Assembly: GCF_001194135.2 (NCBI RefSeq)
Contig: NC_068984.1
Span: 130,354,794-130,418,793, forward strand
From: Octopus bimaculoides
Lineage: Eukaryota
DNA length: 64,000 nucleotides
Direction of reading: 5' to 3'
Numbering within the stretch: position 1 is the first letter of the stretch; each line of letters begins with the position of its first letter. Shown piece after piece: positions 1-64,000 of the stretch. Below the pieces are notes generated by a model. The model was given only the letters and a program-made list of their open reading frames with translations. It did no database searches and was not told where the DNA came from. Both the position numbers and the translations under genes were made by a program.

Positions 1-44
<44 letters not shown>

Positions 45-216
45 TATCCAAGAAAGTTAGGGGTTGTGAATCCAACCCGCTAAGGGATAATATCTATCCA
101 ATATACTGCTGGAAGAATACCCAATTATTATTACACTAGTGTTTTTTCATTGCTTGACAATTACATTTTCAAGTGCAATAAATGGGTGAGGGTAAAAAGT
201 TATTTTACCATTAATT

Positions 217-385
217 TATATAGCAATAAGAAAATGGTGGGCATTAATAGGTGGTATTCATCAACTTATAGACATTATATTATGTCAATTTACTTAGTAA
301 ATAAACAAGTAAATTGACATAATATAATGTCTATAAATTGATGAATACCACCTATTAATCCCCTCCATTTTCTTATTGCTATATA
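217..385. repeat. Near-perfect fold-back: 79-bp arms (217-295 / 307-385), 11-nt loop
   Basis: Direct reverse-complement comparison gives 3 mismatches in 79 bp. Confidence 0.9.
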
Positions 386-398
386 TATAATATATATA

Positions 399-446
<48 letters not shown>

Positions 447-646
447 CAGTATTCCTAGACTGGGTGGTGGCGTGTCCTTGAGCAAAATACATCATTTCAC
501 ATTGCTCCAGTCCACTCAGCTGTAAATGTGTAACCCTGAAATGGAGTACCCTTCTGAGTACCCAGTGGGGTGGAATCATTTGAAAGCTAAAACAATGGAA
601 AGTGCATTGTGACCAGCAATGTATAATGACATCTGATTGTCTAGTT

Positions 647-940
647 CAGTGGCTCCCAAACTTTTTTGGGCTGCTGCCCCCTTGGTTCTTAAGCCACATT
701 CCTAGTGTGCCCACCTCAACTCACCTTCACAGACATAAACCATTTTCTGCAGCAAATTCAAAACAATAGTATTTCACAAATGAAACTTAACCTAATTAGC
801 GCTTTATTTTATTTGTTTTTTTTTTAATATCCATTGCCTTGTTTCGGTCACCCTATTATCACCCCATTTTTCTTCAACGCACCCCTGGATCTTTCCACTG
901 CCCCCCAGGGCGACGGCACCGCCCACTTTGGGAACCACTG
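647..940. mobile_element. hAT-type MITE nested in a SINE
   Basis: TIRs CAGTGGCTCCCAAA / TTTGGGAACCACTG and a perfect 8-bp TSD GTCTAGTT (639-646, 941-948). An 8-bp TSD with CAG termini is typical of hAT elements. Confidence 0.88.
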
Positions 941-968
941 GTCTAGTTGATATCATGATATACATATA

Positions 969-1870
969 TAAGGTCATCCCATAAATAATGCAGTTTTTTC
1001 ATACTTCTTTTATTTTTCAAAATTAAGATAAACAAAGTTCTTTTTTAATCTAAAATATACTCTCCTTCATTTTCTACAATGCTCTTCCATCTATCTGGTA
1101 GACTTGCAAGGCTCCTCTTCCAAAATTCACTTGTCCAGGATGAAAAATACTTCTCCAGTATTGTTCTGACCTTGTCTACAGAATTCCTATTTTTTTCTGT
1201 CCAAATGATTTTGAAAACTGCAGAATAAATGATAATGAGATAGGGCAATGTCTGGCAAATATAGTGGGTGGAGCATCGTTTCCTATTCAAACTGCTTCAG
1301 CTTTTGGAATGTCATCCTCGCTGTATGTGGCTAAGCATTATCCTGATGGAAGAACACCTTTTGTCTTGAAACCAAAGATGGTCGTTTTTCTTCTAGCATT
1401 GACTTAAGCTGCTCAAGCAGCTCACAGTAGATCTCCTTTGTTATTGTTTGGTTTGGGCTTAAAAGTTCCAAGCGGACAAAACTTTTCATATTCCACTAAA
1501 CAGATAACAATACCTTACATGGGGGAAGACCTTCTTTAGCCTGGAGTGCTGATGGTTCTCCTTTCCCTACCTACTGTCTTTGGTGCTTGACATTTTTATA
1601 AAGAACCCATTTCTCATCCCCAGTCACTATTCAGTCCATAAAGGTTCATTCGTGAGACGTGACAGCAAAGAAGAGCACACATTCACTCTCTGCACACGAT
1701 TAGACTCAAAAGGTTTGTGAGGAACCCATTGACCCAATTTGCTGACTCTTCTGATGGCATGCAGGTATTGATGAGTGGTTGAATGACCAAATCCAAGCTC
1801 CTCTGCTAGTTCCTCAATAGTTATGATGGGATTTTGTTCCACCAGGATTTGCCACCATCTCCATCCTGCA
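969..1870 (-). mobile_element. Degenerate mariner (D,D34D-type) transposase remnant, 5'-truncated
   Basis: Minus-strand motifs WVPHK (about 1720), GDEKW (about 1620), HQDNA*PH (about 1340), HPLYLPDIALSHYHLF (about 1250) and C-terminal LPDRWKSIVENEGEYILD*. Contains stops and frameshifts. TA-flanked terminus TAAGGTCATCCC at 969. Confidence 0.88.
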
Positions 1871-1904
1871 GTCTCCCACTCTCTCTCTCTCTCCTTCTCC
1901 TGCA

Positions 1905-2420
1905 CTTCCCTCAGGTTGGGAAACCATGTATTTTCCTTGCAGTAGCATACCTGTTTCTGTCTTCATTACTGATCTTTCTCTCTCTTTAGTCAAGTAACCT
2001 TGTACTTCCTCTTCAGCAAGACACCTACATCTATCTCACTATAACCTTTTCATCATCACCTCCTGCAATACTCCTCCCCTCTTAAAAGTTTTTGTCTTGC
2101 AAGTACTTGGTGACCCTGTCTGTGCAGGTGCCACTTAAAAGCACCCAGTCCACACTGTAAAGTGGCTGGTGTTCAGAAGGGCATCCAGCTGTAAAAACCT
2201 TACCAAAACTGAAGTTGCCTGTGCTTGTGCCATATAAAAAGCACTAAGTCCACTCTGCTGAGTGGTTGGTCTTAGGAAGGGCATCCAGCTGTAAAAGTCC
2301 TGCCAAAACAGTCACAGAAGTCTGGTGCAGGCTTCAGCCTGGCTGGCTCTTGTGGTACTGTCCCACCCATACTAGCATGGAACACAGATGTTAAATGATG
2401 ATGATGGTGATGATGACGAC
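1905..2420 (+). mobile_element. RTE LINE 3' UTR-derived fragment with (GAT)n tail
   Basis: Contains AGGGCATCCAGCTGT motifs and the ...CTAGCATGGAACACAGATGTTAAATGATGATG tail shared with the RTE copies at 18620-19385 and 22660-23771. Confidence 0.6.
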
Positions 2421-2825
2421 AATATATATATATATATACATATATGCATACATGTATGTGGAGGTATGTGGTTTAGTGGTTAGGTTCTTAGACTCATGAT
2501 CACTAGATTGTGGTTTCGATTCCCAGGCCGGGAAATGCATTATGTTCTTGAGTAAAATGCTTCATTTTACATTGCTAACAAATATGATGAGGTTGTAAGA
2601 GGCATGGCAAGTCGGTGGTAGATAGTGGACCTTCCTAAAAAACAAACAGAAAGGAACTTTAAGGTTACTGGGTCATAGGCCTACTCTGGTGTTAGTCATT
2701 TTTGACACATACACATGATTATTGTATAAATATATCATCATTATTTAATGTCCATGCTCTATGCTGTCATGAGTAGACAGTTTAATAGGACTTGGTAGGT
2801 CCCAGGATTGCATCATACTATAGAT

Positions 2826-3147
2826 CAGGGGTTCTCAGTCATTTTTTATTTAGGGACCCCCTTAATTAGTATTTTATTCTGGTGGGCCCCCATAGCCATT
2901 TGTTGTTTAAAATCAAGTTATATAGAAACTTCTTTCGAAAATCCTATTTTGTTTTTCACAAATTAACTTGTGTAAGTTAAACTATGTAAAATGTTAGAGA
3001 AAGAAACCTAGCTGTTTCTTGCAAATTTTTTTTCAGGGGCTCTTAAAATACTATTGTAGATCCCTAATTTACTATTTTGTTTTGTGAACTCCCCAAAATC
3101 TTATATGGAACCTCAGGGTCCATATGGACCCTGGTAAAGAACAGCTG
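2826..3147. mobile_element. hAT-type MITE (same family as 11801-12148)
   Basis: Starts CAGGGGTTCTCA and ends AGAACAGCTG. Imperfect 8-bp TSD CTATAGAT/CTATATAA. The internal sequence aligns to 11801-12148. Confidence 0.7.
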
Positions 3148-3631
3148 CTATATAATCTGCTTAGGCATGATTTCTATAGCTGGATGTCCTGCCTGATGCC
3201 AACCACTTTATGGCATGTACCGGGTGCTTTTTTTCAGGCCACCAGCACTAGTGAATTTGTTGTTCAACTTGCAAGACTACAGTCGCTGAGAAGGTGGTTT
3301 TATGCTAAGAGGAGAGGGGATAAAAGTATAAGAAGGGGGTCAGGGCAGAACAGGATTTTGGAGATTGGAGAGGAGGTACATGACTTCTCATGTTTTAGAA
3401 AATAGGGTGGGAACGATCAAGTGGAACTAGAAAGAGATCGAAATAGTGGTGATAAGGTGCCTGGGTGGACATTCAGGGTATGAGGTGTGTAGATATGAGT
3501 AGGACAGAGGAAGCAGGATTGTTTGGAGAATGAATGAGAGGAGGGTAGGTAAGCAACAACTACAGAAACTGGGTAAGGTTGAAGGAGGAATATAGGGACT
3601 GGTGAATAAGGGACCAATGATAGATAGGTCC

Positions 3632-4140
3632 AGGTGTGGTTGTGAGCTCTGTGGTAAAAAGTTTGCTTCCCAACCACATGGTTCTGGGTTCAGTCCCACT
3701 GCGTGACACCTTGGGCAAGCGTCTTCTACTATAGCCTCGGGTCAACCAAAGCCTTGCGAGTGGATTTGGCAATGAAAATTGAAAGAAGCCTGTTGTATGT
3801 ATATATTATTTATNNNNNNNNNNNNNNNNNNNNTATATATATATATATATATACATATATACATATATATATATATATATGTATATATATATGTATATAT
3901 ATATGTATGTATGTATTTTATATATGTATGCGTTTGTCCCCCTCTGGTACTTGACAACCGGCATTAGTGTGTTTACGTCCCCATAAGTTAGCGGTTCGGC
4001 AAAAGATACCGATAGAATAAGTATCACAGGCTTAAAATGAAAATAAGTGCTGGAGTCAATTAGTTCGACCAAACGAAATTAAAAAAAAAACAATTCAAGA
4101 CGGTGCCCCAGCATGGCTGCAGTCAAATGACTGACACACG
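3632..4140 (+). mobile_element. tRNA-derived SINE (octopod type), full-length, with internal (AT)n expansion
   Basis: tRNA-like head (GTGGTAAAAAGTTTGCTTCCCAACCACATGG..GGGTTCAGTCCC), CTTGGGCAAG core, and 3' tail GGTGCCCCAGCATGGCTGCAG. Related partial copies lie near 2455, 13050(-), 14550, 33300, 36370-36690(-), 38450, 53990-54120(-), 56720-57030(-), 57520 and 61640. Confidence 0.7.
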
Positions 4141-4439
4141 TAAAACACACACACACATATTTATATACCACACACACATACATGTTTATACATATATATA
4201 TTATATACATCCACATATATTGTATGCACATTCAGACACACTCACACACACATATATATACATACATACACATATACATAAATATGTGCATGTGTGTGTC
4301 CCTAACGAGATACCTTACGTGAACGACACATTTATATATTTAGTCAACCTCAATTATTAAAGATATGGGTGTTCTGACATTCGATAAAGAGGAGAAACGA
4401 AATAAAGGAAATAAATTTGATCAGGTCAGCCAAATTTTG

Positions 4440-5035
4440 GTTAGAGAGGAAAGAGAAAAAGGAAATATAACTGAGAGCATGGTAGATAGATATATAGAGT
4501 AATTATGGTGGGAGAAGGTTCGAAACAAAGAAAGTGTGAGAAATGTTAGAGAAAGAACAAAGAAAATAGAGAGAGAGAATGAGGGAGGGAGAGAGAGAAA
4601 GAGAGAAAGAGCAAAGAAAGGGAGGACGAAGTGGAGGAGGAAAAGCGAAAGGAAAAAAAAGGAGGAAGAGTAAGAGTGAAAGACACAAAACATAAAGGGG
4701 GGAAACAGAGAGAGTGAGGGAGGGAGTGATAGGAGGGATATAAAGAAAATAACAGCGAGAAAAAAGATATATAGAGAAAATAGAGGGAGAGAAAAAATAA
4801 AAGGGGTCGAAAATATGAAATAATGAGAAAGGGAGCCTGAAAGAAAAGAGCAAGTGAAATGTGAGAGTAATAAAAAAGGAGGGAAAATTTCATAAAGAAA
4901 AAAATAAATAAAGGCAAAAACAGGAGATGGTGTAAAAAGAGAGAGGGAAATTTTATAGAAAGAAAAATGAGAAAGAGTATTGAAGCGATTTCTTTTTTTT
5001 TCAATTTAAGAAGGAGAGAGAGAGAGCGAGATTAG
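4440..5035. repeat. GA-rich low-complexity tract
   Basis: Almost purely purine on the + strand. It produces the spurious F/L/S-rich minus-strand ORFs in the track. Confidence 0.85.
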
Positions 5036-5829
5036 AGCAGCTCTGTCTTCTGTCGTCTCCATTAACAACATCAACAGCAATAATGAAAGATCTTATGGAA
5101 GAGACAAGGAAGTACGGCCAGCGGTTGAAAGGGAGAGAAATTTGCGAGACAAAATTATTTAAGATGGATTGAATATTTTTTATTTAAAAAAAAAAAAGAA
5201 AGATAACTTCGAAAAAGTGAATCCTTAAAAATACCAAAAAAAAAAATTATGAAAAAGAAAAATATAAGGAGTTCAACGATGGGCGTTAATAGAAGAGATT
5301 AGAAATTAATCTAAACTCAAGCGGAGGATATAAGGGACATATACCATTATTGGAGTACACACTCATTCTCACATACACATATCTATTTGTCTATTTCCCT
5401 CACTCACATTCTCTTTCTTTCTCTGTGTGTGTGTATGTATATATATATATATAAATATATATATACATACACACACATATATCATTGTATCTACTTGGGT
5501 CTTATTTTTTTCACACTTACAAAATTATTGTTATCAAATTGTTCCTAAATAAATTAATCGTTACTAATTATAAAGTTCGAAAATCGATCTTTTGAGACAC
5601 CAAAAAAAAAATTAAGTTCGGCTTAAATAAACTAATAAATAACACAAATAAAAACAAAAAGCTACAAAAATACACCCCTTCCCCCTCTGCAAGCCAGACG
5701 AAACGAAACCTCACAATAATAAAAAAAAAAACAACAAAACCACACTAAAGTAACTGAAGCAGCCCGACTGCAGCAAGTTTGAGTTTTTTTTATGTCTGAT
5801 AAATTTAGTTGAAGTTTAGAGAAGACATG

Positions 5830-6118
5830 CTGGATGTGTGATAGATATTTATATATATTTTTCGAGAGGCAGAATTTGTTTGCCAAATTTTCCAGTGAAA
5901 AAGCCGAACGTTGCCGAAGGACGAATGACGTCACGTGTGAAGAGAGGAGGAAGACAGCAGGTCCGAGAAATGGCGACTCCATGATATATGTGTCGTATCA
6001 GGGGGTGACTTTTCCGAGCCCTTTACTGCGATTTTTTGGGGGAAAGTACTATTGTCGGAAGTCTTTACAGCTACATAAATAATCACTTGTTGTAACTTAT
6101 CACAAGGAATTGTCGAAA
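5830..6118 (+). promoter_or_regulatory. Putative MTA promoter / 5' UTR
   Basis: Locally CpG-rich island directly upstream of exon 1. Perfect CRE/ATF palindrome TGACGTCA 5926-5933 overlaps E-box CACGTG 5932-5937. YY1-like AAATGGCG at 5968 and AAAATGGCGGC at 6116. The TSS cannot be determined from sequence. Confidence 0.55.
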
Positions 6119-6146
6119 ATGGCGGCAAATATGTACCGGGTAGGAG
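6119..6146 (+). CDS. MTA1: MTA-family gene, coding exon 1 (MAANMYRVG, phase 1 end)
   Basis: ATG at 6119 in the context GAAAATGG. Translates MAANMYRVG, the invariant MTA1/2/3 N-terminus. Donor G|GTACGT at 6147. The invertebrate gene is probably the single pro-ortholog of MTA1/2/3. Confidence 0.95.
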
Positions 6147-6549
6147 GTACGTATCGATTTTACCGTGCTTATATGTGTATTCATGTATATTTATATCACT
6201 GATGGACTGAACCCGCCACCTCCGCACTGGTAGCGGCCTCATATATATATATATTTATTCTTATTTCTCTCTTGCTTGTCTCTTATTTTTTTTTTGCTCA
6301 ATCTGTCTATCTTGTTTGTTTTAAAAAAAAAAACCTTACGAGATGTTTGATTATGTTTTCATTTCGGATTTGCTTTTAGAAATTGGTATTCGAAGTGCTT
6401 TAAGGAAATATTGCATGTATCTTTAAACCAATTATATACAAAATTTTACTTAAAAAGGGGGGAAGAAAGTTTTGTTAAAAGTTCTCAGCGCCCCTGGGTT
6501 TACACACGAGATTGGAACAAGAGGACAGAAAAAAAAGATACCCCAAAAT

Positions 6550-6733
6550 CCCCTAATGTCTCTCTTTAATACTTCTCTTCTTCCTATCTTTCTTTCACTC
6601 TGTCTCCATGTTTTTCTCTTACTCCCTCATTCTCTCTCTCGATCTCTTCCATTTCTCTGTCTTTCTCCTATTCATCTAATTCTTTCACCATGTCTCCTTT
6701 ACTATTTCCCATTTTTCTTTTATCTACCTCACC

Positions 6734-6769
<36 letters not shown>

Positions 6770-6822
6770 NNNNNNNNNNNNNNNNNNNNNNNNNNNNNNN
6801 NNNNNNNNNNNNNNNNNNNNNN

Positions 6823-6855
<33 letters not shown>

Positions 6856-7030
6856 TCTGTATATCTCTCTCACCCTCTCTCCCTTTCTCTTTCACTCTGC
6901 CTTATTGTCTCTCTCTTTCACCCTTCTCCTTTGACCGGGGCCATGTTTCTTTTTCACATTTCGTTTCTTTCTTGTCTTTTACTCTTTATTATTTTTCATT
7001 CCTCTCTTTCTCTCTCTCACTTTTCTTACC
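6550..7030. repeat. CT-rich low-complexity tract with (AT)n in MTA intron 1
   Basis: Pyrimidine-rich on the + strand and interrupted by an N gap. Confidence 0.8.
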
Positions 7031-7745
7031 TTCTTCCCCACCGTCACTATCATCATGATCATTATTATTATTATTAATATCATCATTTGTTTACTCTGAT
7101 GTTATAATTTGATTTATTGTTTATTAATTTAATGAGGTTAAACGAAATGAAATAAAGTACACACACGCACAATCGCACATACACAAGAGACATTACACAC
7201 AGCCAGATACACACACATACGGACATACGCACACACACTTACGTATATACACTTAGAATATAGAATAAAATAAGAAAAAATCACCATGAAACGTTATGTC
7301 GGTGGATCGGAACTATTTCTCAGCGTTTCTATCACCGAACTCTTGTCTAACCTGAACATCTATGTATATGTGTGTATATATAAATTTATGTATATACATC
7401 CACAGGAACATACATGAATATGCATACCTGTCTATCGATTTTATATATGTGTGTGTATATATATATATATATATATGTATACACACATGCACACACACGC
7501 AGATGCTCGTGCTGGCTGGCCTAGGAGATAAGTAAGATCTATACGTGTGTATGGGTTCGAATCGTCGTGGGAGCTCAGAAGCATCTCGCTGTGTATAATG
7601 TTACCATATTAAAATATATATGTACATAGACGTATAAAAAATTATTTTGATGTAATAGTTTTGCACTTAAACTGTACATGTGTGTTCTAATGTGTTATAT
7701 ATATAATATATATGTGCTCGTTATATACCCATGTGCGTACTTTGA

Positions 7746-7804
<59 letters not shown>

Positions 7805-8017
7805 TGGAAAGATTATTTTAGAGTTTAGATATGTTGTATATCGCTTGTTATATAATATCACTATATATATATAAATATCTTAATTTACAGCCATGCTCTT
7901 GTAATTACGTGTGTATATTTTCAACAGACATAAATATATATTTGTATATGTATTATCCGTGCTGTTTATTTTTAATGCTATATTGTTATTAAAATTATTT
8001 CTCTTTCCAAATTTCAG

Positions 8018-8085
8018 ACTATGTATATTTTGAGACTTCCTCGACTACCCCATATCAAATCCGGCGTATCGAGGAGCTTAATAAG
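8018..8085 (+). CDS. MTA1: MTA exon 2 (BAH domain: [23 protein letters not shown])
   Basis: Acceptor TTTCAG| at 8017, donor AAG|GTAGG at 8086, 68 nt, phase 1 to 0. Matches the MTA motif [23 protein letters not shown]. Confidence 0.96.
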
Positions 8086-8673
8086 GTAGGAATAATTTAT
8101 ATCTGTGTGTGTATGTGCTTATATCTAAGCAAACATACACACACACGCTTTATATACAATTTTGAGAATCTTTTGTCTTGTATCCGCCCCTGCACAATCT
8201 GTCCCTCCCTTCTCTCTCTTCAATATATATATATATGTACGTGTGTGTGTGTATACATGTATAAATGCATGTATACACTCACATATATGTGCACACACAC
8301 ACACATATACACGTCTCAGCTGAGAAACCAAATCTCGCTGCAAACGCCATTATTATCTCCACTTGTGTGAAAAAAGTGACCACAAGTGAATTGAACCCTC
8401 TTACCTGTGATTTAAAATTTAAAATAAAATTATTTCGTATTTTCCATTTCTTTATTGGTTAAGTGTTTTTTTGTTTTTTTTTTGTCTGTGTGTCCGTTTA
8501 CGCTCTATTAGTGTACGTATTTAAAGGCGGATCAAATCTATCTGCGATCCGGTTTCGATTCCCGCTTGTACTATTTTATTTGGCTTATGGCGCAGTAAAA
8601 CCTTTTCATGTGGCATGAATGCCTCCCCTTTCTGCCTCCCTTTCCCGCAAAACTTATAAATACAGAAACACTC

Positions 8674-8716
<43 letters not shown>

Positions 8717-10401
8717 CTTATTTTGTGTGTGTGTGTTTGTAGCTTTAACACTGTCTCACCCTCACACGCATAAACTCCTCTCTCTCTCTCTAACAATGCG
8801 TTCCACTTAGGCTGGAGTTATATTTTATCATGTTGGTTTAAAATTCAACNNNNNNNNNNNNNNNNNNNNNNNNNNNNNNNNNNNNNNNNNNNNNNNNNNN
8901 NNNNNNNNNNNNNNNNNNNNNNNNNNNNNNNNNNNNNNNNNNNNNNNNNNNNNNNNNNNNNNNNNNNNNNNNNNNNNNNNNNNNNNNNNNNNNNNNNNNN
9001 NNNNNNNNNNNNNNNNNNNNNNNNNNNNNNNNNNNNNNNNNNNNNNNNNNNNNNNNNNNNNNNNNNNNNNNNNNNNNNNNNNNNNNNNNNNNNNNNNNNN
9101 NNNNNNNNNNNNNNNNNNNNNNNNNNNNNNNNNNNNNNNNNNNNNNNNNNNNNNNNNNNNNNNNNNNNNNNNNNNNNNNNNNNNNNNNNNNNNNNNNNNN
9201 NNNNNNNNNNNNNNNNNNNNNNNNNNNNNNNNNNNNNNNNNNNNNNNNNNNNNAACATGGATTGAATGAGCATTGGAAAGGGGATAAATCGTACAGGATT
9301 CTGTACAAACCCCACCCCTCGGTATACATATATATATGTATATGAAAAAGCAAACCCAGATCCTTGTGCTTAAAGTCAAAGCCATAATTTCATTGGTCGT
9401 TTCTCGGGTAAATCGAGTCTGCGATCCGGTTTCGATGCCTGTCTGGAAATATTTCACTTTTCATTAATTTACTGTGAAATATCAGTCTTTTGGAAAGGCA
9501 CGAGTTTCAAAACTCTCCACTCCTAAAAAACATCAGGTCTTTTTTTTTTTTTTTTCACATAGTCTGTTTGAAGCTAAAACATTTTATTAATCAAATCTAG
9601 GTCTATACGTACACAAATATAAATATATATATATGTATATATATATAATGAGAGAGAGAGAGGGGGGAATTGAGAAGCCGTTGGCGGTTAAGTAATAAAA
9701 TATTTCTCCTTAGGTCCGAAAGGGTGTCTGATATTTCACTGTCCACTATTTTCTTCACTTTAAATCGATTATCCAGTGTGGCTGGTATTTCCTGTCTCTG
9801 CTGACACCACCATCATTTTCTTCCTTCATTGTTGTGATTGTTTCAACTTGTCCAATGGCTGCCATGGCTTCTAAAGAATCCGCTTTCGTCTTCACCTTCC
9901 AACGACGTCTAGTAATATACATACATACATATGTATGTATATGTGTGTGTGTGTTTGTGTTAGCCTTCTCTATGTATGTGTGCTGCTTCTCTCTCCCTCT
10001 CTAACGCTGCCTTTCCTCCCCCCTGATCTCTCAATTTCCTTCTCCCACCCGCTATATCATGTTTGCTCTTATTCACACATACATAATAGCCTTTCATATT
10101 GATACCTCCTCTCAACTCTTTCATTTAACTAAAAAAAAATAAAAATAATATAATAAATAAAAATTATGTCTTTTTTTATCTTTGTTTTTTTCATGCGATC
10201 ATTTAATTATCAAATATTGAAAGAAGAAAAAAAAAACTTGTTTAGAAATTATATTTAAAGTAGATACGTTTGTTTTGTTTTTTAAGTTTTTAAAAAAAAA
10301 CGTTTTGATGAAAAAAGAAATTCAAATTTAGAAAGTTTGATTTCAAAAGTTTTTTTTTTTTTTTGTGTGTGTTTAAAAAAAAAATATTGTTATTATTTTA
10401 G

Positions 10402-10495
10402 ACTCCGAATGGCAATGTCGAGGCTAAAGTTATGTGTTTTTATCGGCGGAGAGATATATCTAGCTCGCTGATTCTTTTGGCGGATAAACATCAAA
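10402..10495 (+). CDS. MTA1: MTA exon 3 (BAH: [31 protein letters not shown])
   Basis: Acceptor TTTTAG|, donor A|GTAAGT at 10496, 94 nt, phase 0 to 1. Matches the MTA motif [23 protein letters not shown]. Confidence 0.96.
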
Positions 10496-11800
10496 GTAAG
10501 TTACTTCTGTCTTTCGTTATCATTGTTGATGCTGGTTGAATTTTGAAAATAAAAACATTAAATATTATATATGGCGGGAGAGAGTCTTCGTTGAATCTGA
10601 CCCGTTTTCAAAATTTTTTTTTTCTTTATACAAACGTTTTCGTTTAATTCGTTGGTACCTATGTGCAAGGCATGAACGTCTCATATTCGCCCTTTTCTGT
10701 ACTTTGTATGTTACCGTTTGTAGTTGTAATAATTTGTTAGAACACTTCTCCGTTTTAAAATTAGGCATAACTTAGACCAGTGCTGTGATGTTTAGACGTT
10801 TTGTTGACTGCTTTGGTCAGAGGAGGAGGAAGAAGACGATGGTGGTGCTGGCTGCGGTGATGTGAATGATGAAGCTGCAGTGAAGTGCAAAATAGTTGAG
10901 GTCTTATTACCCTGACACTGCTGCATAATGGTAGATGTATGTACCCTGACTTCGCTGCTGCTACCGTCGCTATCACGACTGCTACTGCTGCTACGACAAG
11001 CATCTTACCTTCCACTGTCGTCTTACCAACCATTACATACGACTGGTTATTGTTTGCAGCATCACAGCTTGGGGCATGTCTCGAAACAGCCTCGCTGCTA
11101 GGCACTTGGCTCCAGGCTACACTCCTGACTTTTATATCTAGGTTATTGGCACCTGTACCGCCCAACCTGTGCCATGCTGTTGTTAATCAAGTTTAGATTT
11201 AAATTCGTTTCTCACCTATCATTGATTATCGTTCCTTGACTGACATGTTGCTTGCTGCCTCTTTCTCTCTCACCTCTCTGGCGGCATAGCTTGGCCTTGA
11301 CAGTAAGACATGTAAAGAAACTATCATCTGGTGTCTCTAAAAACGATGATAATATCTCCCTGTCTCTCTTTTTCTAGTTTCCCATTTGACCCTCTTTTTC
11401 TGGTCATGCCTCAGTATTTTAGGTTTTCCGAACATCTTAACTAAAAGTATCACAGCTTAAACTTGGGTACCCTAAACATTAAAAAACATTTTAAGTTGCA
11501 ATGAGTATTTTTTTTTTAAACATCTCTAGACTCTTTTTGTCTAAAGAAAATGCTATTATGATGGAGATATTTCGTCATCAGTCAAGTATGAAAAAATACT
11601 GTAATGTTGATAAAATTTCACCTGAGCATTCATTTTTACACCTGACTGATTCTCAAATAAACCTGTACAAACTGAAAATTAGTCAAACAACTGTATTTTA
11701 TTCTCAGCGAATTTTGCTGTTTCTATAAATAATTTCACCTCTTTGCTTTCAGTTTGTAAGTCTAGTTCTCAACTCCATAATGTCACACTAACATTTACCT

Positions 11801-12148
11801 CAGTGATTCTCAACCGTGTTTTTTTTAATTTTTTTTTTTTTTTTACCTATGGACCCCTTTTGATTATAATTTTATTCTGGTGAACTCCTGTAAGTCATTC
11901 GATGTTTAAAAGCTCGTTTTATAGATACTTCTTTCAAAATTCCTATTTTGATTTTCACCACATATTAACTTGTGTAATCCTGAAATATGTAAAATATCAA
12001 AGGAAGAAATTTGGCTGTTTCTGGTAATAAACACATCCAAATTACATTTTTTCATGGACCCTTGATATACTACTGTAGATCCCCAATTTACTGTTTTGCT
12101 TACATGGGCCCTGCAAAATCTTATATGGACCGCAGTTGAGAACCACTG
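11801..12148. mobile_element. hAT-type MITE
   Basis: TIRs CAGTGATTCTCAAC / GTTGAGAACCACTG. Homologous to 2826-3147. The TSD is decayed. Confidence 0.75.
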
Positions 12149-14357
12149 ATTTGGAACGATTCTCGATTTGACAAAGAATTGACTTAATTCTAATATTTGT
12201 AATTTGTTATGAAGCAATTTCCTTGAAGTGCTGTCGTGTAACATCAAAACATACAGTTAAACTGTTTTCATACTTTAGTTTCAAAACATAAAACAGCATG
12301 ACTTGAATTAAAATGTGAAGATATATACTTCTATGTAACAAGAAAAAGAGCACTTATATATATTTTTCTCTTGTTTAATTTTCCATTAAAATCCACAGAC
12401 TTTTGGTCAGCCTACCTCTTTTGTGAGACATTAAACTGATACTTCTTAATATCATTACTGACATTTCAAATTCTTGGGAAATTGCTTTCGTTATTTACCA
12501 GGATATCTTGAAAGATTTCATTCCTTCAGAAGACTGTATTAAAGAACTTTTTTTCATGTATTTTTATATTTTGTCCCAAATTGCCTTTTTGTTACTCTGA
12601 TAGCTAATGTAGGACTGATGTCAAGAAATCTGAGTATGATTCTCTTCACTAAGAGTGTCTTTAAATTAATATCTCTAAAATGTTCTCGTCCACACTTCAA
12701 CGTTACTTTTTGGTGGGGTAGCAAACAGCCTGACTCTTGTAGTTATATCATCATTTACTGTCCATTTTCCCATGCTTGCATGGTTCAGGCAGAGTTTGCT
12801 GAGGCAAATTTTCTATGGCCAGATGCCCTTCCTCTTACAACCCTCACCTTTTTCCAAGGTATGTGATATTTCCCATGGCAAGATGTTTTCATGGAAGATA
12901 AGAAATGAACATTACTGTTTTGCTTGCATGGACCACAGTTGAGAACCACTGATTTCATGGAAGATAAGAAATGAACATTACATTGTTTGTCAAGACAAGA
13001 ATACACATAAATATACATACACGCGCACGCTTTCAGTTTATCAAATCTGCTTCCAAAGCTTTGGTCTATAGGAGAAGGCACTTACACAGGATGCTACAAC
13101 GTGGGATTGAACCCAGGCCACATGATCAGGAAGCAAGTTTCTTAACCACACAGCCATTCCTTCGCCTTGCCCGTCTGCAAGTAAAATAAGATAGAATTTT
13201 TTTCTAAGTTCTGCCACTTGCACTTGTTTATTATTATTTTGCCTCTTCCTTGAGATTGGTCAGTTATTGCACGAAGAACTCTGTCAGTTCACATCTGCTG
13301 CAATCCTTATTCTTTCAGGGTCGGATGTGTTTCAGCTTAAATAGATAAAAGGAGTCTGTAATAGACTTGTGTTAGTCTACAGGTGCTTAGTCATCTCTTT
13401 CATCGGCCTTGTCAGATTTTATATACCAATTATCACTGGCAGTTTAATAAATCTAAGGGCATTAGTAATGTAAAGGGATTACTTACTACCAGTAACCATG
13501 GTTCTTTACTAGTAGTATATTGTCTTTAAATTTTATTTTAACTAAAAGATCTTAATAATTTCGGGACTGGGTGTGTATACACAAACACACAAATCCTCTT
13601 ATGGTTAATATATTATGCAGAAAATATCTGTCATACCAATTCTGTTTATAGAAATTATGCAAATCTGTTGCCAGTAATCACATTTGGTAATAAATTTTTC
13701 TTAGCGAGGAAACAGCATCTGTATAAGTGTATGTAATAGGTGTGCACATGCATTGGTGTATATGCAAACATAAGATGCTTCCCTGCCTTTCAATGAAATT
13801 TTAAAGAAAATTTATTACTTCATCTAGGATTACTTATCAAAAATTTGCATAATGTCTTCCAACATTTAGTATGACTTGAACTTTTCTGTTTAATATATTT
13901 AACCATAAAACACATTCCAAAACGATTTGGATAACAAACATAGTTCTTCAAATCTTCAGCTATAATATACATGACATTAAAAAGTTGTAATGGTAGGAAT
14001 ATTGAAAATATTCGCTGTGTGCTGGTGGCTAGTATTTAAAATGATCTTCATCACACAGTGTTTCCATCTTACATAAAGTTCCATTCTGAAAGAAATCGGA
14101 GAAAACTAAAGGGAAAATATGCTGATTTTAATGAAGCTATTTACATATAAAAATGTCTGATAAATGTGAAAAGACTTTTTTTTAAAAGTAATTTAGAAGT
14201 TTACTTCAAAAGTACAGTACCAGAAATACAAACATCAATGCCATTTATTCACTAACCATGCATGGACTTAATATAGGAAATCACTAGTTGTCAGTAGAAT
14301 GACTTCATAGTTAGTACCTGAAAGCTAGAATTATTTTTGCATACCTTAAAGCTGTTA

Positions 14358-14400
<43 letters not shown>

Positions 14401-14518
14401 GTCTTGCAAACAAGATTATCATGGAAAATCCATTTCTATGATTCTCCGATAATTTATGAAAATCTAAAATTTTCACCGGATATTGCAACTGCTAAAATAT
14501 TTTAGTGACTTGTCTGGG

Positions 14519-14549
<31 letters not shown>

Positions 14550-14734
14550 CTCGGGTGTAGGTGTGACTGGTTTGAAAAGCTTGCTTGGTCCCACTACATG
14601 GTACTTGAGCTTTTTTCAGTTTCCATCTACCAAATCTACTCACAAGAACCCAAGGTGTCACACTGTAACACTGAATCCAGAACCATCATCATCATCAATT
14701 AGCAGCTGTTGTCCATGCTGGCGTGGGTTGCAAA

Positions 14735-15630
14735 AAAATTTCAAGTACTGCGCTACATGCCTCCAAACTGGCATACACGGGACCTGGAGGTACTGCAATC
14801 CCAGAACGACAAACAGTAAGAGACCTGGGCATCAACATGTGTAGTGATGCATCATTTCACATGCACAATGTCAAGTTGACAGCAAAGTGCAGACAATTGG
14901 CAGGGTGGATACTGAAGACATTCCGTACAAGGGATTAAAAAGTCATGTTGACTTTATGGAAGACATTTGTTCTGAGCCGCCTAGACTATTCCTCTCAGTT
15001 GTGGTCACCACACAGTGTCAAGCGGACAGCAGAACTCGAGGCAATTCAGTGTCACTATACAAAAAAGATCGCCACAGTCCAACAGATGAACTACAGGGAG
15101 CGACTGAAGGCACTAGGTCTCTATTCCCTGGAGCGCAGGTGGGAGAGATATGTAATAATATACATATAGAAAATACTGGAAGGACTGGTGCCAAACTTTG
15201 GCATCAAGTACTACAAGAATGCCCGCACAGGTCGCCACTGCATGGTACCAAAGGTGCCGTACACTGCATCTCACATAAGAATGAGGTGCTGCAACAGCCT
15301 CGGTTTCAGAGGGCCTCAGCCCTTTAATACCCTGCCAAGACATTTGAGAGACCTTCAAAACATGGATATAGAGGTCTTCAAGACAAAACTCGACGCTTTC
15401 CTCGCCACGATACCAGATGAACCAATGGCTCGAAATGAGACACAGTTTAGGGCAGCGATGTCAAATTCTCTTATACACCAGATGTGCCATCAAAACTCTT
15501 GATTGGACTATATCAGGTGGAGGAGAAGAGCCATGCAAGGAACGTGAAGAGAGCACAGCATAAAGACGGAAAGTCACGGTGGTGCTCCAGCATGACCACA
15601 GCCACTTGGCTGAAACCCATAAATAAATAA
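14735..15630 (+). mobile_element. CR1-clade LINE, 5'-truncated: RT C-terminus and 3' UTR
   Basis: Translates, with stops, as KFQVLRY..VRDLGI..LAGWILKTFRTRD*KVMLTLWKTFVLSRLDYSSQLWSP..LEAIQ..YRERLKALGLYSLERRWERY..FKTKLDAFL, which are typical CR1/L2 ORF2 C-terminal motifs. Ends in a tail followed by AATAAATAAG. Confidence 0.85.
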
Positions 15631-15807
15631 GTATATATATATGTAGATATATATATGTGTGTAGATATATATATGTGTGTATATATATATATGTGTGTAT
15701 ATATATANNNNNNNNNNNNNNNNNNNNNNNNNNNNNNNNNNNNNNNNNNNNNNNNNNNNNNNNNNNNNNNNNNNNNNNNNNNNNNNNNNNNNNNNNNNNN
15801 NNNNNNN

Positions 15808-15849
<42 letters not shown>

Positions 15850-15850
15850 A

Positions 15851-16750
15851 GTTAAAATGGTTCTTCCCATGGACCACAACTTGAAGTTGTACCATGGAGG
15901 AATGTAGTGGCGGACTGAAAACAAGACAGTAGAATACACAGAAAAGGCTATATGGCCAGACGTGAAAAAATGTGTGTATATTGAATGCTGTGAAGCAACA
16001 AAGTGGAAGGAAGAGGGACGAAGAATTGTTCATGTGCCTAATTGACGATAGCCAAGGAAGAAAGGCAGTAGGGCCGGACACATGTGTCCAGCGAGGGGTA
16101 AGGAGAAAGAGTGGTAGAGTTAGAAAAAAGGGGAGGAAGTAGAAAATAGGTGAGCAAAGAGAGATAGGGAGGAAGAGAGAGATATAGTAGTAACAGATGG
16201 AAGAACGAGAGGGGGAAAAAAGATACAAAGATAGATAGAGTTGCGTCAGAAATATAAAGTTTAAAACTTACTTGCAGGGAAGAAGCGTGCGTTCGATCAT
16301 GTAATATAAATAATAAATGAGTATATGCATATATACGTACGTGTACATTGCAAACAAATCGTAGTCAAAATGATAAGCAGAATACAGAAAACACACAGGC
16401 CACATAGAGAACATTCCCTTCATCAGGTGCCACCATTCTAACACTGGCATTTCGACAACTTAGGGCTGGACGCATCATTAAAATGTCTCTTCCCACGGGC
16501 CACAAATTTAATTTGTACAATGGAGGAATGTAGTGGCGGACAGAAAACAAGACAGGAAAATGAAACAGTAGAATAAACAGAAAAGGCTATATGGCCAGAC
16601 TTGAAAAAATATGTGTATATTGAATGCTGTGAAGCAACGAACTGGAAGGAAGCGGGATGAAGAATAGTTTGTCTGCGTACTTGACGATAGCCAAGGAAAT
16701 AGGGCTGGACATATGTGACCAGCGAGGGGTAAGGAGAAAGAGTGATAGAG
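15851..16750. repeat. Two diverged ~270-nt direct repeats (15851-16120, 16478-16750); possibly a Penelope-like pLTR partial tandem
   Basis: The copies share blocks such as ATGGAGGAATGTAGTGGCGGAC, GAAAAGGCTATATGGCCAGAC and CCAGCGAGGGGTAAGGAGAAAGAGTG. The family assignment is inference only. Confidence 0.6.
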
Positions 16751-17297
16751 GGAGAAACTCTGCTTGTGAAGAGCTGTTGGGGCAAGTGAAATCGAAATCC
16801 TAATTGAACCATACTCGATGAGTGGTACCTGCGCCAGTGGAGCACTAACAGCACTGTCCAAGCGTGTTCATTGCCAGTGCAGCTGTCTGGCTTCCATGCT
16901 TGTGGCCTGTAAATAGCACCATTTGAGCGTAGTTGTTACCAGCATTGCCTTCTAGCACTTGTGCTGGTGGCACATTAGAAAATCATGCAAGCAAGGTCGT
17001 TGCCAGTGCCGCTGGACTGGCTGCCGTGCAGGATGAACGTAGAAAACACCTTTTGAGCGTGGCCATTGCCAGCACCGTGTGACTGGACCTCGTGCCGGTG
17101 ACACATACAAGCACCCACTACACTCAGAGCGAATGGCATTAGGAAGGGCATCTAGCTATAGTAACTCTGCCAAATTGGATTGGAGCCTGGTGCAGCCTTC
17201 TGGCTTGCCAGTCCTCATTAAAATCGTCCAGCCCATGTTACCATGGAAAGCGGATGTTAAACGATGATATATATATGTATATATATATATATACGTA

Positions 17298-17370
<73 letters not shown>

Positions 17371-17433
17371 GTATGTATATATTTGTATGTATATTTGTAT
17401 GTATATACGTATGTATAAATATATATGTATATA

Positions 17434-17472
<39 letters not shown>

Positions 17473-17909
17473 GCGTGTATATATATATACATATATGTGT
17501 ATATATATTTATGTATATATGTATTTATATGTGTTTATATATATGTATATATATATATATATATATTTATTTAAAATACAGAGATCCCTATAATAGAACA
17601 TCTAACCCGCTAGAAAGAGCAGCAAAAAAACTCTGTACCACCCTATGATTTATTAATGTATATATATATATATATGCATGTATATACATATATAAGTTCA
17701 AAAAACAACGTGAGTACATGATGCGGATAGTGTTTCTGGACACTCGGGAAAGGAAAGAGAGAGTATACATATATATGTATATATGTGTGTTTATATATAT
17801 ATATATATGTATCTATATATACGCATGTGTATATATGTATGTATATGTACGTATATATACGTATATACATATGTACATACTTGTGTGTGTGTATATATAT
17901 ATATATATT

Positions 17910-18240
17910 TGACTGATCGAGCAGGCCCAACTATGTGAAGGGATTTGTGGGAACCTGTGGTAGAGGTAGACCCAGGAAGATCTGGAATGAGGTTGTGATC
18001 TTTGAACATTAGTCCTCACTAAGGCATTGCCTAGTGACCGTGACCTTTCGAAATATGCCATGCGTGAGAAGATCCGGAATGCCAAGTGAGACCAAAATCT
18101 GTAGCCTATATCATGGGTGTAACCAGCCCACATATGCGTACTTTTCCTTCATTGAACACTAAACTATGCTTGCAATGAACTGCTGAGGAAAGTGAAATTG
18201 TATGGAAAGCGGACGTAAAACGTCGATGATGATGATGATA
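17910..18240 (+). mobile_element. RTE LINE 3' end fragment
   Basis: Encodes GTCGRGRPRKIWNEVV, followed by 3' UTR and GCGGACGTAAAACG(TC)GATGATGATG tail. Confidence 0.7.
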
Positions 18241-18316
18241 TGTATATATGCACATATATATACATATGTATATATGTATACACATATATATACATTTAAA
18301 TATATATATATTCATT

Positions 18317-18351
<35 letters not shown>

Positions 18352-18428
18352 ATTTTTATATACATACATATATATTTACATATATATATACGTACGTATA
18401 TATGTTTATATACATATACATACGTATA

Positions 18429-18477
<49 letters not shown>

Positions 18478-18619
18478 NNNNNNNNNNAAAGTGTAGTATA
18501 TTGCTACTCGTACTACACTTTATCGTGCAGTTACTGTTAATACTTGATTTAGAGAATTAACATTGCTTATATATATATATACGTACATATATGTATATAC
18601 ATGTATATATAGGATATAC

Positions 18620-19385
18620 GAACAGCCATGCTACATGGCAGTGAAACATGGGCTGTAACTGCTGAGGACATGCGTAAGCTCGCAAGGAATGAAGCCAGTA
18701 TTCTCCGTTGGATGTGTAATGTCAATGTGAATACCCGTCAGAGTGTAAGTATCTTGAGAGAAAAGCTGAACATTAGAAGCATCAGTTGTGGTGTGCAAGA
18801 GAGACGATTGCGCTGGTATGGACATGTGGTGAGAATGGATGAGGATAGCTGCCTGAAAAAGTGCCACATCCTAACAGTTGAGGGAACCTGTGGAAGAGGT
18901 AGGCCCAGGAAGACCTGGGATGAGGTGGTGAGGCNNNNNNNNNNNNNNNNNNNNNNNNNNNNNNNNNNNNNNNNNNNNNNNNNNNNNNNNNNNNNNNNNN
19001 NNNNNNNNNNNNNNNNNNNNNNNNNNNNNNNNNNNNNNNNNNNNNNNNNNNNNNNNNNNNNNNNNNNNNNNNNNNGACTGGCCTTCGTAGGATTTTCGAG
19101 CGAGATCATTGCCAGTGCCCCTGGACTGGCTTGTGTGGGTGGCACATAAAAGACACCATTTCGAGCGTGGCCGTTGCCAGTATCGCCTGACTGGCCTTCG
19201 TGCAGGTGACACGTAAAAGCACCTACTACACTCTCTGAGTGGTTGGCATTAGGAAGGGCATCCAGCTGTAGAAATTCTGCCAAATTTAGATTGGAGCCTG
19301 GTGTTGCCATCCGATTTCACCAGTCCTCAGTCAAATCGTCCAACCCATGCTAGCATGGAAAGTGGACGTTAAACGATGATGATGA
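18620..19385 (+). mobile_element. RTE-clade LINE, RT C-terminus plus 3' UTR (gap inside)
   Basis: MLHGSETWAVT..RNEASILRWMCNV..ERRLRWYGHVVRMDEDS..GRGRPRKTWDEVV is the RTE C-terminal signature. After the gap comes the 3' UTR and the (GAT)n tail. Confidence 0.88.
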
Positions 19386-19719
19386 TACCTATATATATAT
19401 ACATGAAAAGCCATATACATACACGTGTATGTATATATATATATATGTATATATATATACTCATATGTATATATATATGTACTTACATACATATGTATAT
19501 ATATATACACATATATATATGCACATATACATACTTGTATATATATATATGTATACATACGTATATATATATATATGTATGTATATATATCTATGTATAT
19601 ACATATACGTATATATATGTGTATACGTATGTATATATATGTATATACATATATATGCGTATGTATGTATGTATATGCATATATATACGTATGTATATAT
19701 ACATGTATATACATATGTA

Positions 19720-19795
<76 letters not shown>

Positions 19796-20046
19796 NNNNN
19801 NNNNNNNNNNNNNNNNNNNNNNNNNNNNNNNNNNNNNNNNNNNNNNNNNNNNNNNNNNNNNNNNNNNNNNNNNNNNNNNNNNNNNNNNNNNNNNNNNNNN
19901 NNNNNNNNNNNNNNNNNNNNNNNNNNNNNNNNNNNNNNNNNNNNNNNNNNNNNNNNNNNNNNNNNNNNNNNNNNNNNNNNNNNNNNNNNNNNNNNNNNNN
20001 NNNNNNNNNNNNNNNNNNNNNNNNNNNNNNNNNNNNNNNNNNNNNN

Positions 20047-20637
20047 ATTATTTCATTGCACTCTTGCAATCTCTTCAGTAACTTGTCTCTCCACTTCCAT
20101 TTATTTTGAATATATGATCTGGCGTTGTTTCGAAACTGTTTGGTATGAGCATGTGAGTGTGTGCAAGCTCGTATGTGTGCACGCTCATGTGTTCGTGCTT
20201 ATATGTAAGTATGTGCGTCCATATGTGTGTTTGTAACAATTTCGTTTATATCAGATCATATAGAGACTTTTTAATTAAGAAGTTTGGCTGAGCGTGTAAA
20301 CGAACATTGGAGGGACTATAATAATCAAAAACAAAACTCGGTGCTCTACCAGCATGCCAAAGAACAACATGGTGGTGTACTGGACAGAATTTTGTCGCAA
20401 CGATGCGTCACCGGGGTGTCTGGACAGGATTTCTATGTTAATTCTGGACGCACATACTTACATATAAGCACGAACACATAAGTGCGTGCACACATACGAG
20501 CTTGCACACACTCACATGCTCATACCAAACAGTTTCGAAACAACGCCAAAACAACGCCAGATCATATATTCGAAATAAATGGAAGTGGAGAGACAAGTTA
20601 CTGAAGAGATTGCAAGAGTGCAATGAAATAATTTAAC
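20047..20637 (+). mobile_element. Penelope-like element remnant with inverted ~175-nt arms (20047-20221 / 20445-20632)
   Basis: The arms are reverse complements differing by about 2 substitutions, a 2-nt insertion and an 11-nt tandem duplication. The spacer encodes LAERVNEHWRDYNNQKQNSVLYQHAKEQHGG, resembling a GIY-YIG endonuclease C-terminal half. The arm ends carry a hammerhead-like core. Confidence 0.65.
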
Positions 20638-21539
20638 AAAAAACTATATAAATTAATAAAGGACTGAACCAGTGCGTGTGTTTATTACCGGCATAATGCC
20701 TCTCCCAAGGTTTAATTGTATTTCTTTCAACACACGTATCCACATCAAGAATCTTGCACACGAAATACACATACTCCATATATATATATATATCCATATA
20801 TATATATAGACATAGAAATACATCATATTCGTTTAACGTCCGCCTTCCATGCTAGCAGGGGATGGATGATTTGGCTGAGGACTGGCGAACCAGATGGGTA
20901 CACCAAGCTCCAATCTGATTTGGCAGAGTTTTTAGAGCTGGATGCCCTTCCTTACGTCAACCACTCCGGGAGTTTAGTTGGTGCTTTTAGGTGCCACTGG
21001 CGCAAAGGCCTGTGAGGCCTCGCTCGAACGTTTTCCATGTGCCACCGGCACAATGCCAGCAGGTTGACGCTAGTAACGATCACACTCAAATGATGCTATT
21101 TACATGCCACTAGCATGTAATCTAGAAAGCTGCTCTTGCATTGATCATGCTCAGACGGTGCTCTCAGTTCTCCACTGGTACAGGTGCCATCACGATTTCG
21201 ATTTCACTTCCTTGCAAGCCGAGTTTAGTTTCCAATGAAGAAAAAATTTGCATGGGTGTTAGTCTTCGAATTTGGTTAGATTTCGATTTCACTTGCCTCA
21301 ACAGGTACGTATATAAGTATACATATATATACATACCCGTTTAAATATACACATATGTATATGCATATAAATATATCCACATGTATATGTATTTCTATGT
21401 GTGTTTATGTATATATATATGTATACATACATTTATATATATATATGTAACGATATATATACATATATATAGATCGTTTATCGTTTAACGTCCGCTTTCC
21501 ATGCCAGCATGGGTTGGACCCTAGCATGGGTTGGACAAT

Positions 21540-21599
<60 letters not shown>

Positions 21600-21851
21600 G
21601 TATATAGGTATATATACATCTATATATATGTATACTTATATACGTTTGTATGAATATAATTTTATATATACATGCATTTATATATGTGTATATATAGATA
21701 TGTGTGTGCATTTTTCAGTATGCATATTCGCACACACAAACACAGATTTTCCCACTTTGTAACTACAACTCAGAACTGCACTCGTGCTGTGCCATTGCCA
21801 TTCTGCTACACTATTCCGATTGAAGGGTCACCTGTCATATCAGTTTGCTGT

Positions 21852-22175
21852 CATCATCATCATCATCATCGTTTAACGTCCGCTTTCCATGCTAGCATGG
21901 GTTGGACGATTTGACTGAGGACTGGTGAAACCGGATGGCAACACCAGGCTCCAGTCTGATTTGGCAGAGTTTCTACAGCTGGATGCCCTTCCTAACGCCA
22001 ACCACTCAGAGTGTAGTGGGTGCTTTTACGTGTCACCCGCACGAAAACGGCCACGCTCGAAATGGTGTCTTTTATGTGCCACCCGCACAAGCCAGTCCAG
22101 GGGCACTGGCAACGATCTCGCTCGAAAATCCTACAGGAGCCAGTCAGGCGGTACTGGCAACGGCATCAATTTCGA
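21852..22175 (-). mobile_element. Young RTE 3' UTR copy (minus strand)
   Basis: (CAT)n-CGTTTAACGTCCGCTTTCCATGCTAGCATGGG... is near identical to the reverse complement of 23455-23771 and to 26590-26940. Further copies lie at 16790-17270(+), 20820-21300(-) and 24440-24790(+). Confidence 0.8.
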
Positions 22176-22179
22176 TCTC

Positions 22180-22655
22180 TTTCTTTGAGGTAGGTTCATC
22201 TGGGACTTTCGACACGAAGAGGTCCAGTTGTGCTTTGTAAACAAGTATATCCTCTTTGTGTAAAGTGTAGGTCCATGAAACAGGCTGTTGCAATACCTGG
22301 TCTTGAAGCACAATGGCATTGCTGGTATCTTTGGCACTGCGCAGTGTCGACCCATTCTGGCAATGGTGTAGTTTCCGATACCAGAATTTGGCACAATTCC
22401 CTCCAGTATCTTCCAGATGTAGATTACTGCATACGTCTCACACCTTTGCTGCCGGGAGTGGAGTCATAGCTGATTCAGCCTTCCCCAATACCTGAGCTGT
22501 TTCAATAAGACGATCTTTGTGAAGCCTCACTGGGAGCAGTAATCCAGGAAGCTGAGGACATATGTCCTCCAGGCACATCATGGTTTCCTTCTCTCTGCCT
22601 ATGAAAACTCTCAGGATCCATTCAGCCAGTCGTCTGTATATATACAATCTCATTC
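22180..22655 (-). mobile_element. CR1-clade LINE fragment (same family as 14735-15630)
   Basis: Minus-strand RRLAEWILRVF and PNSGIGNYTIARMGRHCAVPKIP..RYCNSLFHGP align to PNFGIKYYKNARTGRHCMVPKVP..RCCNSLGFRGP at 15188. Confidence 0.78.
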
Positions 22656-22659
22656 CAGG

Positions 22660-23771
22660 GAGAAAAACTAGAGGTAGTTGATAGCTTCCGCTATCTGGGT
22701 GACCAAGTTAGTAGTTGGGGTGGGTGTGCTGAAAGTGTAACTGCTAGAATAAGAATAGCCTGGGCCAAGTTTAGAGAGCTCTTACCTCTGCTGGCGACAA
22801 AGGGACTCTCACTCAGAGTAAAAGGCAGACTGTATGACGCATGTGTACGAACAACCATGCTACATGGCAGTGAAACATGGGCTGTGACTGCTGAGGACGT
22901 GTAAGCTCGCAAGGAATGAAGCCAGTATGCTCCACTGGATGTGTAATGTAAATGTGCATACCCGTCAGAGTGTAAGTATCTTGAGAGNNNNNNNNNNNNN
23001 NNNNNNNNNNNNNNNNNNNNNNNNNNNNNNNNNNNNNNNNNNNNNNNNNNNNNNNNNNNNNNNNNNNNNNNNNNNNNNNNNNNNNNNNNNNNNNNNNNNN
23101 NNNNNNNNNNNNNNNNNNNNNNNNNNNNNNNNNNNNNNNNNNNNNNNNNNNNNNNNNNNNNNNNNNNNNNNNNNNNNNNNNNNNNNNNNNNNNNNNNNNN
23201 NNNNNNNNNNNNNNNNNNNNNNNNNNNNNNNNNNNNNNNNNNNNNNNNNNNNNNNNNNNNNNNNNNNNNNNNNNNNNNNNNNNNNNNNNNNNNNNNNNNN
23301 NNNNNNNNNNNNNNNNNNNNNNNNNNNNNNNNNNNNNNNNNNNNNNNNNNNNNNNNNNNNNNNNNNNNNNNNNNNNNNNNNNNNNNNNNNNNNNNNNNNN
23401 NNNNNNNNNNNNNGGCTCTTGTGCGGGTGGCACATAAGATGTACCATCCTGAGCGTGACCGTTGCCAGTACCGCCTGACTGGCCTTGTAGGGTTTTCGAG
23501 CGAGATTGTTGCCAGTGCCCCTGGACTGGCTCTTGTGCGGGTGGCACATAAAAGACACCATTTCGAGCGTGGCCATTTTCGTGCGGGTGACACGTAAAAG
23601 CACCCACTACACTCTCTGAGTGGTTGGCGTTAGGAAGGGCATCCAGCTGTAGAAACTCTGCCAAATTAGATTGGAGCCTGGTGTAGCCATCCGGTTGCAC
23701 CAGTCCTCAGTCAAATCGTCCAACCCATGCTAGCATGGAAAGCGGACGTTAAACGATGATGATGATGATGA
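22660..23771 (+). mobile_element. RTE-clade LINE, 5'-truncated RT C-terminus plus 3' UTR (gap inside)
   Basis: GEKLEVVDSFRYLGDQV..ARIRIAWAKFRELLPLLATKGLSLRVKGRLYDACVRTTMLHGSETW. After the gap come the 3' UTR subrepeats and the (GAT)n tail. Confidence 0.88.
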
Positions 23772-26588
23772 TATGCACACACACACACGTACGGACGTCT
23801 ATATATACACATACGTACATATGTATATAGTGAATTTAAACATAAACAAGCAAGAAAAAACACGAAAAGCAACATGAGGACGTGGAATAAGTATAGTGTT
23901 ATTGGACGCTTAGGAAAGGAAAGAGGATTTAACGTTTCGATAGGAGTTCTTCGTCAGAAATACAGGAAAAGTTCAAAGGGAAGACAAAAAAAAATCGCCG
24001 ATATATACAATGTGGTAAGATAGTACATGTTTTCAATCAACATATATACATATTTATATAAACATTATGTATATATATGTATACATACACATGTATATAT
24101 ATAATTATATATGCATATATATCTATGTATATGTATGTACATGTATGTATGTATATATGTGCAGGTATATATGTACAGGTATATTTGTATGTATATATAT
24201 ATATGTGTTTATGTATATATATATGCATGTATATATGTGTATACGTATATATATCTGTATATATGTGTATATGTATATATGTACATGTATGTATATATAT
24301 ATATGTATATATATATATATGTGCGTGCATATGTATTTATATGTATGTGTATATCATTTATGTATATATATATATATATATATGTGTATGTATATATGTG
24401 TATATATATATATATATGTATATACGTATGTTGCATGACCGGCATCCATGCTAGTGGAGCGCTAAGTGCGCCATCCAAGCGTGATTGTTACCAGAGCAGC
24501 TGACTGGCTTCTGTGCCAGTGGCACGTAAAAAGCACCATTGTAGCCTGATTGCTGCCAGCGTCACCTGTGTGGCACGTTAAAAATTATTGAGGCGAAGAT
24601 GTTGCCAGTACCGCCTGTCTGGCCCTCGTGCCAGTGCACGTAAAAGCATCCACTAGACTCTCGGAGTGGTTGGCTTGAGGAAGGGCATCCCACCATACAA
24701 ACTTTGCCAGATGAGATTGCAGACTGGTTCGCCAGTCCTCCGTCAGATCGTGCAACCTGTGTCAGCAAGGAAGGTGGACGTTAAATGATATATATTGGTG
24801 TGTATGAGTTTATATATGTGTGTATTTATGTTGACATATGTGTATATATATATGTACATGTATATATGTATGTGCATATGTATATATATATGTATGTGCA
24901 TATGTATATATATGTGTGTGTGCATATGTATATGTGTGTGTGTATATATATATATGTTTATGTGCGTATATATATGTGTGTATATATATGCATATATATA
25001 TATGTGTGTATATATATGTGTCTATATATGTGTGTGTTCATCAAAGGAGTTAATTAAAGTATTATTTAACTCCCTTGATGAACGGAAAATTAAATGTAGA
25101 CATTAAATTATTTATATAATAAGTTTAGCTGACTGTATATATGTATGTGTATATATATGTCTATGTATATATATATATATGAGATCCTATTTTACTAATT
25201 ATAGTAGTTATAATTTGTAATTGTGTATTAGTACGAATATATTTTTAGTGAATATTATAAATTAATAATTAAATGATACTATGATTTTTATAAAATAAAT
25301 AATATAAATATTTTAATCAATTAATTTATTTAATGTAAATCTATTAATTTATAGTATTTTAGTTTTTATTCTGTAGACTCTAAAGTTACTTAGATTTTAA
25401 AATTTCCTGAAAATGTTTATAATACAGTTAATTTTTTTTATTATGATTTAAGCTATAATATATTTTGATTTTATAAATAAAATTTTTATTCTTGATTTTA
25501 TAAATAAAACTTTCTTTCATGTTTATATATCCCTTTATTCTAATACTTTTCTCTACGCCATATTTTCACGAGACTTAATTCTAATANNNNNNNNNNNNNN
25601 NNNNNNNNNNNNNNNNNNNNNNNNNNNNNNNNNNNNNNNNNNNNNNNNNNNNNNNNNNNNNNNNNNNNNNNNNNNNNNNNNNNNNNNNNNNNNNNNNNNN
25701 NNNNNNNNNNNNNNNNNNNNNNNNNNNNNNNNNNNNNNNNNNNNNNNNNNNNNNNNNNNNNNNNNNNNNNNNNNNNNNNNNNNNNNNNNNNNNNNNNNNN
25801 NNNNNNNNNNNNNNNNNNNNNNNNNNNNNNNNNNNNNNNNNNNNNNNNNNNNNNNNNNNNNNNNNNNNNNNNNNNNNNNNNNNNNNNNNNNNNNNNNNNN
25901 NNNNNNNNNNNNNNNNNNNNNNNNNNNNNNNNNNNNNNNNNNNNNNNNNNNNNNNNNNNNNNNNNNNNNNNNNNNNNNNNNNNNNNNNNNNNNNNNNNNN
26001 NNNNNNNNNNNNNNNNNNNNNNNNNNNNNNNNNNNNNNNNNNNNNNNNNNNNNNNNNNNNNNNNNNNNNNNNNNNNNNNNNNNNNNNNNNNNNNNNNNNN
26101 NNNNNNNNNNNNNNNNNNNNNNNNNNNNNNNNNNNNNNNNNNNNNNNNNNNNNNNNNNNNNNNNNNNNNNNNNNNNNNNNNNNNNNNNNNNNNNNNNNNN
26201 NNNNNNNNNNNNNNNNNNNNNNNNNNNNNNNNNNNNNNNNNNNNNNNNNNNNNNNNNNNNNNNNNNNNNNNNNNNNNNNNNNNNNNNNNNNNNNNNNNNN
26301 NNNNNNNNNNNNNNNNNNNNNNNNNNNNNNNNNNNNNNNNNNNNNNNNNNNNNNNNNNNNNNNNNNNNNNNNNNNNNNNNNNNNNNNNNNNNNNNNNNNN
26401 NNNNNNNNNNNNNNNNNNNNNNNNNNNNNNNNNNNNNNNNNNNNNNNNNNNNNNNNNNNNNNNNNNNNNNNNNNNNNNNNNNNNNNNNNNNNNNNNNNNN
26501 NNNNNNNNNNNNNNNNNNNNNNNNNNNNNNNNNNNNNNNNNNNNNNNNNNNNNNNNNNNNNNNNNNNNNNNNNNNNNNNNNNNNNNAT

Positions 26589-26589
<1 letters not shown>

Positions 26590-26627
<38 letters not shown>

Positions 26628-26937
26628 GTTTAACGTCCGCTTTCCATGCTAGCATGGGTTGGACGATTTGATTGAGGACTGGTGAAACTGGGTGGCAACA
26701 CCAAGCTCCAATCTAATTTGGCAGAGTTTCTACAGCTGGATGCCCTTCCTAACGCCAACCACTCAGAGAGTGTAGTGGGTGCTTTTACGTGTCACCCGCA
26801 CGAAAACGGCCACGCTCGAAATGGTGTCTTTTATGTACCACCCGCACAAGAGCCAGTCCAGGGGCACTGGCAACGATCTCGCTCGAAAACCCTACCAAGG
26901 CCAGTCAGGCGGTACTGGCAACGGTCACGCTCAAGAT

Positions 26938-26940
<3 letters not shown>
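26590..26940 (-). mobile_element. Young RTE 3' UTR copy (minus strand)
   Basis: Long (CAT)n tail, then a body near identical to 21852-22175. Confidence 0.8.
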
Positions 26941-26972
<32 letters not shown>

Positions 26973-29900
26973 TTATATATATATATATATATATATATCT
27001 CTTTATCGTTTCGTAACCTGTGTAGTACGATTGAATCCAGTGGTGTAACAGCTAACATAAGTGTTGTTTGGGTACAGGCAAAACAAAGAAACCACAACCA
27101 TCAAACACATTTTTGTAATATACACCCGTATCGATAAATAAAGTCCACAAGTAAATTACAATCCCTCTTAAATGTGTAACTAAACAGCGACACCTCTATT
27201 AAGTCATAAAAAAATTATAATCTCTGTATTGTAATATAAAAGTAAAGCTTTATAACCACATTATTTCAATTAAAATATAAGCAGGATTAAATGCTAATCT
27301 TACTAGAACAAGTGACATTTTAACCAATGTACATTGTATCAGTATTAATAATAAATTGCAATAACTAAATGATATGCTAAATTGCGATCCATGTTTAAGT
27401 TCATATAAATAATAATCCCACCAGTCTTTTATAGATATTATGATAATGGAAGTTCAAGCCTTATAAAAATCTTTCAAAACAAAACGTGACCGAAGCTAAT
27501 GTGACTAATATTTTTATGAGTGCAGTACTGTATTTCCTCATTCAAAGTTAATAGTAAAACGTTACATATTCAGTAATATATCACCACTTGAAGTTATATT
27601 AAAATACCAGTGATTAATATATATTTAAATTTCATTACATAGGAATTAATAAAAGTACTTGTAATAAACTATTATAAACCTTGCAATTTGCTGTTAGTCA
27701 CAGAAAAACTATTGTTTTACCGTGAGAAAAGTGCTGTTGAAATGTTAAGTGAAATTCGGCAATCAAAGATTGAATCCATGCTATGCCTGCATGAAACTAC
27801 TACAAATACGTTGTGGAATAAAAAATTTATCTACTGTCATGGAAAAAGTGTAACTGTAAAAATGCAGAATTATCGGAGTAATGGGCATTCAAAAAAGTAT
27901 GTATGTATAGAAATGTATGAATGAAGTCTTTAAGGTTTAAGATTCAAATTAAGGAAGTGCAATATTAATGTTTAGCAGTTCAAAACTGTGAGTAGTGAAA
28001 TGCAAAATTAGGTCGGCTGATCACAAGAATCGAATATTGATCACTTCGCTAAAATCTGCAGGTGGTATGGGTTATTTCCCTTGGGTTGTTTAAATAAAAT
28101 ATTAGTAATATTGCTGAGAGTTGGAACAAATACTGCCAGGCAAGTATTTAATGTATTAGTGTTCTCTCCAACATTAGTAACTTTACTAAATTGGTGCCTT
28201 GGGTAAGTGTGAGTAAAAACATTATTCCTTTTGGTTTAAAAATGATGGTTTCTAGTACAACTCCATCAATAAAACAGTGTAGATGTAAATAATGATTTCA
28301 AATTTTAGCAGAAGGCTAACAATTTTGGAGGAGGGTATCATTGATCCCAGTTTTCAACTGGTACTTATTTTATCAACTCTGAAAGAATGAAAGGCAAAGT
28401 CGACCTTGGTGGAATTTGAACTCTGAATGCGAATATAAACCTGGAAATGTCCACATCCTGACTGAAGTGAAAAGATTATGTAGAGATTCAAATGAGATTT
28501 TTGTTCAAACTATAGAAATGATAGAGCATCAGATTAACAATGTTTAGTTTTATCTTATTTTATGTTCAAATTCTTTTGGAGGTTACTTTGTGTGTCACTA
28601 TACTTCCACTGGATTCTCTCTATGAAATAATACGAGAGCCGGTTCCTTTTGTTGTACAGCTCTCTGTGTTAATGTTAGACATCATTATTTGCTTGCTAGC
28701 TTACATAATGTTTTTCATGCATCAAATGCAGGAAAATGGTCGAGTTCAAGTGGAAATTGTTTTCTGTCATGGCACATTGACACAGGCCGTATATTATCTT
28801 TTCCAGATGCACAGCCTTTTAATATCAAAGCTATTTATTACCTTATATTCTCCATTAACTGATTTTGTGTAAAATACTCAACTCTGCTTTTTTTCCTCTC
28901 CAAATTTGTATTCTTGATTTTACTAGCCATTCTAAGGTAAGAGATTTTAGTACAAATGTAGCGATGTTTTCATAAGATATTAAGAGGGCTATTATTGCAA
29001 AACTGTTTGGAAAAAAATGAATATTTAGAGGTATTGTAATGTAAATGTAATTAAAGTCATTAGTGAGAAGGTTTTGTAGAAATAAAATGTAAATCTTGGA
29101 TTTACATTATTTCAATGTTTGTTTGAACAAAAAATTTAATAAAACATTTTTCCATCTTAAACCTAAAGATGATTACAGAATGAGTGCAAATATTCATAGA
29201 CCAGATAGTTCTTGCTTCAGTCTGTTTGACTAATTTTTGCTTTTAGTGGTTTAGTTGGGAAGAACAACATACCATTCTTCCCAACTAAACTAAATGCCCC
29301 TGGCATTTGTAAGCCTTCCAAGACTGGTGAGATATGAAGTGGTTGATGTTTCACTTAAATGTGGGCAGTGAGAGAGGAAAAGTGGTTAGTGAGATGAATG
29401 GGTTGAGAGGGCCTGAATGCAGGTACTACAAAACTAGCCATTCCCAAGAGCAGATGCTACAGTAGTGGTGGTAGAAAAGGCAGAGGAAGAATATAGCACA
29501 TTTAGGTCAGAGGTTGGAATGTTAGCAATCAACTATAGTCAATATAGCCACCTTTTGGATGCTGTCTAGGATGTGTAAAAGCAGAACTGTCCCAGATGTG
29601 TGATCAGTATTCCACTGTGGGTGTCACTTAAATTTTGTTAAGGGTGAGTAATGGGAGCTAAGTTATTTCCTGGCCTTAAGGACAAAGGCTAATCTTTGAG
29701 ATAGAGCCTTTTGCAGTATTGATGGTGTGAGATTATCAGTGATAGTGAAGTCCAGCATCTAGTGGCTTTGAGGGTGTGTTTTTTCAAAAAGGAAGTTTGA
29801 TATTTTCTTTGTGTTGTGATTGTGTCCATTAAGGTGTCAGAGACTAGAGTGACATAGCCTCAATGGAAACAGTTTTCGAAGTTTCTTTTCAAAGAGTCTG

Positions 29901-30488
29901 CAGGTTTCACATGTCTTTTTATAGTTTGTTGTTCTCATTTTTAGAGCTGTGAAGGCTTTCAGAAATATGCATAGATGATCTGGTTGTTACAGAAGTAAAA
30001 AAAAAAAAAGAAATTGTATTACTCACCTTCCCCTGTTAACGGTACCACCTATCTGTATGCAATAAAGGCTTTTGTTACTCTTACAACTTGTTTAAAAGTG
30101 TGGTATTTGAAGTCTCAAGAATTAACATTTAGGTATTATAGAGATAACATGGAAAAACAGATGTAAAACTGGAAAATATTGTAATAAGCTCTTGATAACT
30201 TATACAATGGGTGTTCTTGCATAGCTTGTGATAGATCTTGTTTTTGAAGTTATATTTGATTATACTGCATTTAGCCACTGTGTCATCCTCATTTAGCATC
30301 TGCTTTCCATACTGACATGGGTTACATGGTTTGACTGAAACTGGTAAGCTGGAGAGCTTGCACCAGGTTCCGATCTGATTTGGCATGGTTTCTATGGCTG
30401 ACGTGAGCTTTAGTTTATGTATTTGTGGAAAATTTGGATGATCACACTGATCTTATATCAAAGTTATTTGTGCAATTCAACTAAATCC

Positions 30489-30584
30489 TTCACAATAAGG
30501 TAAATGCTAGGATGTTTTTATTTTTCGTCTTTGAATGTACCATTTACTTTGGTACTTGTTGATAATGAATAGACTTATTGTGAA
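30489..30584 (+). pseudogene. Decayed SNORD56-like snoRNA copy (subtype 2) in intron 3
   Basis: Aligns to the copies at 52873 and 58328, and keeps the guide TTATTTTTCGTC, the GTACCA/TGGTAC hairpin and the distal stem. The C box is mutated to AGGATG (30509), D' to TTGA (30531), and the terminal D box is lost. Confidence 0.72.
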
Positions 30585-30984
30585 ACATAAGGTACAACTG
30601 TGTGGTTAAGAAACTTGCTTTGCAATCATGCGGTTTCAGCTTTGATATCACTACAAGGCACCTTGGGTGTCTTCTAAAACCCTGGGCTGACTAATGCCGT
30701 ATTTGGCAGATTAAAGCTTGCAGGAAGCCTGTCGTGTATATGTGTGTTTACATTCCACAGTTTGTTGTCGCTTGATATTTTTTACTGGCATTATGACAGG
30801 TCATTCTGTACCTTTGAAGACCTATGGAATAAATAAATCAGTACGGTTTGGCATCCAGCCTTAAAATCCTATCTCAACTGCCATCCAAACTCGTGTTAGC
30901 ATGCAAAATATGGATGTTAAACAAATGAATGAACAGATACCATTTTAACATCTACTTTTTCATGCTCACAAAGGTTGGACAGAA

Positions 30985-31816
30985 TTTGTTGAAGCAAATA
31001 CCCCACCATGCCCTCATCAATGGATAAGTATCTTCCAGGATTGTAAAATGTTTTATATGCATTTTGAACACAGTCGATGAGAGGTCTTATTTTAAATAAG
31101 GAATCAAAGTTTGGTTCTCCACGTACTGGGGTACTGCTAGTGTCTCTTACATGTAAATACTGGTTCAGTTTCACAAATCGTATTTGGGTCATAATACTGG
31201 AAACATGCTGACCGCCAAAAGGTTCCTGATTGCACCAGTAATTTGTAATTCTGGGTAACTGTCTTATATCCATAATATTTATGGCAAAAAATGCCCGTAT
31301 TTCATCTACGGTTGCAGGAAACCACAAGCTATCTTTTTTTCCAGCTTGTTTACATTCTGTGTAACGGTTTGTTTCCAAGCATGCTGGAAAAAAGAAAAAG
31401 TCTAATGGTTTCACTTTCTGAGAAAGACTATGGGTAGACCCTGTCTCCTCAGAAAAATTAAGAAAAACGTTTTTTACGTTTTTACTCCATTCTGGTGTGA
31501 AATCATCCTCGCTGTCGCCGCTTTCAGTTTCTTCAGAACCACTGCTTTCGGTTTCAGACACAGAAATATCCGATTCAAAGTTGAAAAAAATGTGGGGAAA
31601 AATCTTCCAAAATTCACTGAGTTCAAATATCACACCAAACAATGTCGGATACAATAACTCAACTGCTTGCAAAGTGAAATCACATGTTTTCGCGAATGTA
31701 CTAACGAGATTTGGATTCAAATTTACATTTAAATAACTGTGGGTACTCTCGGCCGAGTTGGTCTTGTGAACCAAAAAATTTTTCAGCCAGCTACAGCTGG
31801 GTTAGTAACGAAAGGG
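30985..31816 (-). mobile_element. piggyBac (PGBD-like) element, left end plus truncated transposase
   Basis: TTAA (31817-31820) followed by the CCCTTTCG terminus on the minus strand. The ORF has an acidic N-terminus, ETNRY, EIRAFFAINI, LPRITNYW, RFVKLNQYLH, LFKIRPLID and LSIDEGMV (first catalytic D), then breaks off. No right TIR found. Confidence 0.82.
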
Positions 31817-34800
31817 TTAATTTTAAACTGCATGATTCTAATAGAATTTTTAGCATAGTCTTACATGTTCACCAGAATTGGAGGAAAATTATCCCAACCA
31901 TTGATCATGAAAATGTTGTTTTCTATCAAATATTTGTTTCATTGTTCAGCACTAGTCATCTTCAACTGACACTGTTTTTGCTGAGCATTATTCAGTGTGA
32001 AGTTACTTGTGATGACTAAGTTCAAAAGCTTGAGAACAGTGTTTTCCATAAAGATCAAGTATTTTGTGGTCAAGGAATTGAACAGGCTGGTTAAATAACT
32101 ATAGGCTATCACAAACAATGATAATAATATAAAATATAATGATTCTTTGCTGCATGTTTATTTATTTTAGTATGTGATAGCTTATTTGATATATTTTAAG
32201 TGTACTTATTTAGTTTGTTTGGGAAAGTTGTTGGGGTTATGTCCAAATATTTTTGGCAAATCAAAGATGACAATCTTACAGTTGATCAGTTTTAGAAACT
32301 TTACGGTTTTTTTGTCAAACCAGATATAATAGTCATAAATTGGCTCTCATAATATATCAAATAGCATGGCGTTGATCCTTGATTTGATGAATTTTTAAAT
32401 AAGGAAAGTAAAACAATGCCTGAGGCTGCATGTTTACCAAATATTTTAGTGATTGGAACATTTATGATATTTATGATTGGAACCCCTCTTGTGGCTATAT
32501 TTCTAATGAACTATACATGGTTTTCAAAAACATTTGAACATCAAGATTTTGGAGGAAAAATAACTTTTTCATTAAGTTGTTGTGTGGAACATATTCACAA
32601 TACATTCTTCCATAAAATTATGATGGAAGAATTAAATTTATATATGAACCCTTTAATCTTCATTAATTAATTCGTAAAACTTGGTTAAAATGAAACCTGG
32701 AGAATTCTGGGAAGTACCCCACTGTTAAAAGCAAGTTAACTTGGTTCCCACATCTCAGCTGCACATGCACTGAAACAAGTATACTTGGTTCCTGTGCAGT
32801 AAGGGTTAAAATAGACAGTCTTGTATCAAAGAAGCATTCTCAGTGATTGGTATTAAATGGTATAGTATAACTGAAATTGACTTGCTAATGTCTTAAATGA
32901 CATCTTAAGATTGACTTGTTAATGTCTTAAGTGACATCTAAAAACAGTTATTCGTACATTAAGTAATTTAAAACCTTAGTCATAAATATGTTATTTAGAA
33001 GCTAAATATTTTCATTTTGGAACATACACAGAATATTGAAGGTTGCTTATATCCTGAGTGTTGAAAGAGTTGAGAGCTTTAAAAAAATATTTTCAGTAGA
33101 AAGGAGTTTTATATAATTTCTGAAAGAAAAATTAAGTAGTATATTTAAATAGTAAACGTTTTCGCATTGGATCTCTGCCAAAGACTGGTTTTATGAGGGA
33201 AGTCACTTAAGTGATTTCCTTGTTGACATAATCAGATTTCCAGGAAAATTTGAGGTAAGCATTCAAAGCTAACAGAGCGTGTGCATGTGTGCGCACAAGC
33301 AGATGCTAAAATTTAAGAAGCTCACTTCCCAGTGACATGGCTTTGAGTTCAGTCCCACTGTTTGGCATTGTAGGCATTCTGTACTATAGTCTTGCACTGA
33401 CCAAAGCCTTGTGGGTGGATTTGGTGAACAAAAACTGAATATTTTGGTTTGTTGTTTTGTTTGGTAATTTTTCATGGGTGGTAAATTAAGTACTAATTAT
33501 GTATTGGTATTAAATTGATTAAAGCATTCCTCCAAAATGTATGGCCTTCTACCCATATAAGTAATTTGCCTGAAAACTGGAACCTCATTTTTGTCTTTTT
33601 GTGGAAAAGTAATATGGCCCATTGGTAAGAAGACTGATTTATTGTCAACAGTCTTTGCATGGTGGTGATGGTGGCAGCAAGGGGGCTGGTAACCTGTGGT
33701 TTATACTATGCTAAAGATGTTGGTACAGTGAATCCTGGACGATAAGCAGATGAGGCCACTGTTTGTTAGGCATGTCTTCCCATAGCTTCAGTACTGGGTC
33801 AAATGAAGACCAAAATTGGTGGTTGCTTGGCATCATGAATGTTTGCAGGCATCCTTAGTTCTGTACCAATTGGGTACTGCAGTCACTGTTATGTCAAAGT
33901 GCCTGTTTAGCATAAACTACAGACATGGAAGTGCTGTCTGTTGGACCTGTGTGAGACCATATGAAACTATTTTACACACTCTTGTTATGTGTCCAAGTAC
34001 TGCTGACATATGGAGTTACCTGCCCACTGTTGTGTGATTAGGGCAATCCACTGTAAAAATTGCCCTATCACCATTTGACTAGAAAACAGAGACAATATTC
34101 TTGTGGGTAATGAAAAAGAAATTGTATAGTAGACAAGATTGAAAGGACTAAAGACACTCCTCTTTGGCCAAGTTCTCATCATATTCAAATACCACTTGAA
34201 AGGAGGTGGTGTTGGCCTGCAATAAATTTGCTGAAAGGTGGATCTGAAAGAGGCAAGTACTGGCTTAAACAACTGGAATACCTGCCTACTAAAAAACATT
34301 AGCTTAAGCAGTAAGAGAAATCTTGTCTATAGAGTGCCCCGATTGGCTTAAGGTAGATATCCTATTGGGAGATTTCATTTCTTTCTATTCTGTTGCTTTT
34401 GATGCCTATTTTCTCACACTCACTTTGTTCCTGTAATATGTCCTCTTATCTGGTCTCCCTTGTGACAAATAAATTCGTTTTGCTTGCAGTAATGAATGTC
34501 CCTTTACTTGGCTTACTTTACTTATTCTTTCTCTAAGGTGAGTGAACCAGTATTGGGCGTCTGTAGGAGGTAGTGTCAATATAAACCTTCCCCTACCTAA
34601 CACATTTCTCCAAATTTTTGGTCTTGTGACGATCTGAGATATTAATATTTTTTTCAGACACAAATAGGCTCAGTTATTTCTCCAACTCATAGTCTTGTTT
34701 CATTTATTTTGCTAATTAATACTTTGAAAAAGAAAGCTTGGTTTCATTTTCAAATTAGAACCACATCAGTTCACTTATAAATGTCTTAAGGAAGTTGCTA

Positions 34801-37800
34801 TGTCATGTCTTGCTCATCTATCCACTAAGAATCTCCAGTTCTCTGCATATGTAAGAAACAATTATTTGTACTGTTATAGATCTCTTTTAGATAAAATCAA
34901 TATAACCTAAATTACAGGGTATCAATTGGAATGTTCCAAGTTAACTGTTAATTTTTAGAAAGAAGTAGAGTAGGAAGGTGGGAAAAATCCAAGCTGTTTA
35001 GAGTTGGAGCATAAAAGCAGGTTGTTTTAGATAATAAAAATAGAATTACTGTGGTATGTATAGAGCAATATTCTGTCTATATCTCTCATATACATTTGAT
35101 TGTAAGATTGTTTCATTTTTGGTAGCGGTGGGGCTAGGTTATTAAAATATATTCCAAAAATCTATTGTTGCCAATTGAAACTCACAATTATAAATGTTTG
35201 TGTCCTGTGTTATATATTATGTCATTTTCTTCTTGGTTTTCTATCCTGTAGAAAGGTATTGACCCTGTTTCTTACTTAAGTGCTCAGTGTCGGATTTTGA
35301 ATATTTAGAACCTTTTTTTTTTTTGTTTTTGTTTTTTGTTTTAGAATTGGGTATGGCTATCACATTTATTACTAGTTGGTATCAGTTCTAGGCAATAAAA
35401 GAATCAGAAGGGTACAAGTGTCCCTACATTATGAATTGAAATACTGTTAGAATTCACTGTTGCTCACTTATTTCAATTGCGATACCAACTTCCTGTTTTT
35501 AAAGTGATTGAGATTATAATCTGCCATCAAAATGTTAAATCATGTGCCAAACACCAGTTTAACAATGACAATGTTATTTTGATTCATGATTTTCTAAATT
35601 AATTGAAACAAAAGCACTGTATTTTAGTCGAAATATGAAAACAAAAGGGTTAGTGTGTATCAATAATATACTAGGATCAGTTCAATCAACTATGTTCCAT
35701 CCAATCCTATTTTGGGGACTTGTGGGAAATCAATATAATAACTCTAAAAGATTAATGCATTTTGAGTACAGCTTCAAAGCACATTAGCTTGTAGCTTATA
35801 GTAACTCAGAAAAACATACCTTATACAAGACTGGCTAATGACTTAAACATTAAACTAAATTATTTTTCCATTCTGTTAAAATTAAACTAAATCTAGATTA
35901 GTGTTCTATTCCATTCCAGTGGAAATGTGTTACAAGATAGTACCAAAGGATAGATGTAGGTTAACAATTTAGATATGGTTACTAGACATTAAATCAAATG
36001 ATGATTCTGTGCAGATGAATTCAACCGATGCTAGGAAATCAATATTTCACATGGTTGGAACATGCAATTTCCAGAGATATTCTTTCTAATAGCTGACCGC
36101 TTCTCCCCATTGTTGGATTGACACCTCATTTGCAGCAGCATCTTATTCCACCAATAAAAATTACTCCTTGTTTTCACATTGACCNNNNNNNNNNNNNTGC
36201 AATTTAAACAATATTTATTGAAGACTGTTGCTGCATTTGTAGCATGGGCTTATCCAAAGACCCAGTCTTGGACAACTATGCTTTAACCTTGTGCCTGTAT
36301 ATCATGTGATACACAGGACAGATTTCCCTGGCATCCATCCATACATCATATATGATATACTCTTTTACTCTTATTTGTTTCAATCATTTGACTGCAGCTA
36401 TGCTGAAGCACTGCCTTTAGTTGAACAAATTGACCCCAGGGCTTATTCCTTGTTAGCCTAGTACTTATTCTATTGGTCTCTTTTGTTGAACCGCTAAGTT
36501 ATAGGAACATAAGCACACCAACATCGGCTGTCAAACGATGGTGGGTGGACACACACACACACACACACACATACACACAATGGGCTTCTTTCAGTTTCCA
36601 ACTACCAAAGACACTTACCCAAGGTACCATGCAGTGGGACTGAGCCTGGAACCATGTGGTTGGGAAGCAAGCTTCTTACCACACAGCCACGCTACATCTA
36701 ATCCCATTTTTTTTTTTACCTACCGTTGTAACTTGAGACCTATCAAAGGAAAGTTTTATATTACTCAAACATATGAAACAAAGGCTAATTAAGTCTGAAA
36801 ACAAGTATGGACATTTTGGACAAACTTACAAAAATGCTTTGGATAGGCAAAGGGTTAACATTAGCCTAAGACCACAAAATTTACACCTCTTTTCATACTT
36901 GCATGGACAGGAAGATTTATTTGTTAGAGCAGTTATTTTTACAGTTAGCCTTCCTACTGCTAGCTGTTTAGCTGTGACATAGTAAGTGGACCTTTCTTTA
37001 GTCAAGCAAACTAGAGGTCACCAGTGTCTTGTACCTTATTCAGAGGTACCTGATAATGTACCCATTGTCCATTGCACCTCACAATGTTTGAAACCATTTG
37101 TTGGTGCGGTATTTTATTGTAGAGAAGACTTTTCAGTCCTTTTGAATTAATTATCAATAATATACTGATATATAATTGAATATATTTCTCATCTACAAAA
37201 GTTATTCATGTGCATAATTTAAAAAAAAAACATTTTATTTTATTGTTAGAAAATTTTTTTTTTAATTGTGACCTTATTAAACTTCTTGCACCAAGCTAAG
37301 TGCATCATATCTTTTTAACATAAATAACATTTTTGTATATCATAAAATGCATAAGTACTTTTTTAATGTTTTGTTCTACATCCTATTTTCTGAAATCATT
37401 TTGAAAGGTCTTGAGTGCAACATATTTCTTCACAATTTCTGTGAAATCACATATTATTTTATGCTTATATCTGTTTTGGTAATTTTTTTCTCTGGTTTAG
37501 TTGTCATTTAACTTGACATCCCATTCTTAGAATCAGACATTGACTTACGTGAAATATCAACTCCAAAGAAGGCTCCTGTTACACTTATAGAGGTGACACT
37601 TTTACCTACCTTGTCCAGGTTGCTTAAGCACATTTTCTAGGCTATAATTGATATTCTGCCTGGTTTATTTAGCTTCTTTGTTCTAATTTATTTATAGTTT
37701 ATTGCAAAATTGGTGGTGGCTATTGTCAGTTGTCCCAACCTTTTCTGACCTAATCCTTACAAAATTTGTAACCTATTTGGTGCTGTCATAAAATTGCACA

Positions 37801-38529
37801 CTCTCACTCCTAGCTCCTTGAGATTGATCCTTTTTGGTTACAGTGACATTGAAGAAAACTAGAGCCAATAAAGGAAAATGTATTGAAAAACAGATGAGCT
37901 AATTTTGTTGAGAGGAAGACATTAAAGTTATTTGTTTGACATTTTATATGAAAAATTTGTTGTAAATTATAAAATTAATTGATAGAAATAAATGATTTAA
38001 ATTATTTTTAGATTCTCAAATTGAATTGATAGTAAATATTGACTGATATGGAAATACTATATTATTAAACATCAAGTTAAAACAAATAAAAATTTCACTT
38101 TTAGTGTTTCTGAAACTGTTTTCCATATTAGTTTGATTAAATAAAATTAACTTTTATGTTTTTATCTGGGTTTTTTCCCTTCGTCATTATGATGGTTTTT
38201 AAGAAGTTATCTGGGTTTAATTTGGAATTAGTATGACATGCCTACAGTTTAATGCAGCAAAACATATCACATGTCATATGTCAAGAATTATTTCTGGTAT
38301 GAATGCTGTTTCAGTTGCTCCAGCAGTACCATAAGCCCATATATAGTGTTCAGAAAGTTTGGTATGAAACCTCATTAAACCATTTGTTTGGATTTTTCAT
38401 ATTGGTTGCATAAATTTATGTGTTTGTATAAATTTAATAATGTGTGCACAGCACCTTGGACAAGTGTCTTCTGCTATGGTCCTTGGCCAACCAAATCTTT
38501 GTGAGTGGATATAGACTAACTAAAGTAAA

Positions 38530-39270
38530 TCGTGTGTTCAGGTGTTTGAGGTAAATTTGACAGTTTGCATAAAAGGAAAACAAAACAATATTCCATCCAA
38601 AAATGAAAGTTTTTTTTTTTTAATCCAAGAAATATTAACTAGTTTTTGGATGGGAGATAAGTTTACTCAAAGTAGCTGCCCTCAGTTTCTGCTATGACCT
38701 CTGGAACCTGGCGCATGCGTTCTTCACTGTCTGCCAACACTTGGCCTTGGTGTTGCAGGCAGAGTGGTTGGTGAGTTTCTCAAATGCACCCTACATATAG
38801 TAATCCATGGGATTACAATTGGTGGAATTAGGAGGCAAGGCAAGAAGTTGGTTCTGATGAAGTCATAGAAATTTTCTGACAACCACTTCTGACTCTCTCT
38901 GGTGGTATTGCTAGGAGCTTAAGCTGTCACATGTGGCCTTCCAGCAACAATCCTCTCCAACCAGGGATTGATGCTCCAGCGGCTTCACATAGCTGTCTAA
39001 GGCTCTGTTCAAAGGAGTAGAGATGAATTCCAGTGTGCTCTCCATGTCCTGTTTTACAGCCTGTACAGTTATCAGAGAGCATTGAGCAGCAGTCACGATG
39101 TCTGCATTTTAATACCTGGTACGAATCCTCATGATACAAATAACTCTTTTCCAATATTCAGATGGCTTCCACTCACCCATGCCAGCTAACTTTTTCTCAC
39201 TCACAAATTTAATCTTTACGCTCTCCAGTGTTGTTGGCTGTTCACCAGTACATCGAGCTGTTCCTGAAAA
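38530..39270 (-). mobile_element. Degenerate Tc1/mariner-superfamily (maT/DD37D-like) transposase remnant
   Basis: Minus-strand LPPNSTNCNPMDYYM*GAFE (compare WPPNSPDCNPMDYYVWG), VKNACARF and terminal EGSYFE* (stop at 38663). Frameshifted. Confidence 0.68.
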
Positions 39271-39275
39271 TAAAC

Positions 39276-39361
<86 letters not shown>

Positions 39362-40202
39362 GTGTCTTAAACATCATATGATAGTTGTAAGCATTGTATC
39401 ACCCTCATTCAAGCTGTCCTCATCATTTCCAGTCTTATGTGAAAACATGCCTGGACTTGGGGGAATATTACCCTATTTAGAAACCAATGAAGATTGACAT
39501 CTGGCCATAGAAAATTTGCCCCAGCAGATTTTGTCTGATCCATGCATGCATGGGAAAATAGATGTTAAAATAACAATGATAATGTGTGCTCAGTTAGAAA
39601 ATATCTGGTGATATAATTTTGGATTGGAAAAGATTTAAATATGCTGGGTAAATAAGCATGATTGAATTATACAAGACGAAAAACAAAAAAAATTGTTATA
39701 TGCAGAGAAACCTCTATTTGGATGTTGTCTCACTGTTGCTATATCTGTGATAGATTCTGTTGATGAATTGAAGTTATAACTAAAATGGCAGCTTTTTAAA
39801 AATTCTTTTTTTTTAATAGTTATAGAAATAATTCCTCACTAATGAGTGTCTGTTCATAATTCAAATATTTTTATTCTTTAAAATTTATTTTAGTGTATTT
39901 GAAGAGTTCCATCATTATATCTGTGATGTGAATTTTTCTATTAAACCAAATGGTTGTGGAGATTGAACTTTATGTTGGATTAATTTTGAATTGAAGAGGC
40001 TGACACTTGTCTCTTTGGTCTTTAAAATAATAAAATCATTTTTTTTTTTTATATGCTGAACATAGAAATTTACTGTTAGTTAATTAATATTTGAAATATT
40101 AACTAAGAATAGTACTTCAGATTTGGTGTATTACTTATTTACAAATAAGACCTATTGTTTTTATTGCTTATTTATGTTTCTCTTTTCTGTTTCTTTTTTC
40201 AG

Positions 40203-40289
40203 AATTCCCATTCTCAGAAACCTCAGAAGATTCTGGTCATGAACCCTTAGCAGTGCCACCACTAACTGCTGCAGCAGCAGCAGGACCAT
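40203..40289 (+). CDS. MTA1: Candidate 87-nt in-frame cassette exon of MTA in the BAH variable loop (K-FPFSETSEDSGHEPLAVPPLTAAAAAGP-F)
   Basis: Long polypyrimidine tract (about 40176-40200) plus AG, donor T|GTAAGC at 40290. 87 nt = 29 codons, phase 1 to 1, open only in the frame required by exons 3 and 5, and GC-richer than its flanks. No protein homology recognised, so support is splice signals and frame only. Confidence 0.7.
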
Positions 40290-42933
40290 GTAAGCTTTAC
40301 ATTGAAACTTCTAAACATGAGGCAGTTGGCAGTATTTATGGACATATTTCAATGCTTTTTAGTCTTGGCCATTGCAAATTATGTTTCGGGACTAGTTAAT
40401 TTTTTCCAGATTTTAGATTTCTATTTTGATCTCTTGATGAATTGTATTTTGCCATTTATGCTTCAATGAATTGGTCTGCAGACTTGTTTCATTGCACCCA
40501 CAGATTGTCATTTCTTTGTGCATTCCCAAGTCATTTAATATTGCTCTTAATCACCTAATTATATAATTAATCAATACCTCACCTATCAGTATTACATATC
40601 CCTATTCATGTGTAAGCCGCAATTATCTTACATGTCTACATATTACATATCCTATGAAACACTCTTTTTTTTTTTTTTAAGATTATGTATTTCATCAGAT
40701 GAAAAAAAAAAAGTACAGTAATTGATTTTTACCAGTTTGATTTGAGATAGTTTGTTTCACAATTTGTTTCATATTAGATTTCATGCTATTTTAGTTTATG
40801 CTGTTGTAGCCTATTTTTAATTTCAACCCTAACTTTTTTTTTTTATTTGTAGTATAAATTTTGTATTTGGTTCTGCTAGGAATTGGAAGTGTTTGCTTCC
40901 CTATATAACTCTTTACATTGGTTAATGAATTATTTTCTGTTTTCCATATAGGGTAGTTTGAAAATAAATTTTGTATTTACCTCTAGACTAGCTACAATGA
41001 GGTGATCAATAAACCCAGTGTTTTGTTTCAAATGAATACTTATATAATGTCATGGATATATTTACATGTATACTATGTTTTAAATTTATCTCTGACCATC
41101 ACTGTCTTCCTTTCCTGGATATATACACAGTTTGTCACTCAGAGCTATGTATGTATGTAAGAATAAAACACCTGCTGATGAGAAATTAAATTGACCAAAA
41201 CAGTAAAAATGTAAATATTAAAAAAAGAAAAGATTCTATCCCTAAAGATGAAGTCTAGTAATGTGAAAAACAATTGTATTAGCAATAACTTAGAGATTTA
41301 GTCTTCAATTGAATTTGTTCAGTAGATTAGATGACTTAACATTTTGTCACAGTTATCTTTTAATTGCAAGTTTTAGTTTATTTGGAGTATATTGTAAATA
41401 AAGAAAACAGATCAGCTATGGAAATTATATTTTCAGATTTAGACATAGGCAGAAAATAGCCCCAAAACTTTAAATTAATTTAAAATACAAAACAAAAGAA
41501 TAGAATCATCTCCACCCTTGCAACTGGAGCTTTAATATTAGGGGAAAGTGTCATCTTGAACATTAAGGAGATACTTGTGCCAAAGAGTTTACTCATTCTA
41601 TTATGCCTCAAAACTGATCATAAATTGATTGGTTGTAATTTTATGATTATTTTGTAATGTTTTAAGATATCAGCTATATTATGAAATAATGTCTAAAGAA
41701 AAATATGTGAAAGCTCATAAAGGAATTTACAAATACCTCAGTAAATATAAATCTTCAAAGGCTCAAATGTCTTAATTTTTATTATAGTATCTTTAGTACA
41801 AAATACAGTCAAGTGCTAATGACACCAGATTTACTCCTCCTATCACCATATTCTAACCCATTAGGCTTTAATTTTCTTAATCTTTTATTGATAATGACCA
41901 TCTGTTTGAATTATATTGGAGGGGCATTTATATAACGTTTCTACAATCATTACATGATAGATATTCAGTGGAAGAAGTCATATAAAATGACATTCATCCC
42001 GTTCTGTTTATATCTAATTTGGTTTTGTTAGTGTCCCCTTTAAATACTTGAATCCTAGTTGATTGGATTAAAAGACAAATGTTTTATACTATGATTTAGT
42101 GCTTTGTCCTTGATAACTCACACGCCACTTAAACTGCCAATGGGTAGTGTTTTAACAAGAGCACTGTAAAAATTGATGTTTATGTTCTGCTCATTTTTTA
42201 CTATGGTTGTAGCTTTGAGACAGACTCAGCCAGGTACTGCATGAAGAAAAAAAGCCACCAGTACTTCACTTTTTTTTTTTTTTTTTTTTTTTTTGTGCTC
42301 GTCCATTCCAGATTTGCTAATTCAAAATAAGATATCATAATTAAGTATAACAAAATGTAAACTTCCCAATAAATATTGGTTCAATTAATATTTGAGATAA
42401 TCAATATTCATTAGGATTGTCCCTAATTGTAACTGACAATCTATATCCATCAAAATTGTCCTTTATATTTGTACTTATGTGCTAAAAATATGCACTAAAG
42501 ATTGTCAATAACAATTCTGAATGAATCTGGTCAGTAATAGTTAATCTATCATTCATTACAATAAATTAACCCATAAAATTAGGTTTTATAAACTGTAAAA
42601 CGATGAAATTAGAGCTAAGTGGTTGGCTTTGTTATTTCTTCATAGTCAATAAAATAAGTGTACAAACTGAAAGGTAAACTACATGTGGTGTGTTTGATTT
42701 TTAGGGCATCACTGGATTTATCACTGCATGCTCAACAACATTTGTTAAACAATTGTATTGCCTTTATGTTCGTGTTAATTTATTCTACATCTATTTGTAT
42801 TAAATTGCTTCCCTGCTTTTGCTGGTATGATTTAAAGTTTTCATGGTAATTACTGAAAATATCTATCTAGAGTTAATAATGTTTTTATGTATTATCTCAG
42901 ACTAATGTGAGTGTTTAATTTTGTACATTGCAG

Positions 42934-43124
42934 TTCCTTCTATGGAAGAAGATTCCGAAGAGATCAATGATGACATCACAGAGAAACAACGCCATCAATT
43001 GAAGCACAGAGAACTCTTCTTGTCAAGACAAGTCGAGACTTTACCAGCAACACATATTCGAGGAAAATGTGTTGTCACACTTTTAAATGAAACAGAATCA
43101 TTATTATCATATTTGAACAAAGAG
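42934..43124 (+). CDS. MTA1: MTA exon 5 (BAH: [63 protein letters not shown])
   Basis: Acceptor TTGCAG| at 42933, donor GAG|GTATGT at 43125, 191 nt, phase 1 to 0. Contains the conserved [28 protein letters not shown]. Confidence 0.96.
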
Positions 43125-45639
43125 GTATGTTCCTTTCTTCTAAACACAAATTCTACAGTTCTTGTTGGGAGACATTGCATCTAAAATGTTTTGTGTGAAC
43201 TTTGTCCCACCATCTCTCTTTCTCTCACCGTCTTCCTCTTTGCTCACTGGAGAGGCCATGCATCTCCTCTACAAGAACACATCTTTTTTTTTTTTTTTCT
43301 TCTTTTGTCCCTTTATCATACTTTAACCTCTCATCACCTGGAACAAAGCCACCTAACTCAGTCGAGAGAGTCTTTCCTTGCAAATTACTTGGTGCATTCA
43401 TTGATATATGGTGCCGCATAAAAAGCACCCACTATACTCTGTAAAGTGGTTGCAGTTAGGAAGGGCATACTGCCATAATGCCAAAGCAGATTTTGCAGCT
43501 GGGTGCAGTCGACTTGCCAGCTCCTATCAACCCATCCAACCCATGCCATCATGGAAAACACTAAATGGTGATTATGATTTTGACTCTGAACTAAAGAGAT
43601 AAACCAAACCAGTTTTATTATATGCTTGAGTATTGAATATTAGCTGCTATGAAATAGACTGAAAACTACTTTTGTTGGAGAGAGGCTTTGATAAATGGAA
43701 TCACCACTAATATTTTACTATGAAATTTATAAGTTTATTATCAGAAAATAGTTACTGTAAGCTTGTGAAAAAAATCGTTTAAATTGCTAGAATGAAAACT
43801 TAATAATTGATAGAGAACTACGGTGGAAACCTTAAATTAAAAGAATCCAGAAAATCAAAGAAGCACTTGAGAAAGATCTTATTGAAAGCCCATTCAGTAA
43901 GGTTAGCATGGATAACAAGTTTCTCACAGATTTCTGTCACTGACATGATTGGAGAAACTAGTTGTGGATTGGGTATTCACTCCGGGAGCTGTCCATGGTG
44001 ATTATCTATGGAAACATTAAAAGTATTGTTTTCTGAATTGGTTTCAGAAAATAGGGACTTTTATGTGACATTTTGAAACTTCAAAATAATTTTATTTTAA
44101 AAGCTTTAGCTTTCTTTTTTTCTTTTTTACTTATGAAAAAAAACTGTAATTTTATTATTTTAGATTTGTAAGGAAGGGATAAAGTTAGACTGGAGAGATT
44201 CTTATGTTGCTTGTAAGGTTATAATGTGGGGCATGTAGACAAATATAGAGGGGTGGGCTCATAGGTCATTGACAATATTTCATGCAGATATAGAAATTAC
44301 TAATAATTTCAAGGTTGAAATTATATTAAAATATTAAATTCTGTGGTAAAAAAATAAAAAAATCAAAAAAAAAATCAAATATTTGCACTGAATATCATTC
44401 AAAGATTTTACTTGATAGGGTTTTTTCTTTGTTTGCTTTGTAAGTTTCTAAACTCAATTATTCAACATAGTAGAAACTGTTACTTGCAGGTACATGCCTA
44501 TACGTTGAAGCATATGACAATCTTTTAGTAGATACTGGTAAAATCTATTCATATTTTCCATAAAGGTTTATCTTAAAAGCTGTTGTATACCACCTTTTAA
44601 TGCAAGATATCATTCATTAATGATTGAGACTATCCAAGTTTGCCTGCCATTTTCATAACATGAATCAGGTGTTGTTAGAATTTTATTTTCTCTAAATATT
44701 TGTTCATTAGTTCTATTAAATTGTATCTTTTTAAAACTTACATGAAGTTATATAAACTTCAGATTTAGTAATAACAGCCCTGAGTTTGAATGATTTTTGT
44801 TTGCAACAAATAATAAAAATGCATCAAACATAATGCATATGCATTTTATGTTGTTTCAGCCCTTTGTGTATAAACATGATTTCTAGTGAGTGAATTGTGT
44901 GGAAACTTTGATTATATTTCTCTTTCATAACTTTTAGAAGACATCACACCCATTTCCTCCTCATCATGTCTCAAAATTCATTGGCTGTTTCTTTTATTTC
45001 AACTCAAGTGTTCCATATAATGACCTAAGACTAATCACTATGCAAAATGTAAACAAAGAAAAAAAGGACAAACTAGATGAAATTAGCTCATTTGTGCCAT
45101 CCATATAATGAGTGAAGCTACAATATAATGTTGACTGATAACTCATTTTATATGGTGATATTTAAACGAAAAAACTTTATATTTCAAAGTTCACTTGAAA
45201 TGCTCCCGTAAAATTAGACTCTTAAGTTGCTTAAAATATCACTTTAATATAATAAATATAACATAAGAAATAGTTTTAAATTTATGATTATTTCAAAAAC
45301 TCATTGAAACATTTTAGTTAATATCGGGACAAAATAGTTAATAACTTTATAATTGTTCATTGTATCATCTTCTCACTTCACACTGATTTTCTTTCAAAGA
45401 TTTATGATAATTTCAAATTAGGAAACCTATAATTCACACATTGATCTGAATTTGAAGAATATTCAGCCTTGAAAAAGGAAAGAAAAATAGTCTGCAATAA
45501 AAAAGAAAGATTAAACCTAATCTCATCATCAGTTCATCTTTTTTCTATATTAATTAATCTTTTGCATATCTTTTCAAATTGAAATATTAGAATGATGAGA
45601 CAAAAATCTGTCCTTTAAAACTGAAAAGAAAAAAGGTAA

Positions 45640-45713
45640 ATGCTATGATGGTGTATTTTTCGTCATCAGCTAATGTACTTTTGTACTTGTTGATAATCGC
45701 ATGTCTGAGCATT
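45640..45713 (+). ncRNA. SNORD56: Box C/D snoRNA, SNORD56/U56-like, subtype 1 (D' = CAGC), in the intron after exon 5
   Basis: C box ATGATGG 45645-45651, guide TATTTTTCGTCA, D' CAGC, C' TTGATAA, D box CTGA 45705-45708. Terminal stem AAGGTAAATGC / GCATTTTACCTT. The guide is complementary to the conserved 18S segment UGACGAAAAAUA. The 5' half resembles human U56 as I recall it (AUGAUGGCAAUAUUUUUCGUCAACAGC). Confidence 0.82.
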
Positions 45714-47061
45714 TTACCTTCCTTATTATTTCTTTGAAAAGTCTTTCTGTTAACGAAAAGTACTCCATAAATAATATTATTGTCTTAAACATTACAATAT
45801 ATTTGAGATCTATTATAACCTAGTGAAAACAATTTTTTTTTTAATTAGCAAAGGAATATAAACAAATAGATAACTATGTTCAGTATTTGCAAAGAAATAT
45901 TCTAAGATTTAATAATAAACACATATATGTTAGGTGCTCAGAAATAAATGTGTAAATTACTTGTAACTTAATGCTTTCATTAACCAACCTACTCATGGTC
46001 ACCCTTTCTTATATCTAACCATTGTTTATTTTTACCTGTATATATTAAAATCAAAATATTGTAGCAAGCACAACTATGTAGTGGACATTGCAAGTTCTAT
46101 GTTTTAATTTCCTTTAGCAAAAGTGAGGAATTGAATCCTTAATTAAAATTCATATTTCCATGTTATAGGTTAGATGGATCACACTATACTATGTATCGCT
46201 CTAGTTTACAATGAGTGACACTATACCATATATCACCCTAGTTTACTATAAGTATGCTATGGAGGAATTCCTACCTCTTCAACATAGCAAGTCATTGCTA
46301 GGCTTACTTTGGGGGCCTCTCAATTCTAAGTTTTGGTTCCAAGCTTGAAACTTTTTCTCTAAATCTTTGATTCAACTATGAGAACCAAGCCATTGACATA
46401 CAAAGTTCCCGTGAACAACTAGTTTAACCATTTAGTTTTCAGATTACTTTGTAAAACTTTATGCTTATTTACTCACATTGCTTTGAATTAATCATGCATT
46501 ATTTCATAGCTTCCAGATTTTGATGATGTGATTATTCTTAGAATGACATTGCAGGATAGATGTGAGAGGCCAGTTCCGGCTGGTTTGAACATAAAATGGG
46601 TAGAATATTTTGGCTGGTTCTGGCCAATTTAAATGCTAAAGAGTTAAATTACTCTTATGGCCTGAATGACTGTAATACAAAGAGGACTACGAACCAATCC
46701 CTATTGTACCCCAACCTACCTATTATATTCCTTGCTGAACTCATTAACTCACCTAACTGACAATATTGCATACATGTTTTGTATAAACCATTCATCTATT
46801 CCTTGTTTTCTAAATGACTGCCAGACTGCATACTGTGAGACTTTGTTAATGACTTTCTAAGTTTAGAAAGACTAGGAAGAGGGCATTGGTGATACCTTCT
46901 GGTATGAATCTGTCATATTTTTTAATATCTGTTAATTGCAACATTGTTTATAGAAGATATTTTATGTATATGTACTTCTTACTGCTGTAACAAAATTTAG
47001 TAAAGTTTGTCTATAAAACCAAAGTGCTCTTTCACTGAGATGAATTATTTTCTCTTTTCAG

Positions 47062-47179
47062 GATACATTTTTTTATTCATTAGTATATGATCCACAACAG
47101 AAAACATTGTTGGCAGACAAAGGTGAAATTCGAGTTGGTTCAAAATATCAAGCAGAAATTACTCCTTTACTTAAAGAAG
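47062..47179 (+). CDS. MTA1: MTA exon 6 (end of BAH, start of ELM2: [39 protein letters not shown])
   Basis: Acceptor TTTTCAG|, donor G|GTAATA at 47180, 118 nt, phase 0 to 1. Conserved [25 protein letters not shown]. Confidence 0.96.
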
Positions 47180-48442
47180 GTAATATTTTGTTTAGTGTTG
47201 GCATTACTACACTTGCTGTTTCTTCAATATGTCTTAACTTCTTCCATTATTGACAGTTATTATGCATGTTCTTCAGAGAAACAACTTAGAATTAAATACA
47301 GAGATAGTTTGTTTAATTAATGATTGAGAAGAAGTAGAGGCAAGATGTTGGTCAGAACTCTATGAATATGTTATTCTAGTTAAGAAATTTATGTATACAG
47401 TTACAGTGTCATTATGAAGTTGCTAGATGGTGTGCAAAGAAAGATATTCAATACGAAAACTTGTAATATACATCCCAATATCCATTTGCTAGTCATAGTA
47501 ATCAAGTGTGATATAGAAACTTACTGACATTATCAACACTAAGTAGTAAGTGGTGAGATTGAAAATATATGGATATCAAGTGTTTTGTCTAAACACCTGG
47601 ATGTCGCACACACATATATTACCTGGGCATTGCTGTGTGGCCATGTTAGTTTACTTACAATACCATTCTATATCTACTGACCCAATTTCCATTTTCTGTT
47701 TCCTGTGACTTTATTATTACAGTTTTCATAAATATTTTCATCAAATAGTTAGTCAGGTCATCTTAAACTAAGCCTGTAGGTATTTCATTTCCACACACTC
47801 ATACCATACACTGAACAGTACATAGATCTAATACCTAAGAAGAATTAACTACCTGTATGTTTCTATTAATTATAAAAATTAGGATTGGGAAGGAAGGACT
47901 CTATTAAACTTGAATTTGATCTCTCCGATTTTCCAGAACCTAGAATGCCATGATTTGAACTGATTTCTTGATTTTTATCTGCTAATGAAATATTAACTTG
48001 GGTGTACCAGAAATAGCTGAAGATAGAAAGAGTTTATGGCGACTGTCTATTAAAGGAGTAGTTAAATGAATACTTGTACATCATGAGTGATATCAGTTCA
48101 AATACCAGTTCTTTTATTTTTCAGCTAGCCTCTTTCTCTTATGATAAATATGTAATTAGTTAATGTAGTTTCTCTTTCTATTAGTTTTGTTCATATAGTT
48201 TTCATTGACATTCAAAGACAAGATTATATTATATGTTTGTCAGAAGTGTGCTGTAAAAGATTAATATAGGTACATAATATGAGAATTGCACACAGGTACT
48301 TACAAGAAAAATGGTAGTTGGTGATGATATGGGAAATGAGAAAAATTTTAGCACAAGATGCAGGTGTCTGGTGTCATATTTTAGAGATTATTTGAAGTAA
48401 AATTAACTTTTTTTTTTTTTTTTTTTTTTTTGTTGCTTATAG

Positions 48443-48551
48443 GTGAAAAAGATGGAAGAAGCTTGGATGAACTTGAGCAGTTAATTTGGCTGCCTGGCCC
48501 TGATAACACCTTAACACCAAAAGAAATTGATCAGTTTTTGATATTAGCCAG
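48443..48551 (+). CDS. MTA1: MTA exon 7 (ELM2: GEKDGRSLDELEQLIWLPGPDNTLTPKEIDQFLILA)
   Basis: Poly-T tract plus TAG| at 48442, donor AG|GTTGGT at 48552, 109 nt, phase 1 to 2. Matches the MTA pattern E..G.D...LE..VW....LT..QIDQFL..AR. Confidence 0.93.
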
Positions 48552-49169
48552 GTTGGTTTACAGAAATTTTGTTTATTAAATGAACTATTCTAAATTGTCC
48601 AAAGTGTTCTTGTTTTGTCTTTTCAGCCAGCCAAAAATGTTGTGTTCCAGAAATTTTTTTTTTTCGTTTTTTTCACATTTCTCGTCTTAAAGAAGATGAA
48701 TTCAGTCTGTTGAAATTTATTTAAAAAAAAGTTTTATTCTTTTTCCTCTTTTTTGTTATGAAAACACCAGACCAGGGTTTTCTTATATTTAAATCAAAAT
48801 ACTGATGAAGGCAGTGATATGATGTGATTTCACTTGGTAAACACTTGTACACTGTCAGAAATTGCAACAATGTGAATTCCTTTTCCTCAAGGTTTCTTAG
48901 TTATTTTTTCCTTGTGTATTTTTTTATTTTTATAACACCCCGTCCACCCCCCAAAAAAAACTTTAAAAAAAAAATTATGTTAGCTTCAGATTTAGTAATA
49001 GTAATTCTAATTTTGAATGCTTTTATGTTTTTTTTTCTCTTTCTTTTGAATGTAACAACTAACAGAAATGCTATAAGCAATAATATGGAGTGGACTTTGA
49101 ACTAGATGTTTCAATTTCTAAATTAAAAAGCAATCTGTGGTTTAAAAGTGAATTCTTTCCATTTGGTAA

Positions 49170-49251
49170 ATGCCGTGATGTATTATTTTTCGTCATCAGC
49201 ATTTATACCATTTAGTTTTGGTATCTGTTGACAATTGAAAATCTGAGCATT
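49170..49251 (+). ncRNA. SNORD56: Box C/D snoRNA, SNORD56/U56-like, subtype 1 (D' = CAGC), in the intron after exon 7
   Basis: C box GTGATGT 49175-49181, 13-nt guide TTATTTTTCGTCA, D' CAGC, internal hairpin ATACCA/TGGTAT, C' TTGACA, D box CTGA 49243-49246. Terminal stem GGTAAATGC / GCATTTTACC. Confidence 0.82.
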
Positions 49252-50533
49252 TTACCTATCTTGGTCCCCTTAAGTTTGAATTTTTTTTCCAGTCCTATTT
49301 GTTGGGTCTGTCCTAATGTATTTAAATAATTAGTCAGTAAATTAATATTTATTACATAATTTGACTAATACACCAGCTTTTAACATGACATGTTGGTTTG
49401 ATATATATCAGATATCTAATGGAATTTAGGCTTCTGATGTTGTTTGATAGTCTTTTTGTTGTCAAAGTGGGTTTTTTTCTTCTCAAATATATTAATATAT
49501 TTTAGGTTAATACTTCCAGACTAAACATAACTGTGGTTAACCCTTATCTAGAAGACGTGTGATGAAATTACTTTCTTTTATTTAGGCATAATGTATTGGT
49601 GAATACATTATCCAATGTGTCCTTTTTTTTTATAAGACATTGAAGGGTTGCATGTGGAAGATGTGACTATGAATTTGTAGGTGGTCAAATGACCACATAA
49701 TGATACTTTCATTAGCTTGTTAGGCTATTTATTATGTGATCTATGAGATGTTTTCACTTGATAACCTTGCTATTGCTTATTTTCATTATTAACGTTTTGA
49801 GTAGATAGCATGAATAACATAAAGCACAAAATAATTTTGAGTTTCAAATTACTTACTTCAATGGTTGAGACAACATTTAATACAATAGCTTCATCCACTT
49901 GACCCATAACCTAACTTTAGACAATGACATTATATATTCAGTTTGAACTGTTGCAGGTTAGGGATTGAGAAACATGCAATAAATTGTTTGAAGATTTTTT
50001 TTTTTTTCCTTCTTAACAAGTGTTTTCTTATAGCCTCAGACTGACCAAGGCTTTGTCTGAAATTTAGTAAACAGAACCTGTGTGGAAATCCAACATATAT
50101 GTTCGTTATGGCCTGAACAATGTGCTTTGACAAATGGAGATTGATGAAATAACTACCAGAAGTACTGGGAACAATATGACTGATTAAACCCGAACATAAC
50201 TGGGTAAAGTTAGAATAACAATAGAAATGATTTAGATCAATATAGTCATTGTAGATTATTGGAAAGTGTGTGTTTATTGAGCATTCTATATTACAGAATG
50301 TGTATATGTATGATGGGTGGCTGCAAAGTCTAGTTCTCTAGTGTGTGAAAATAGTGATGTTGGTAGATATATATATATATATATATACACACACAAATAA
50401 AAAAGAAAAATACACAGAGCAGACATTGAATATTGGCTCCACCTGGAGTTGATGAATCCAGTCCTATTTTATTATGATTTAGATCAGAATTTTTTTTCAC
50501 TTTGGTTCACAATATAAAACTCTTGTTTACCAG

Positions 50534-50633
50534 GTCTGTTGGTACATTTGCTCGAGCTTTGGATTGTACCAGTACTGTGAGGCAGCCAAGTCTTCATATG
50601 AGTGCAGCAGCAGCTTCAAGAGATGTCACATTG
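50534..50633 (+). CDS. MTA1: MTA exon 8 (ELM2: [34 protein letters not shown])
   Basis: Acceptor ACCAG|, donor TTG|GTAAGT at 50634, 100 nt, phase 2 to 0. Near identical to MTA1 [34 protein letters not shown]. Confidence 0.96.
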
Positions 50634-52156
50634 GTAAGTATTGCATTACTCTTTCATTCTTACTCCCAGTCGTATGTCCAATCAACATTCATCATTATTA
50701 TCATCATTTTAACAGCCATTTTCCTAAGCATGCATAGGTTGGGTGGAAGTTGTTGAAGCTGAATTTCTATGGCCAAATGCCCTACCTGTTGCCAACTATC
50801 AAAGGTTTCCAAGTGAGGCAATATTTTTCCATAGACAGACATGCTTCCTTCCACAAAAGATTGGGAACAGACACTGCTTGTATGATGATTATATTCTTTT
50901 ACAACTATCACGTAATATCACAAGGAGAGGCTGATGCATGCGCACACGCATACACACATGAACTTTTAGTTTCTGTCTATGTAGAAATGATGAACTTCTG
51001 TTAGTTGTGCACAATGAGACAAAAATGTTGTTGTCTTTCCAGATGCACAGCTTCTTAATATCACAACTATTACCTTATGTCTATTTTCCATCAAAGGATT
51101 TTGAGTAAAATGATTTAAGTGCATATTTATTTCCAAATTTGTATTCTTGATTTTGTTAAACATCTGAAGATTAACTATCAGAACCTCTTGAATAAAACAA
51201 ATGTCAAGGTACCTTCATAAATTTTAAGGGTATTGTTATGGGAGGATATCTCCTGTAAAATATTAAATGTACTTACAAAATATTCTGAAAGATGTTCAGA
51301 ATTTAAATGTGTGTTACTTTAATGTAGATGTAATAAATCACATAATCCATATGTTTTACTTTAAAATAAAAAATCATACTTGGGAATTAAAATATTTAGA
51401 TATTACTTTTAAATAATTAAAGGACATTTTTATGAAATAATAAGATGTGAAACCTATAGATACTAAAGAAAGAGTGCAATCATTCTGGCCAAGTGTTGTG
51501 CTTGCTTCAATTTGCTTGACTAAAGTTTTGTTTGTTTCTAATGGTTTGGTTGGAAAGAACAGTTTATGCCCATGGCATTTGTAAACCAGACCGGTGAGAT
51601 AGATGTAGATTACTTGAACCAGAGCTGTTAGGAAATTCTAGTGGGAGAAAGGACTGGGGAAAGTGGTCAATGTGTGGCTTAAATGGAAAGGCAGAAAAAC
51701 TATCAGTGACAAGAGGGAGCGATGAGTGAGTTTGGAGGGTGTAGATGGGAGTTCCACAAGCCCGGCTGAAGAGCATATGTAATAGTAAAGGTAGAGTGAG
51801 ATTACAGCTCATTCAAACCTGAGATTGGAATGTTGACAATCAATTGCTTACCAATCAGTTTAGTTACTTTTCGATCAGGTTGGGATGTCTGAATAGAAGC
51901 AGCATTAGTTATCCAAGATGTGTGAACTATAATCCACTGTATAGGGTTATTAGTAATGCAAAGGCCAGTCTTTGTGATATAGTCTTTGCAGTGTCAAGGA
52001 AGGACATGATATTATCAATAATGGTGAAGTTGAGTATCTGTTGTGACTTTGTGGGGTTTGTTTATATTTTGAGATGAAGTGTGATATTGTTTTCTTTGTG
52101 TGTAATTATTGACAATTAAGGTGGTGAAGGAGACAATGTAAATTTGNNNNNNNNNN

Positions 52157-52452
52157 AAGTGTTGTGCTTGCTTCAATTTGCTTGACTAAAGTTTTGTTTG
52201 TTTCTAATGGTTTGGTTGGAAAGAACAGTTTATGCCCATGGCATTTGTAAACCAGACCGGTGAGATAGATGTAGATTACTTGAACCAGAGCTGTTAGGAA
52301 ATTCTAGTGGGAGAAAGGACTGGGGAAAGTGGTCAATGTGTGGCTTAAATGGAAAGGCAGAAAAACTATCAGTGACAAGAGGGAGCGATGAGTGAGTTTG
52401 GAGGGTGTAGATGGGAGTTCCACAAGCCCGGCTGAAGAGCATATGTAATAGT
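52157..52452 (+). other. Exact 296-nt copy of 51491-51786 bounded by N gaps; probable assembly artefact
   Basis: I saw no differences from 51491-51786, and N runs flank it on both sides. Confidence 0.75.
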
Positions 52453-52751
52453 NNNNNNNNNNTCCCAGAAGTACATATTTGTATAACCCATCCTTGTCTG
52501 TTAAGGGTACCACATAAATTTATATGTATGCAGTCAAAACTTACATTGCTTTTACATAAGTATCTTTAAAAATGAAGTATTTGAAGCATCATTTAGGTAT
52601 TACAGAGTTAATAGGAAAAAATAGAAGTAAAACAAGAAAATATTGTAATTAGCTGTTCTTGCATAGCTTTCAAACAGATTTTCTTTTTGAAGTTATATTG
52701 ATTACAAATTGTACTACAATTAATCACCCTGCTTGAATCTCTAGATTATTT

Positions 52752-52786
<35 letters not shown>

Positions 52787-52872
52787 TTTAGTGAAAGGTT
52801 TAAACAGTGATCAAACTGTTTTTAGATTGAAGTTATTTATGCTGTTTAACTAAATCTTTCACAATAAGGTAA

Positions 52873-52950
52873 CTGCTATGATGGTTTTATTTTTCGTCTC
52901 TGAATGTACCATTAACTTTGGTACTTGTTGATAAAAAATGTCTGAGCACT
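52873..52950 (+). ncRNA. SNORD56: Box C/D snoRNA, SNORD56-like, subtype 2 (D' = CTGA, shifted register), in the intron after exon 8
   Basis: C box ATGATGG 52878-52884, guide TTATTTTTCGTC, D' CTGA 52900-52903, hairpin GTACCA/TGGTAC, C' TTGATAA, D box CTGA 52942-52945. Proximal stem TGC/GCA and distal 10-bp stem TTCACAATAA (52858-52867) / TTATTGTGAA (52951-52960). Confidence 0.78.
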
Positions 52951-54164
52951 TTATTGTGAATTTGCAAACATAAGGATGGTTAAGTTACATAGTTTCAAGT
53001 TCAATGTCGCTGCACGGCACTTTTAAGTAAGTGCCTTCTATAACTCGGACTGGTGAATGCCATATGAAGGAATTCAGGTGATAGGAACTGTGTATGCTCA
53101 TATTTCAACACTTATGTTTGTCATGACTATTCCACCCTGTGCTTTCATAAACTTGTGTAATTAAGAAATCCCTTAGCTGAAAAACAGGAAGAGTTGCCTT
53201 GAAGAAGAGAATCTGGATGGAAAATCCTGCTTCAACTAACCCTCTGTACAAACCTAGCATAGAAGAACAGATAATGAATAAAAACACACACTATTAAAAT
53301 TATCAATAATGCTTTCTTAACATTTTAGACTCTAGTGTGTGCGTATAACATCATATGACCTATCTGGCAGTTGATATATGTATAATTTAAATTTTCACTT
53401 AAAAACATTAAACAAATTCTGTTCAAAACTAGAGCAAGGGAGACAACCTAAGTTATACTGTACAGTGAAAATTGCATAGTATTAAACAAATTTATAGGGT
53501 ATATTCATAGAATATTTTGTAGCTAAACGTATCATTTTACCCATTCAGCCAACTGTATGATGATATCAACATGGCATCAGGCATATCTTTATTTGTAGCA
53601 TTCATAGCTAAACATTGGGTCTTATGCTGTACTCCATTATTTACTTCAGTATTTTTTTGAAGTGGTCAGAAAACCCAATACAAGATGTGTTCATTTAATG
53701 TCCACCTTTCCATGCTTACAAAGGTCAAGCAAAATTCATTGAGACAAGTTTCTCTCTTTTTTTTTTTTATAACTGGATGCTCTCCCTGCTGCCAATCTTT
53801 TAAATAATGCTGTATGTCCCTTAATGTTTTGAACACAAACAGAACAGTGGCTAAACTTGATTTCTTGGAAGACTGCAAACTAGTGATACTATTTACTTGT
53901 ATGACAGCAGTAGTCATTTACAACCAGTACCTGATCTCAAGGCAAGAAATGAACACATTCAGGCATATCCCACACGCACACGTACAAATATACACACGAT
54001 GGGTTTTCAATTTCCATCTACCAAAACCATTTACAAGTTATTGGCCAGTAGAAGACCCTTGCCCAAGGTATTGCACAGTGAGATTGAACCTAAAACCATG
54101 TGGGTGAGGAAGCAGACATCTTAATTGCAAAACTCTCTCTCCCCTCTCTTCCCCCCTCTCTCTC

Positions 54165-54202
<38 letters not shown>

Positions 54203-56409
54203 GTTTTCTATATGCACAGTTAAATGTATGACTACTGGTGAATTGGGAGCTCCATATCATCATCCAGTCTACTTAATATACAGTTGTCATTAACAGTTAG
54301 TTAAATTTAGTCAACCATGACATAAATTTCTGCATTCTATCATGCATTTAAAATCCAAACATATATATATATATATATTAACAACCTGAACCGCAAGCTA
54401 ATTATCATTTAACTGTTACACTAAAGGACAGTCTGCAAAATCAGTATGATATATATTGTAATAGATATATTCATTACTTATAGTTAATTATAAGGTCTAA
54501 TATGCATGTTTAATCCTTACTTAGTTTAGGTTCAAATTCCACACAGGCAAAGTTAGCAAAACTATAAGTAAAGATTTCGAGAGCATTTCATAACAAAGCT
54601 ATTTCATATTTAAAAATTTGGGGAACTGTGGGCATGTGATAGTAAACTAGCAGTTGATATTGAAATTAAAACAAAGGTATATTTATCCACAACTAAAATT
54701 TTATTGAAACAATAAAGAGGAAGGGAGACAACCTTAATTATAGTGTAAAGTGAAAAAAAAAAAGTCTTGTAATAGACAAAATTTATAGATATTTAAAAAA
54801 TTTTCTAGTGGAACTTGATAATGTTTGAGAACTGCATACTACTCTTCAAACAATTAGATCCAGATATTAATGCTTCTTTAAACAAGTCTATATATGAAGA
54901 GCTTACTTTCAAAACCAGATATATGCATCAGAATCACTTTTGAGTAATTGAGGAAACAACAACTTGAATATATCTGATATTGATTAGAAGACTAAGATTT
55001 GTCTACGGTCTATATGGCATCTATCCCAGTTTGACCGAAAAAAATTTCTCATGCATGAAGCCAGCTTGCAGATTGTATTTTAATGGTTATCATGAAATCG
55101 ACCAAATATGCACTTACACTGATTTTGAAAGTAAGCTCGTCTTATAGTGAACCGTCTTCAAACTGAATTAATAGCTAGGGGTTTAGTAGTGTTTTCGTTG
55201 ATTATCTGAGTTTATTGATGATAGGAGTTAATGTTACATACATATAAGAAATACATAAGCTGTATGCTAAACAAAATAAACACTAACAAAATTTCAGAAA
55301 ACACAGGCATCAGACCAGTTCTTGGACAAACTCGGGGCAGACCTTGGAGGTAGAGGGGAAATAACTGAAAAGGTGGCAAACAACAACAAAAGAACTGTGA
55401 CTAACAAACAACAAATTGATTGCTTAACCAGTGCAATTAAACAAATGATCAATTAGTTAGTTGGTTTGACATTTAAACCAATTGACTAACGAAGAAGTAA
55501 TGCTGAACTAATGTGTATGTCATTGGCATAATGACCCTCCCGAGACACAAAATTTGTTTCAACACACAAATTCACACCAAGAATTTTACAAACCAAATAC
55601 AAAAACGAAATAAAAATGCTTTATAAAGCTAAAATAGATTTCATGAGGTGAGCTCGATTTGATGGATGGTGGTAGAGGTGATGGTTGTTATTACTAGTTA
55701 GTTGAGCTATAATGCTCCACTGTTCTTTACTTCTCACATGTGAGGTGACTGAGGAAGGACTGAACTTGAAATAGCATCAGGTGAATCGTGAGTATCAATG
55801 ACAAGGCTTAACAGGTGTAGTGAAGTTCTGATAGATAAATTGTCTTGAAGAATGAATTAGGTTTCAGTTGTTTACCATACTGTGTTGCTTCTAAATAGTG
55901 TATTCATTCTAGGTCCTAAAATATTGAGAACTAAAAATCAGTTTCTGTCAACAAGTCAATATACAATGCTGGATGCTCCTCGTATTGACAGCCCTCACCT
56001 TTTTCCAAGCCAGGTAAAATTTCACTTTGGGAAACAAGGAAACTAATAACCTTTTTTGATAATGATGGTAGTGGTGGTACTTATGTATCATCATCTCGTG
56101 ATGTCAAGGCAATGGTATGCACATTTGCTCCCCCCCCACTTATATATATATATATAGTCAGATGTTATGCAGCATGCTTCATGCGTGTGTATATTCATCT
56201 GTTTCCTTTGATGCCTGTTTTTCCATGTTAACTGGGTTTAGACAGGAAATTGTGGATGGAGCCTTGCTTGTGGGTAATTTGTTGACAGATGTAAACAACC
56301 ATCACCTGGCACTGTTCAAGCAGAAATGCTGACATCACTATATGCCTAGCATATTATCCCAAACATTCATAACATTTTTTTTTTCTTATTTTTCTTTCTG
56401 TCCCTACAC

Positions 56410-56487
56410 CTCCTCTTAGTTCATTAATCCGATTCTTATCTTTCAGCTCTCCTCTTAGTTCATTAATCTGATTCTTATCTTTCAGCT
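56410..56487. repeat. 39-nt tandem duplication (2 copies, 1 mismatch)
   Basis: Unit CTCCTCTTAGTTCATTAATCYGATTCTTATCTTTCAGCT. Confidence 0.8.
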
Positions 56488-58327
56488 CTCCTCTCACCTC
56501 TAATTTTCCATCTCATCTTCACCTATTTTTCATTTCTTTCCTTCTCTCTCCTACAACTTGTGTTCCCCATCAGTTGCAGCCTGTTTCTCTAACAGATTCT
56601 AAGACTCTGTTGTTTTTCTTTTGCGCACACACACACACACACACCTATATACTTACATATATACATGTATACATGTGTATGTAAGCCAATGTATATATGA
56701 ATCTTTAACTTGTTCAAATCATTGGACTGAAGCCATACTGAGGCACAGCCTTGAAGGGTTTTAGCTGAACAAATCAACCCTAGTCTTCTCCCACTCTTGT
56801 TTTAATTTTCTTTTTGACACATGATACATATTCTATCAGTCTCTTAGCTGATACACTAAGTTTAGGGGATGTAAACAAACCAACACTGGTTGTCAAACAG
56901 TGTGGGGGACAAACACAAAGATATGCATATGCAATGGACTTTTTTCATCTTCCAGATTTACTCAAGGCTTTAGTTGGCTCAGGGTTATGTGGTTAGGAAC
57001 CAAACTTTTTACCACACAGCCACATCTGCACCTATATGCTTATAAAGACAAATGCATACACATTTCATATGGATAAACATGTGAAAAAATATATTTGTGG
57101 TGCAAGAATGGATGTTTATTTATAAAGATTCTTTTGGAACTACCCAGTTTCAGGTTAATATCACTATGCTACATCTTTGCAATTTGTCAGTTTGTATAGC
57201 CCTGCCCTAACCAGTGCCTTCTGAGTGAATTTGAGAGATGGAAACTGAAAAAATCTGGTGTGTCTGTGTGTGTGTAATCTCTGCTTAAATGCTGATGTTG
57301 ATATTTTTTGTTGATGGTATAGTTATGTGTATTTGAAGAATTGTGAAATAAAGGATTCTTCTACTTGATACATGGAGAAGGGCTGGCAATAGGAAGAGCT
57401 TTTGGCTGTAAAAGCTTGTCTCCACTAAATCTCCATCCAAATGCATGCTGGCATGGAAAAACAAACACCAAATAAGTAAAAGTGTGTGTGTGTAAATATA
57501 TTTTATACATACACTGGTGCAGGTATGGTCATGTGCTTAAGGAGCTTGCTTCCCAACCATGTGGTCTCTGGTCCAGGCTCACTGTGCGGTCTTTTGGGCA
57601 AGTGTCTTCTATTATAGACTTGGGATGATCAAAACATTGTGACAGGATTTGGTTGACAAGAACTAGAAGAATTGTCTGTATGTGTCTTGTTTTGACATTG
57701 TGTGATGGTTGCAAATGATCATCATTGTTACATAAGCAATATTGTTCAGTTCTAGTCTTCTTTGAAAAACATGTCTAGCCATAAGGAAATACTACCTGGA
57801 AACAGATAAGGGTTGGTGACAAGAATTGCATGCAACTGTAGAAAACCTGCTTCAACAAAATTTTGTCTTGACCCATGCAAGCATGGAGTGAACATTAGAC
57901 AGTAATGATGACATATATACGTACGTACATACATACATACATACATACATAAATAGATATATATATATATATATAATAAAACTACACGTGTATGTGCATA
58001 TATATATATATGTTCATGTACATATGTGTAATGTTTAGTGTTTTAAGTGTGGTATTGGAAGCATCAACAGTTTACATTAGGTATTATAGAATTGACTTGG
58101 AAAACTTGATGTAGAATTCAAAGCGATGTGCTGAACTTGAGTAATAATACATGTTCTTGTATAGTTTTGAAACTGATCATATTTTTGATGTAATACTTGA
58201 TTAAAATCATTCTGCACTTTCTCATCTTGTTTGTGTAATATAGTATATCTTTTGGAAGACAAACTGATTGCAGTTCAGATATTTTAAATGTAAAGATCAG
58301 TGTATTTGTGCTGTTTCACAATAATGT

Positions 58328-58408
58328 AAATGCTATGATGGTTTTATTTTTCGTCTCTGAATGTACCATTTACTTTGGTACTTGTTGATGATCAATATCT
58401 GAGCATTT
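58328..58408 (+). ncRNA. SNORD56: Box C/D snoRNA, SNORD56-like, subtype 2 (D' = CTGA), second copy in the intron after exon 8
   Basis: C box ATGATGG 58335-58341, guide TTATTTTTCGTC, D' CTGA 58357-58360, hairpin GTACCA/TGGTAC, perfect C' TTGATGA, D box CTGA 58399-58402. Stems AAATGC/GCATTT and TTCACAATAA (58315-58324) / TTATTGTGAA (58408-58417). Confidence 0.8.
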
Positions 58409-58724
58409 TATTGTGAATTTCCAAGGATTAGCTTAGCTGTGCAGTTAAGAAGTTCACTTTGCAATTATGTAGTTTTAGCTTTGTTTCCACTGCTACTCTT
58501 GACATAGATGTCTTCTGTAGCCCCAGTTTGACCAATGCTATGTGAGTGAATTTGGCAGACAAACTGTTGTTTGTCCTTTCTTGTTTGACATTATGTACTG
58601 TTTGTGACCAAACATCATTATTATGCAAAAAAAGTATTCCTGGATGAGTGTTTCATAATTTGCAACAGAAATAAGGAAGAGCTTATAAGGATTCCTTAGA
58701 TTAATCAAGGCATTTATGAATTAA

Positions 58725-59240
58725 TTCAAGTGACAATGGAAGTAAATGAATTGGAACTTCCTTTCTTGGACATTTTGGTTATAAAGGAAAATGAGAGTAT
58801 TGCAACTAATCTCTGCTGCAAAGGCATGAGCTGCAAATATATGAACACACTCCAATACTTAGACCTTAGATTTTGCCATCCATCCCATATTGAAAGAAAT
58901 ATCCCATTTAATTTGGTAAAATGTACATGTGTAATAGTTACAGACACAGATGAAATATGACTGGAAGAGCCAAAAATATTCTTCTGGACACCTGAAAAAC
59001 TTACTAAATAATGTCATAGCAAATACCCCTTACTTGCAGACAGACTGGAATTTGTTTGAAGGGGAAGACATAAATAAAAATATTCCATTTGTAGTCAGCC
59101 ATAATTCCAAAAGCTACATAGTCTTGCATTCAGCCAAATGATATCTTCCATTTTGACACCAATCTTCAAATCTAAGAAAAATAGTTACAAATTATTTGCA
59201 ACAAACACAACCACCAAATCTTGAAAGACTCTTAACAAAG
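58725..59240 (+). mobile_element. Penelope-like element RT C-terminal fragment
   Basis: TMEVNELELPFLDILVIKE..QYLDLRFCHPSHIERNIPFNLVK matches the PLE RT pattern FTME.E..LPFLD..V...YL...S.HP....RNIP.NL. Degenerate. Confidence 0.7.
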
Positions 59241-62200
59241 GTGAAATTTACATATATTTATTATTGTGAAAGATAGTTAAATTCTTATGAGATATGGAAC
59301 AGTGATCTCAAATGACTAAATGGTAAATTTATTGACAAAGAAAAATTCCACCTCATAAAGATACTTGTGAAAACAGCACCAAAAAAAAAAAAAAAAAAAT
59401 CAAGTAATATAGAAGTGGGAGAGAAGATAATGAAACCAGGGCTTTAGAGAATATCGAAGCAAACTGTAGTCTTCTATAAATTTCCTGGAGAATCATCCAC
59501 AGTGCATTAGAAATTTGGGACAGAATGAAAGAACAAAACTTAGAATGCTTACTGACAAGACGCACATACTTTCTTGTATTCCAAATAAACTAATTTGGTT
59601 TCATTCCTTAACTCAACCTGCAGCAGAAGACCATGAATATGTCTTAATTTTTAGTTTTCCATGGTCGTAGCTTAATGTTGGTGGGAGGGTACTTTCAAAG
59701 AGAATTTTCCTAATACCTGCAATGACAAATCCAATGTGGATTTTGCCAGATTATGAAACTAACAATTAAGGGGAGAGTGGCAGCCCAAGTCACGGAACTA
59801 AGAAATAAGGAAACAAATGCACCCTGTTTTGTTCTTTCTCATCACAATCTAACAGAAGATATATGACCAGCAATAAAACAATTGGCTGTGTGAAACAAGC
59901 CAAGGGTGATAAATGCTTGCTCATTAGCATTAATTTCTGTATGGAATGTGTTAATTATTGTGGTTAATCAATTGTTGGAATATGGATTATAGACTGGTTA
60001 TAGATTGTTTTATCTCCCTGATTCATTGTTTTCAATTGAAGTGCTCTCATCCAACCAAAACAGAACAGCTCTTTATAAGGTGTGACTGAATGAAAGAATA
60101 GTGGAGACTTCATGAATTATTTGTTAGTTTAAAAAAATCATCTGTTGATGGAGGGTATACTTATACAAAACAATACATTCTACTTATATTTTTCTATTAT
60201 GCAGACCTAGAGGCCTCAATGGTTTCGCTAGAGAAGTAGAAGTGTTCAAATCCTATGGACTTAGTTGTGTATAATGTGGTTTAAACTGTCTTTGTCATAT
60301 AATCTGTTTATGCTTGATGTTACATTGAATAAATGTTTGTTGTTTTCCCGCCGTGCTTTGGTCTCTCAACTCCTTGATGGAGTGATAGGGTGCTGCCATT
60401 CTAATATACAATGTTTTAGGCATTTTTAGTCCCAGTGGAGCCTATTCCCCTCCAGGTCTGACCACAGCCACCTCAGACACAAAAAGAATAAGGGAGTGAA
60501 AAAGAAGAACCAACTCCAGTACATGACTGGTACTTTATTATCAGCCCTGAAAGGCAAAGTTGATTTTAGTGGGATTTGGAACTCTGTGCATAGAGAGCCA
60601 GTGTGATAACTTCAAAGCAGTCTATCCACTGCCATCTGACTGCCTTAAATGTGAGGATGAATAAAAAGAGGTCTTTCTAGAGAATTTGAAAATAAGAAAC
60701 TAAAACAATAAGACAAAAACCTTGTCATTAGTTAACATTCTTTATATGTGGTATAATCACAAATTACTGCCATGGTTCAACCCTCAGTCAACCCTGATCA
60801 AGCAGATCTATAATCACCAAATTCATTATATCTTTCCTTTTTGAAGTTCAAGCAACCTCATTGAAAATTCCCAATTGGTTTGCCCAACAATTGGCAAATT
60901 CTACCTAACAGTTATGATTTATACATGAGGAATAGGGGATTGACTAAATGAACTCTCTAAACCTTATGGCAGCCTCATTAGGAAAAGAAAATCCTAAATC
61001 AGAAATTTCCAAAGACTAATTTACATTAACCAGTCAGAATAGAAAGAAAGTAACAATTTAGGGAATGTTCTCCATGAAAAACCAATTCCTTTTTACTGGG
61101 CCAGTCAAAATATTTGTAATTCACAATTATGAGAGCTAACACTGTAAAATTGAGTACTTTATGATACATTATGACTGGTTTTTAGTAAATTGATGGTGAG
61201 TGGGGGTTCCAGGCTTACCTGTGTAAACATGGCAATTTGAATGGAAAATGTTGGTTAAGCTCTATATCTGTTTCCCCCCAAAGATGCATTCTTTGATTCT
61301 CGTCTGTACATTGTTACATATTTTCCTATAAAATGTTAATAGACATGTGCATGCCAGAAGTGTCATTGTTACATGCACATGTCTCCATTTAACATTTTCC
61401 TATAAACCTTGATGTATACATATAGATTTACTCATTCACTTCATATATAATTCTTATTCTTGTTTTACCTGTTTTAATTGACTTTATTTGATTTTAGTTG
61501 AATGTTTATAAATTATCATAGATCTTTCAGTGGGTGTAATTCTTTTGGTTTTAGTTATGATTGTGTATAAGATGGTGACACCATTTAAAAAAAAATCTTT
61601 TATGCAAAGTATTCATTTGTTAGTTCTGTTAGGCACAAGTATGGCTGTGATTAGAAGCTTGCTTCCCAAGCACACATCTTCACGTTCAGGCCCAGGCCAA
61701 CAAATACTTGTGAGTGGGTTTGGTAAGGGAGACTGAAACAAGCACATTGTGTGTATGACTGTTTGCTTGCCTTCACTTCATGTGATAGTTATAAATGAAT
61801 GTCACCAACATGCAAGTGGTGTCCTTCATTTCCAATTTTCCACGGAAACAGTAGGGTATTTGTTGGTAATGAGGTGACGTCCATCTGTAGCAAATTTGCC
61901 TTGACAGATGCCATCCAACCCATATAAGTTTGGAAAAGTGGGTGTTAAATGATAATGGTGGTGTTAATCACAGACATGTCTTCAACAGTATTTCTGATTT
62001 CTTAGGGGTGATTTAAGTTTAATTGAATAATGCAGGATGCAATAAAGATTTCAAACATGTCTGCTGTACATATTGAACATTCCAATGTTAATTAGTTTAT
62101 CTATAGTTTAATTTTGTTTTTCCAAAAGGAACAGTAGCACTTTTTGTCTAAATCTTAAAGTTAAATGATGAATACTGAATTAATGGTATTTTTTTAAAGT

Positions 62201-62573
62201 TATAGTTATCTCGATAGGTGTTATTTACCATCAACACCTAATTGTGTTTTGTTGTCTAAATAGTAACATGAACAGTTTATTTTTTTAAAAAACCTGTAAT
62301 AATAAATAATTTATTTGATGGCTTGTAAGATGCACCTCCTTTTTTTTAACCATCAAAAATATCTCTTACACTAATTTTGTTCCTGGTGTTTAACATACAC
62401 TGCGGAAATTAGGATGCACCTGATATGCTGTCAAATATGGTATATTGCTGCTATTTCTATTCATTCATAGTGTGGGCTATTTATACGTAGTTGGTTTAGA
62501 AATTAGTTTCATGTGTGAAATATGCTGTTTTAGCATTGTTGCTTCTCTAAAATTTTATGTTATCTTTTTTCAG

Positions 62574-62762
62574 TTTCATGCCATGGATACTTTACATAGA
62601 AGTGGCTATGACATAGCGAAAGCTGTTACGAGTTTGGTACCACAAGGTGGTCCTGTACTGTGTCGGGATGAAATGGAAGAATGGTCTGCATCTGAAGCTA
62701 ATCTATTTGAAGAAGCACTAGATAAATATGGCAAAGACTTCAATGATATAAGGCAAGATTTT
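62574..62762 (+). CDS. MTA1: MTA exon 9 (end of ELM2, SANT: [63 protein letters not shown])
   Basis: Acceptor TTTTTTCAG|, donor TTT|GTAAGT at 62763, 189 nt, phase 0 to 0. Conserved [30 protein letters not shown]. The gene continues beyond the window. Confidence 0.96.
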
Positions 62763-64000
62763 GTAAGTATTCCTTTTTCTTGTTTTTCATTCTATAATTC
62801 TATATTATTACGATATATTTTATGCTCACTTGATGGGGTGATATTTTGTTGGTTTGGTTTTTTTAAGAGCTGAAGTTAGGACGTTGGTCGCCAAACAAGC
62901 TGAGTATAATGCAGTAGTTTTGATATATAATAGATTTTATAATTGACCAGTATTCTAGTACCTTTAAATCACACTATCATGTATAATTATATATACTTTC
63001 TTGAAGATCTTATATCTAATATGCTATCATGAACACTTTGTTTTTATTTTGTAGTTTATTTCATGATCATCCTTGTTTAATGTCTGCCTTCCATGCTGGC
63101 ATTTTAAAAATTATTATGGCTTTACATACATTTTGTCATTCATGATATGGTTTTAGAAATTTAAGTTTTTCGAAATATGCAGTGTTTCATATCATTACAC
63201 ATTGCCTAGACTCATTAGTTTTTGACTGAGCTGTTTGGTGTGAGTTGTAGCAAGGCAGTCTCTAATTTGTAATTCAGTTAATTTATTTGTGGGGAAAACA
63301 GGAATGCCATGACATTTATTGAGGGGCTAGCACTTTATCGTTAGATCATGTGATGCCTTGCAGTAAATATGAGAACATTCACTGTATCATAGTCCAACAC
63401 AGCTTGTCCTGTTGCTCTAAATTATCAAACTTTGACAATTGATTAATATATAATTGTATTAACATTTCGGATTTTAAGGTAGTGTATTTGGTATAAAGAT
63501 TAGACTTGTATAACTGAAGCAGAATGTTAAAACAAAAATGTTATAGAAATACAATACATTCATTAATATAAACTGGTGTTTGTATGTTTGCTCTCTGCTT
63601 AGATGATGTTTACATTACACTAAAACTGTAAAATGAATGTTTTTTTGTAATGGTAATGTTTGGGCAATATTTTAGCTATTTCCTTCTGACAAGGGTAAAA
63701 ATTTGACTTGGCATGTATTTTTTATAGCTGCCTTTTCAGTAACTATCTTTTCAAGTGTGTGTGTGTGTTTTTTGTGGGGGGGGGGGGAATAAAAATATCC
63801 CATTTTGAATATTGTAGAAAGAACTTTCTCCAATGAGCATTTTGGGACAGTCTCAATCTGTTCTTAAATTCCTTTCATTTGGTAAACTCTTTTGTGTTTG
63901 GATAGAATGTCTTGCAGTTTTCATTTTGGTTCTCTGCTGTGAATTGAAACATTTCTGATGTCAACTTTTCTTGCCGTCCCTTTGAGTCTCAAATTATCAG

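What the first reader, a model, noticed from the sequence alone, without database searches (positions are those of the whole stretch)
45640..58408. Unannotated cluster of four intact SNORD56-like box C/D snoRNAs hosted by the chromatin regulator MTA
Seen: four 70-80-nt intronic, sense-strand units with C, D', C' and D boxes, terminal stems and a shared guide TATTTTTCGTC. Established: this guide pairs with the conserved 18S segment GACGAAAAAUA. Human U56/SNORD56 guides Cm517 there and is hosted in NOP56. Two copies even keep the non-canonical D' CAGC of human U56 as I recall it. Inference: host switching to a NuRD subunit plus local amplification links rRNA methylation capacity to MTA transcription.
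Basis: partly seen in the sequence, partly recalled or inferred. Interest (0 to 1): 0.75.

Follow-up and report, generated by a model that had tools for sequence, protein, structure and literature searches.

The report
Octopus MTA-intron box C/D snoRNA cluster
The introns of an octopus chromatin-regulator gene (MTA) carry a small, still-changing family of box C/D snoRNA genes whose guide matches the 18S rRNA site methylated by human U56/SNORD56, which is a sound but ordinary addition to snoRNA annotation.

Summary
The four units at 45635-45718, 49165-49256, 52868-52955 and 58325-58412 (+ strand) each have C, D', C' and D boxes, a terminal stem, an internal hairpin and the identical guide UAUUUUUCGUC. 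They lie in sense introns of an MTA gene whose exons are 296/296 aa identical to Octopus bimaculoides MTA3.

The Octopus vulgaris MTA locus has seven copies. Between the two species, three copies (11545, 45654, 49184) change less than their flanking intron (1.5% vs 4.8%, p=0.011). The two intron-8 copies show no such constraint, and one of them has lost its D and D' boxes in O. vulgaris.

Rfam gives no hit at its gathering score (SNORD56 about 18 bits against 36). The units are therefore functional analogues and probable distant homologues of U56, not demonstrated family members.

MTA genes of four other molluscs lack the snoRNA. Two unidentified eukaryote contigs carry the same guide in an HSPA9 intron. 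Host relocation is plausible but is a well-known phenomenon.

The assembly gaps bracket a 296-bp redundant block in intron 8 and touch no snoRNA.

Verdict: new members of a known kind, low to moderate interest.

The parts
45635..45718 (+). snoRNA copy c45654 (group A). C box 45645-45651 AUGAUGG; guide 45654-45664; D' 45667-45670 CAGC; C' 45688-45695; D 45705-45708. Lies in MTA intron 5 (43125-47061).
   Evidence: The O. vulgaris orthologue (L123 34193-34276) differs at 1 of 84 positions, and that position is in the non-guide spacer.
49165..49256 (+). snoRNA copy c49184 (group A). C 49175-49181 GUGAUGU; guide 49184-49194; D' 49197-49200 CAGC; C' 49226-49233 UGUUGACA; D 49243-49246. Lies in MTA intron 7 (48553-50535). 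Its hairpin AUACCA/UGGUAU shows a compensatory change relative to GUACCA/UGGUAC.
   Evidence: The positional orthologue is L123 39187-39281. O. vulgaris has two further copies of this type, at 35921 and 37965.
52868..52955 (+). snoRNA copy c52888 (group B). C 52878-52884; guide 52888-52898; canonical D' CUGA 52900-52903, one nucleotide closer to the guide than in group A; C' 52926-52933; D 52942-52945. Extended outer stem CACAAUAA/UUAUUGUG. Lies in MTA intron 8 (50634-62573).
   Evidence: The O. vulgaris orthologue (L123 42934-43021) has D' CCGA and D CAGA, with 6 of 88 substitutions.
58325..58412 (+). snoRNA copy c58345 (group B). C 58335-58341; guide 58345-58355; D' CUGA 58357-58360; C' 58383-58390 UGUUGAUG; D 58399-58402. 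Second copy in MTA intron 8.
   Evidence: The orthologue is L123 48675-48762, with 9 of 88 differences, several of which resemble c52888; this may reflect gene conversion.
30499..30579 (+). Decayed group-B copy (pseudogene). The guide is intact, the C box is mutated to AGGAUGU, D' is UUGA and the D box is deleted.
   Evidence: 60.9 bits. It sits in a ~1.4-kb segment collinear with the segment around c52888 (29159-30652 vs 51450-52967, flanks 67-77% identical). No counterpart was found in O. vulgaris.
11545..11637 (+). Divergent sixth copy. C 11558-11564 AUGAUGG; guide GAUAUUUCGUC 11566-11576, with one internal mismatch to the family guide; D' CAGU 11579-11582; C' 11605-11612; D 11622-11625. 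Lies in MTA intron 3.
   Evidence: (29.2 bits, E 0.0015). There are 0 substitutions in 91 aligned nt against O. vulgaris L123 7824-7914, while the flanks differ at 13/393 and 15/381.
6119..62762 (+). Host gene: the 5' part of an MTA (NuRD subunit) gene. Exons are approximately 6119-6146, 8018-8085, 10402-10494, ~40202-40290, ~42939-43124, 47062-47180, 48443-48552, 50536-50633 and 62574-62762. The gene continues beyond the window.
   Evidence: tblastn; splice sites; 296/296 aa identity to O. bimaculoides MTA3 isoform X3; Pfam BAH, ELM2 and SANT domains on homologues.
52147..52462 (.). Assembly artefact inside intron 8: two 10-N gaps bracket a 296-bp block (52157-52452) that repeats 51491-51786 exactly.
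   Evidence: 100% identity over 296 bp; N runs. The O. vulgaris locus has this sequence once per collinear block.

Best explanation
These are intron-encoded box C/D snoRNA genes of an octopus, most likely Octopus bimaculoides.

Proposed mechanism:
- Each unit is transcribed as part of the MTA pre-mRNA.
- The long terminal stem brings boxes C and D together into a kink-turn, on which the core proteins (15.5K/Snu13, Nop56, Nop58, fibrillarin) assemble.
- Exonucleases then trim the spliced or debranched intron back to the protected particle.
- The 11-14-nt element upstream of box D' pairs with the conserved 18S segment 5'-GACGAAAAAUA-3'. It places fibrillarin on the nucleotide opposite the fifth guide position upstream of D'. 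In the two CAGC copies this is the equivalent of human 18S C517.
- The short, non-conserved spacer before box D is not a guide.

The family grew by DNA-level local duplication into neighbouring MTA introns and is undergoing birth and death. Three copies (11545, 45654, 49184) are maintained by selection. The two intron-8 copies are redundant and drifting. One copy (30499) is dead.

Shown: the sequence anatomy, the structure with covariation, the intronic sense location, conservation and copy turnover between two Octopus species, and absence from MTA in four other molluscs.

Inferred: expression, snoRNP assembly, the rRNA target and the methylated position.
For: - The guide is exact in 5 window copies, far above chance, and in 6 O. 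vulgaris copies.
- Boxes and spacing are as expected: C and D', and C' and D, with a 15-nt C-to-D' spacer.
- The fold gives a terminal stem plus an internal hairpin.
- Covariation: 7 pairs with changes on both sides, 96% of cells paired, 0/500 shuffles, and slid controls at 25-56%.
- All 6 window copies and all 7 O. vulgaris copies are on the host's sense strand.
- Paralogue bodies are 74-91% identical, while their 200-nt flanks are at the background level of 57 +/- 3%.
- Between species, group-A bodies differ at 4/267 positions against 110/2293 in flanks (Fisher p=0.011).
- Features shared with the Rfam SNORD56 consensus go beyond the guide: AUGAUGG, the CAGC position, UGUUGAUA and a short D spacer.
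- Human SNORD56 guides 18S C517, and that paper states the modification seems conserved in most eukaryotes (PMC4288182).
- The same guide occurs in box C/D-like units in other eukaryote contigs (L090, L006, L041).
Against: - There are no expression data of any kind.
- Rfam gives no hit at gathering score, and SNORD56 is no better than several unrelated C/D families on isolated slices.
- This species' 18S sequence could not be examined.
- The units lie 1.2-9.6 kb upstream of the next 3' splice site, far from the ~70-80 nt that is optimal in mammals. Two units share one intron.
- Group-B copies show no cross-species constraint (15/176 vs 89/1466, p=0.19). One of them has lost D and D' in O. vulgaris.
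- In group B the canonical D' CUGA sits one nucleotide closer to the guide. The N+5 rule therefore points to the neighbouring G rather than the C.
- The covariation alignment was fitted to the model.
Confidence: 0.78

Rival explanations
1. The units are snoRNA-derived dead sequence. An ancestral snoRNA was copied around the MTA introns by segmental duplication. The copies are pseudogenes that still look intact, and the working Cm517 guide lies elsewhere in the genome, for example in NOP56 or HSPA9.
For: - One copy is clearly decayed (30499-30579).
- The O. vulgaris orthologue of c52888 has lost D and D'.
- Group-B bodies evolve as fast as their flanks.
- The units sit at unfavourable positions in long introns, and two share one intron.
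- Rfam scores are sub-threshold.
Against: - Group-A copies are significantly more conserved than their flanks between species (p=0.011). c11545 has 0 of 91 substitutions.
- The boxes are intact in both species for 4 or more copies.
- There are compensatory stem changes.
- Paralogue bodies are kept at 74-91% identity while flanks are randomised.
- New intact copies have been gained or retained in O. vulgaris.
Confidence: 0.12
2. The units are genuine snoRNAs but act on something other than, or in addition to, 18S C517. Possibilities are: an adjacent 18S nucleotide (group B, through the shifted D' register); another RNA (c11545, through its altered guide); or the host pre-mRNA itself, through pairing with nearby intron sequence to influence MTA splicing.
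For: - In group B the guide is shifted by exactly one nucleotide relative to both boxes. The 15-nt spacer is preserved and D' is a canonical CUGA.
- c11545 has a changed guide yet is perfectly conserved between species.
- Regulation of host splicing by intronic snoRNAs has been reported in mammals (PMC10324135, listed; only its title and abstract were seen).
Against: - The 11-nt guide is identical in every other copy, and in unrelated eukaryotes that carry it in different hosts. This points to the universal rRNA site.
- Group B, the set with the shifted register, is the set without detectable constraint.
- No alternative target was found or searched for, because no rRNA or snRNA sequences of this species were available.
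Confidence: 0.08
3. The units are a chance resemblance or part of a generic interspersed repeat (SINE or MITE) unrelated to snoRNAs.
For: Octopus introns are full of repeats. Several interspersed repeats and microsatellites surround the units.
Against: - The full box set, spacing, stems and covariation are present.
- A generic C/D scan finds only these units in 128 kb of both strands.
- Similarity between copies ends within about 10-100 nt of the unit, except inside collinear segmental duplications.
- There are no terminal inverted repeats, A-tails or target-site duplications at the O. vulgaris insertion.
Confidence: 0.02

Closest known systems
Human U56 / SNORD56 (Rfam RF00275), the box C/D guide for 18S Cm517, hosted in a NOP56 intron
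   Same: - Same antisense element (UAUUUUUCGUC) upstream of D'.
- Same unusual C box ending in G (AUGAUGG).
- Same non-canonical D' CAGC, two nucleotides after the guide, in two copies.
- Same C' UGUUGAUA.
- Same short, non-guide spacer before box D. The target assignment comes from PMC4288182.
   Different: - Rfam scores are 17.9 and 18.2 bits against a gathering score of 36.
- The host is MTA, not NOP56.
- The family is multi-copy (6-7 copies).
- The terminal stems are longer (9-13 bp).
- There is a stable internal hairpin.
- A second subtype has a canonical D' shifted by one nucleotide.
U14 (SNORD14C/D/E) in consecutive introns of hsc70/HSPA8, and similar same-family multi-copy intronic snoRNAs in one protein-coding host (from my own knowledge)
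   Same: Several paralogues of one box C/D family occupy successive introns of a single broadly expressed protein-coding gene. They arose by local duplication.
   Different: The snoRNA family and the host are different. Here two copies share one intron, and copy number differs between congeneric species.
snoRNA intragenomic mobility and host turnover (Hoeppner and Poole 2012, PMC3511168)
   Same: The snoRNA is conserved while its host gene differs between lineages. It is in MTA in Octopus, absent from MTA in four other molluscs, in HSPA9 in two unidentified eukaryotes, and in NOP56 in human.
   Different: That work is dominated by vertebrate and model-organism data. The mechanism here looks like DNA-level segmental duplication, not retroposition: no A-tail and no target-site duplication were seen.
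Externally stemmed intronic box C/D snoRNAs that are processed independently of their distance to the branch point (Hirose and Steitz, mammalian cells; from my own knowledge)
   Same: The units lie far from the 3' splice site and carry extended terminal stems of 9-13 bp. This is the feature reported to compensate for a poor intron position.
   Different: Processing was not tested here. The rule was established in mammals.

Membership tests
Box C/D snoRNA (general class) | Box C (RUGAUGA) near the 5' end and box D (CUGA) near the 3' end | tested here: met
   AUGAUGG or GUGAUGU, plus CUGA, are present in c11545, c45654, c49184, c52888 and c58345. They are absent or mutated in c30519.
Box C/D snoRNA (general class) | A terminal stem that juxtaposes C and D | tested here: met
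   MFE folds. Helix 1 has 9 pairs, 95% of cells paired and 3 pairs with changes on both sides.
Box C/D snoRNA (general class) | Internal C' and D' boxes | tested here: met
   C' is UGUUGA(U/C)(A/G) in all copies. D' is CAGC or CAGU (degenerate) in group A and CUGA (canonical) in group B.
Box C/D snoRNA (general class) | An antisense element of at least 10 nt ending next to D or D', complementary to rRNA or snRNA, with the target opposite the fifth upstream nucleotide | tested here: inconclusive
   The guide is the reverse complement of GACGAAAAAUA, the human 18S 515-525 segment as I recall it. N+5 gives C517 for the CAGC copies and the neighbouring G for the CUGA copies. No Octopus 18S sequence was available in any tool.
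Box C/D snoRNA (general class) | A stable ~70-100-nt RNA bound by fibrillarin, Nop56, Nop58 and Snu13 | not testable with these tools
   No expression or CLIP data were accessible.
Box C/D snoRNA (general class) | Animal intronic type: located in an intron on the host's sense strand | tested here: met
   All 6 window copies and all 7 O. vulgaris copies are on the + strand within MTA introns.
SNORD56 (Rfam RF00275) | Covariance-model score at or above the curated gathering score (36 bits) | tested here: not met
   There is no hit at gathering score in the window. On isolated slices the scores are 17.9 bits (c45654) and 18.2 bits (c49184). Metagenome homologues L006, L041 and L090 are also not recognised.
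SNORD56 (Rfam RF00275) | The same guide and target (18S Cm517) upstream of D' | tested here: met
   The guide aligns to the consensus AAUAuUUUUcaUCAACAGC. All upper-case guide positions are identical, and the D' CAGC is in register in group A. The target comes from PMC4288182. Methylation itself was not tested.
SNORD56 (Rfam RF00275) | Host gene NOP56 (the vertebrate arrangement) | tested here: not met
   The host is MTA. The octopus NOP56 locus could not be fetched.
snoRNA retrogene (snoRT) | A 3' A-rich tail and flanking target-site duplications | tested here: not met
   Neither is seen at the copies or at the ~200-bp O. vulgaris-specific insertion in intron 6. Group-B copies lie in collinear ~1.4-kb segmental duplications.

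The most novel reading that the evidence does not exclude
The octopus MTA locus may be a live example of snoRNA gene birth, neofunctionalisation and death by DNA-level copying between neighbouring introns.

- The group-B subtype has its guide slid by exactly one nucleotide between unchanged boxes and has a canonical D'. It could direct a cephalopod-specific 2'-O-methylation of the G next to the C517-equivalent.
- The perfectly conserved divergent copy c11545 may have acquired a different target.
- Copy number differs between O. bimaculoides (6) and O. vulgaris (7, with new copies in two further introns). This could change snoRNA dosage between species.
Probability: 0.15. Interest if true: 0.45.

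Novelty: new member of a known kind. Interest (0 to 1): 0.3.

Why it matters
snoRNAs of cephalopods, and of lophotrochozoans in general, are almost unannotated, because vertebrate-trained Rfam models miss them, as they do here.

This locus provides:
- a validated seed for a cephalopod covariance model: six paralogues plus seven from a second species;
- a predicted guide for a conserved 18S methylation;
- a clear case of lineage-specific host relocation with ongoing copy turnover.

It does not change how snoRNAs are understood. Multi-copy intronic families and host mobility are established, and a chromatin-regulator host has precedents. No evidence supports a special functional coupling between NuRD and rRNA methylation.

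Tried and rejected
- Rfam at gathering score over the whole window gave nothing.
- Rfam at E<=10 over 30-59 kb gave only microsatellite-driven miRNA look-alikes (mir-3149, mir-297 and others at 56.6 kb and 57.9 kb). I rejected these as low-complexity (TA/TG)n. It also gave one weak SNORD16 hit.
- SNORD16 was the top hit on the c45654 slice (23.9 bits). I rejected it because its guide (18S A484 site) is not the one present, and the score comes from the boxes.
- The metagenome pattern scan returned about 120 loci. Nearly all are chance matches in bacterial coding sequence. Only L090, L006 and L041 look like snoRNAs.
- MTA loci of Lottia, Candidula, Patella and Saccostrea have no guide match and no covariance-model hit.
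- Look-ups of Mizuhopecten, Liolophura and O. bimaculoides isoform proteins were not on record.
- No squid, cuttlefish or nautilus MTA appeared in the protein searches, so the age of the association within cephalopods could not be tested.
- I considered retroposition (snoRT) as the copying mechanism and rejected it.
- I considered haplotype or assembly duplication as the source of the copies. I rejected it because copies differ by 9-26% and have unrelated flanks. The only true assembly duplicate is the gap-bounded 296-bp block.


Full report
**1. What is in the sequence**

The guide TATTTTTCGTC occurs exactly five times in the window, always on the + strand (30519, 45654, 49184, 52888, 58345). 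Counting hits with up to one mismatch gives 8 against 1.27 expected, and none of 100 shuffles reaches 8.

Reading the surroundings gives four complete units:
- 45635-45718
- 49165-49256
- 52868-52955
- 58325-58412

Each unit has the following layout:
- a 5' stem (GGUAAAUGC);
- box C (AUGAUGG or GUGAUGU);
- a 15-nt spacer that contains the guide;
- box D';
- a hairpin (GUACCA...UGGUAC);
- box C' (UGUUGAUA);
- a 9-11-nt variable spacer;
- box D (CUGA);
- the 3' stem (GCAUUUUACC).

Minimum-free-energy folds show the terminal stem and the internal hairpin in every copy. With 10 nt of flank added, the intron-8 copies add an outer 8-bp stem CACAAUAA/UUAUUGUG.

A generic scan for C box, D box and a terminal stem of at least 6 bp, run over both strands of the window, returned only members of this family.

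**2.

I built a covariance model from the four units and searched the window. It found two further copies.
- 30499-30579 (60.9 bits). The guide and hairpin are intact, but the C box is AGGAUGU and the D box is deleted. This is a pseudogene.
- 11545-11637 (29.2 bits, E 0.0015). C, D', C' and D are all intact, but the guide is GAUAUUUCGUC, with one internal mismatch to the family guide.

On the seven-member alignment (six window copies plus metagenome contig L090), 96% of cells pair. Seven of 15 pairs show changes on both sides. None of 500 shuffles reaches this, and sliding the partners drops pairing to 25-56%. That alignment was fitted to the model, so the figures lean towards the structure.

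**3. The assembly gaps**

The N runs at 52147-52156 and 52453-52462 bracket a 296-bp block (52157-52452) that is 100% identical to 51491-51786. It is most likely a redundantly placed contig.

Everything involved lies inside one intron. The nearest snoRNA begins 406 nt downstream of the second gap. Reading frame is not an issue, and only the stated intron length is uncertain, by about 316 nt.

**4. Host gene and organism**

tblastn with an MTA1 sequence written from memory, and then with a real octopus protein, maps nine + strand exons with canonical splice sites:
- 6119-6146
- 8018-8085
- 10402-10494
- ~40202-40290
- ~42939-43124
- 47062-47180
- 48443-48552
- 50536-50633
- 62574-62762

The encoded 296 residues are identical to Octopus bimaculoides MTA3 isoform X3. 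They differ at one residue from O. vulgaris. At the DNA level the window is 86-94% identical to the O. vulgaris locus.

The copies lie in these introns:
- intron 3: c11545 and c30519;
- intron 5: c45654;
- intron 7: c49184;
- intron 8: c52888 and c58345.

They are 1.2-9.6 kb upstream of the next 3' splice site.

**5. Are they maintained?**

*Within the genome.* The snoRNA bodies are 74-91% identical. Their 200-nt flanks are at the background level for unrelated sequence, 57 +/- 3%. The exception is the three group-B copies (30519, 52888, 58345), which sit in collinear ~1.4-kb segmental duplications with flanks 67-77% identical.

*Across species.* The O. vulgaris MTA locus (L123) holds seven copies, all on the sense strand:
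- orthologues of c11545, c45654, c49184, c52888 and c58345;
- two extra c49184-type copies, one in intron 5 and one in intron 6;
- no counterpart of the dead c30519.

Counting substitutions in aligned columns gives the following.

| Set | Body | Flanking 400 nt | Fisher p |
|---|---|---|---|
| Group A (c11545, c45654, c49184) | 4/267 (1.5%) | 110/2293 (4.8%) | 0.011 |
| Group B (c52888, c58345) | 15/176 (8.5%) | 89/1466 (6.1%) | 0.19 |

Within group A, c11545 has no substitution in 91 nt. The single change in c45654 falls in the non-guide spacer.

The O. vulgaris orthologue of c52888 has D' CCGA and D CAGA, so it has lost both boxes. The O. vulgaris copy orthologous to c58345 resembles c52888 at both ends, which suggests gene conversion.

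My reading is that three copies are under purifying selection, two are intact in this genome but redundant and drifting, and one is dead.

**6. How the copies spread**

The O. vulgaris-specific copy in intron 6 is a ~200-bp fragment that replaces ~26 bp of the O. bimaculoides sequence. It has no A-tail and no target-site duplication.

The extra copy in intron 5 carries upstream sequence that is paralogous to intron 6.

Together with the collinear group-B segments, this points to DNA-level duplication, recombination or conversion between neighbouring introns, not to retroposition.

**7. What they most likely do**

Human SNORD56/U56 guides 18S Cm517, and that paper states the modification seems conserved in most eukaryotes but not in yeast (PMC4288182).

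The guide here is the reverse complement of GACGAAAAAUA. As I recall the human 18S sequence, this is the segment G515-A525 (my own knowledge).

In group A the sequence ...UCGUCAU|CAGC places the guide G five nucleotides upstream of D'. That G faces the C517-equivalent, as in the Rfam SNORD56 consensus ...UCAA|CAGC.

In group B the guide is shifted by one nucleotide relative to both boxes: one extra U on the 5' side and one fewer nucleotide on the 3' side. The 15-nt spacer is kept and D' is a canonical CUGA. A strict N+5 rule would then select the neighbouring G.

The region before box D differs in every copy, so it is not a second guide.

The long terminal stems fit the mammalian observation that external stems compensate for a poor position in the intron (my own knowledge). 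Expression, snoRNP assembly and methylation are all inferred.

**8. Comparison with the known family**

- There is no hit at gathering score.
- On isolated slices SNORD56 reaches 17.9 bits (c45654) and 18.2 bits (c49184) against a cut-off of 36. This is on a par with SNORD16, snoR38, SNORD36 and SNORD63.
- The same model also fails to recognise box C/D units with this guide in other non-vertebrate contigs. The model therefore appears too narrow to recognise non-vertebrate sequences, and its failure is weak evidence against homology.

Several features are shared with the SNORD56 consensus beyond the guide: the C box ending in G, CAGC in register, UGUUGAUA and the short D spacer. These make distant homology likely. 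Membership as Rfam defines it is nevertheless not met.

**9. Host relocation**

The MTA genes of four other molluscs contain neither the guide (up to one mismatch) with a C box nor any covariance-model hit:
- Lottia gigantea
- Candidula unifasciata
- Patella vulgata
- Saccostrea echinata

A pattern scan of metagenome contigs produced mostly chance bacterial matches, with three exceptions:
- L090, a 1257-bp AT-rich eukaryotic contig, carries a clear homologue (44.3 bits).
- L006 and L041 each carry a box C/D-like unit with the same guide inside an intron of a mitochondrial Hsp70 (HSPA9) gene.

The host of this guide therefore differs between lineages. This agrees with the established picture of snoRNA intragenomic mobility among broadly expressed hosts (PMC3511168).

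I could not test whether NOP56 was the ancestral host, or whether octopus NOP56 still carries a copy. Decapodiform cephalopod MTA loci were also out of reach.

**10. Verdict**

- These are bona fide-looking box C/D snoRNA genes and functional analogues of U56.
- They are probably distant homologues of U56.
- They sit in a lineage-specific host and show ongoing copy turnover.
- The proposed regulatory link between NuRD and rRNA methylation has no support beyond co-transcription.

This is a new member of a known kind. It is useful for cephalopod non-coding RNA annotation and as a small case study of snoRNA birth and death, but it would not surprise a specialist.

Noticed in passing
window 52157-52452 vs 51491-51786: A 296-bp block bounded by two 10-N gaps is 100% identical to sequence 666 bp upstream. 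It is most likely a redundantly scaffolded contig inside MTA intron 8.
   Followed up: yes
window 11545-11637: This divergent family member has intact boxes but an altered guide (GAUAUUUCGUC) and a different hairpin. It has no substitution against O. vulgaris over 91 nt, while its flanks differ by 3-4%. It may retain the same target with weaker pairing, or it may have a new target.
   Followed up: partly
L123 35921-36015 and 37965-38056 (O. vulgaris MTA introns 5 and 6): O. vulgaris has two extra intact c49184-type copies that the window lacks. One is a ~200-bp fragment replacing ~26 bp, without an A-tail or target-site duplication. The other carries upstream sequence paralogous to intron 6.
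   Followed up: partly
L006 ~1284-1380 and L041 ~6218-6300 (metagenome contigs JAAUYJ010163008.1, JAAUYL010058881.1): Box C/D-like units with the same UAUUUUUCGUC guide lie in the intron that follows the exon encoding GIDLGTTNSCVAVMEGK...VVAFT of a mitochondrial Hsp70 (HSPA9) gene. The organisms are unidentified, GC-richer eukaryotes. In L006, D' is a canonical CUGA in the C517 register.
   Followed up: partly
L090 752-846 (Ga0302161_10032295): An unidentified AT-rich eukaryotic metagenome contig holds a clear homologue of the octopus units (44.3 bits), with C box AUGAUGA, D' CAGU, a different but paired hairpin and C' UGUUGAC. The contig also contains an internal ~500-bp direct repeat. No host exon is recognisable.
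   Followed up: partly
window 56620-56696 and 57927-58043: Rfam E-value hits to mir-3149, mir-297, mir-568 and mir-1277 fall on (TA)n/(TG)n microsatellite hairpins. All are far below their gathering scores and are low-complexity artefacts.
   Followed up: yes
window 30283-30400 with copies near 17154, 19263, 20823, 21863, 23644, 26620: A ~120-bp interspersed repeat, 70-76% identical and on both strands, is scattered through the gap-rich part of MTA intron 3. This part of the intron (about 14.7-33 kb) is not collinear with the O. vulgaris locus.
   Followed up: no
window 1048-1962 (- strand): Open reading frames here resemble a mariner/Tc1-type transposase remnant (...HQYLHAIRRVSKLGQWVPHKPFESNRVQRVNVCSSLL...), upstream of the MTA start codon.
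   Followed up: no
L123 9437: In O. vulgaris intron 3 there is a bare exact match to the guide with no C or D box nearby. It may be a relic of a lost copy or a chance match.
   Followed up: no

What the first reader, a model, noticed from the sequence alone, without database searches (positions are those of the whole stretch)
52878..58402. One-nucleotide D' box shift in snoRNA subtype 2 predicts a new methylation site next to Cm517
Seen: subtype 1 (45645, 49175) reads TTTTTCGTC-AT-CAGC, and subtype 2 (52878, 58335) reads TTTTTCGTC-T-CTGA, i.e. one base lost and D' converted to the canonical CTGA. Established: the target pairs with the 5th nucleotide upstream of the D/D' box. Computed: in subtype 1 that is G, pairing the C equivalent to human 18S C517. 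In subtype 2 it is C, pairing the adjacent G (human G518 equivalent). Both subtype-2 copies are intact, so this looks like neofunctionalisation of a duplicated guide RNA that would give adjacent Cm-Gm in the small-subunit rRNA. I do not know of a reported Gm at this position, but cannot search.
Basis: partly seen in the sequence, partly recalled or inferred. Interest (0 to 1): 0.82.

Follow-up and report, generated by a model that had tools for sequence, protein, structure and literature searches.

The report
Octopus SNORD56 guide RNAs, two registers
Introns of the octopus MTA3 gene carry two old, conserved versions of one small guide RNA whose targeting frame differs by one base, so they should methylate two neighbouring bases of 18S ribosomal RNA; the second base is already known to be methylated in fruit flies.

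Summary
The window is Octopus bimaculoides, the 5' half of the MTA3 gene. Its introns hold sense-strand box C/D snoRNAs with the invariant guide ATTTTTCGTC.

- **Subtype 1** (45637-45716, 49167-49254) reads CGTC-AT-CAGC. This matches the guide, the odd D' box and the spacing of vertebrate SNORD56/U56, which guides 18S Cm517.
- **Subtype 2** (52870-52953, 58327-58410) reads CGTC-T-CTGA. The fifth-nucleotide rule then selects the next base, G518.

Subtype 2 is neither recent nor decaying. It is present in O. vulgaris, O. sinensis and Argonauta hians. In Argonauta two intact copies sit in a different intron, where nearby intron sequence no longer aligns with Octopus except for repeats and a few short conserved stretches. 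The boxes and guide are conserved, and one hairpin pair shows a compensatory change.

The Gm site is not new to biology. Drosophila 18S-Gm475 and Dictyostelium 17S-Am466 both map, by numbering offsets I derived from published tables, to human position 518. What may be new is that both registers coexist as paralogues in one lineage, which predicts a Cm-Gm doublet.

No expression or methylation data were available, and the octopus 18S sequence could not be checked. I rate this a new member of a known kind, of moderate interest.

The parts
52870..52953 (+). Subtype-2 box C/D snoRNA copy S2a. C box ATGATGG 52878-52884. Guide 52885-52899 (core TTTTTCGTC 52890-52898, spacer T 52899). D' CTGA 52900-52903; fifth base upstream is C52895. 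Hairpin GTACC/GGTAC 52906-52924. C' TGTTGATA 52926-52933. D box CTGA 52942-52945. Terminal stem TGC 52874-52876 / GCA 52946-52948. Outer stem CACAATAA 52860-52867 / TTATTGTG 52951-52958.
   Evidence: Sequence read. nhmmer 72.3 bits. Parsed. Fold has a long terminal stem plus an internal hairpin, z = -4.46. The body is 93-95% identical to the O. vulgaris and O. sinensis orthologues, against about 80% in the flanks.
58327..58410 (+). Subtype-2 copy S2b. C box 58335-58341. Core guide 58347-58355, spacer T 58356. D' CTGA 58357-58360; fifth base upstream is C58352. Hairpin 58363-58381. C' TGTTGATG 58383-58390. D box CTGA 58399-58402. GCA 58403-58405.
   Evidence: z = -4.70. It is the best match in the window for both Argonauta subtype-2 copies (95-97 bits).
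45637..45716 (+). Subtype-1 (SNORD56-like) copy S1a. C box 45645-45651. Core guide 45656-45664, spacer AT. D' CAGC 45667-45670; fifth base upstream is G45662. C' TGTTGATA 45688-45695. D box 45705-45708.
   Evidence: Rfam SNORD56 (RF00275) gives 17.9 bits, E = 0.21 on a 161-nt search; the alignment covers the guide, CAGC and C'. The body is 96-99% identical to its orthologues against 81.6% in the flanks.
49167..49254 (+). Subtype-1 copy S1b. C box GTGATGT 49175-49181. Core guide 49186-49194, spacer AT. D' CAGC 49197-49200; fifth base upstream is G49192. C' TGTTGACA 49226-49233. D box 49243-49246.
   Evidence: z = -3.16.
30501..30569 (+). Dead subtype-2-type copy (c30k). C box is AGGATG, D' is TTGA, and the D box is deleted. 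It shares flanks with S2a, including a downstream SINE-like element.
11549..11630 (+). Third family member (S3). C box ATGATGG, guide GAGATATTTCGTC-AT-CAGT with only three T's, D box CTGA. Its target is uncertain.
   Evidence: nhmmer E = 0.066. The body is 82/82 identical to O. vulgaris, against 89.8% in the flanks, p = 2e-4.
6119..62765 (+). Host gene: the 5' half of MTA3 (metastasis-associated protein). Exons are near 6119-6145, 8005-8085, 10402-10494, 40208-40288, 42933-43124, 47059-47181, 48442-48558, 50520-50633 and 62574-62765. S1a lies in intron 43124|47059, S1b in 48558|50520, S2a and S2b in 50633|62574, and c30k and S3 in 10494|40208.
   Evidence: tblastn. Translated exon sequence matches Octopus bimaculoides MTA3 (P0187/P0190) apart from HSP-end residues at exon boundaries, including the two positions that differ from O. 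vulgaris.

Best explanation
The window holds an intron-encoded family of box C/D snoRNAs in Octopus bimaculoides MTA3. All copies descend from a SNORD56/U56-like guide and pair with 18S rRNA at GUGACGAAAAAUAA through the antisense element upstream of the D' box.

- **Subtype 1** keeps the ancestral frame: a 2-nt spacer followed by a degenerate D' box CAGN. This places the C517 equivalent opposite the fifth nucleotide, as in vertebrates.
- **Subtype 2** has a canonical CUGA D' box that starts one nucleotide closer to the guide. Fibrillarin bound at the C'/D' motif should therefore methylate the next base, the G518 equivalent. The duplex is 12 bp (G515-A526) and occupies positions 2-13 upstream of D'.

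Both subtypes have been kept by selection since before the Octopus/Argonauta split, while individual copies were duplicated, converted and lost. Octopod 18S is therefore predicted to carry Cm and Gm on neighbouring residues.

Shown here: the sequence anatomy, the relationship to SNORD56, deep conservation, and structural support. Inferred: that the octopus 18S has the standard metazoan target sequence, that the RNAs are expressed, and that the G is actually methylated.
For: 1. **Anatomy.** C, D', C' and D boxes, a terminal stem and a D'-C' hairpin are present in all four copies. Folding z-scores are -3.2 to -4.7.
2. **Subtype 1 resembles SNORD56.** The Rfam RF00275 consensus ..AUAUUUUUcaUCAACAGC..GUGUUGAuAC..CUGA aligns with S1a over the guide, CAGC and C'. 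Human SNORD56 is assigned to 18S C517 (PMC4288182).
3. **The D' frame of subtype 1 is right.** Every snoRNA-like homologue found on metagenome contigs has the 2-nt spacer, whether D' is CAGA, CAGT or a canonical CTGA, for example CGTC-AT-CTGA in L103 and CGTC-AC-CTGA in L034. Argonauta subtype 1 reads CAGA or CAGT.
4. **Subtype 2 is old and maintained.** CGTC-T-CTGA copies occur in O. vulgaris (L003 48677), O. sinensis (L005 24120) and twice, intact, in Argonauta hians (L004 17064 and 18120). The Argonauta copies lie in another intron. The S2a orthologues keep the same frame with D' CCGA.
5. **Orthology groups.** Around the copies, apart from dispersed repeats and a few short conserved stretches elsewhere, Argonauta and Octopus intron sequence aligns only at exons and the snoRNAs, and subtype 2 hits subtype 2 best while subtype 1 hits subtype 1 best.
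6. **Element-level conservation.** The guide core is invariant in 19 intact copies. The region upstream of the D box varies at 6 of 8 columns (subtype 2) and 8 of 9 columns (subtype 1).
7. **Body versus flanks.** S2a is 93-95% identical between species against about 80% in the flanks (p = 1e-3 and 8e-5).
8. **Structure.** 93% of cells are paired, against 24-42% when the partners are slid. Hairpin pair 46-65 is A-U in 7 copies and G-C in 6.
9. **The rule.** The canonical fifth-nucleotide rule is described in PMC5699541.
10. **The site can be methylated.** The equivalent position is methylated in Drosophila (Gm475, fibrillarin-dependent, nanopore-validated) and in Dictyostelium (Am466).
Against: - There is no expression, fibrillarin-binding or methylation evidence for any octopod.
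- The octopus 18S sequence could not be retrieved, so the target is assumed from metazoan conservation and from the invariance of the guide.
- In O. vulgaris the S2a orthologue has D' CCGA and D box CAGA. The S2b orthologues in O. vulgaris and O. sinensis have a C-A mismatch at the stem pair next to the boxes. Some copies may therefore be impaired.
- The copies lie 1.3-9.6 kb from the next exon, and two share one intron. This is unlike the usual vertebrate arrangement.
- Non-canonical C'/D' motifs can break the fifth-nucleotide rule (PMC5389607). That caveat applies mainly to subtype 1.
- The equivalence of fly and Dictyostelium sites to human 518 rests on numbering offsets I derived from published tables, not on an rRNA alignment.
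Confidence: 0.65

Rival explanations
1. The function is as in the best explanation, but the history differs. Subtype 2 would be the octopod orthologue of an ancient protostome guide for the G518-equivalent site (the guide behind Drosophila Gm475, snoRNA:CD68), not a cephalopod-lineage neofunctionalised duplicate of subtype 1. The similarity between subtypes 1 and 2 would then reflect shared constraint and gene conversion.
For: Drosophila methylates G475 and not C474. Gene conversion between copies is visible at the S2b locus of O. vulgaris and O. sinensis. Subtype 2 already existed at the Octopus/Argonauta split.
Against: Subtypes 1 and 2 share lineage-specific features that the vertebrate SNORD56 consensus lacks, namely the terminal stem GGTAAATGC/GCATTTTACC and the host gene. 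No snoRNA with a 1-nt spacer turned up among the metagenome homologues, although that scan was cut short.
Confidence: 0.2
2. The subtype-2 copies are non-functional snoRNA pseudogenes or passengers of segmental duplication. Their intactness in this window would be chance.
For: They were duplicated together with a SINE-like flank. One sister copy (c30k) is dead. The O. vulgaris S2a orthologue carries changes in both the D' and D boxes. The copies lie far from splice sites, and two share one intron.
Against: Intact subtype-2 copies occur in Argonauta, where nearby intron sequence no longer aligns with Octopus. The guide and C box are invariant across 8 copies. The body is significantly better conserved than its flanks. 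A compensatory hairpin change and conserved terminal stems are present.
Confidence: 0.1
3. Subtype 2 is expressed but adds no new site. It would methylate the same C as subtype 1, act only as an rRNA-folding chaperone, or guide modification of a different RNA.
For: The guide core is identical to that of subtype 1. Unusual C'/D' motifs can shift or multiply sites (PMC5389607).
Against: To hit C517, subtype 2 would have to act at the fourth nucleotide from a canonical CUGA. The departures reported in the papers read here are at the sixth position. No alternative complementarity is conserved, because the region upstream of the D box is variable.
Confidence: 0.05

Closest known systems
Vertebrate SNORD56 / U56 (Rfam RF00275), guide for human 18S Cm517
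   Same: The antisense element AUAUUUUUCGUCA lies upstream of D'. Subtype 1 has the same unusual D' box CAGC and the same 2-nt spacing. The C box ends in UGAUGG and the C' box is UGUUGAU(A). The size is about 72-78 nt, the gene is intronic, and only the D' guide is conserved.
   Different: Subtype 1 scores 17.9 bits, below the Rfam gathering score of 36, and S2a, the only subtype-2 copy searched at the relaxed threshold, gives no SNORD56 hit at all. From memory, the host gene in human is NOP56; here it is MTA3. Octopods have multiple copies per gene. Subtype 2 has CUGA one nucleotide closer to the guide, so its predicted target is G518, not C517.
Drosophila snoRNA:CD68 and 18S-Gm475; Dictyostelium CD8 and 17S-Am466
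   Same: A 2'-O-methyl is reported at the rRNA position that corresponds, by numbering offset, to human 518. That is the base subtype 2 is predicted to modify (PMC11014333; PMC8817022).
   Different: The fly table lists no Cm474, so the fly has only the G site. Octopods carry guides for both registers. The sequence relationship between subtype 2 and CD68 could not be tested.
Duplicated plant snoRNA isoforms with shifted guides (Barneche et al. 2001), and adjacent-site methylation by yeast U18, U24, snR13 and snR48
   Same: Gene duplication produces isoforms that predict new rRNA methylation sites (title seen). Neighbouring nucleotides can both be 2'-O-methylated, and the position of the D' box decides which one.
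   Different: In yeast a single snoRNA with an unusual C'/D' motif hits two sites. Here two separate paralogues, each with one frame, would do so, and both have been kept across octopods.

Membership tests
Box C/D snoRNA (2'-O-methylation guide) | A C box (RUGAUGA) near the 5' end and a D box (CUGA) near the 3' end, brought together by a terminal stem | tested here: met
   The C box is AUGAUGG or GUGAUGU, and CUGA is present in all four window copies. The terminal stem is predicted in every fold. Across 13 copies, 92% of stem cells are paired.
Box C/D snoRNA (2'-O-methylation guide) | Internal D' and C' boxes with an antisense element of at least 10 nt ending next to D or D' | tested here: met
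   D' is CUGA in subtype 2 and CAGC in subtype 1. C' is UGUUGAU/C. Complementarity to GUGACGAAAAAUAA is 12 bp for subtype 2 and 13-14 bp for subtype 1. The target sequence is taken from general knowledge of metazoan 18S.
Box C/D snoRNA (2'-O-methylation guide) | A stable processed RNA bound by fibrillarin, Nop56, Nop58 and Snu13 | not testable with these tools
   No expression or protein-binding data for octopods were accessible.
SNORD56 (Rfam RF00275) | Score at or above the Rfam gathering threshold (36 bits) | tested here: not met
   No hit at gathering level. S1a scores 17.9 bits, E = 0.21 on 161 nt. S2a gives no SNORD56 hit up to E = 10.
SNORD56 (Rfam RF00275) | A D' guide that places 18S C517 opposite the fifth nucleotide upstream of D' | tested here: met
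   Met for subtype 1 (G45662 and G49192 at the fifth position). Not met for subtype 2, where C52895 and C58352 at the fifth position pair with G518.
Guides for the 18S position-518 methylation (fly Gm475 type) | The predicted target equals the rRNA base that is methylated in Drosophila and Dictyostelium | tested here: inconclusive
   The prediction for subtype 2 comes from sequence. Fly Gm475 and Dictyostelium Am466 map to human 518 by offsets of 43 and 52 derived from published tables. No rRNA alignment and no octopus methylation data were available.
Guides for the 18S position-518 methylation (fly Gm475 type) | Sequence homology to Drosophila snoRNA:CD68 | not testable with these tools
   The CD68 sequence is not in the papers' held text and not in Rfam.
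Retroposed snoRNA copies (snoRT-type) | A copy bounded by a poly(A) tract and target-site duplications, with no shared flanks | tested here: not met
   S2a, S2b and c30k share upstream and downstream flanks, including a SINE-like element. This points to segmental duplication. Poly(A) tracts and target-site duplications were not searched for systematically.

The most novel reading that the evidence does not exclude
Octopod 18S rRNA would carry a Cm-Gm doublet made by two paralogous SNORD56-type guides, and both would have been kept since before the Argonauta/Octopus split. This lineage would then preserve the intermediate state of a methylation site 'sliding' by one nucleotide, between the vertebrate pattern (Cm517 only) and the fly pattern (Gm475 only). 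The two guides could also be used differentially, giving ribosome heterogeneity.
Probability: 0.4. Interest if true: 0.5.

Novelty: new member of a known kind. Interest (0 to 1): 0.36.

Why it matters
If the prediction holds, octopods would be a natural example of how an rRNA methylation site moves during evolution: duplication of a guide RNA, followed by a one-nucleotide change in where the D' box sits. They would carry both the vertebrate-type (Cm517) and the fly-type (Gm at the next base) states at once. The case gives a precise, cheap test of the fifth-nucleotide rule in an unstudied phylum. It also adds the first analysed snoRNA family for cephalopods. It does not change the understanding of how box C/D guides work, and the G methylation itself is already documented in Drosophila.

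Tried and rejected
- **Rfam.** The gathering threshold found nothing in the 64-kb window. Scanning 36 kb by E-value gave only microsatellite 'miRNA' noise and a weak SNORD16 hit. Short sub-windows were needed to see the SNORD56 alignment.
- **Gastropod MTA loci.** Lottia gigantea (L001) and Candidula unifasciata (L002) have no SNORD56-like copy. Hosting in MTA is therefore not a general mollusc feature.
- **Other cephalopods.** The Sepia pharaonis MTA gene exceeds the 100-kb limit, so no DNA was returned. The O. bimaculoides isoforms P0187 and P0190 are not on record as gene products, so the newer assembly was not fetched.
- **First protein search.** It missed the octopus proteins because hits appear to be capped at about 1.75 times the query length. 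I solved this by padding the query.
- **Metagenome scan.** Most hits were bacterial chance matches.
- **S2b alignment.** A global MAFFT alignment gave a misleading 63% body identity, caused by a 12-nt and a 41-nt indel or conversion tract. The gapless comparison is 90-91%.
- **Literature.** Supplementary tables of the Drosophila map are not held. An 'anywhere' text search for G475 returned only noise. No paper on cephalopod snoRNAs or rRNA methylation was found.
- **Idea considered and dropped.** I asked whether c30k is the ancient orthologue of the Argonauta subtype-2 copies, since both lie in the same intron. Its flank is 86% identical to S2a, which points to a recent O. bimaculoides-lineage duplicate, and no counterpart was found in O. 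vulgaris.

Full report
**1. The observation**

The 9-mer TTTTTCGTC occurs six times in the window, against 0.21 expected by chance. Five occurrences are on the + strand, and each sits inside a unit shaped like a box C/D snoRNA.

- S1a (45637-45716) and S1b (49167-49254) read C box, spacer, ATTTTTCGTC-AT-CAGC.
- S2a (52870-52953) and S2b (58327-58410) read C box, TTTT, ATTTTTCGTC-T-CTGA.

All four then continue with a short hairpin, a C' box (TGTTGAT/C), 8-10 variable bases, a D box (CTGA) and a sequence complementary to the 5' end.

The fifth base upstream of the D' box is G in subtype 1 (45662, 49192). It is C in subtype 2 (52895, 58352).

A fifth copy at 30501-30569 is of the subtype-2 kind but has lost its C box, D' box and D box.

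**2. Where the window comes from**

tblastn located exons of a metastasis-associated protein (MTA) gene on the + strand, between 6119 and 62765. The translated exon sequence matches Octopus bimaculoides MTA3, apart from end residues at exon boundaries. The match includes the two positions where O. vulgaris differs. The window is therefore O. bimaculoides or something extremely close to it.

All snoRNA copies are intronic and in the sense orientation:

- S1a lies in intron 43124|47059.
- S1b lies in intron 48558|50520.
- S2a and S2b both lie in the 12-kb intron 50633|62574.
- The dead copy and a further divergent member (11549-11630) lie in the 30-kb intron 10494|40208.

The copies are 1.3-9.6 kb from the downstream exon. 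All fold with long terminal or outer stems that bring the C and D boxes together, with z-scores of -3.2 to -4.7. From general knowledge of intronic snoRNA processing, such stems are the feature expected for snoRNAs that lie far from the 3' splice site. I did not test this.

**3. What subtype 1 is**

No Rfam family reaches its gathering score. When a 161-nt stretch around S1a is searched, SNORD56 (RF00275) aligns at 17.9 bits.

The family consensus is ..AAUGAUGGCAAUAUUUUUcaUCAACAGC..GUGUUGAuAC..GUCUGA. It shares four features with S1a:

- a C box ending in UGAUGG;
- the guide;
- the unusual D' box CAGC, two nucleotides after CGUC;
- the C' box.

Human SNORD56 is the guide assigned to 18S Cm517 (PMC4288182). 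With CAGC as D', the fifth nucleotide is the G that pairs with C517.

Two further observations confirm this frame.

- Argonauta subtype-1 copies read CAGA or CAGT at the same place.
- A metagenome scan for the C box plus guide returned about ten snoRNA-like homologues from unknown eukaryotes. All have the 2-nt spacer, whether their D' box is CAGA, CAGT or a canonical CTGA. Examples are L103 (CGTC-AT-CTGA), L034 (CGTC-AC-CTGA) and L006 (CGTC-AA-CTGA).

Subtype 1 is thus a SNORD56-like guide for the C517 equivalent. It fails the formal Rfam threshold.

**4. What subtype 2 is**

It has the same guide core, the same C box and the same C' box. Its D' box is a canonical CUGA that begins one nucleotide after CGUC.

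The duplex with GACGAAAAAUAA is 12 bp long. It occupies positions 2-13 upstream of D', and position 1 is a U-U mismatch. By the fifth-nucleotide rule (PMC5699541) the methylated base is the G that follows C517.

S2a was searched the same way and gives no SNORD56 hit, because the D' region differs.

**5. Is subtype 2 alive? Comparative evidence**

I fetched the orthologous MTA3 loci of O. vulgaris (L003), O. sinensis (L005) and Argonauta hians (L004). An nhmmer profile built from the four window copies finds both subtypes in every species.

| Species | Subtype-2 copies | State |
|---|---|---|
| O. vulgaris | L003 42936 (S2a orthologue) | D' CCGA, D box CAGA |
| O. vulgaris | L003 48677 (S2b orthologue) | D' CTGA, D box CTGA |
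| O. sinensis | L005 18035 | D' CCGA, D box intact |
| O. sinensis | L005 24120 | D' CTGA |
| Argonauta hians | L004 17064 and 18120 | both fully intact, CGTC-T-CTGA |

The Octopus loci are collinear with the window at 86-93% identity. The two Argonauta copies lie in a different intron, the one between the exons for amino acids 33-63 and 66-93.

Around the snoRNA copies, Argonauta and Octopus intron sequence aligns only at the exons and the snoRNAs. Elsewhere only dispersed repeats and a few short conserved stretches align. Argonauta subtype-2 copies hit the window's subtype 2 best (95-97 bits, against 45-68 for subtype 1). Argonauta subtype-1 copies hit subtype 1 best (91-107 bits, against 48-65). 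The two subtypes are therefore two orthology groups older than the Argonauta/Octopus split.

Further signs of constraint:

- Across 19 intact copies the 10-nt guide core never varies. Within subtype 2 the C box never varies either.
- The stretch upstream of the D box varies at 6 of 8 columns in subtype 2 and 8 of 9 columns in subtype 1. Only the D' guide is under constraint.
- The S2a body is 93-95% identical between O. bimaculoides and the other two Octopus species, against about 80% in ±400 nt of flank (p = 1e-3 and 8e-5). S1a shows the same pattern.
- On 13 aligned copies, 93% of proposed pairs form, against 24-42% when the partners are slid. One hairpin pair is A-U in seven copies and G-C in six.

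This pattern is birth-and-death evolution under selection, not decay.

Some individual copies do look impaired. The O. vulgaris S2a orthologue has changes in both boxes. The S2b orthologues of O. vulgaris and O. sinensis have a C-A mismatch next to the boxes. The S2b locus in those two species also carries an S2a-like tract, which suggests gene conversion or indels.

**6. Is the predicted site new?**

Not to biology.

The Drosophila rRNA map (Sklias et al. 2024, PMC11014333, Table 1) lists these 18S sites: Gm393, Cm419, Am425, Am441, Am469 and Gm475. The first five are marked as conserved with human. They correspond to human G436, C462, A468, A484 and A512, a constant offset of 43. Gm475 therefore corresponds to human G518.

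Gm475 has these reported properties:

- It is fibrillarin-dependent and shows the largest drop on knock-down.
- It is validated by nanopore sequencing.
- It is assigned to snoRNA:CD68.
- It is marked as shared only with Dictyostelium.
- No Cm474 is listed beside it.

The Dictyostelium table (PMC8817022) lists 17S Am432, equivalent to human A484 (offset 52). It also lists an unmatched Am466, which lands on human 518 as well.

These equivalences are my inference from numbering, not from an rRNA alignment. Flies thus methylate the G, vertebrates methylate the C, and octopods carry conserved guides for both.

Neighbouring 2'-O-methyls, and the role of the D' box position in choosing between them, are known from yeast (PMC5389607 and PMC5699541). 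Duplicated isoforms that predict new sites were described in Arabidopsis (Barneche et al. 2001, cited in PMC8583080).

I found no paper on cephalopod snoRNAs or rRNA methylation.

**7. Mechanism and rivals**

Most likely (about 0.65), both subtypes are processed from MTA3 introns and assemble into snoRNPs. They would bind the same 18S segment one after the other. Subtype 1 would methylate the C and subtype 2 the adjacent G.

The rivals are:

- **Same function, different history (about 0.2).** Subtype 2 would be the orthologue of the fly-type guide, not a cephalopod-lineage neofunctionalised copy.
- **Pseudogenes (about 0.1).** The Argonauta data and the conservation tests argue against this.
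- **Expressed but no new site (about 0.05).** This would need action at the fourth nucleotide from a canonical CUGA. The departures from the rule in the papers read here are at the sixth position.

**8. What could not be shown**

I had no expression data, no methylation data and no octopod 18S sequence. I could not obtain the fly CD68 sequence or any decapodiform or Nautilus genome. The metagenome scan was truncated.

**9. Verdict**

The functional prediction is well backed by comparative evidence. The event is ancient rather than local. The claim that the Gm is unreported does not hold.

This is a new, unannotated member of a known kind of guide RNA. Its evolutionary angle is a neat one and it can be tested directly.

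Noticed in passing
window 11549-11630 (= L003 7828-7909): A third family member with intact C box (ATGATGG), D' (CAGT), C' and D boxes. Its guide reads GAGATATTTCGTCAT, with three T's instead of five, so only about 9 bp could pair with the 18S site. The body is 82/82 identical between O. bimaculoides and O. vulgaris, against 89.8% in the flanks (p = 2e-4). It was not found in Argonauta. Its target is unknown.
   Followed up: partly
window 30501-30569 and 30917-31774 (-): A dead subtype-2-type copy (AGGATG, TTGA, no D box) lies about 350 nt from a piggyBac-type transposase fragment (Pfam PF13843, E = 1e-20). Its flank is 86% identical to that of S2a. No counterpart was found in O. vulgaris, so it is probably a recent duplicate in the O. 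bimaculoides lineage.
   Followed up: partly
L003 35923-36013 and 37967-38054; L005 11342-11432 and 13394-13481: O. vulgaris and O. sinensis each have two extra S1b-type copies. They sit in insertions of about 1.4 kb and about 200 bp that are absent from the window. This shows copy-number turnover within the same host gene.
   Followed up: partly
L003 48530-48910 and L005 23973-24353, compared with window 58180-58560: At the S2b locus, O. vulgaris and O. sinensis carry S2a-like sequence: 12 nt upstream, the region before the D box, and 41 nt downstream bounded by a TTGTGAATTT repeat. This suggests gene conversion between the two subtype-2 copies, or deletions in O. bimaculoides.
   Followed up: partly
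window 51491-51786 and 52157-52452: Two 296-nt stretches are 100% identical and 666 nt apart, just upstream of S2a. O. vulgaris has a single copy. This is either a very recent tandem duplication or an assembly artefact.
   Followed up: no
window 34869-35054 (= L004 19902-20084): A 190-nt intronic element is 81% conserved between Octopus and Argonauta although the surrounding intron does not align. It has no Rfam hit and no obvious snoRNA boxes or coding frame.
   Followed up: no
window 39034-39120 and 40109-40288: The O. sinensis 809-aa MTA3 model has an alternative N-terminus that matches sequence inside the large intron. This could be an alternative first exon and promoter, or an annotation artefact.
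   Followed up: no
window, general (for example 3655-3769, 19197-19286, 57538-57652): The window is a draft assembly with 2,438 N's. It contains dense TA/TG microsatellites, tRNA-like SINE copies and LINE-type ORF fragments. Weak Rfam 'miRNA' hits at 56620-56696 and 57927-58043 are microsatellite hairpins.
   Followed up: no
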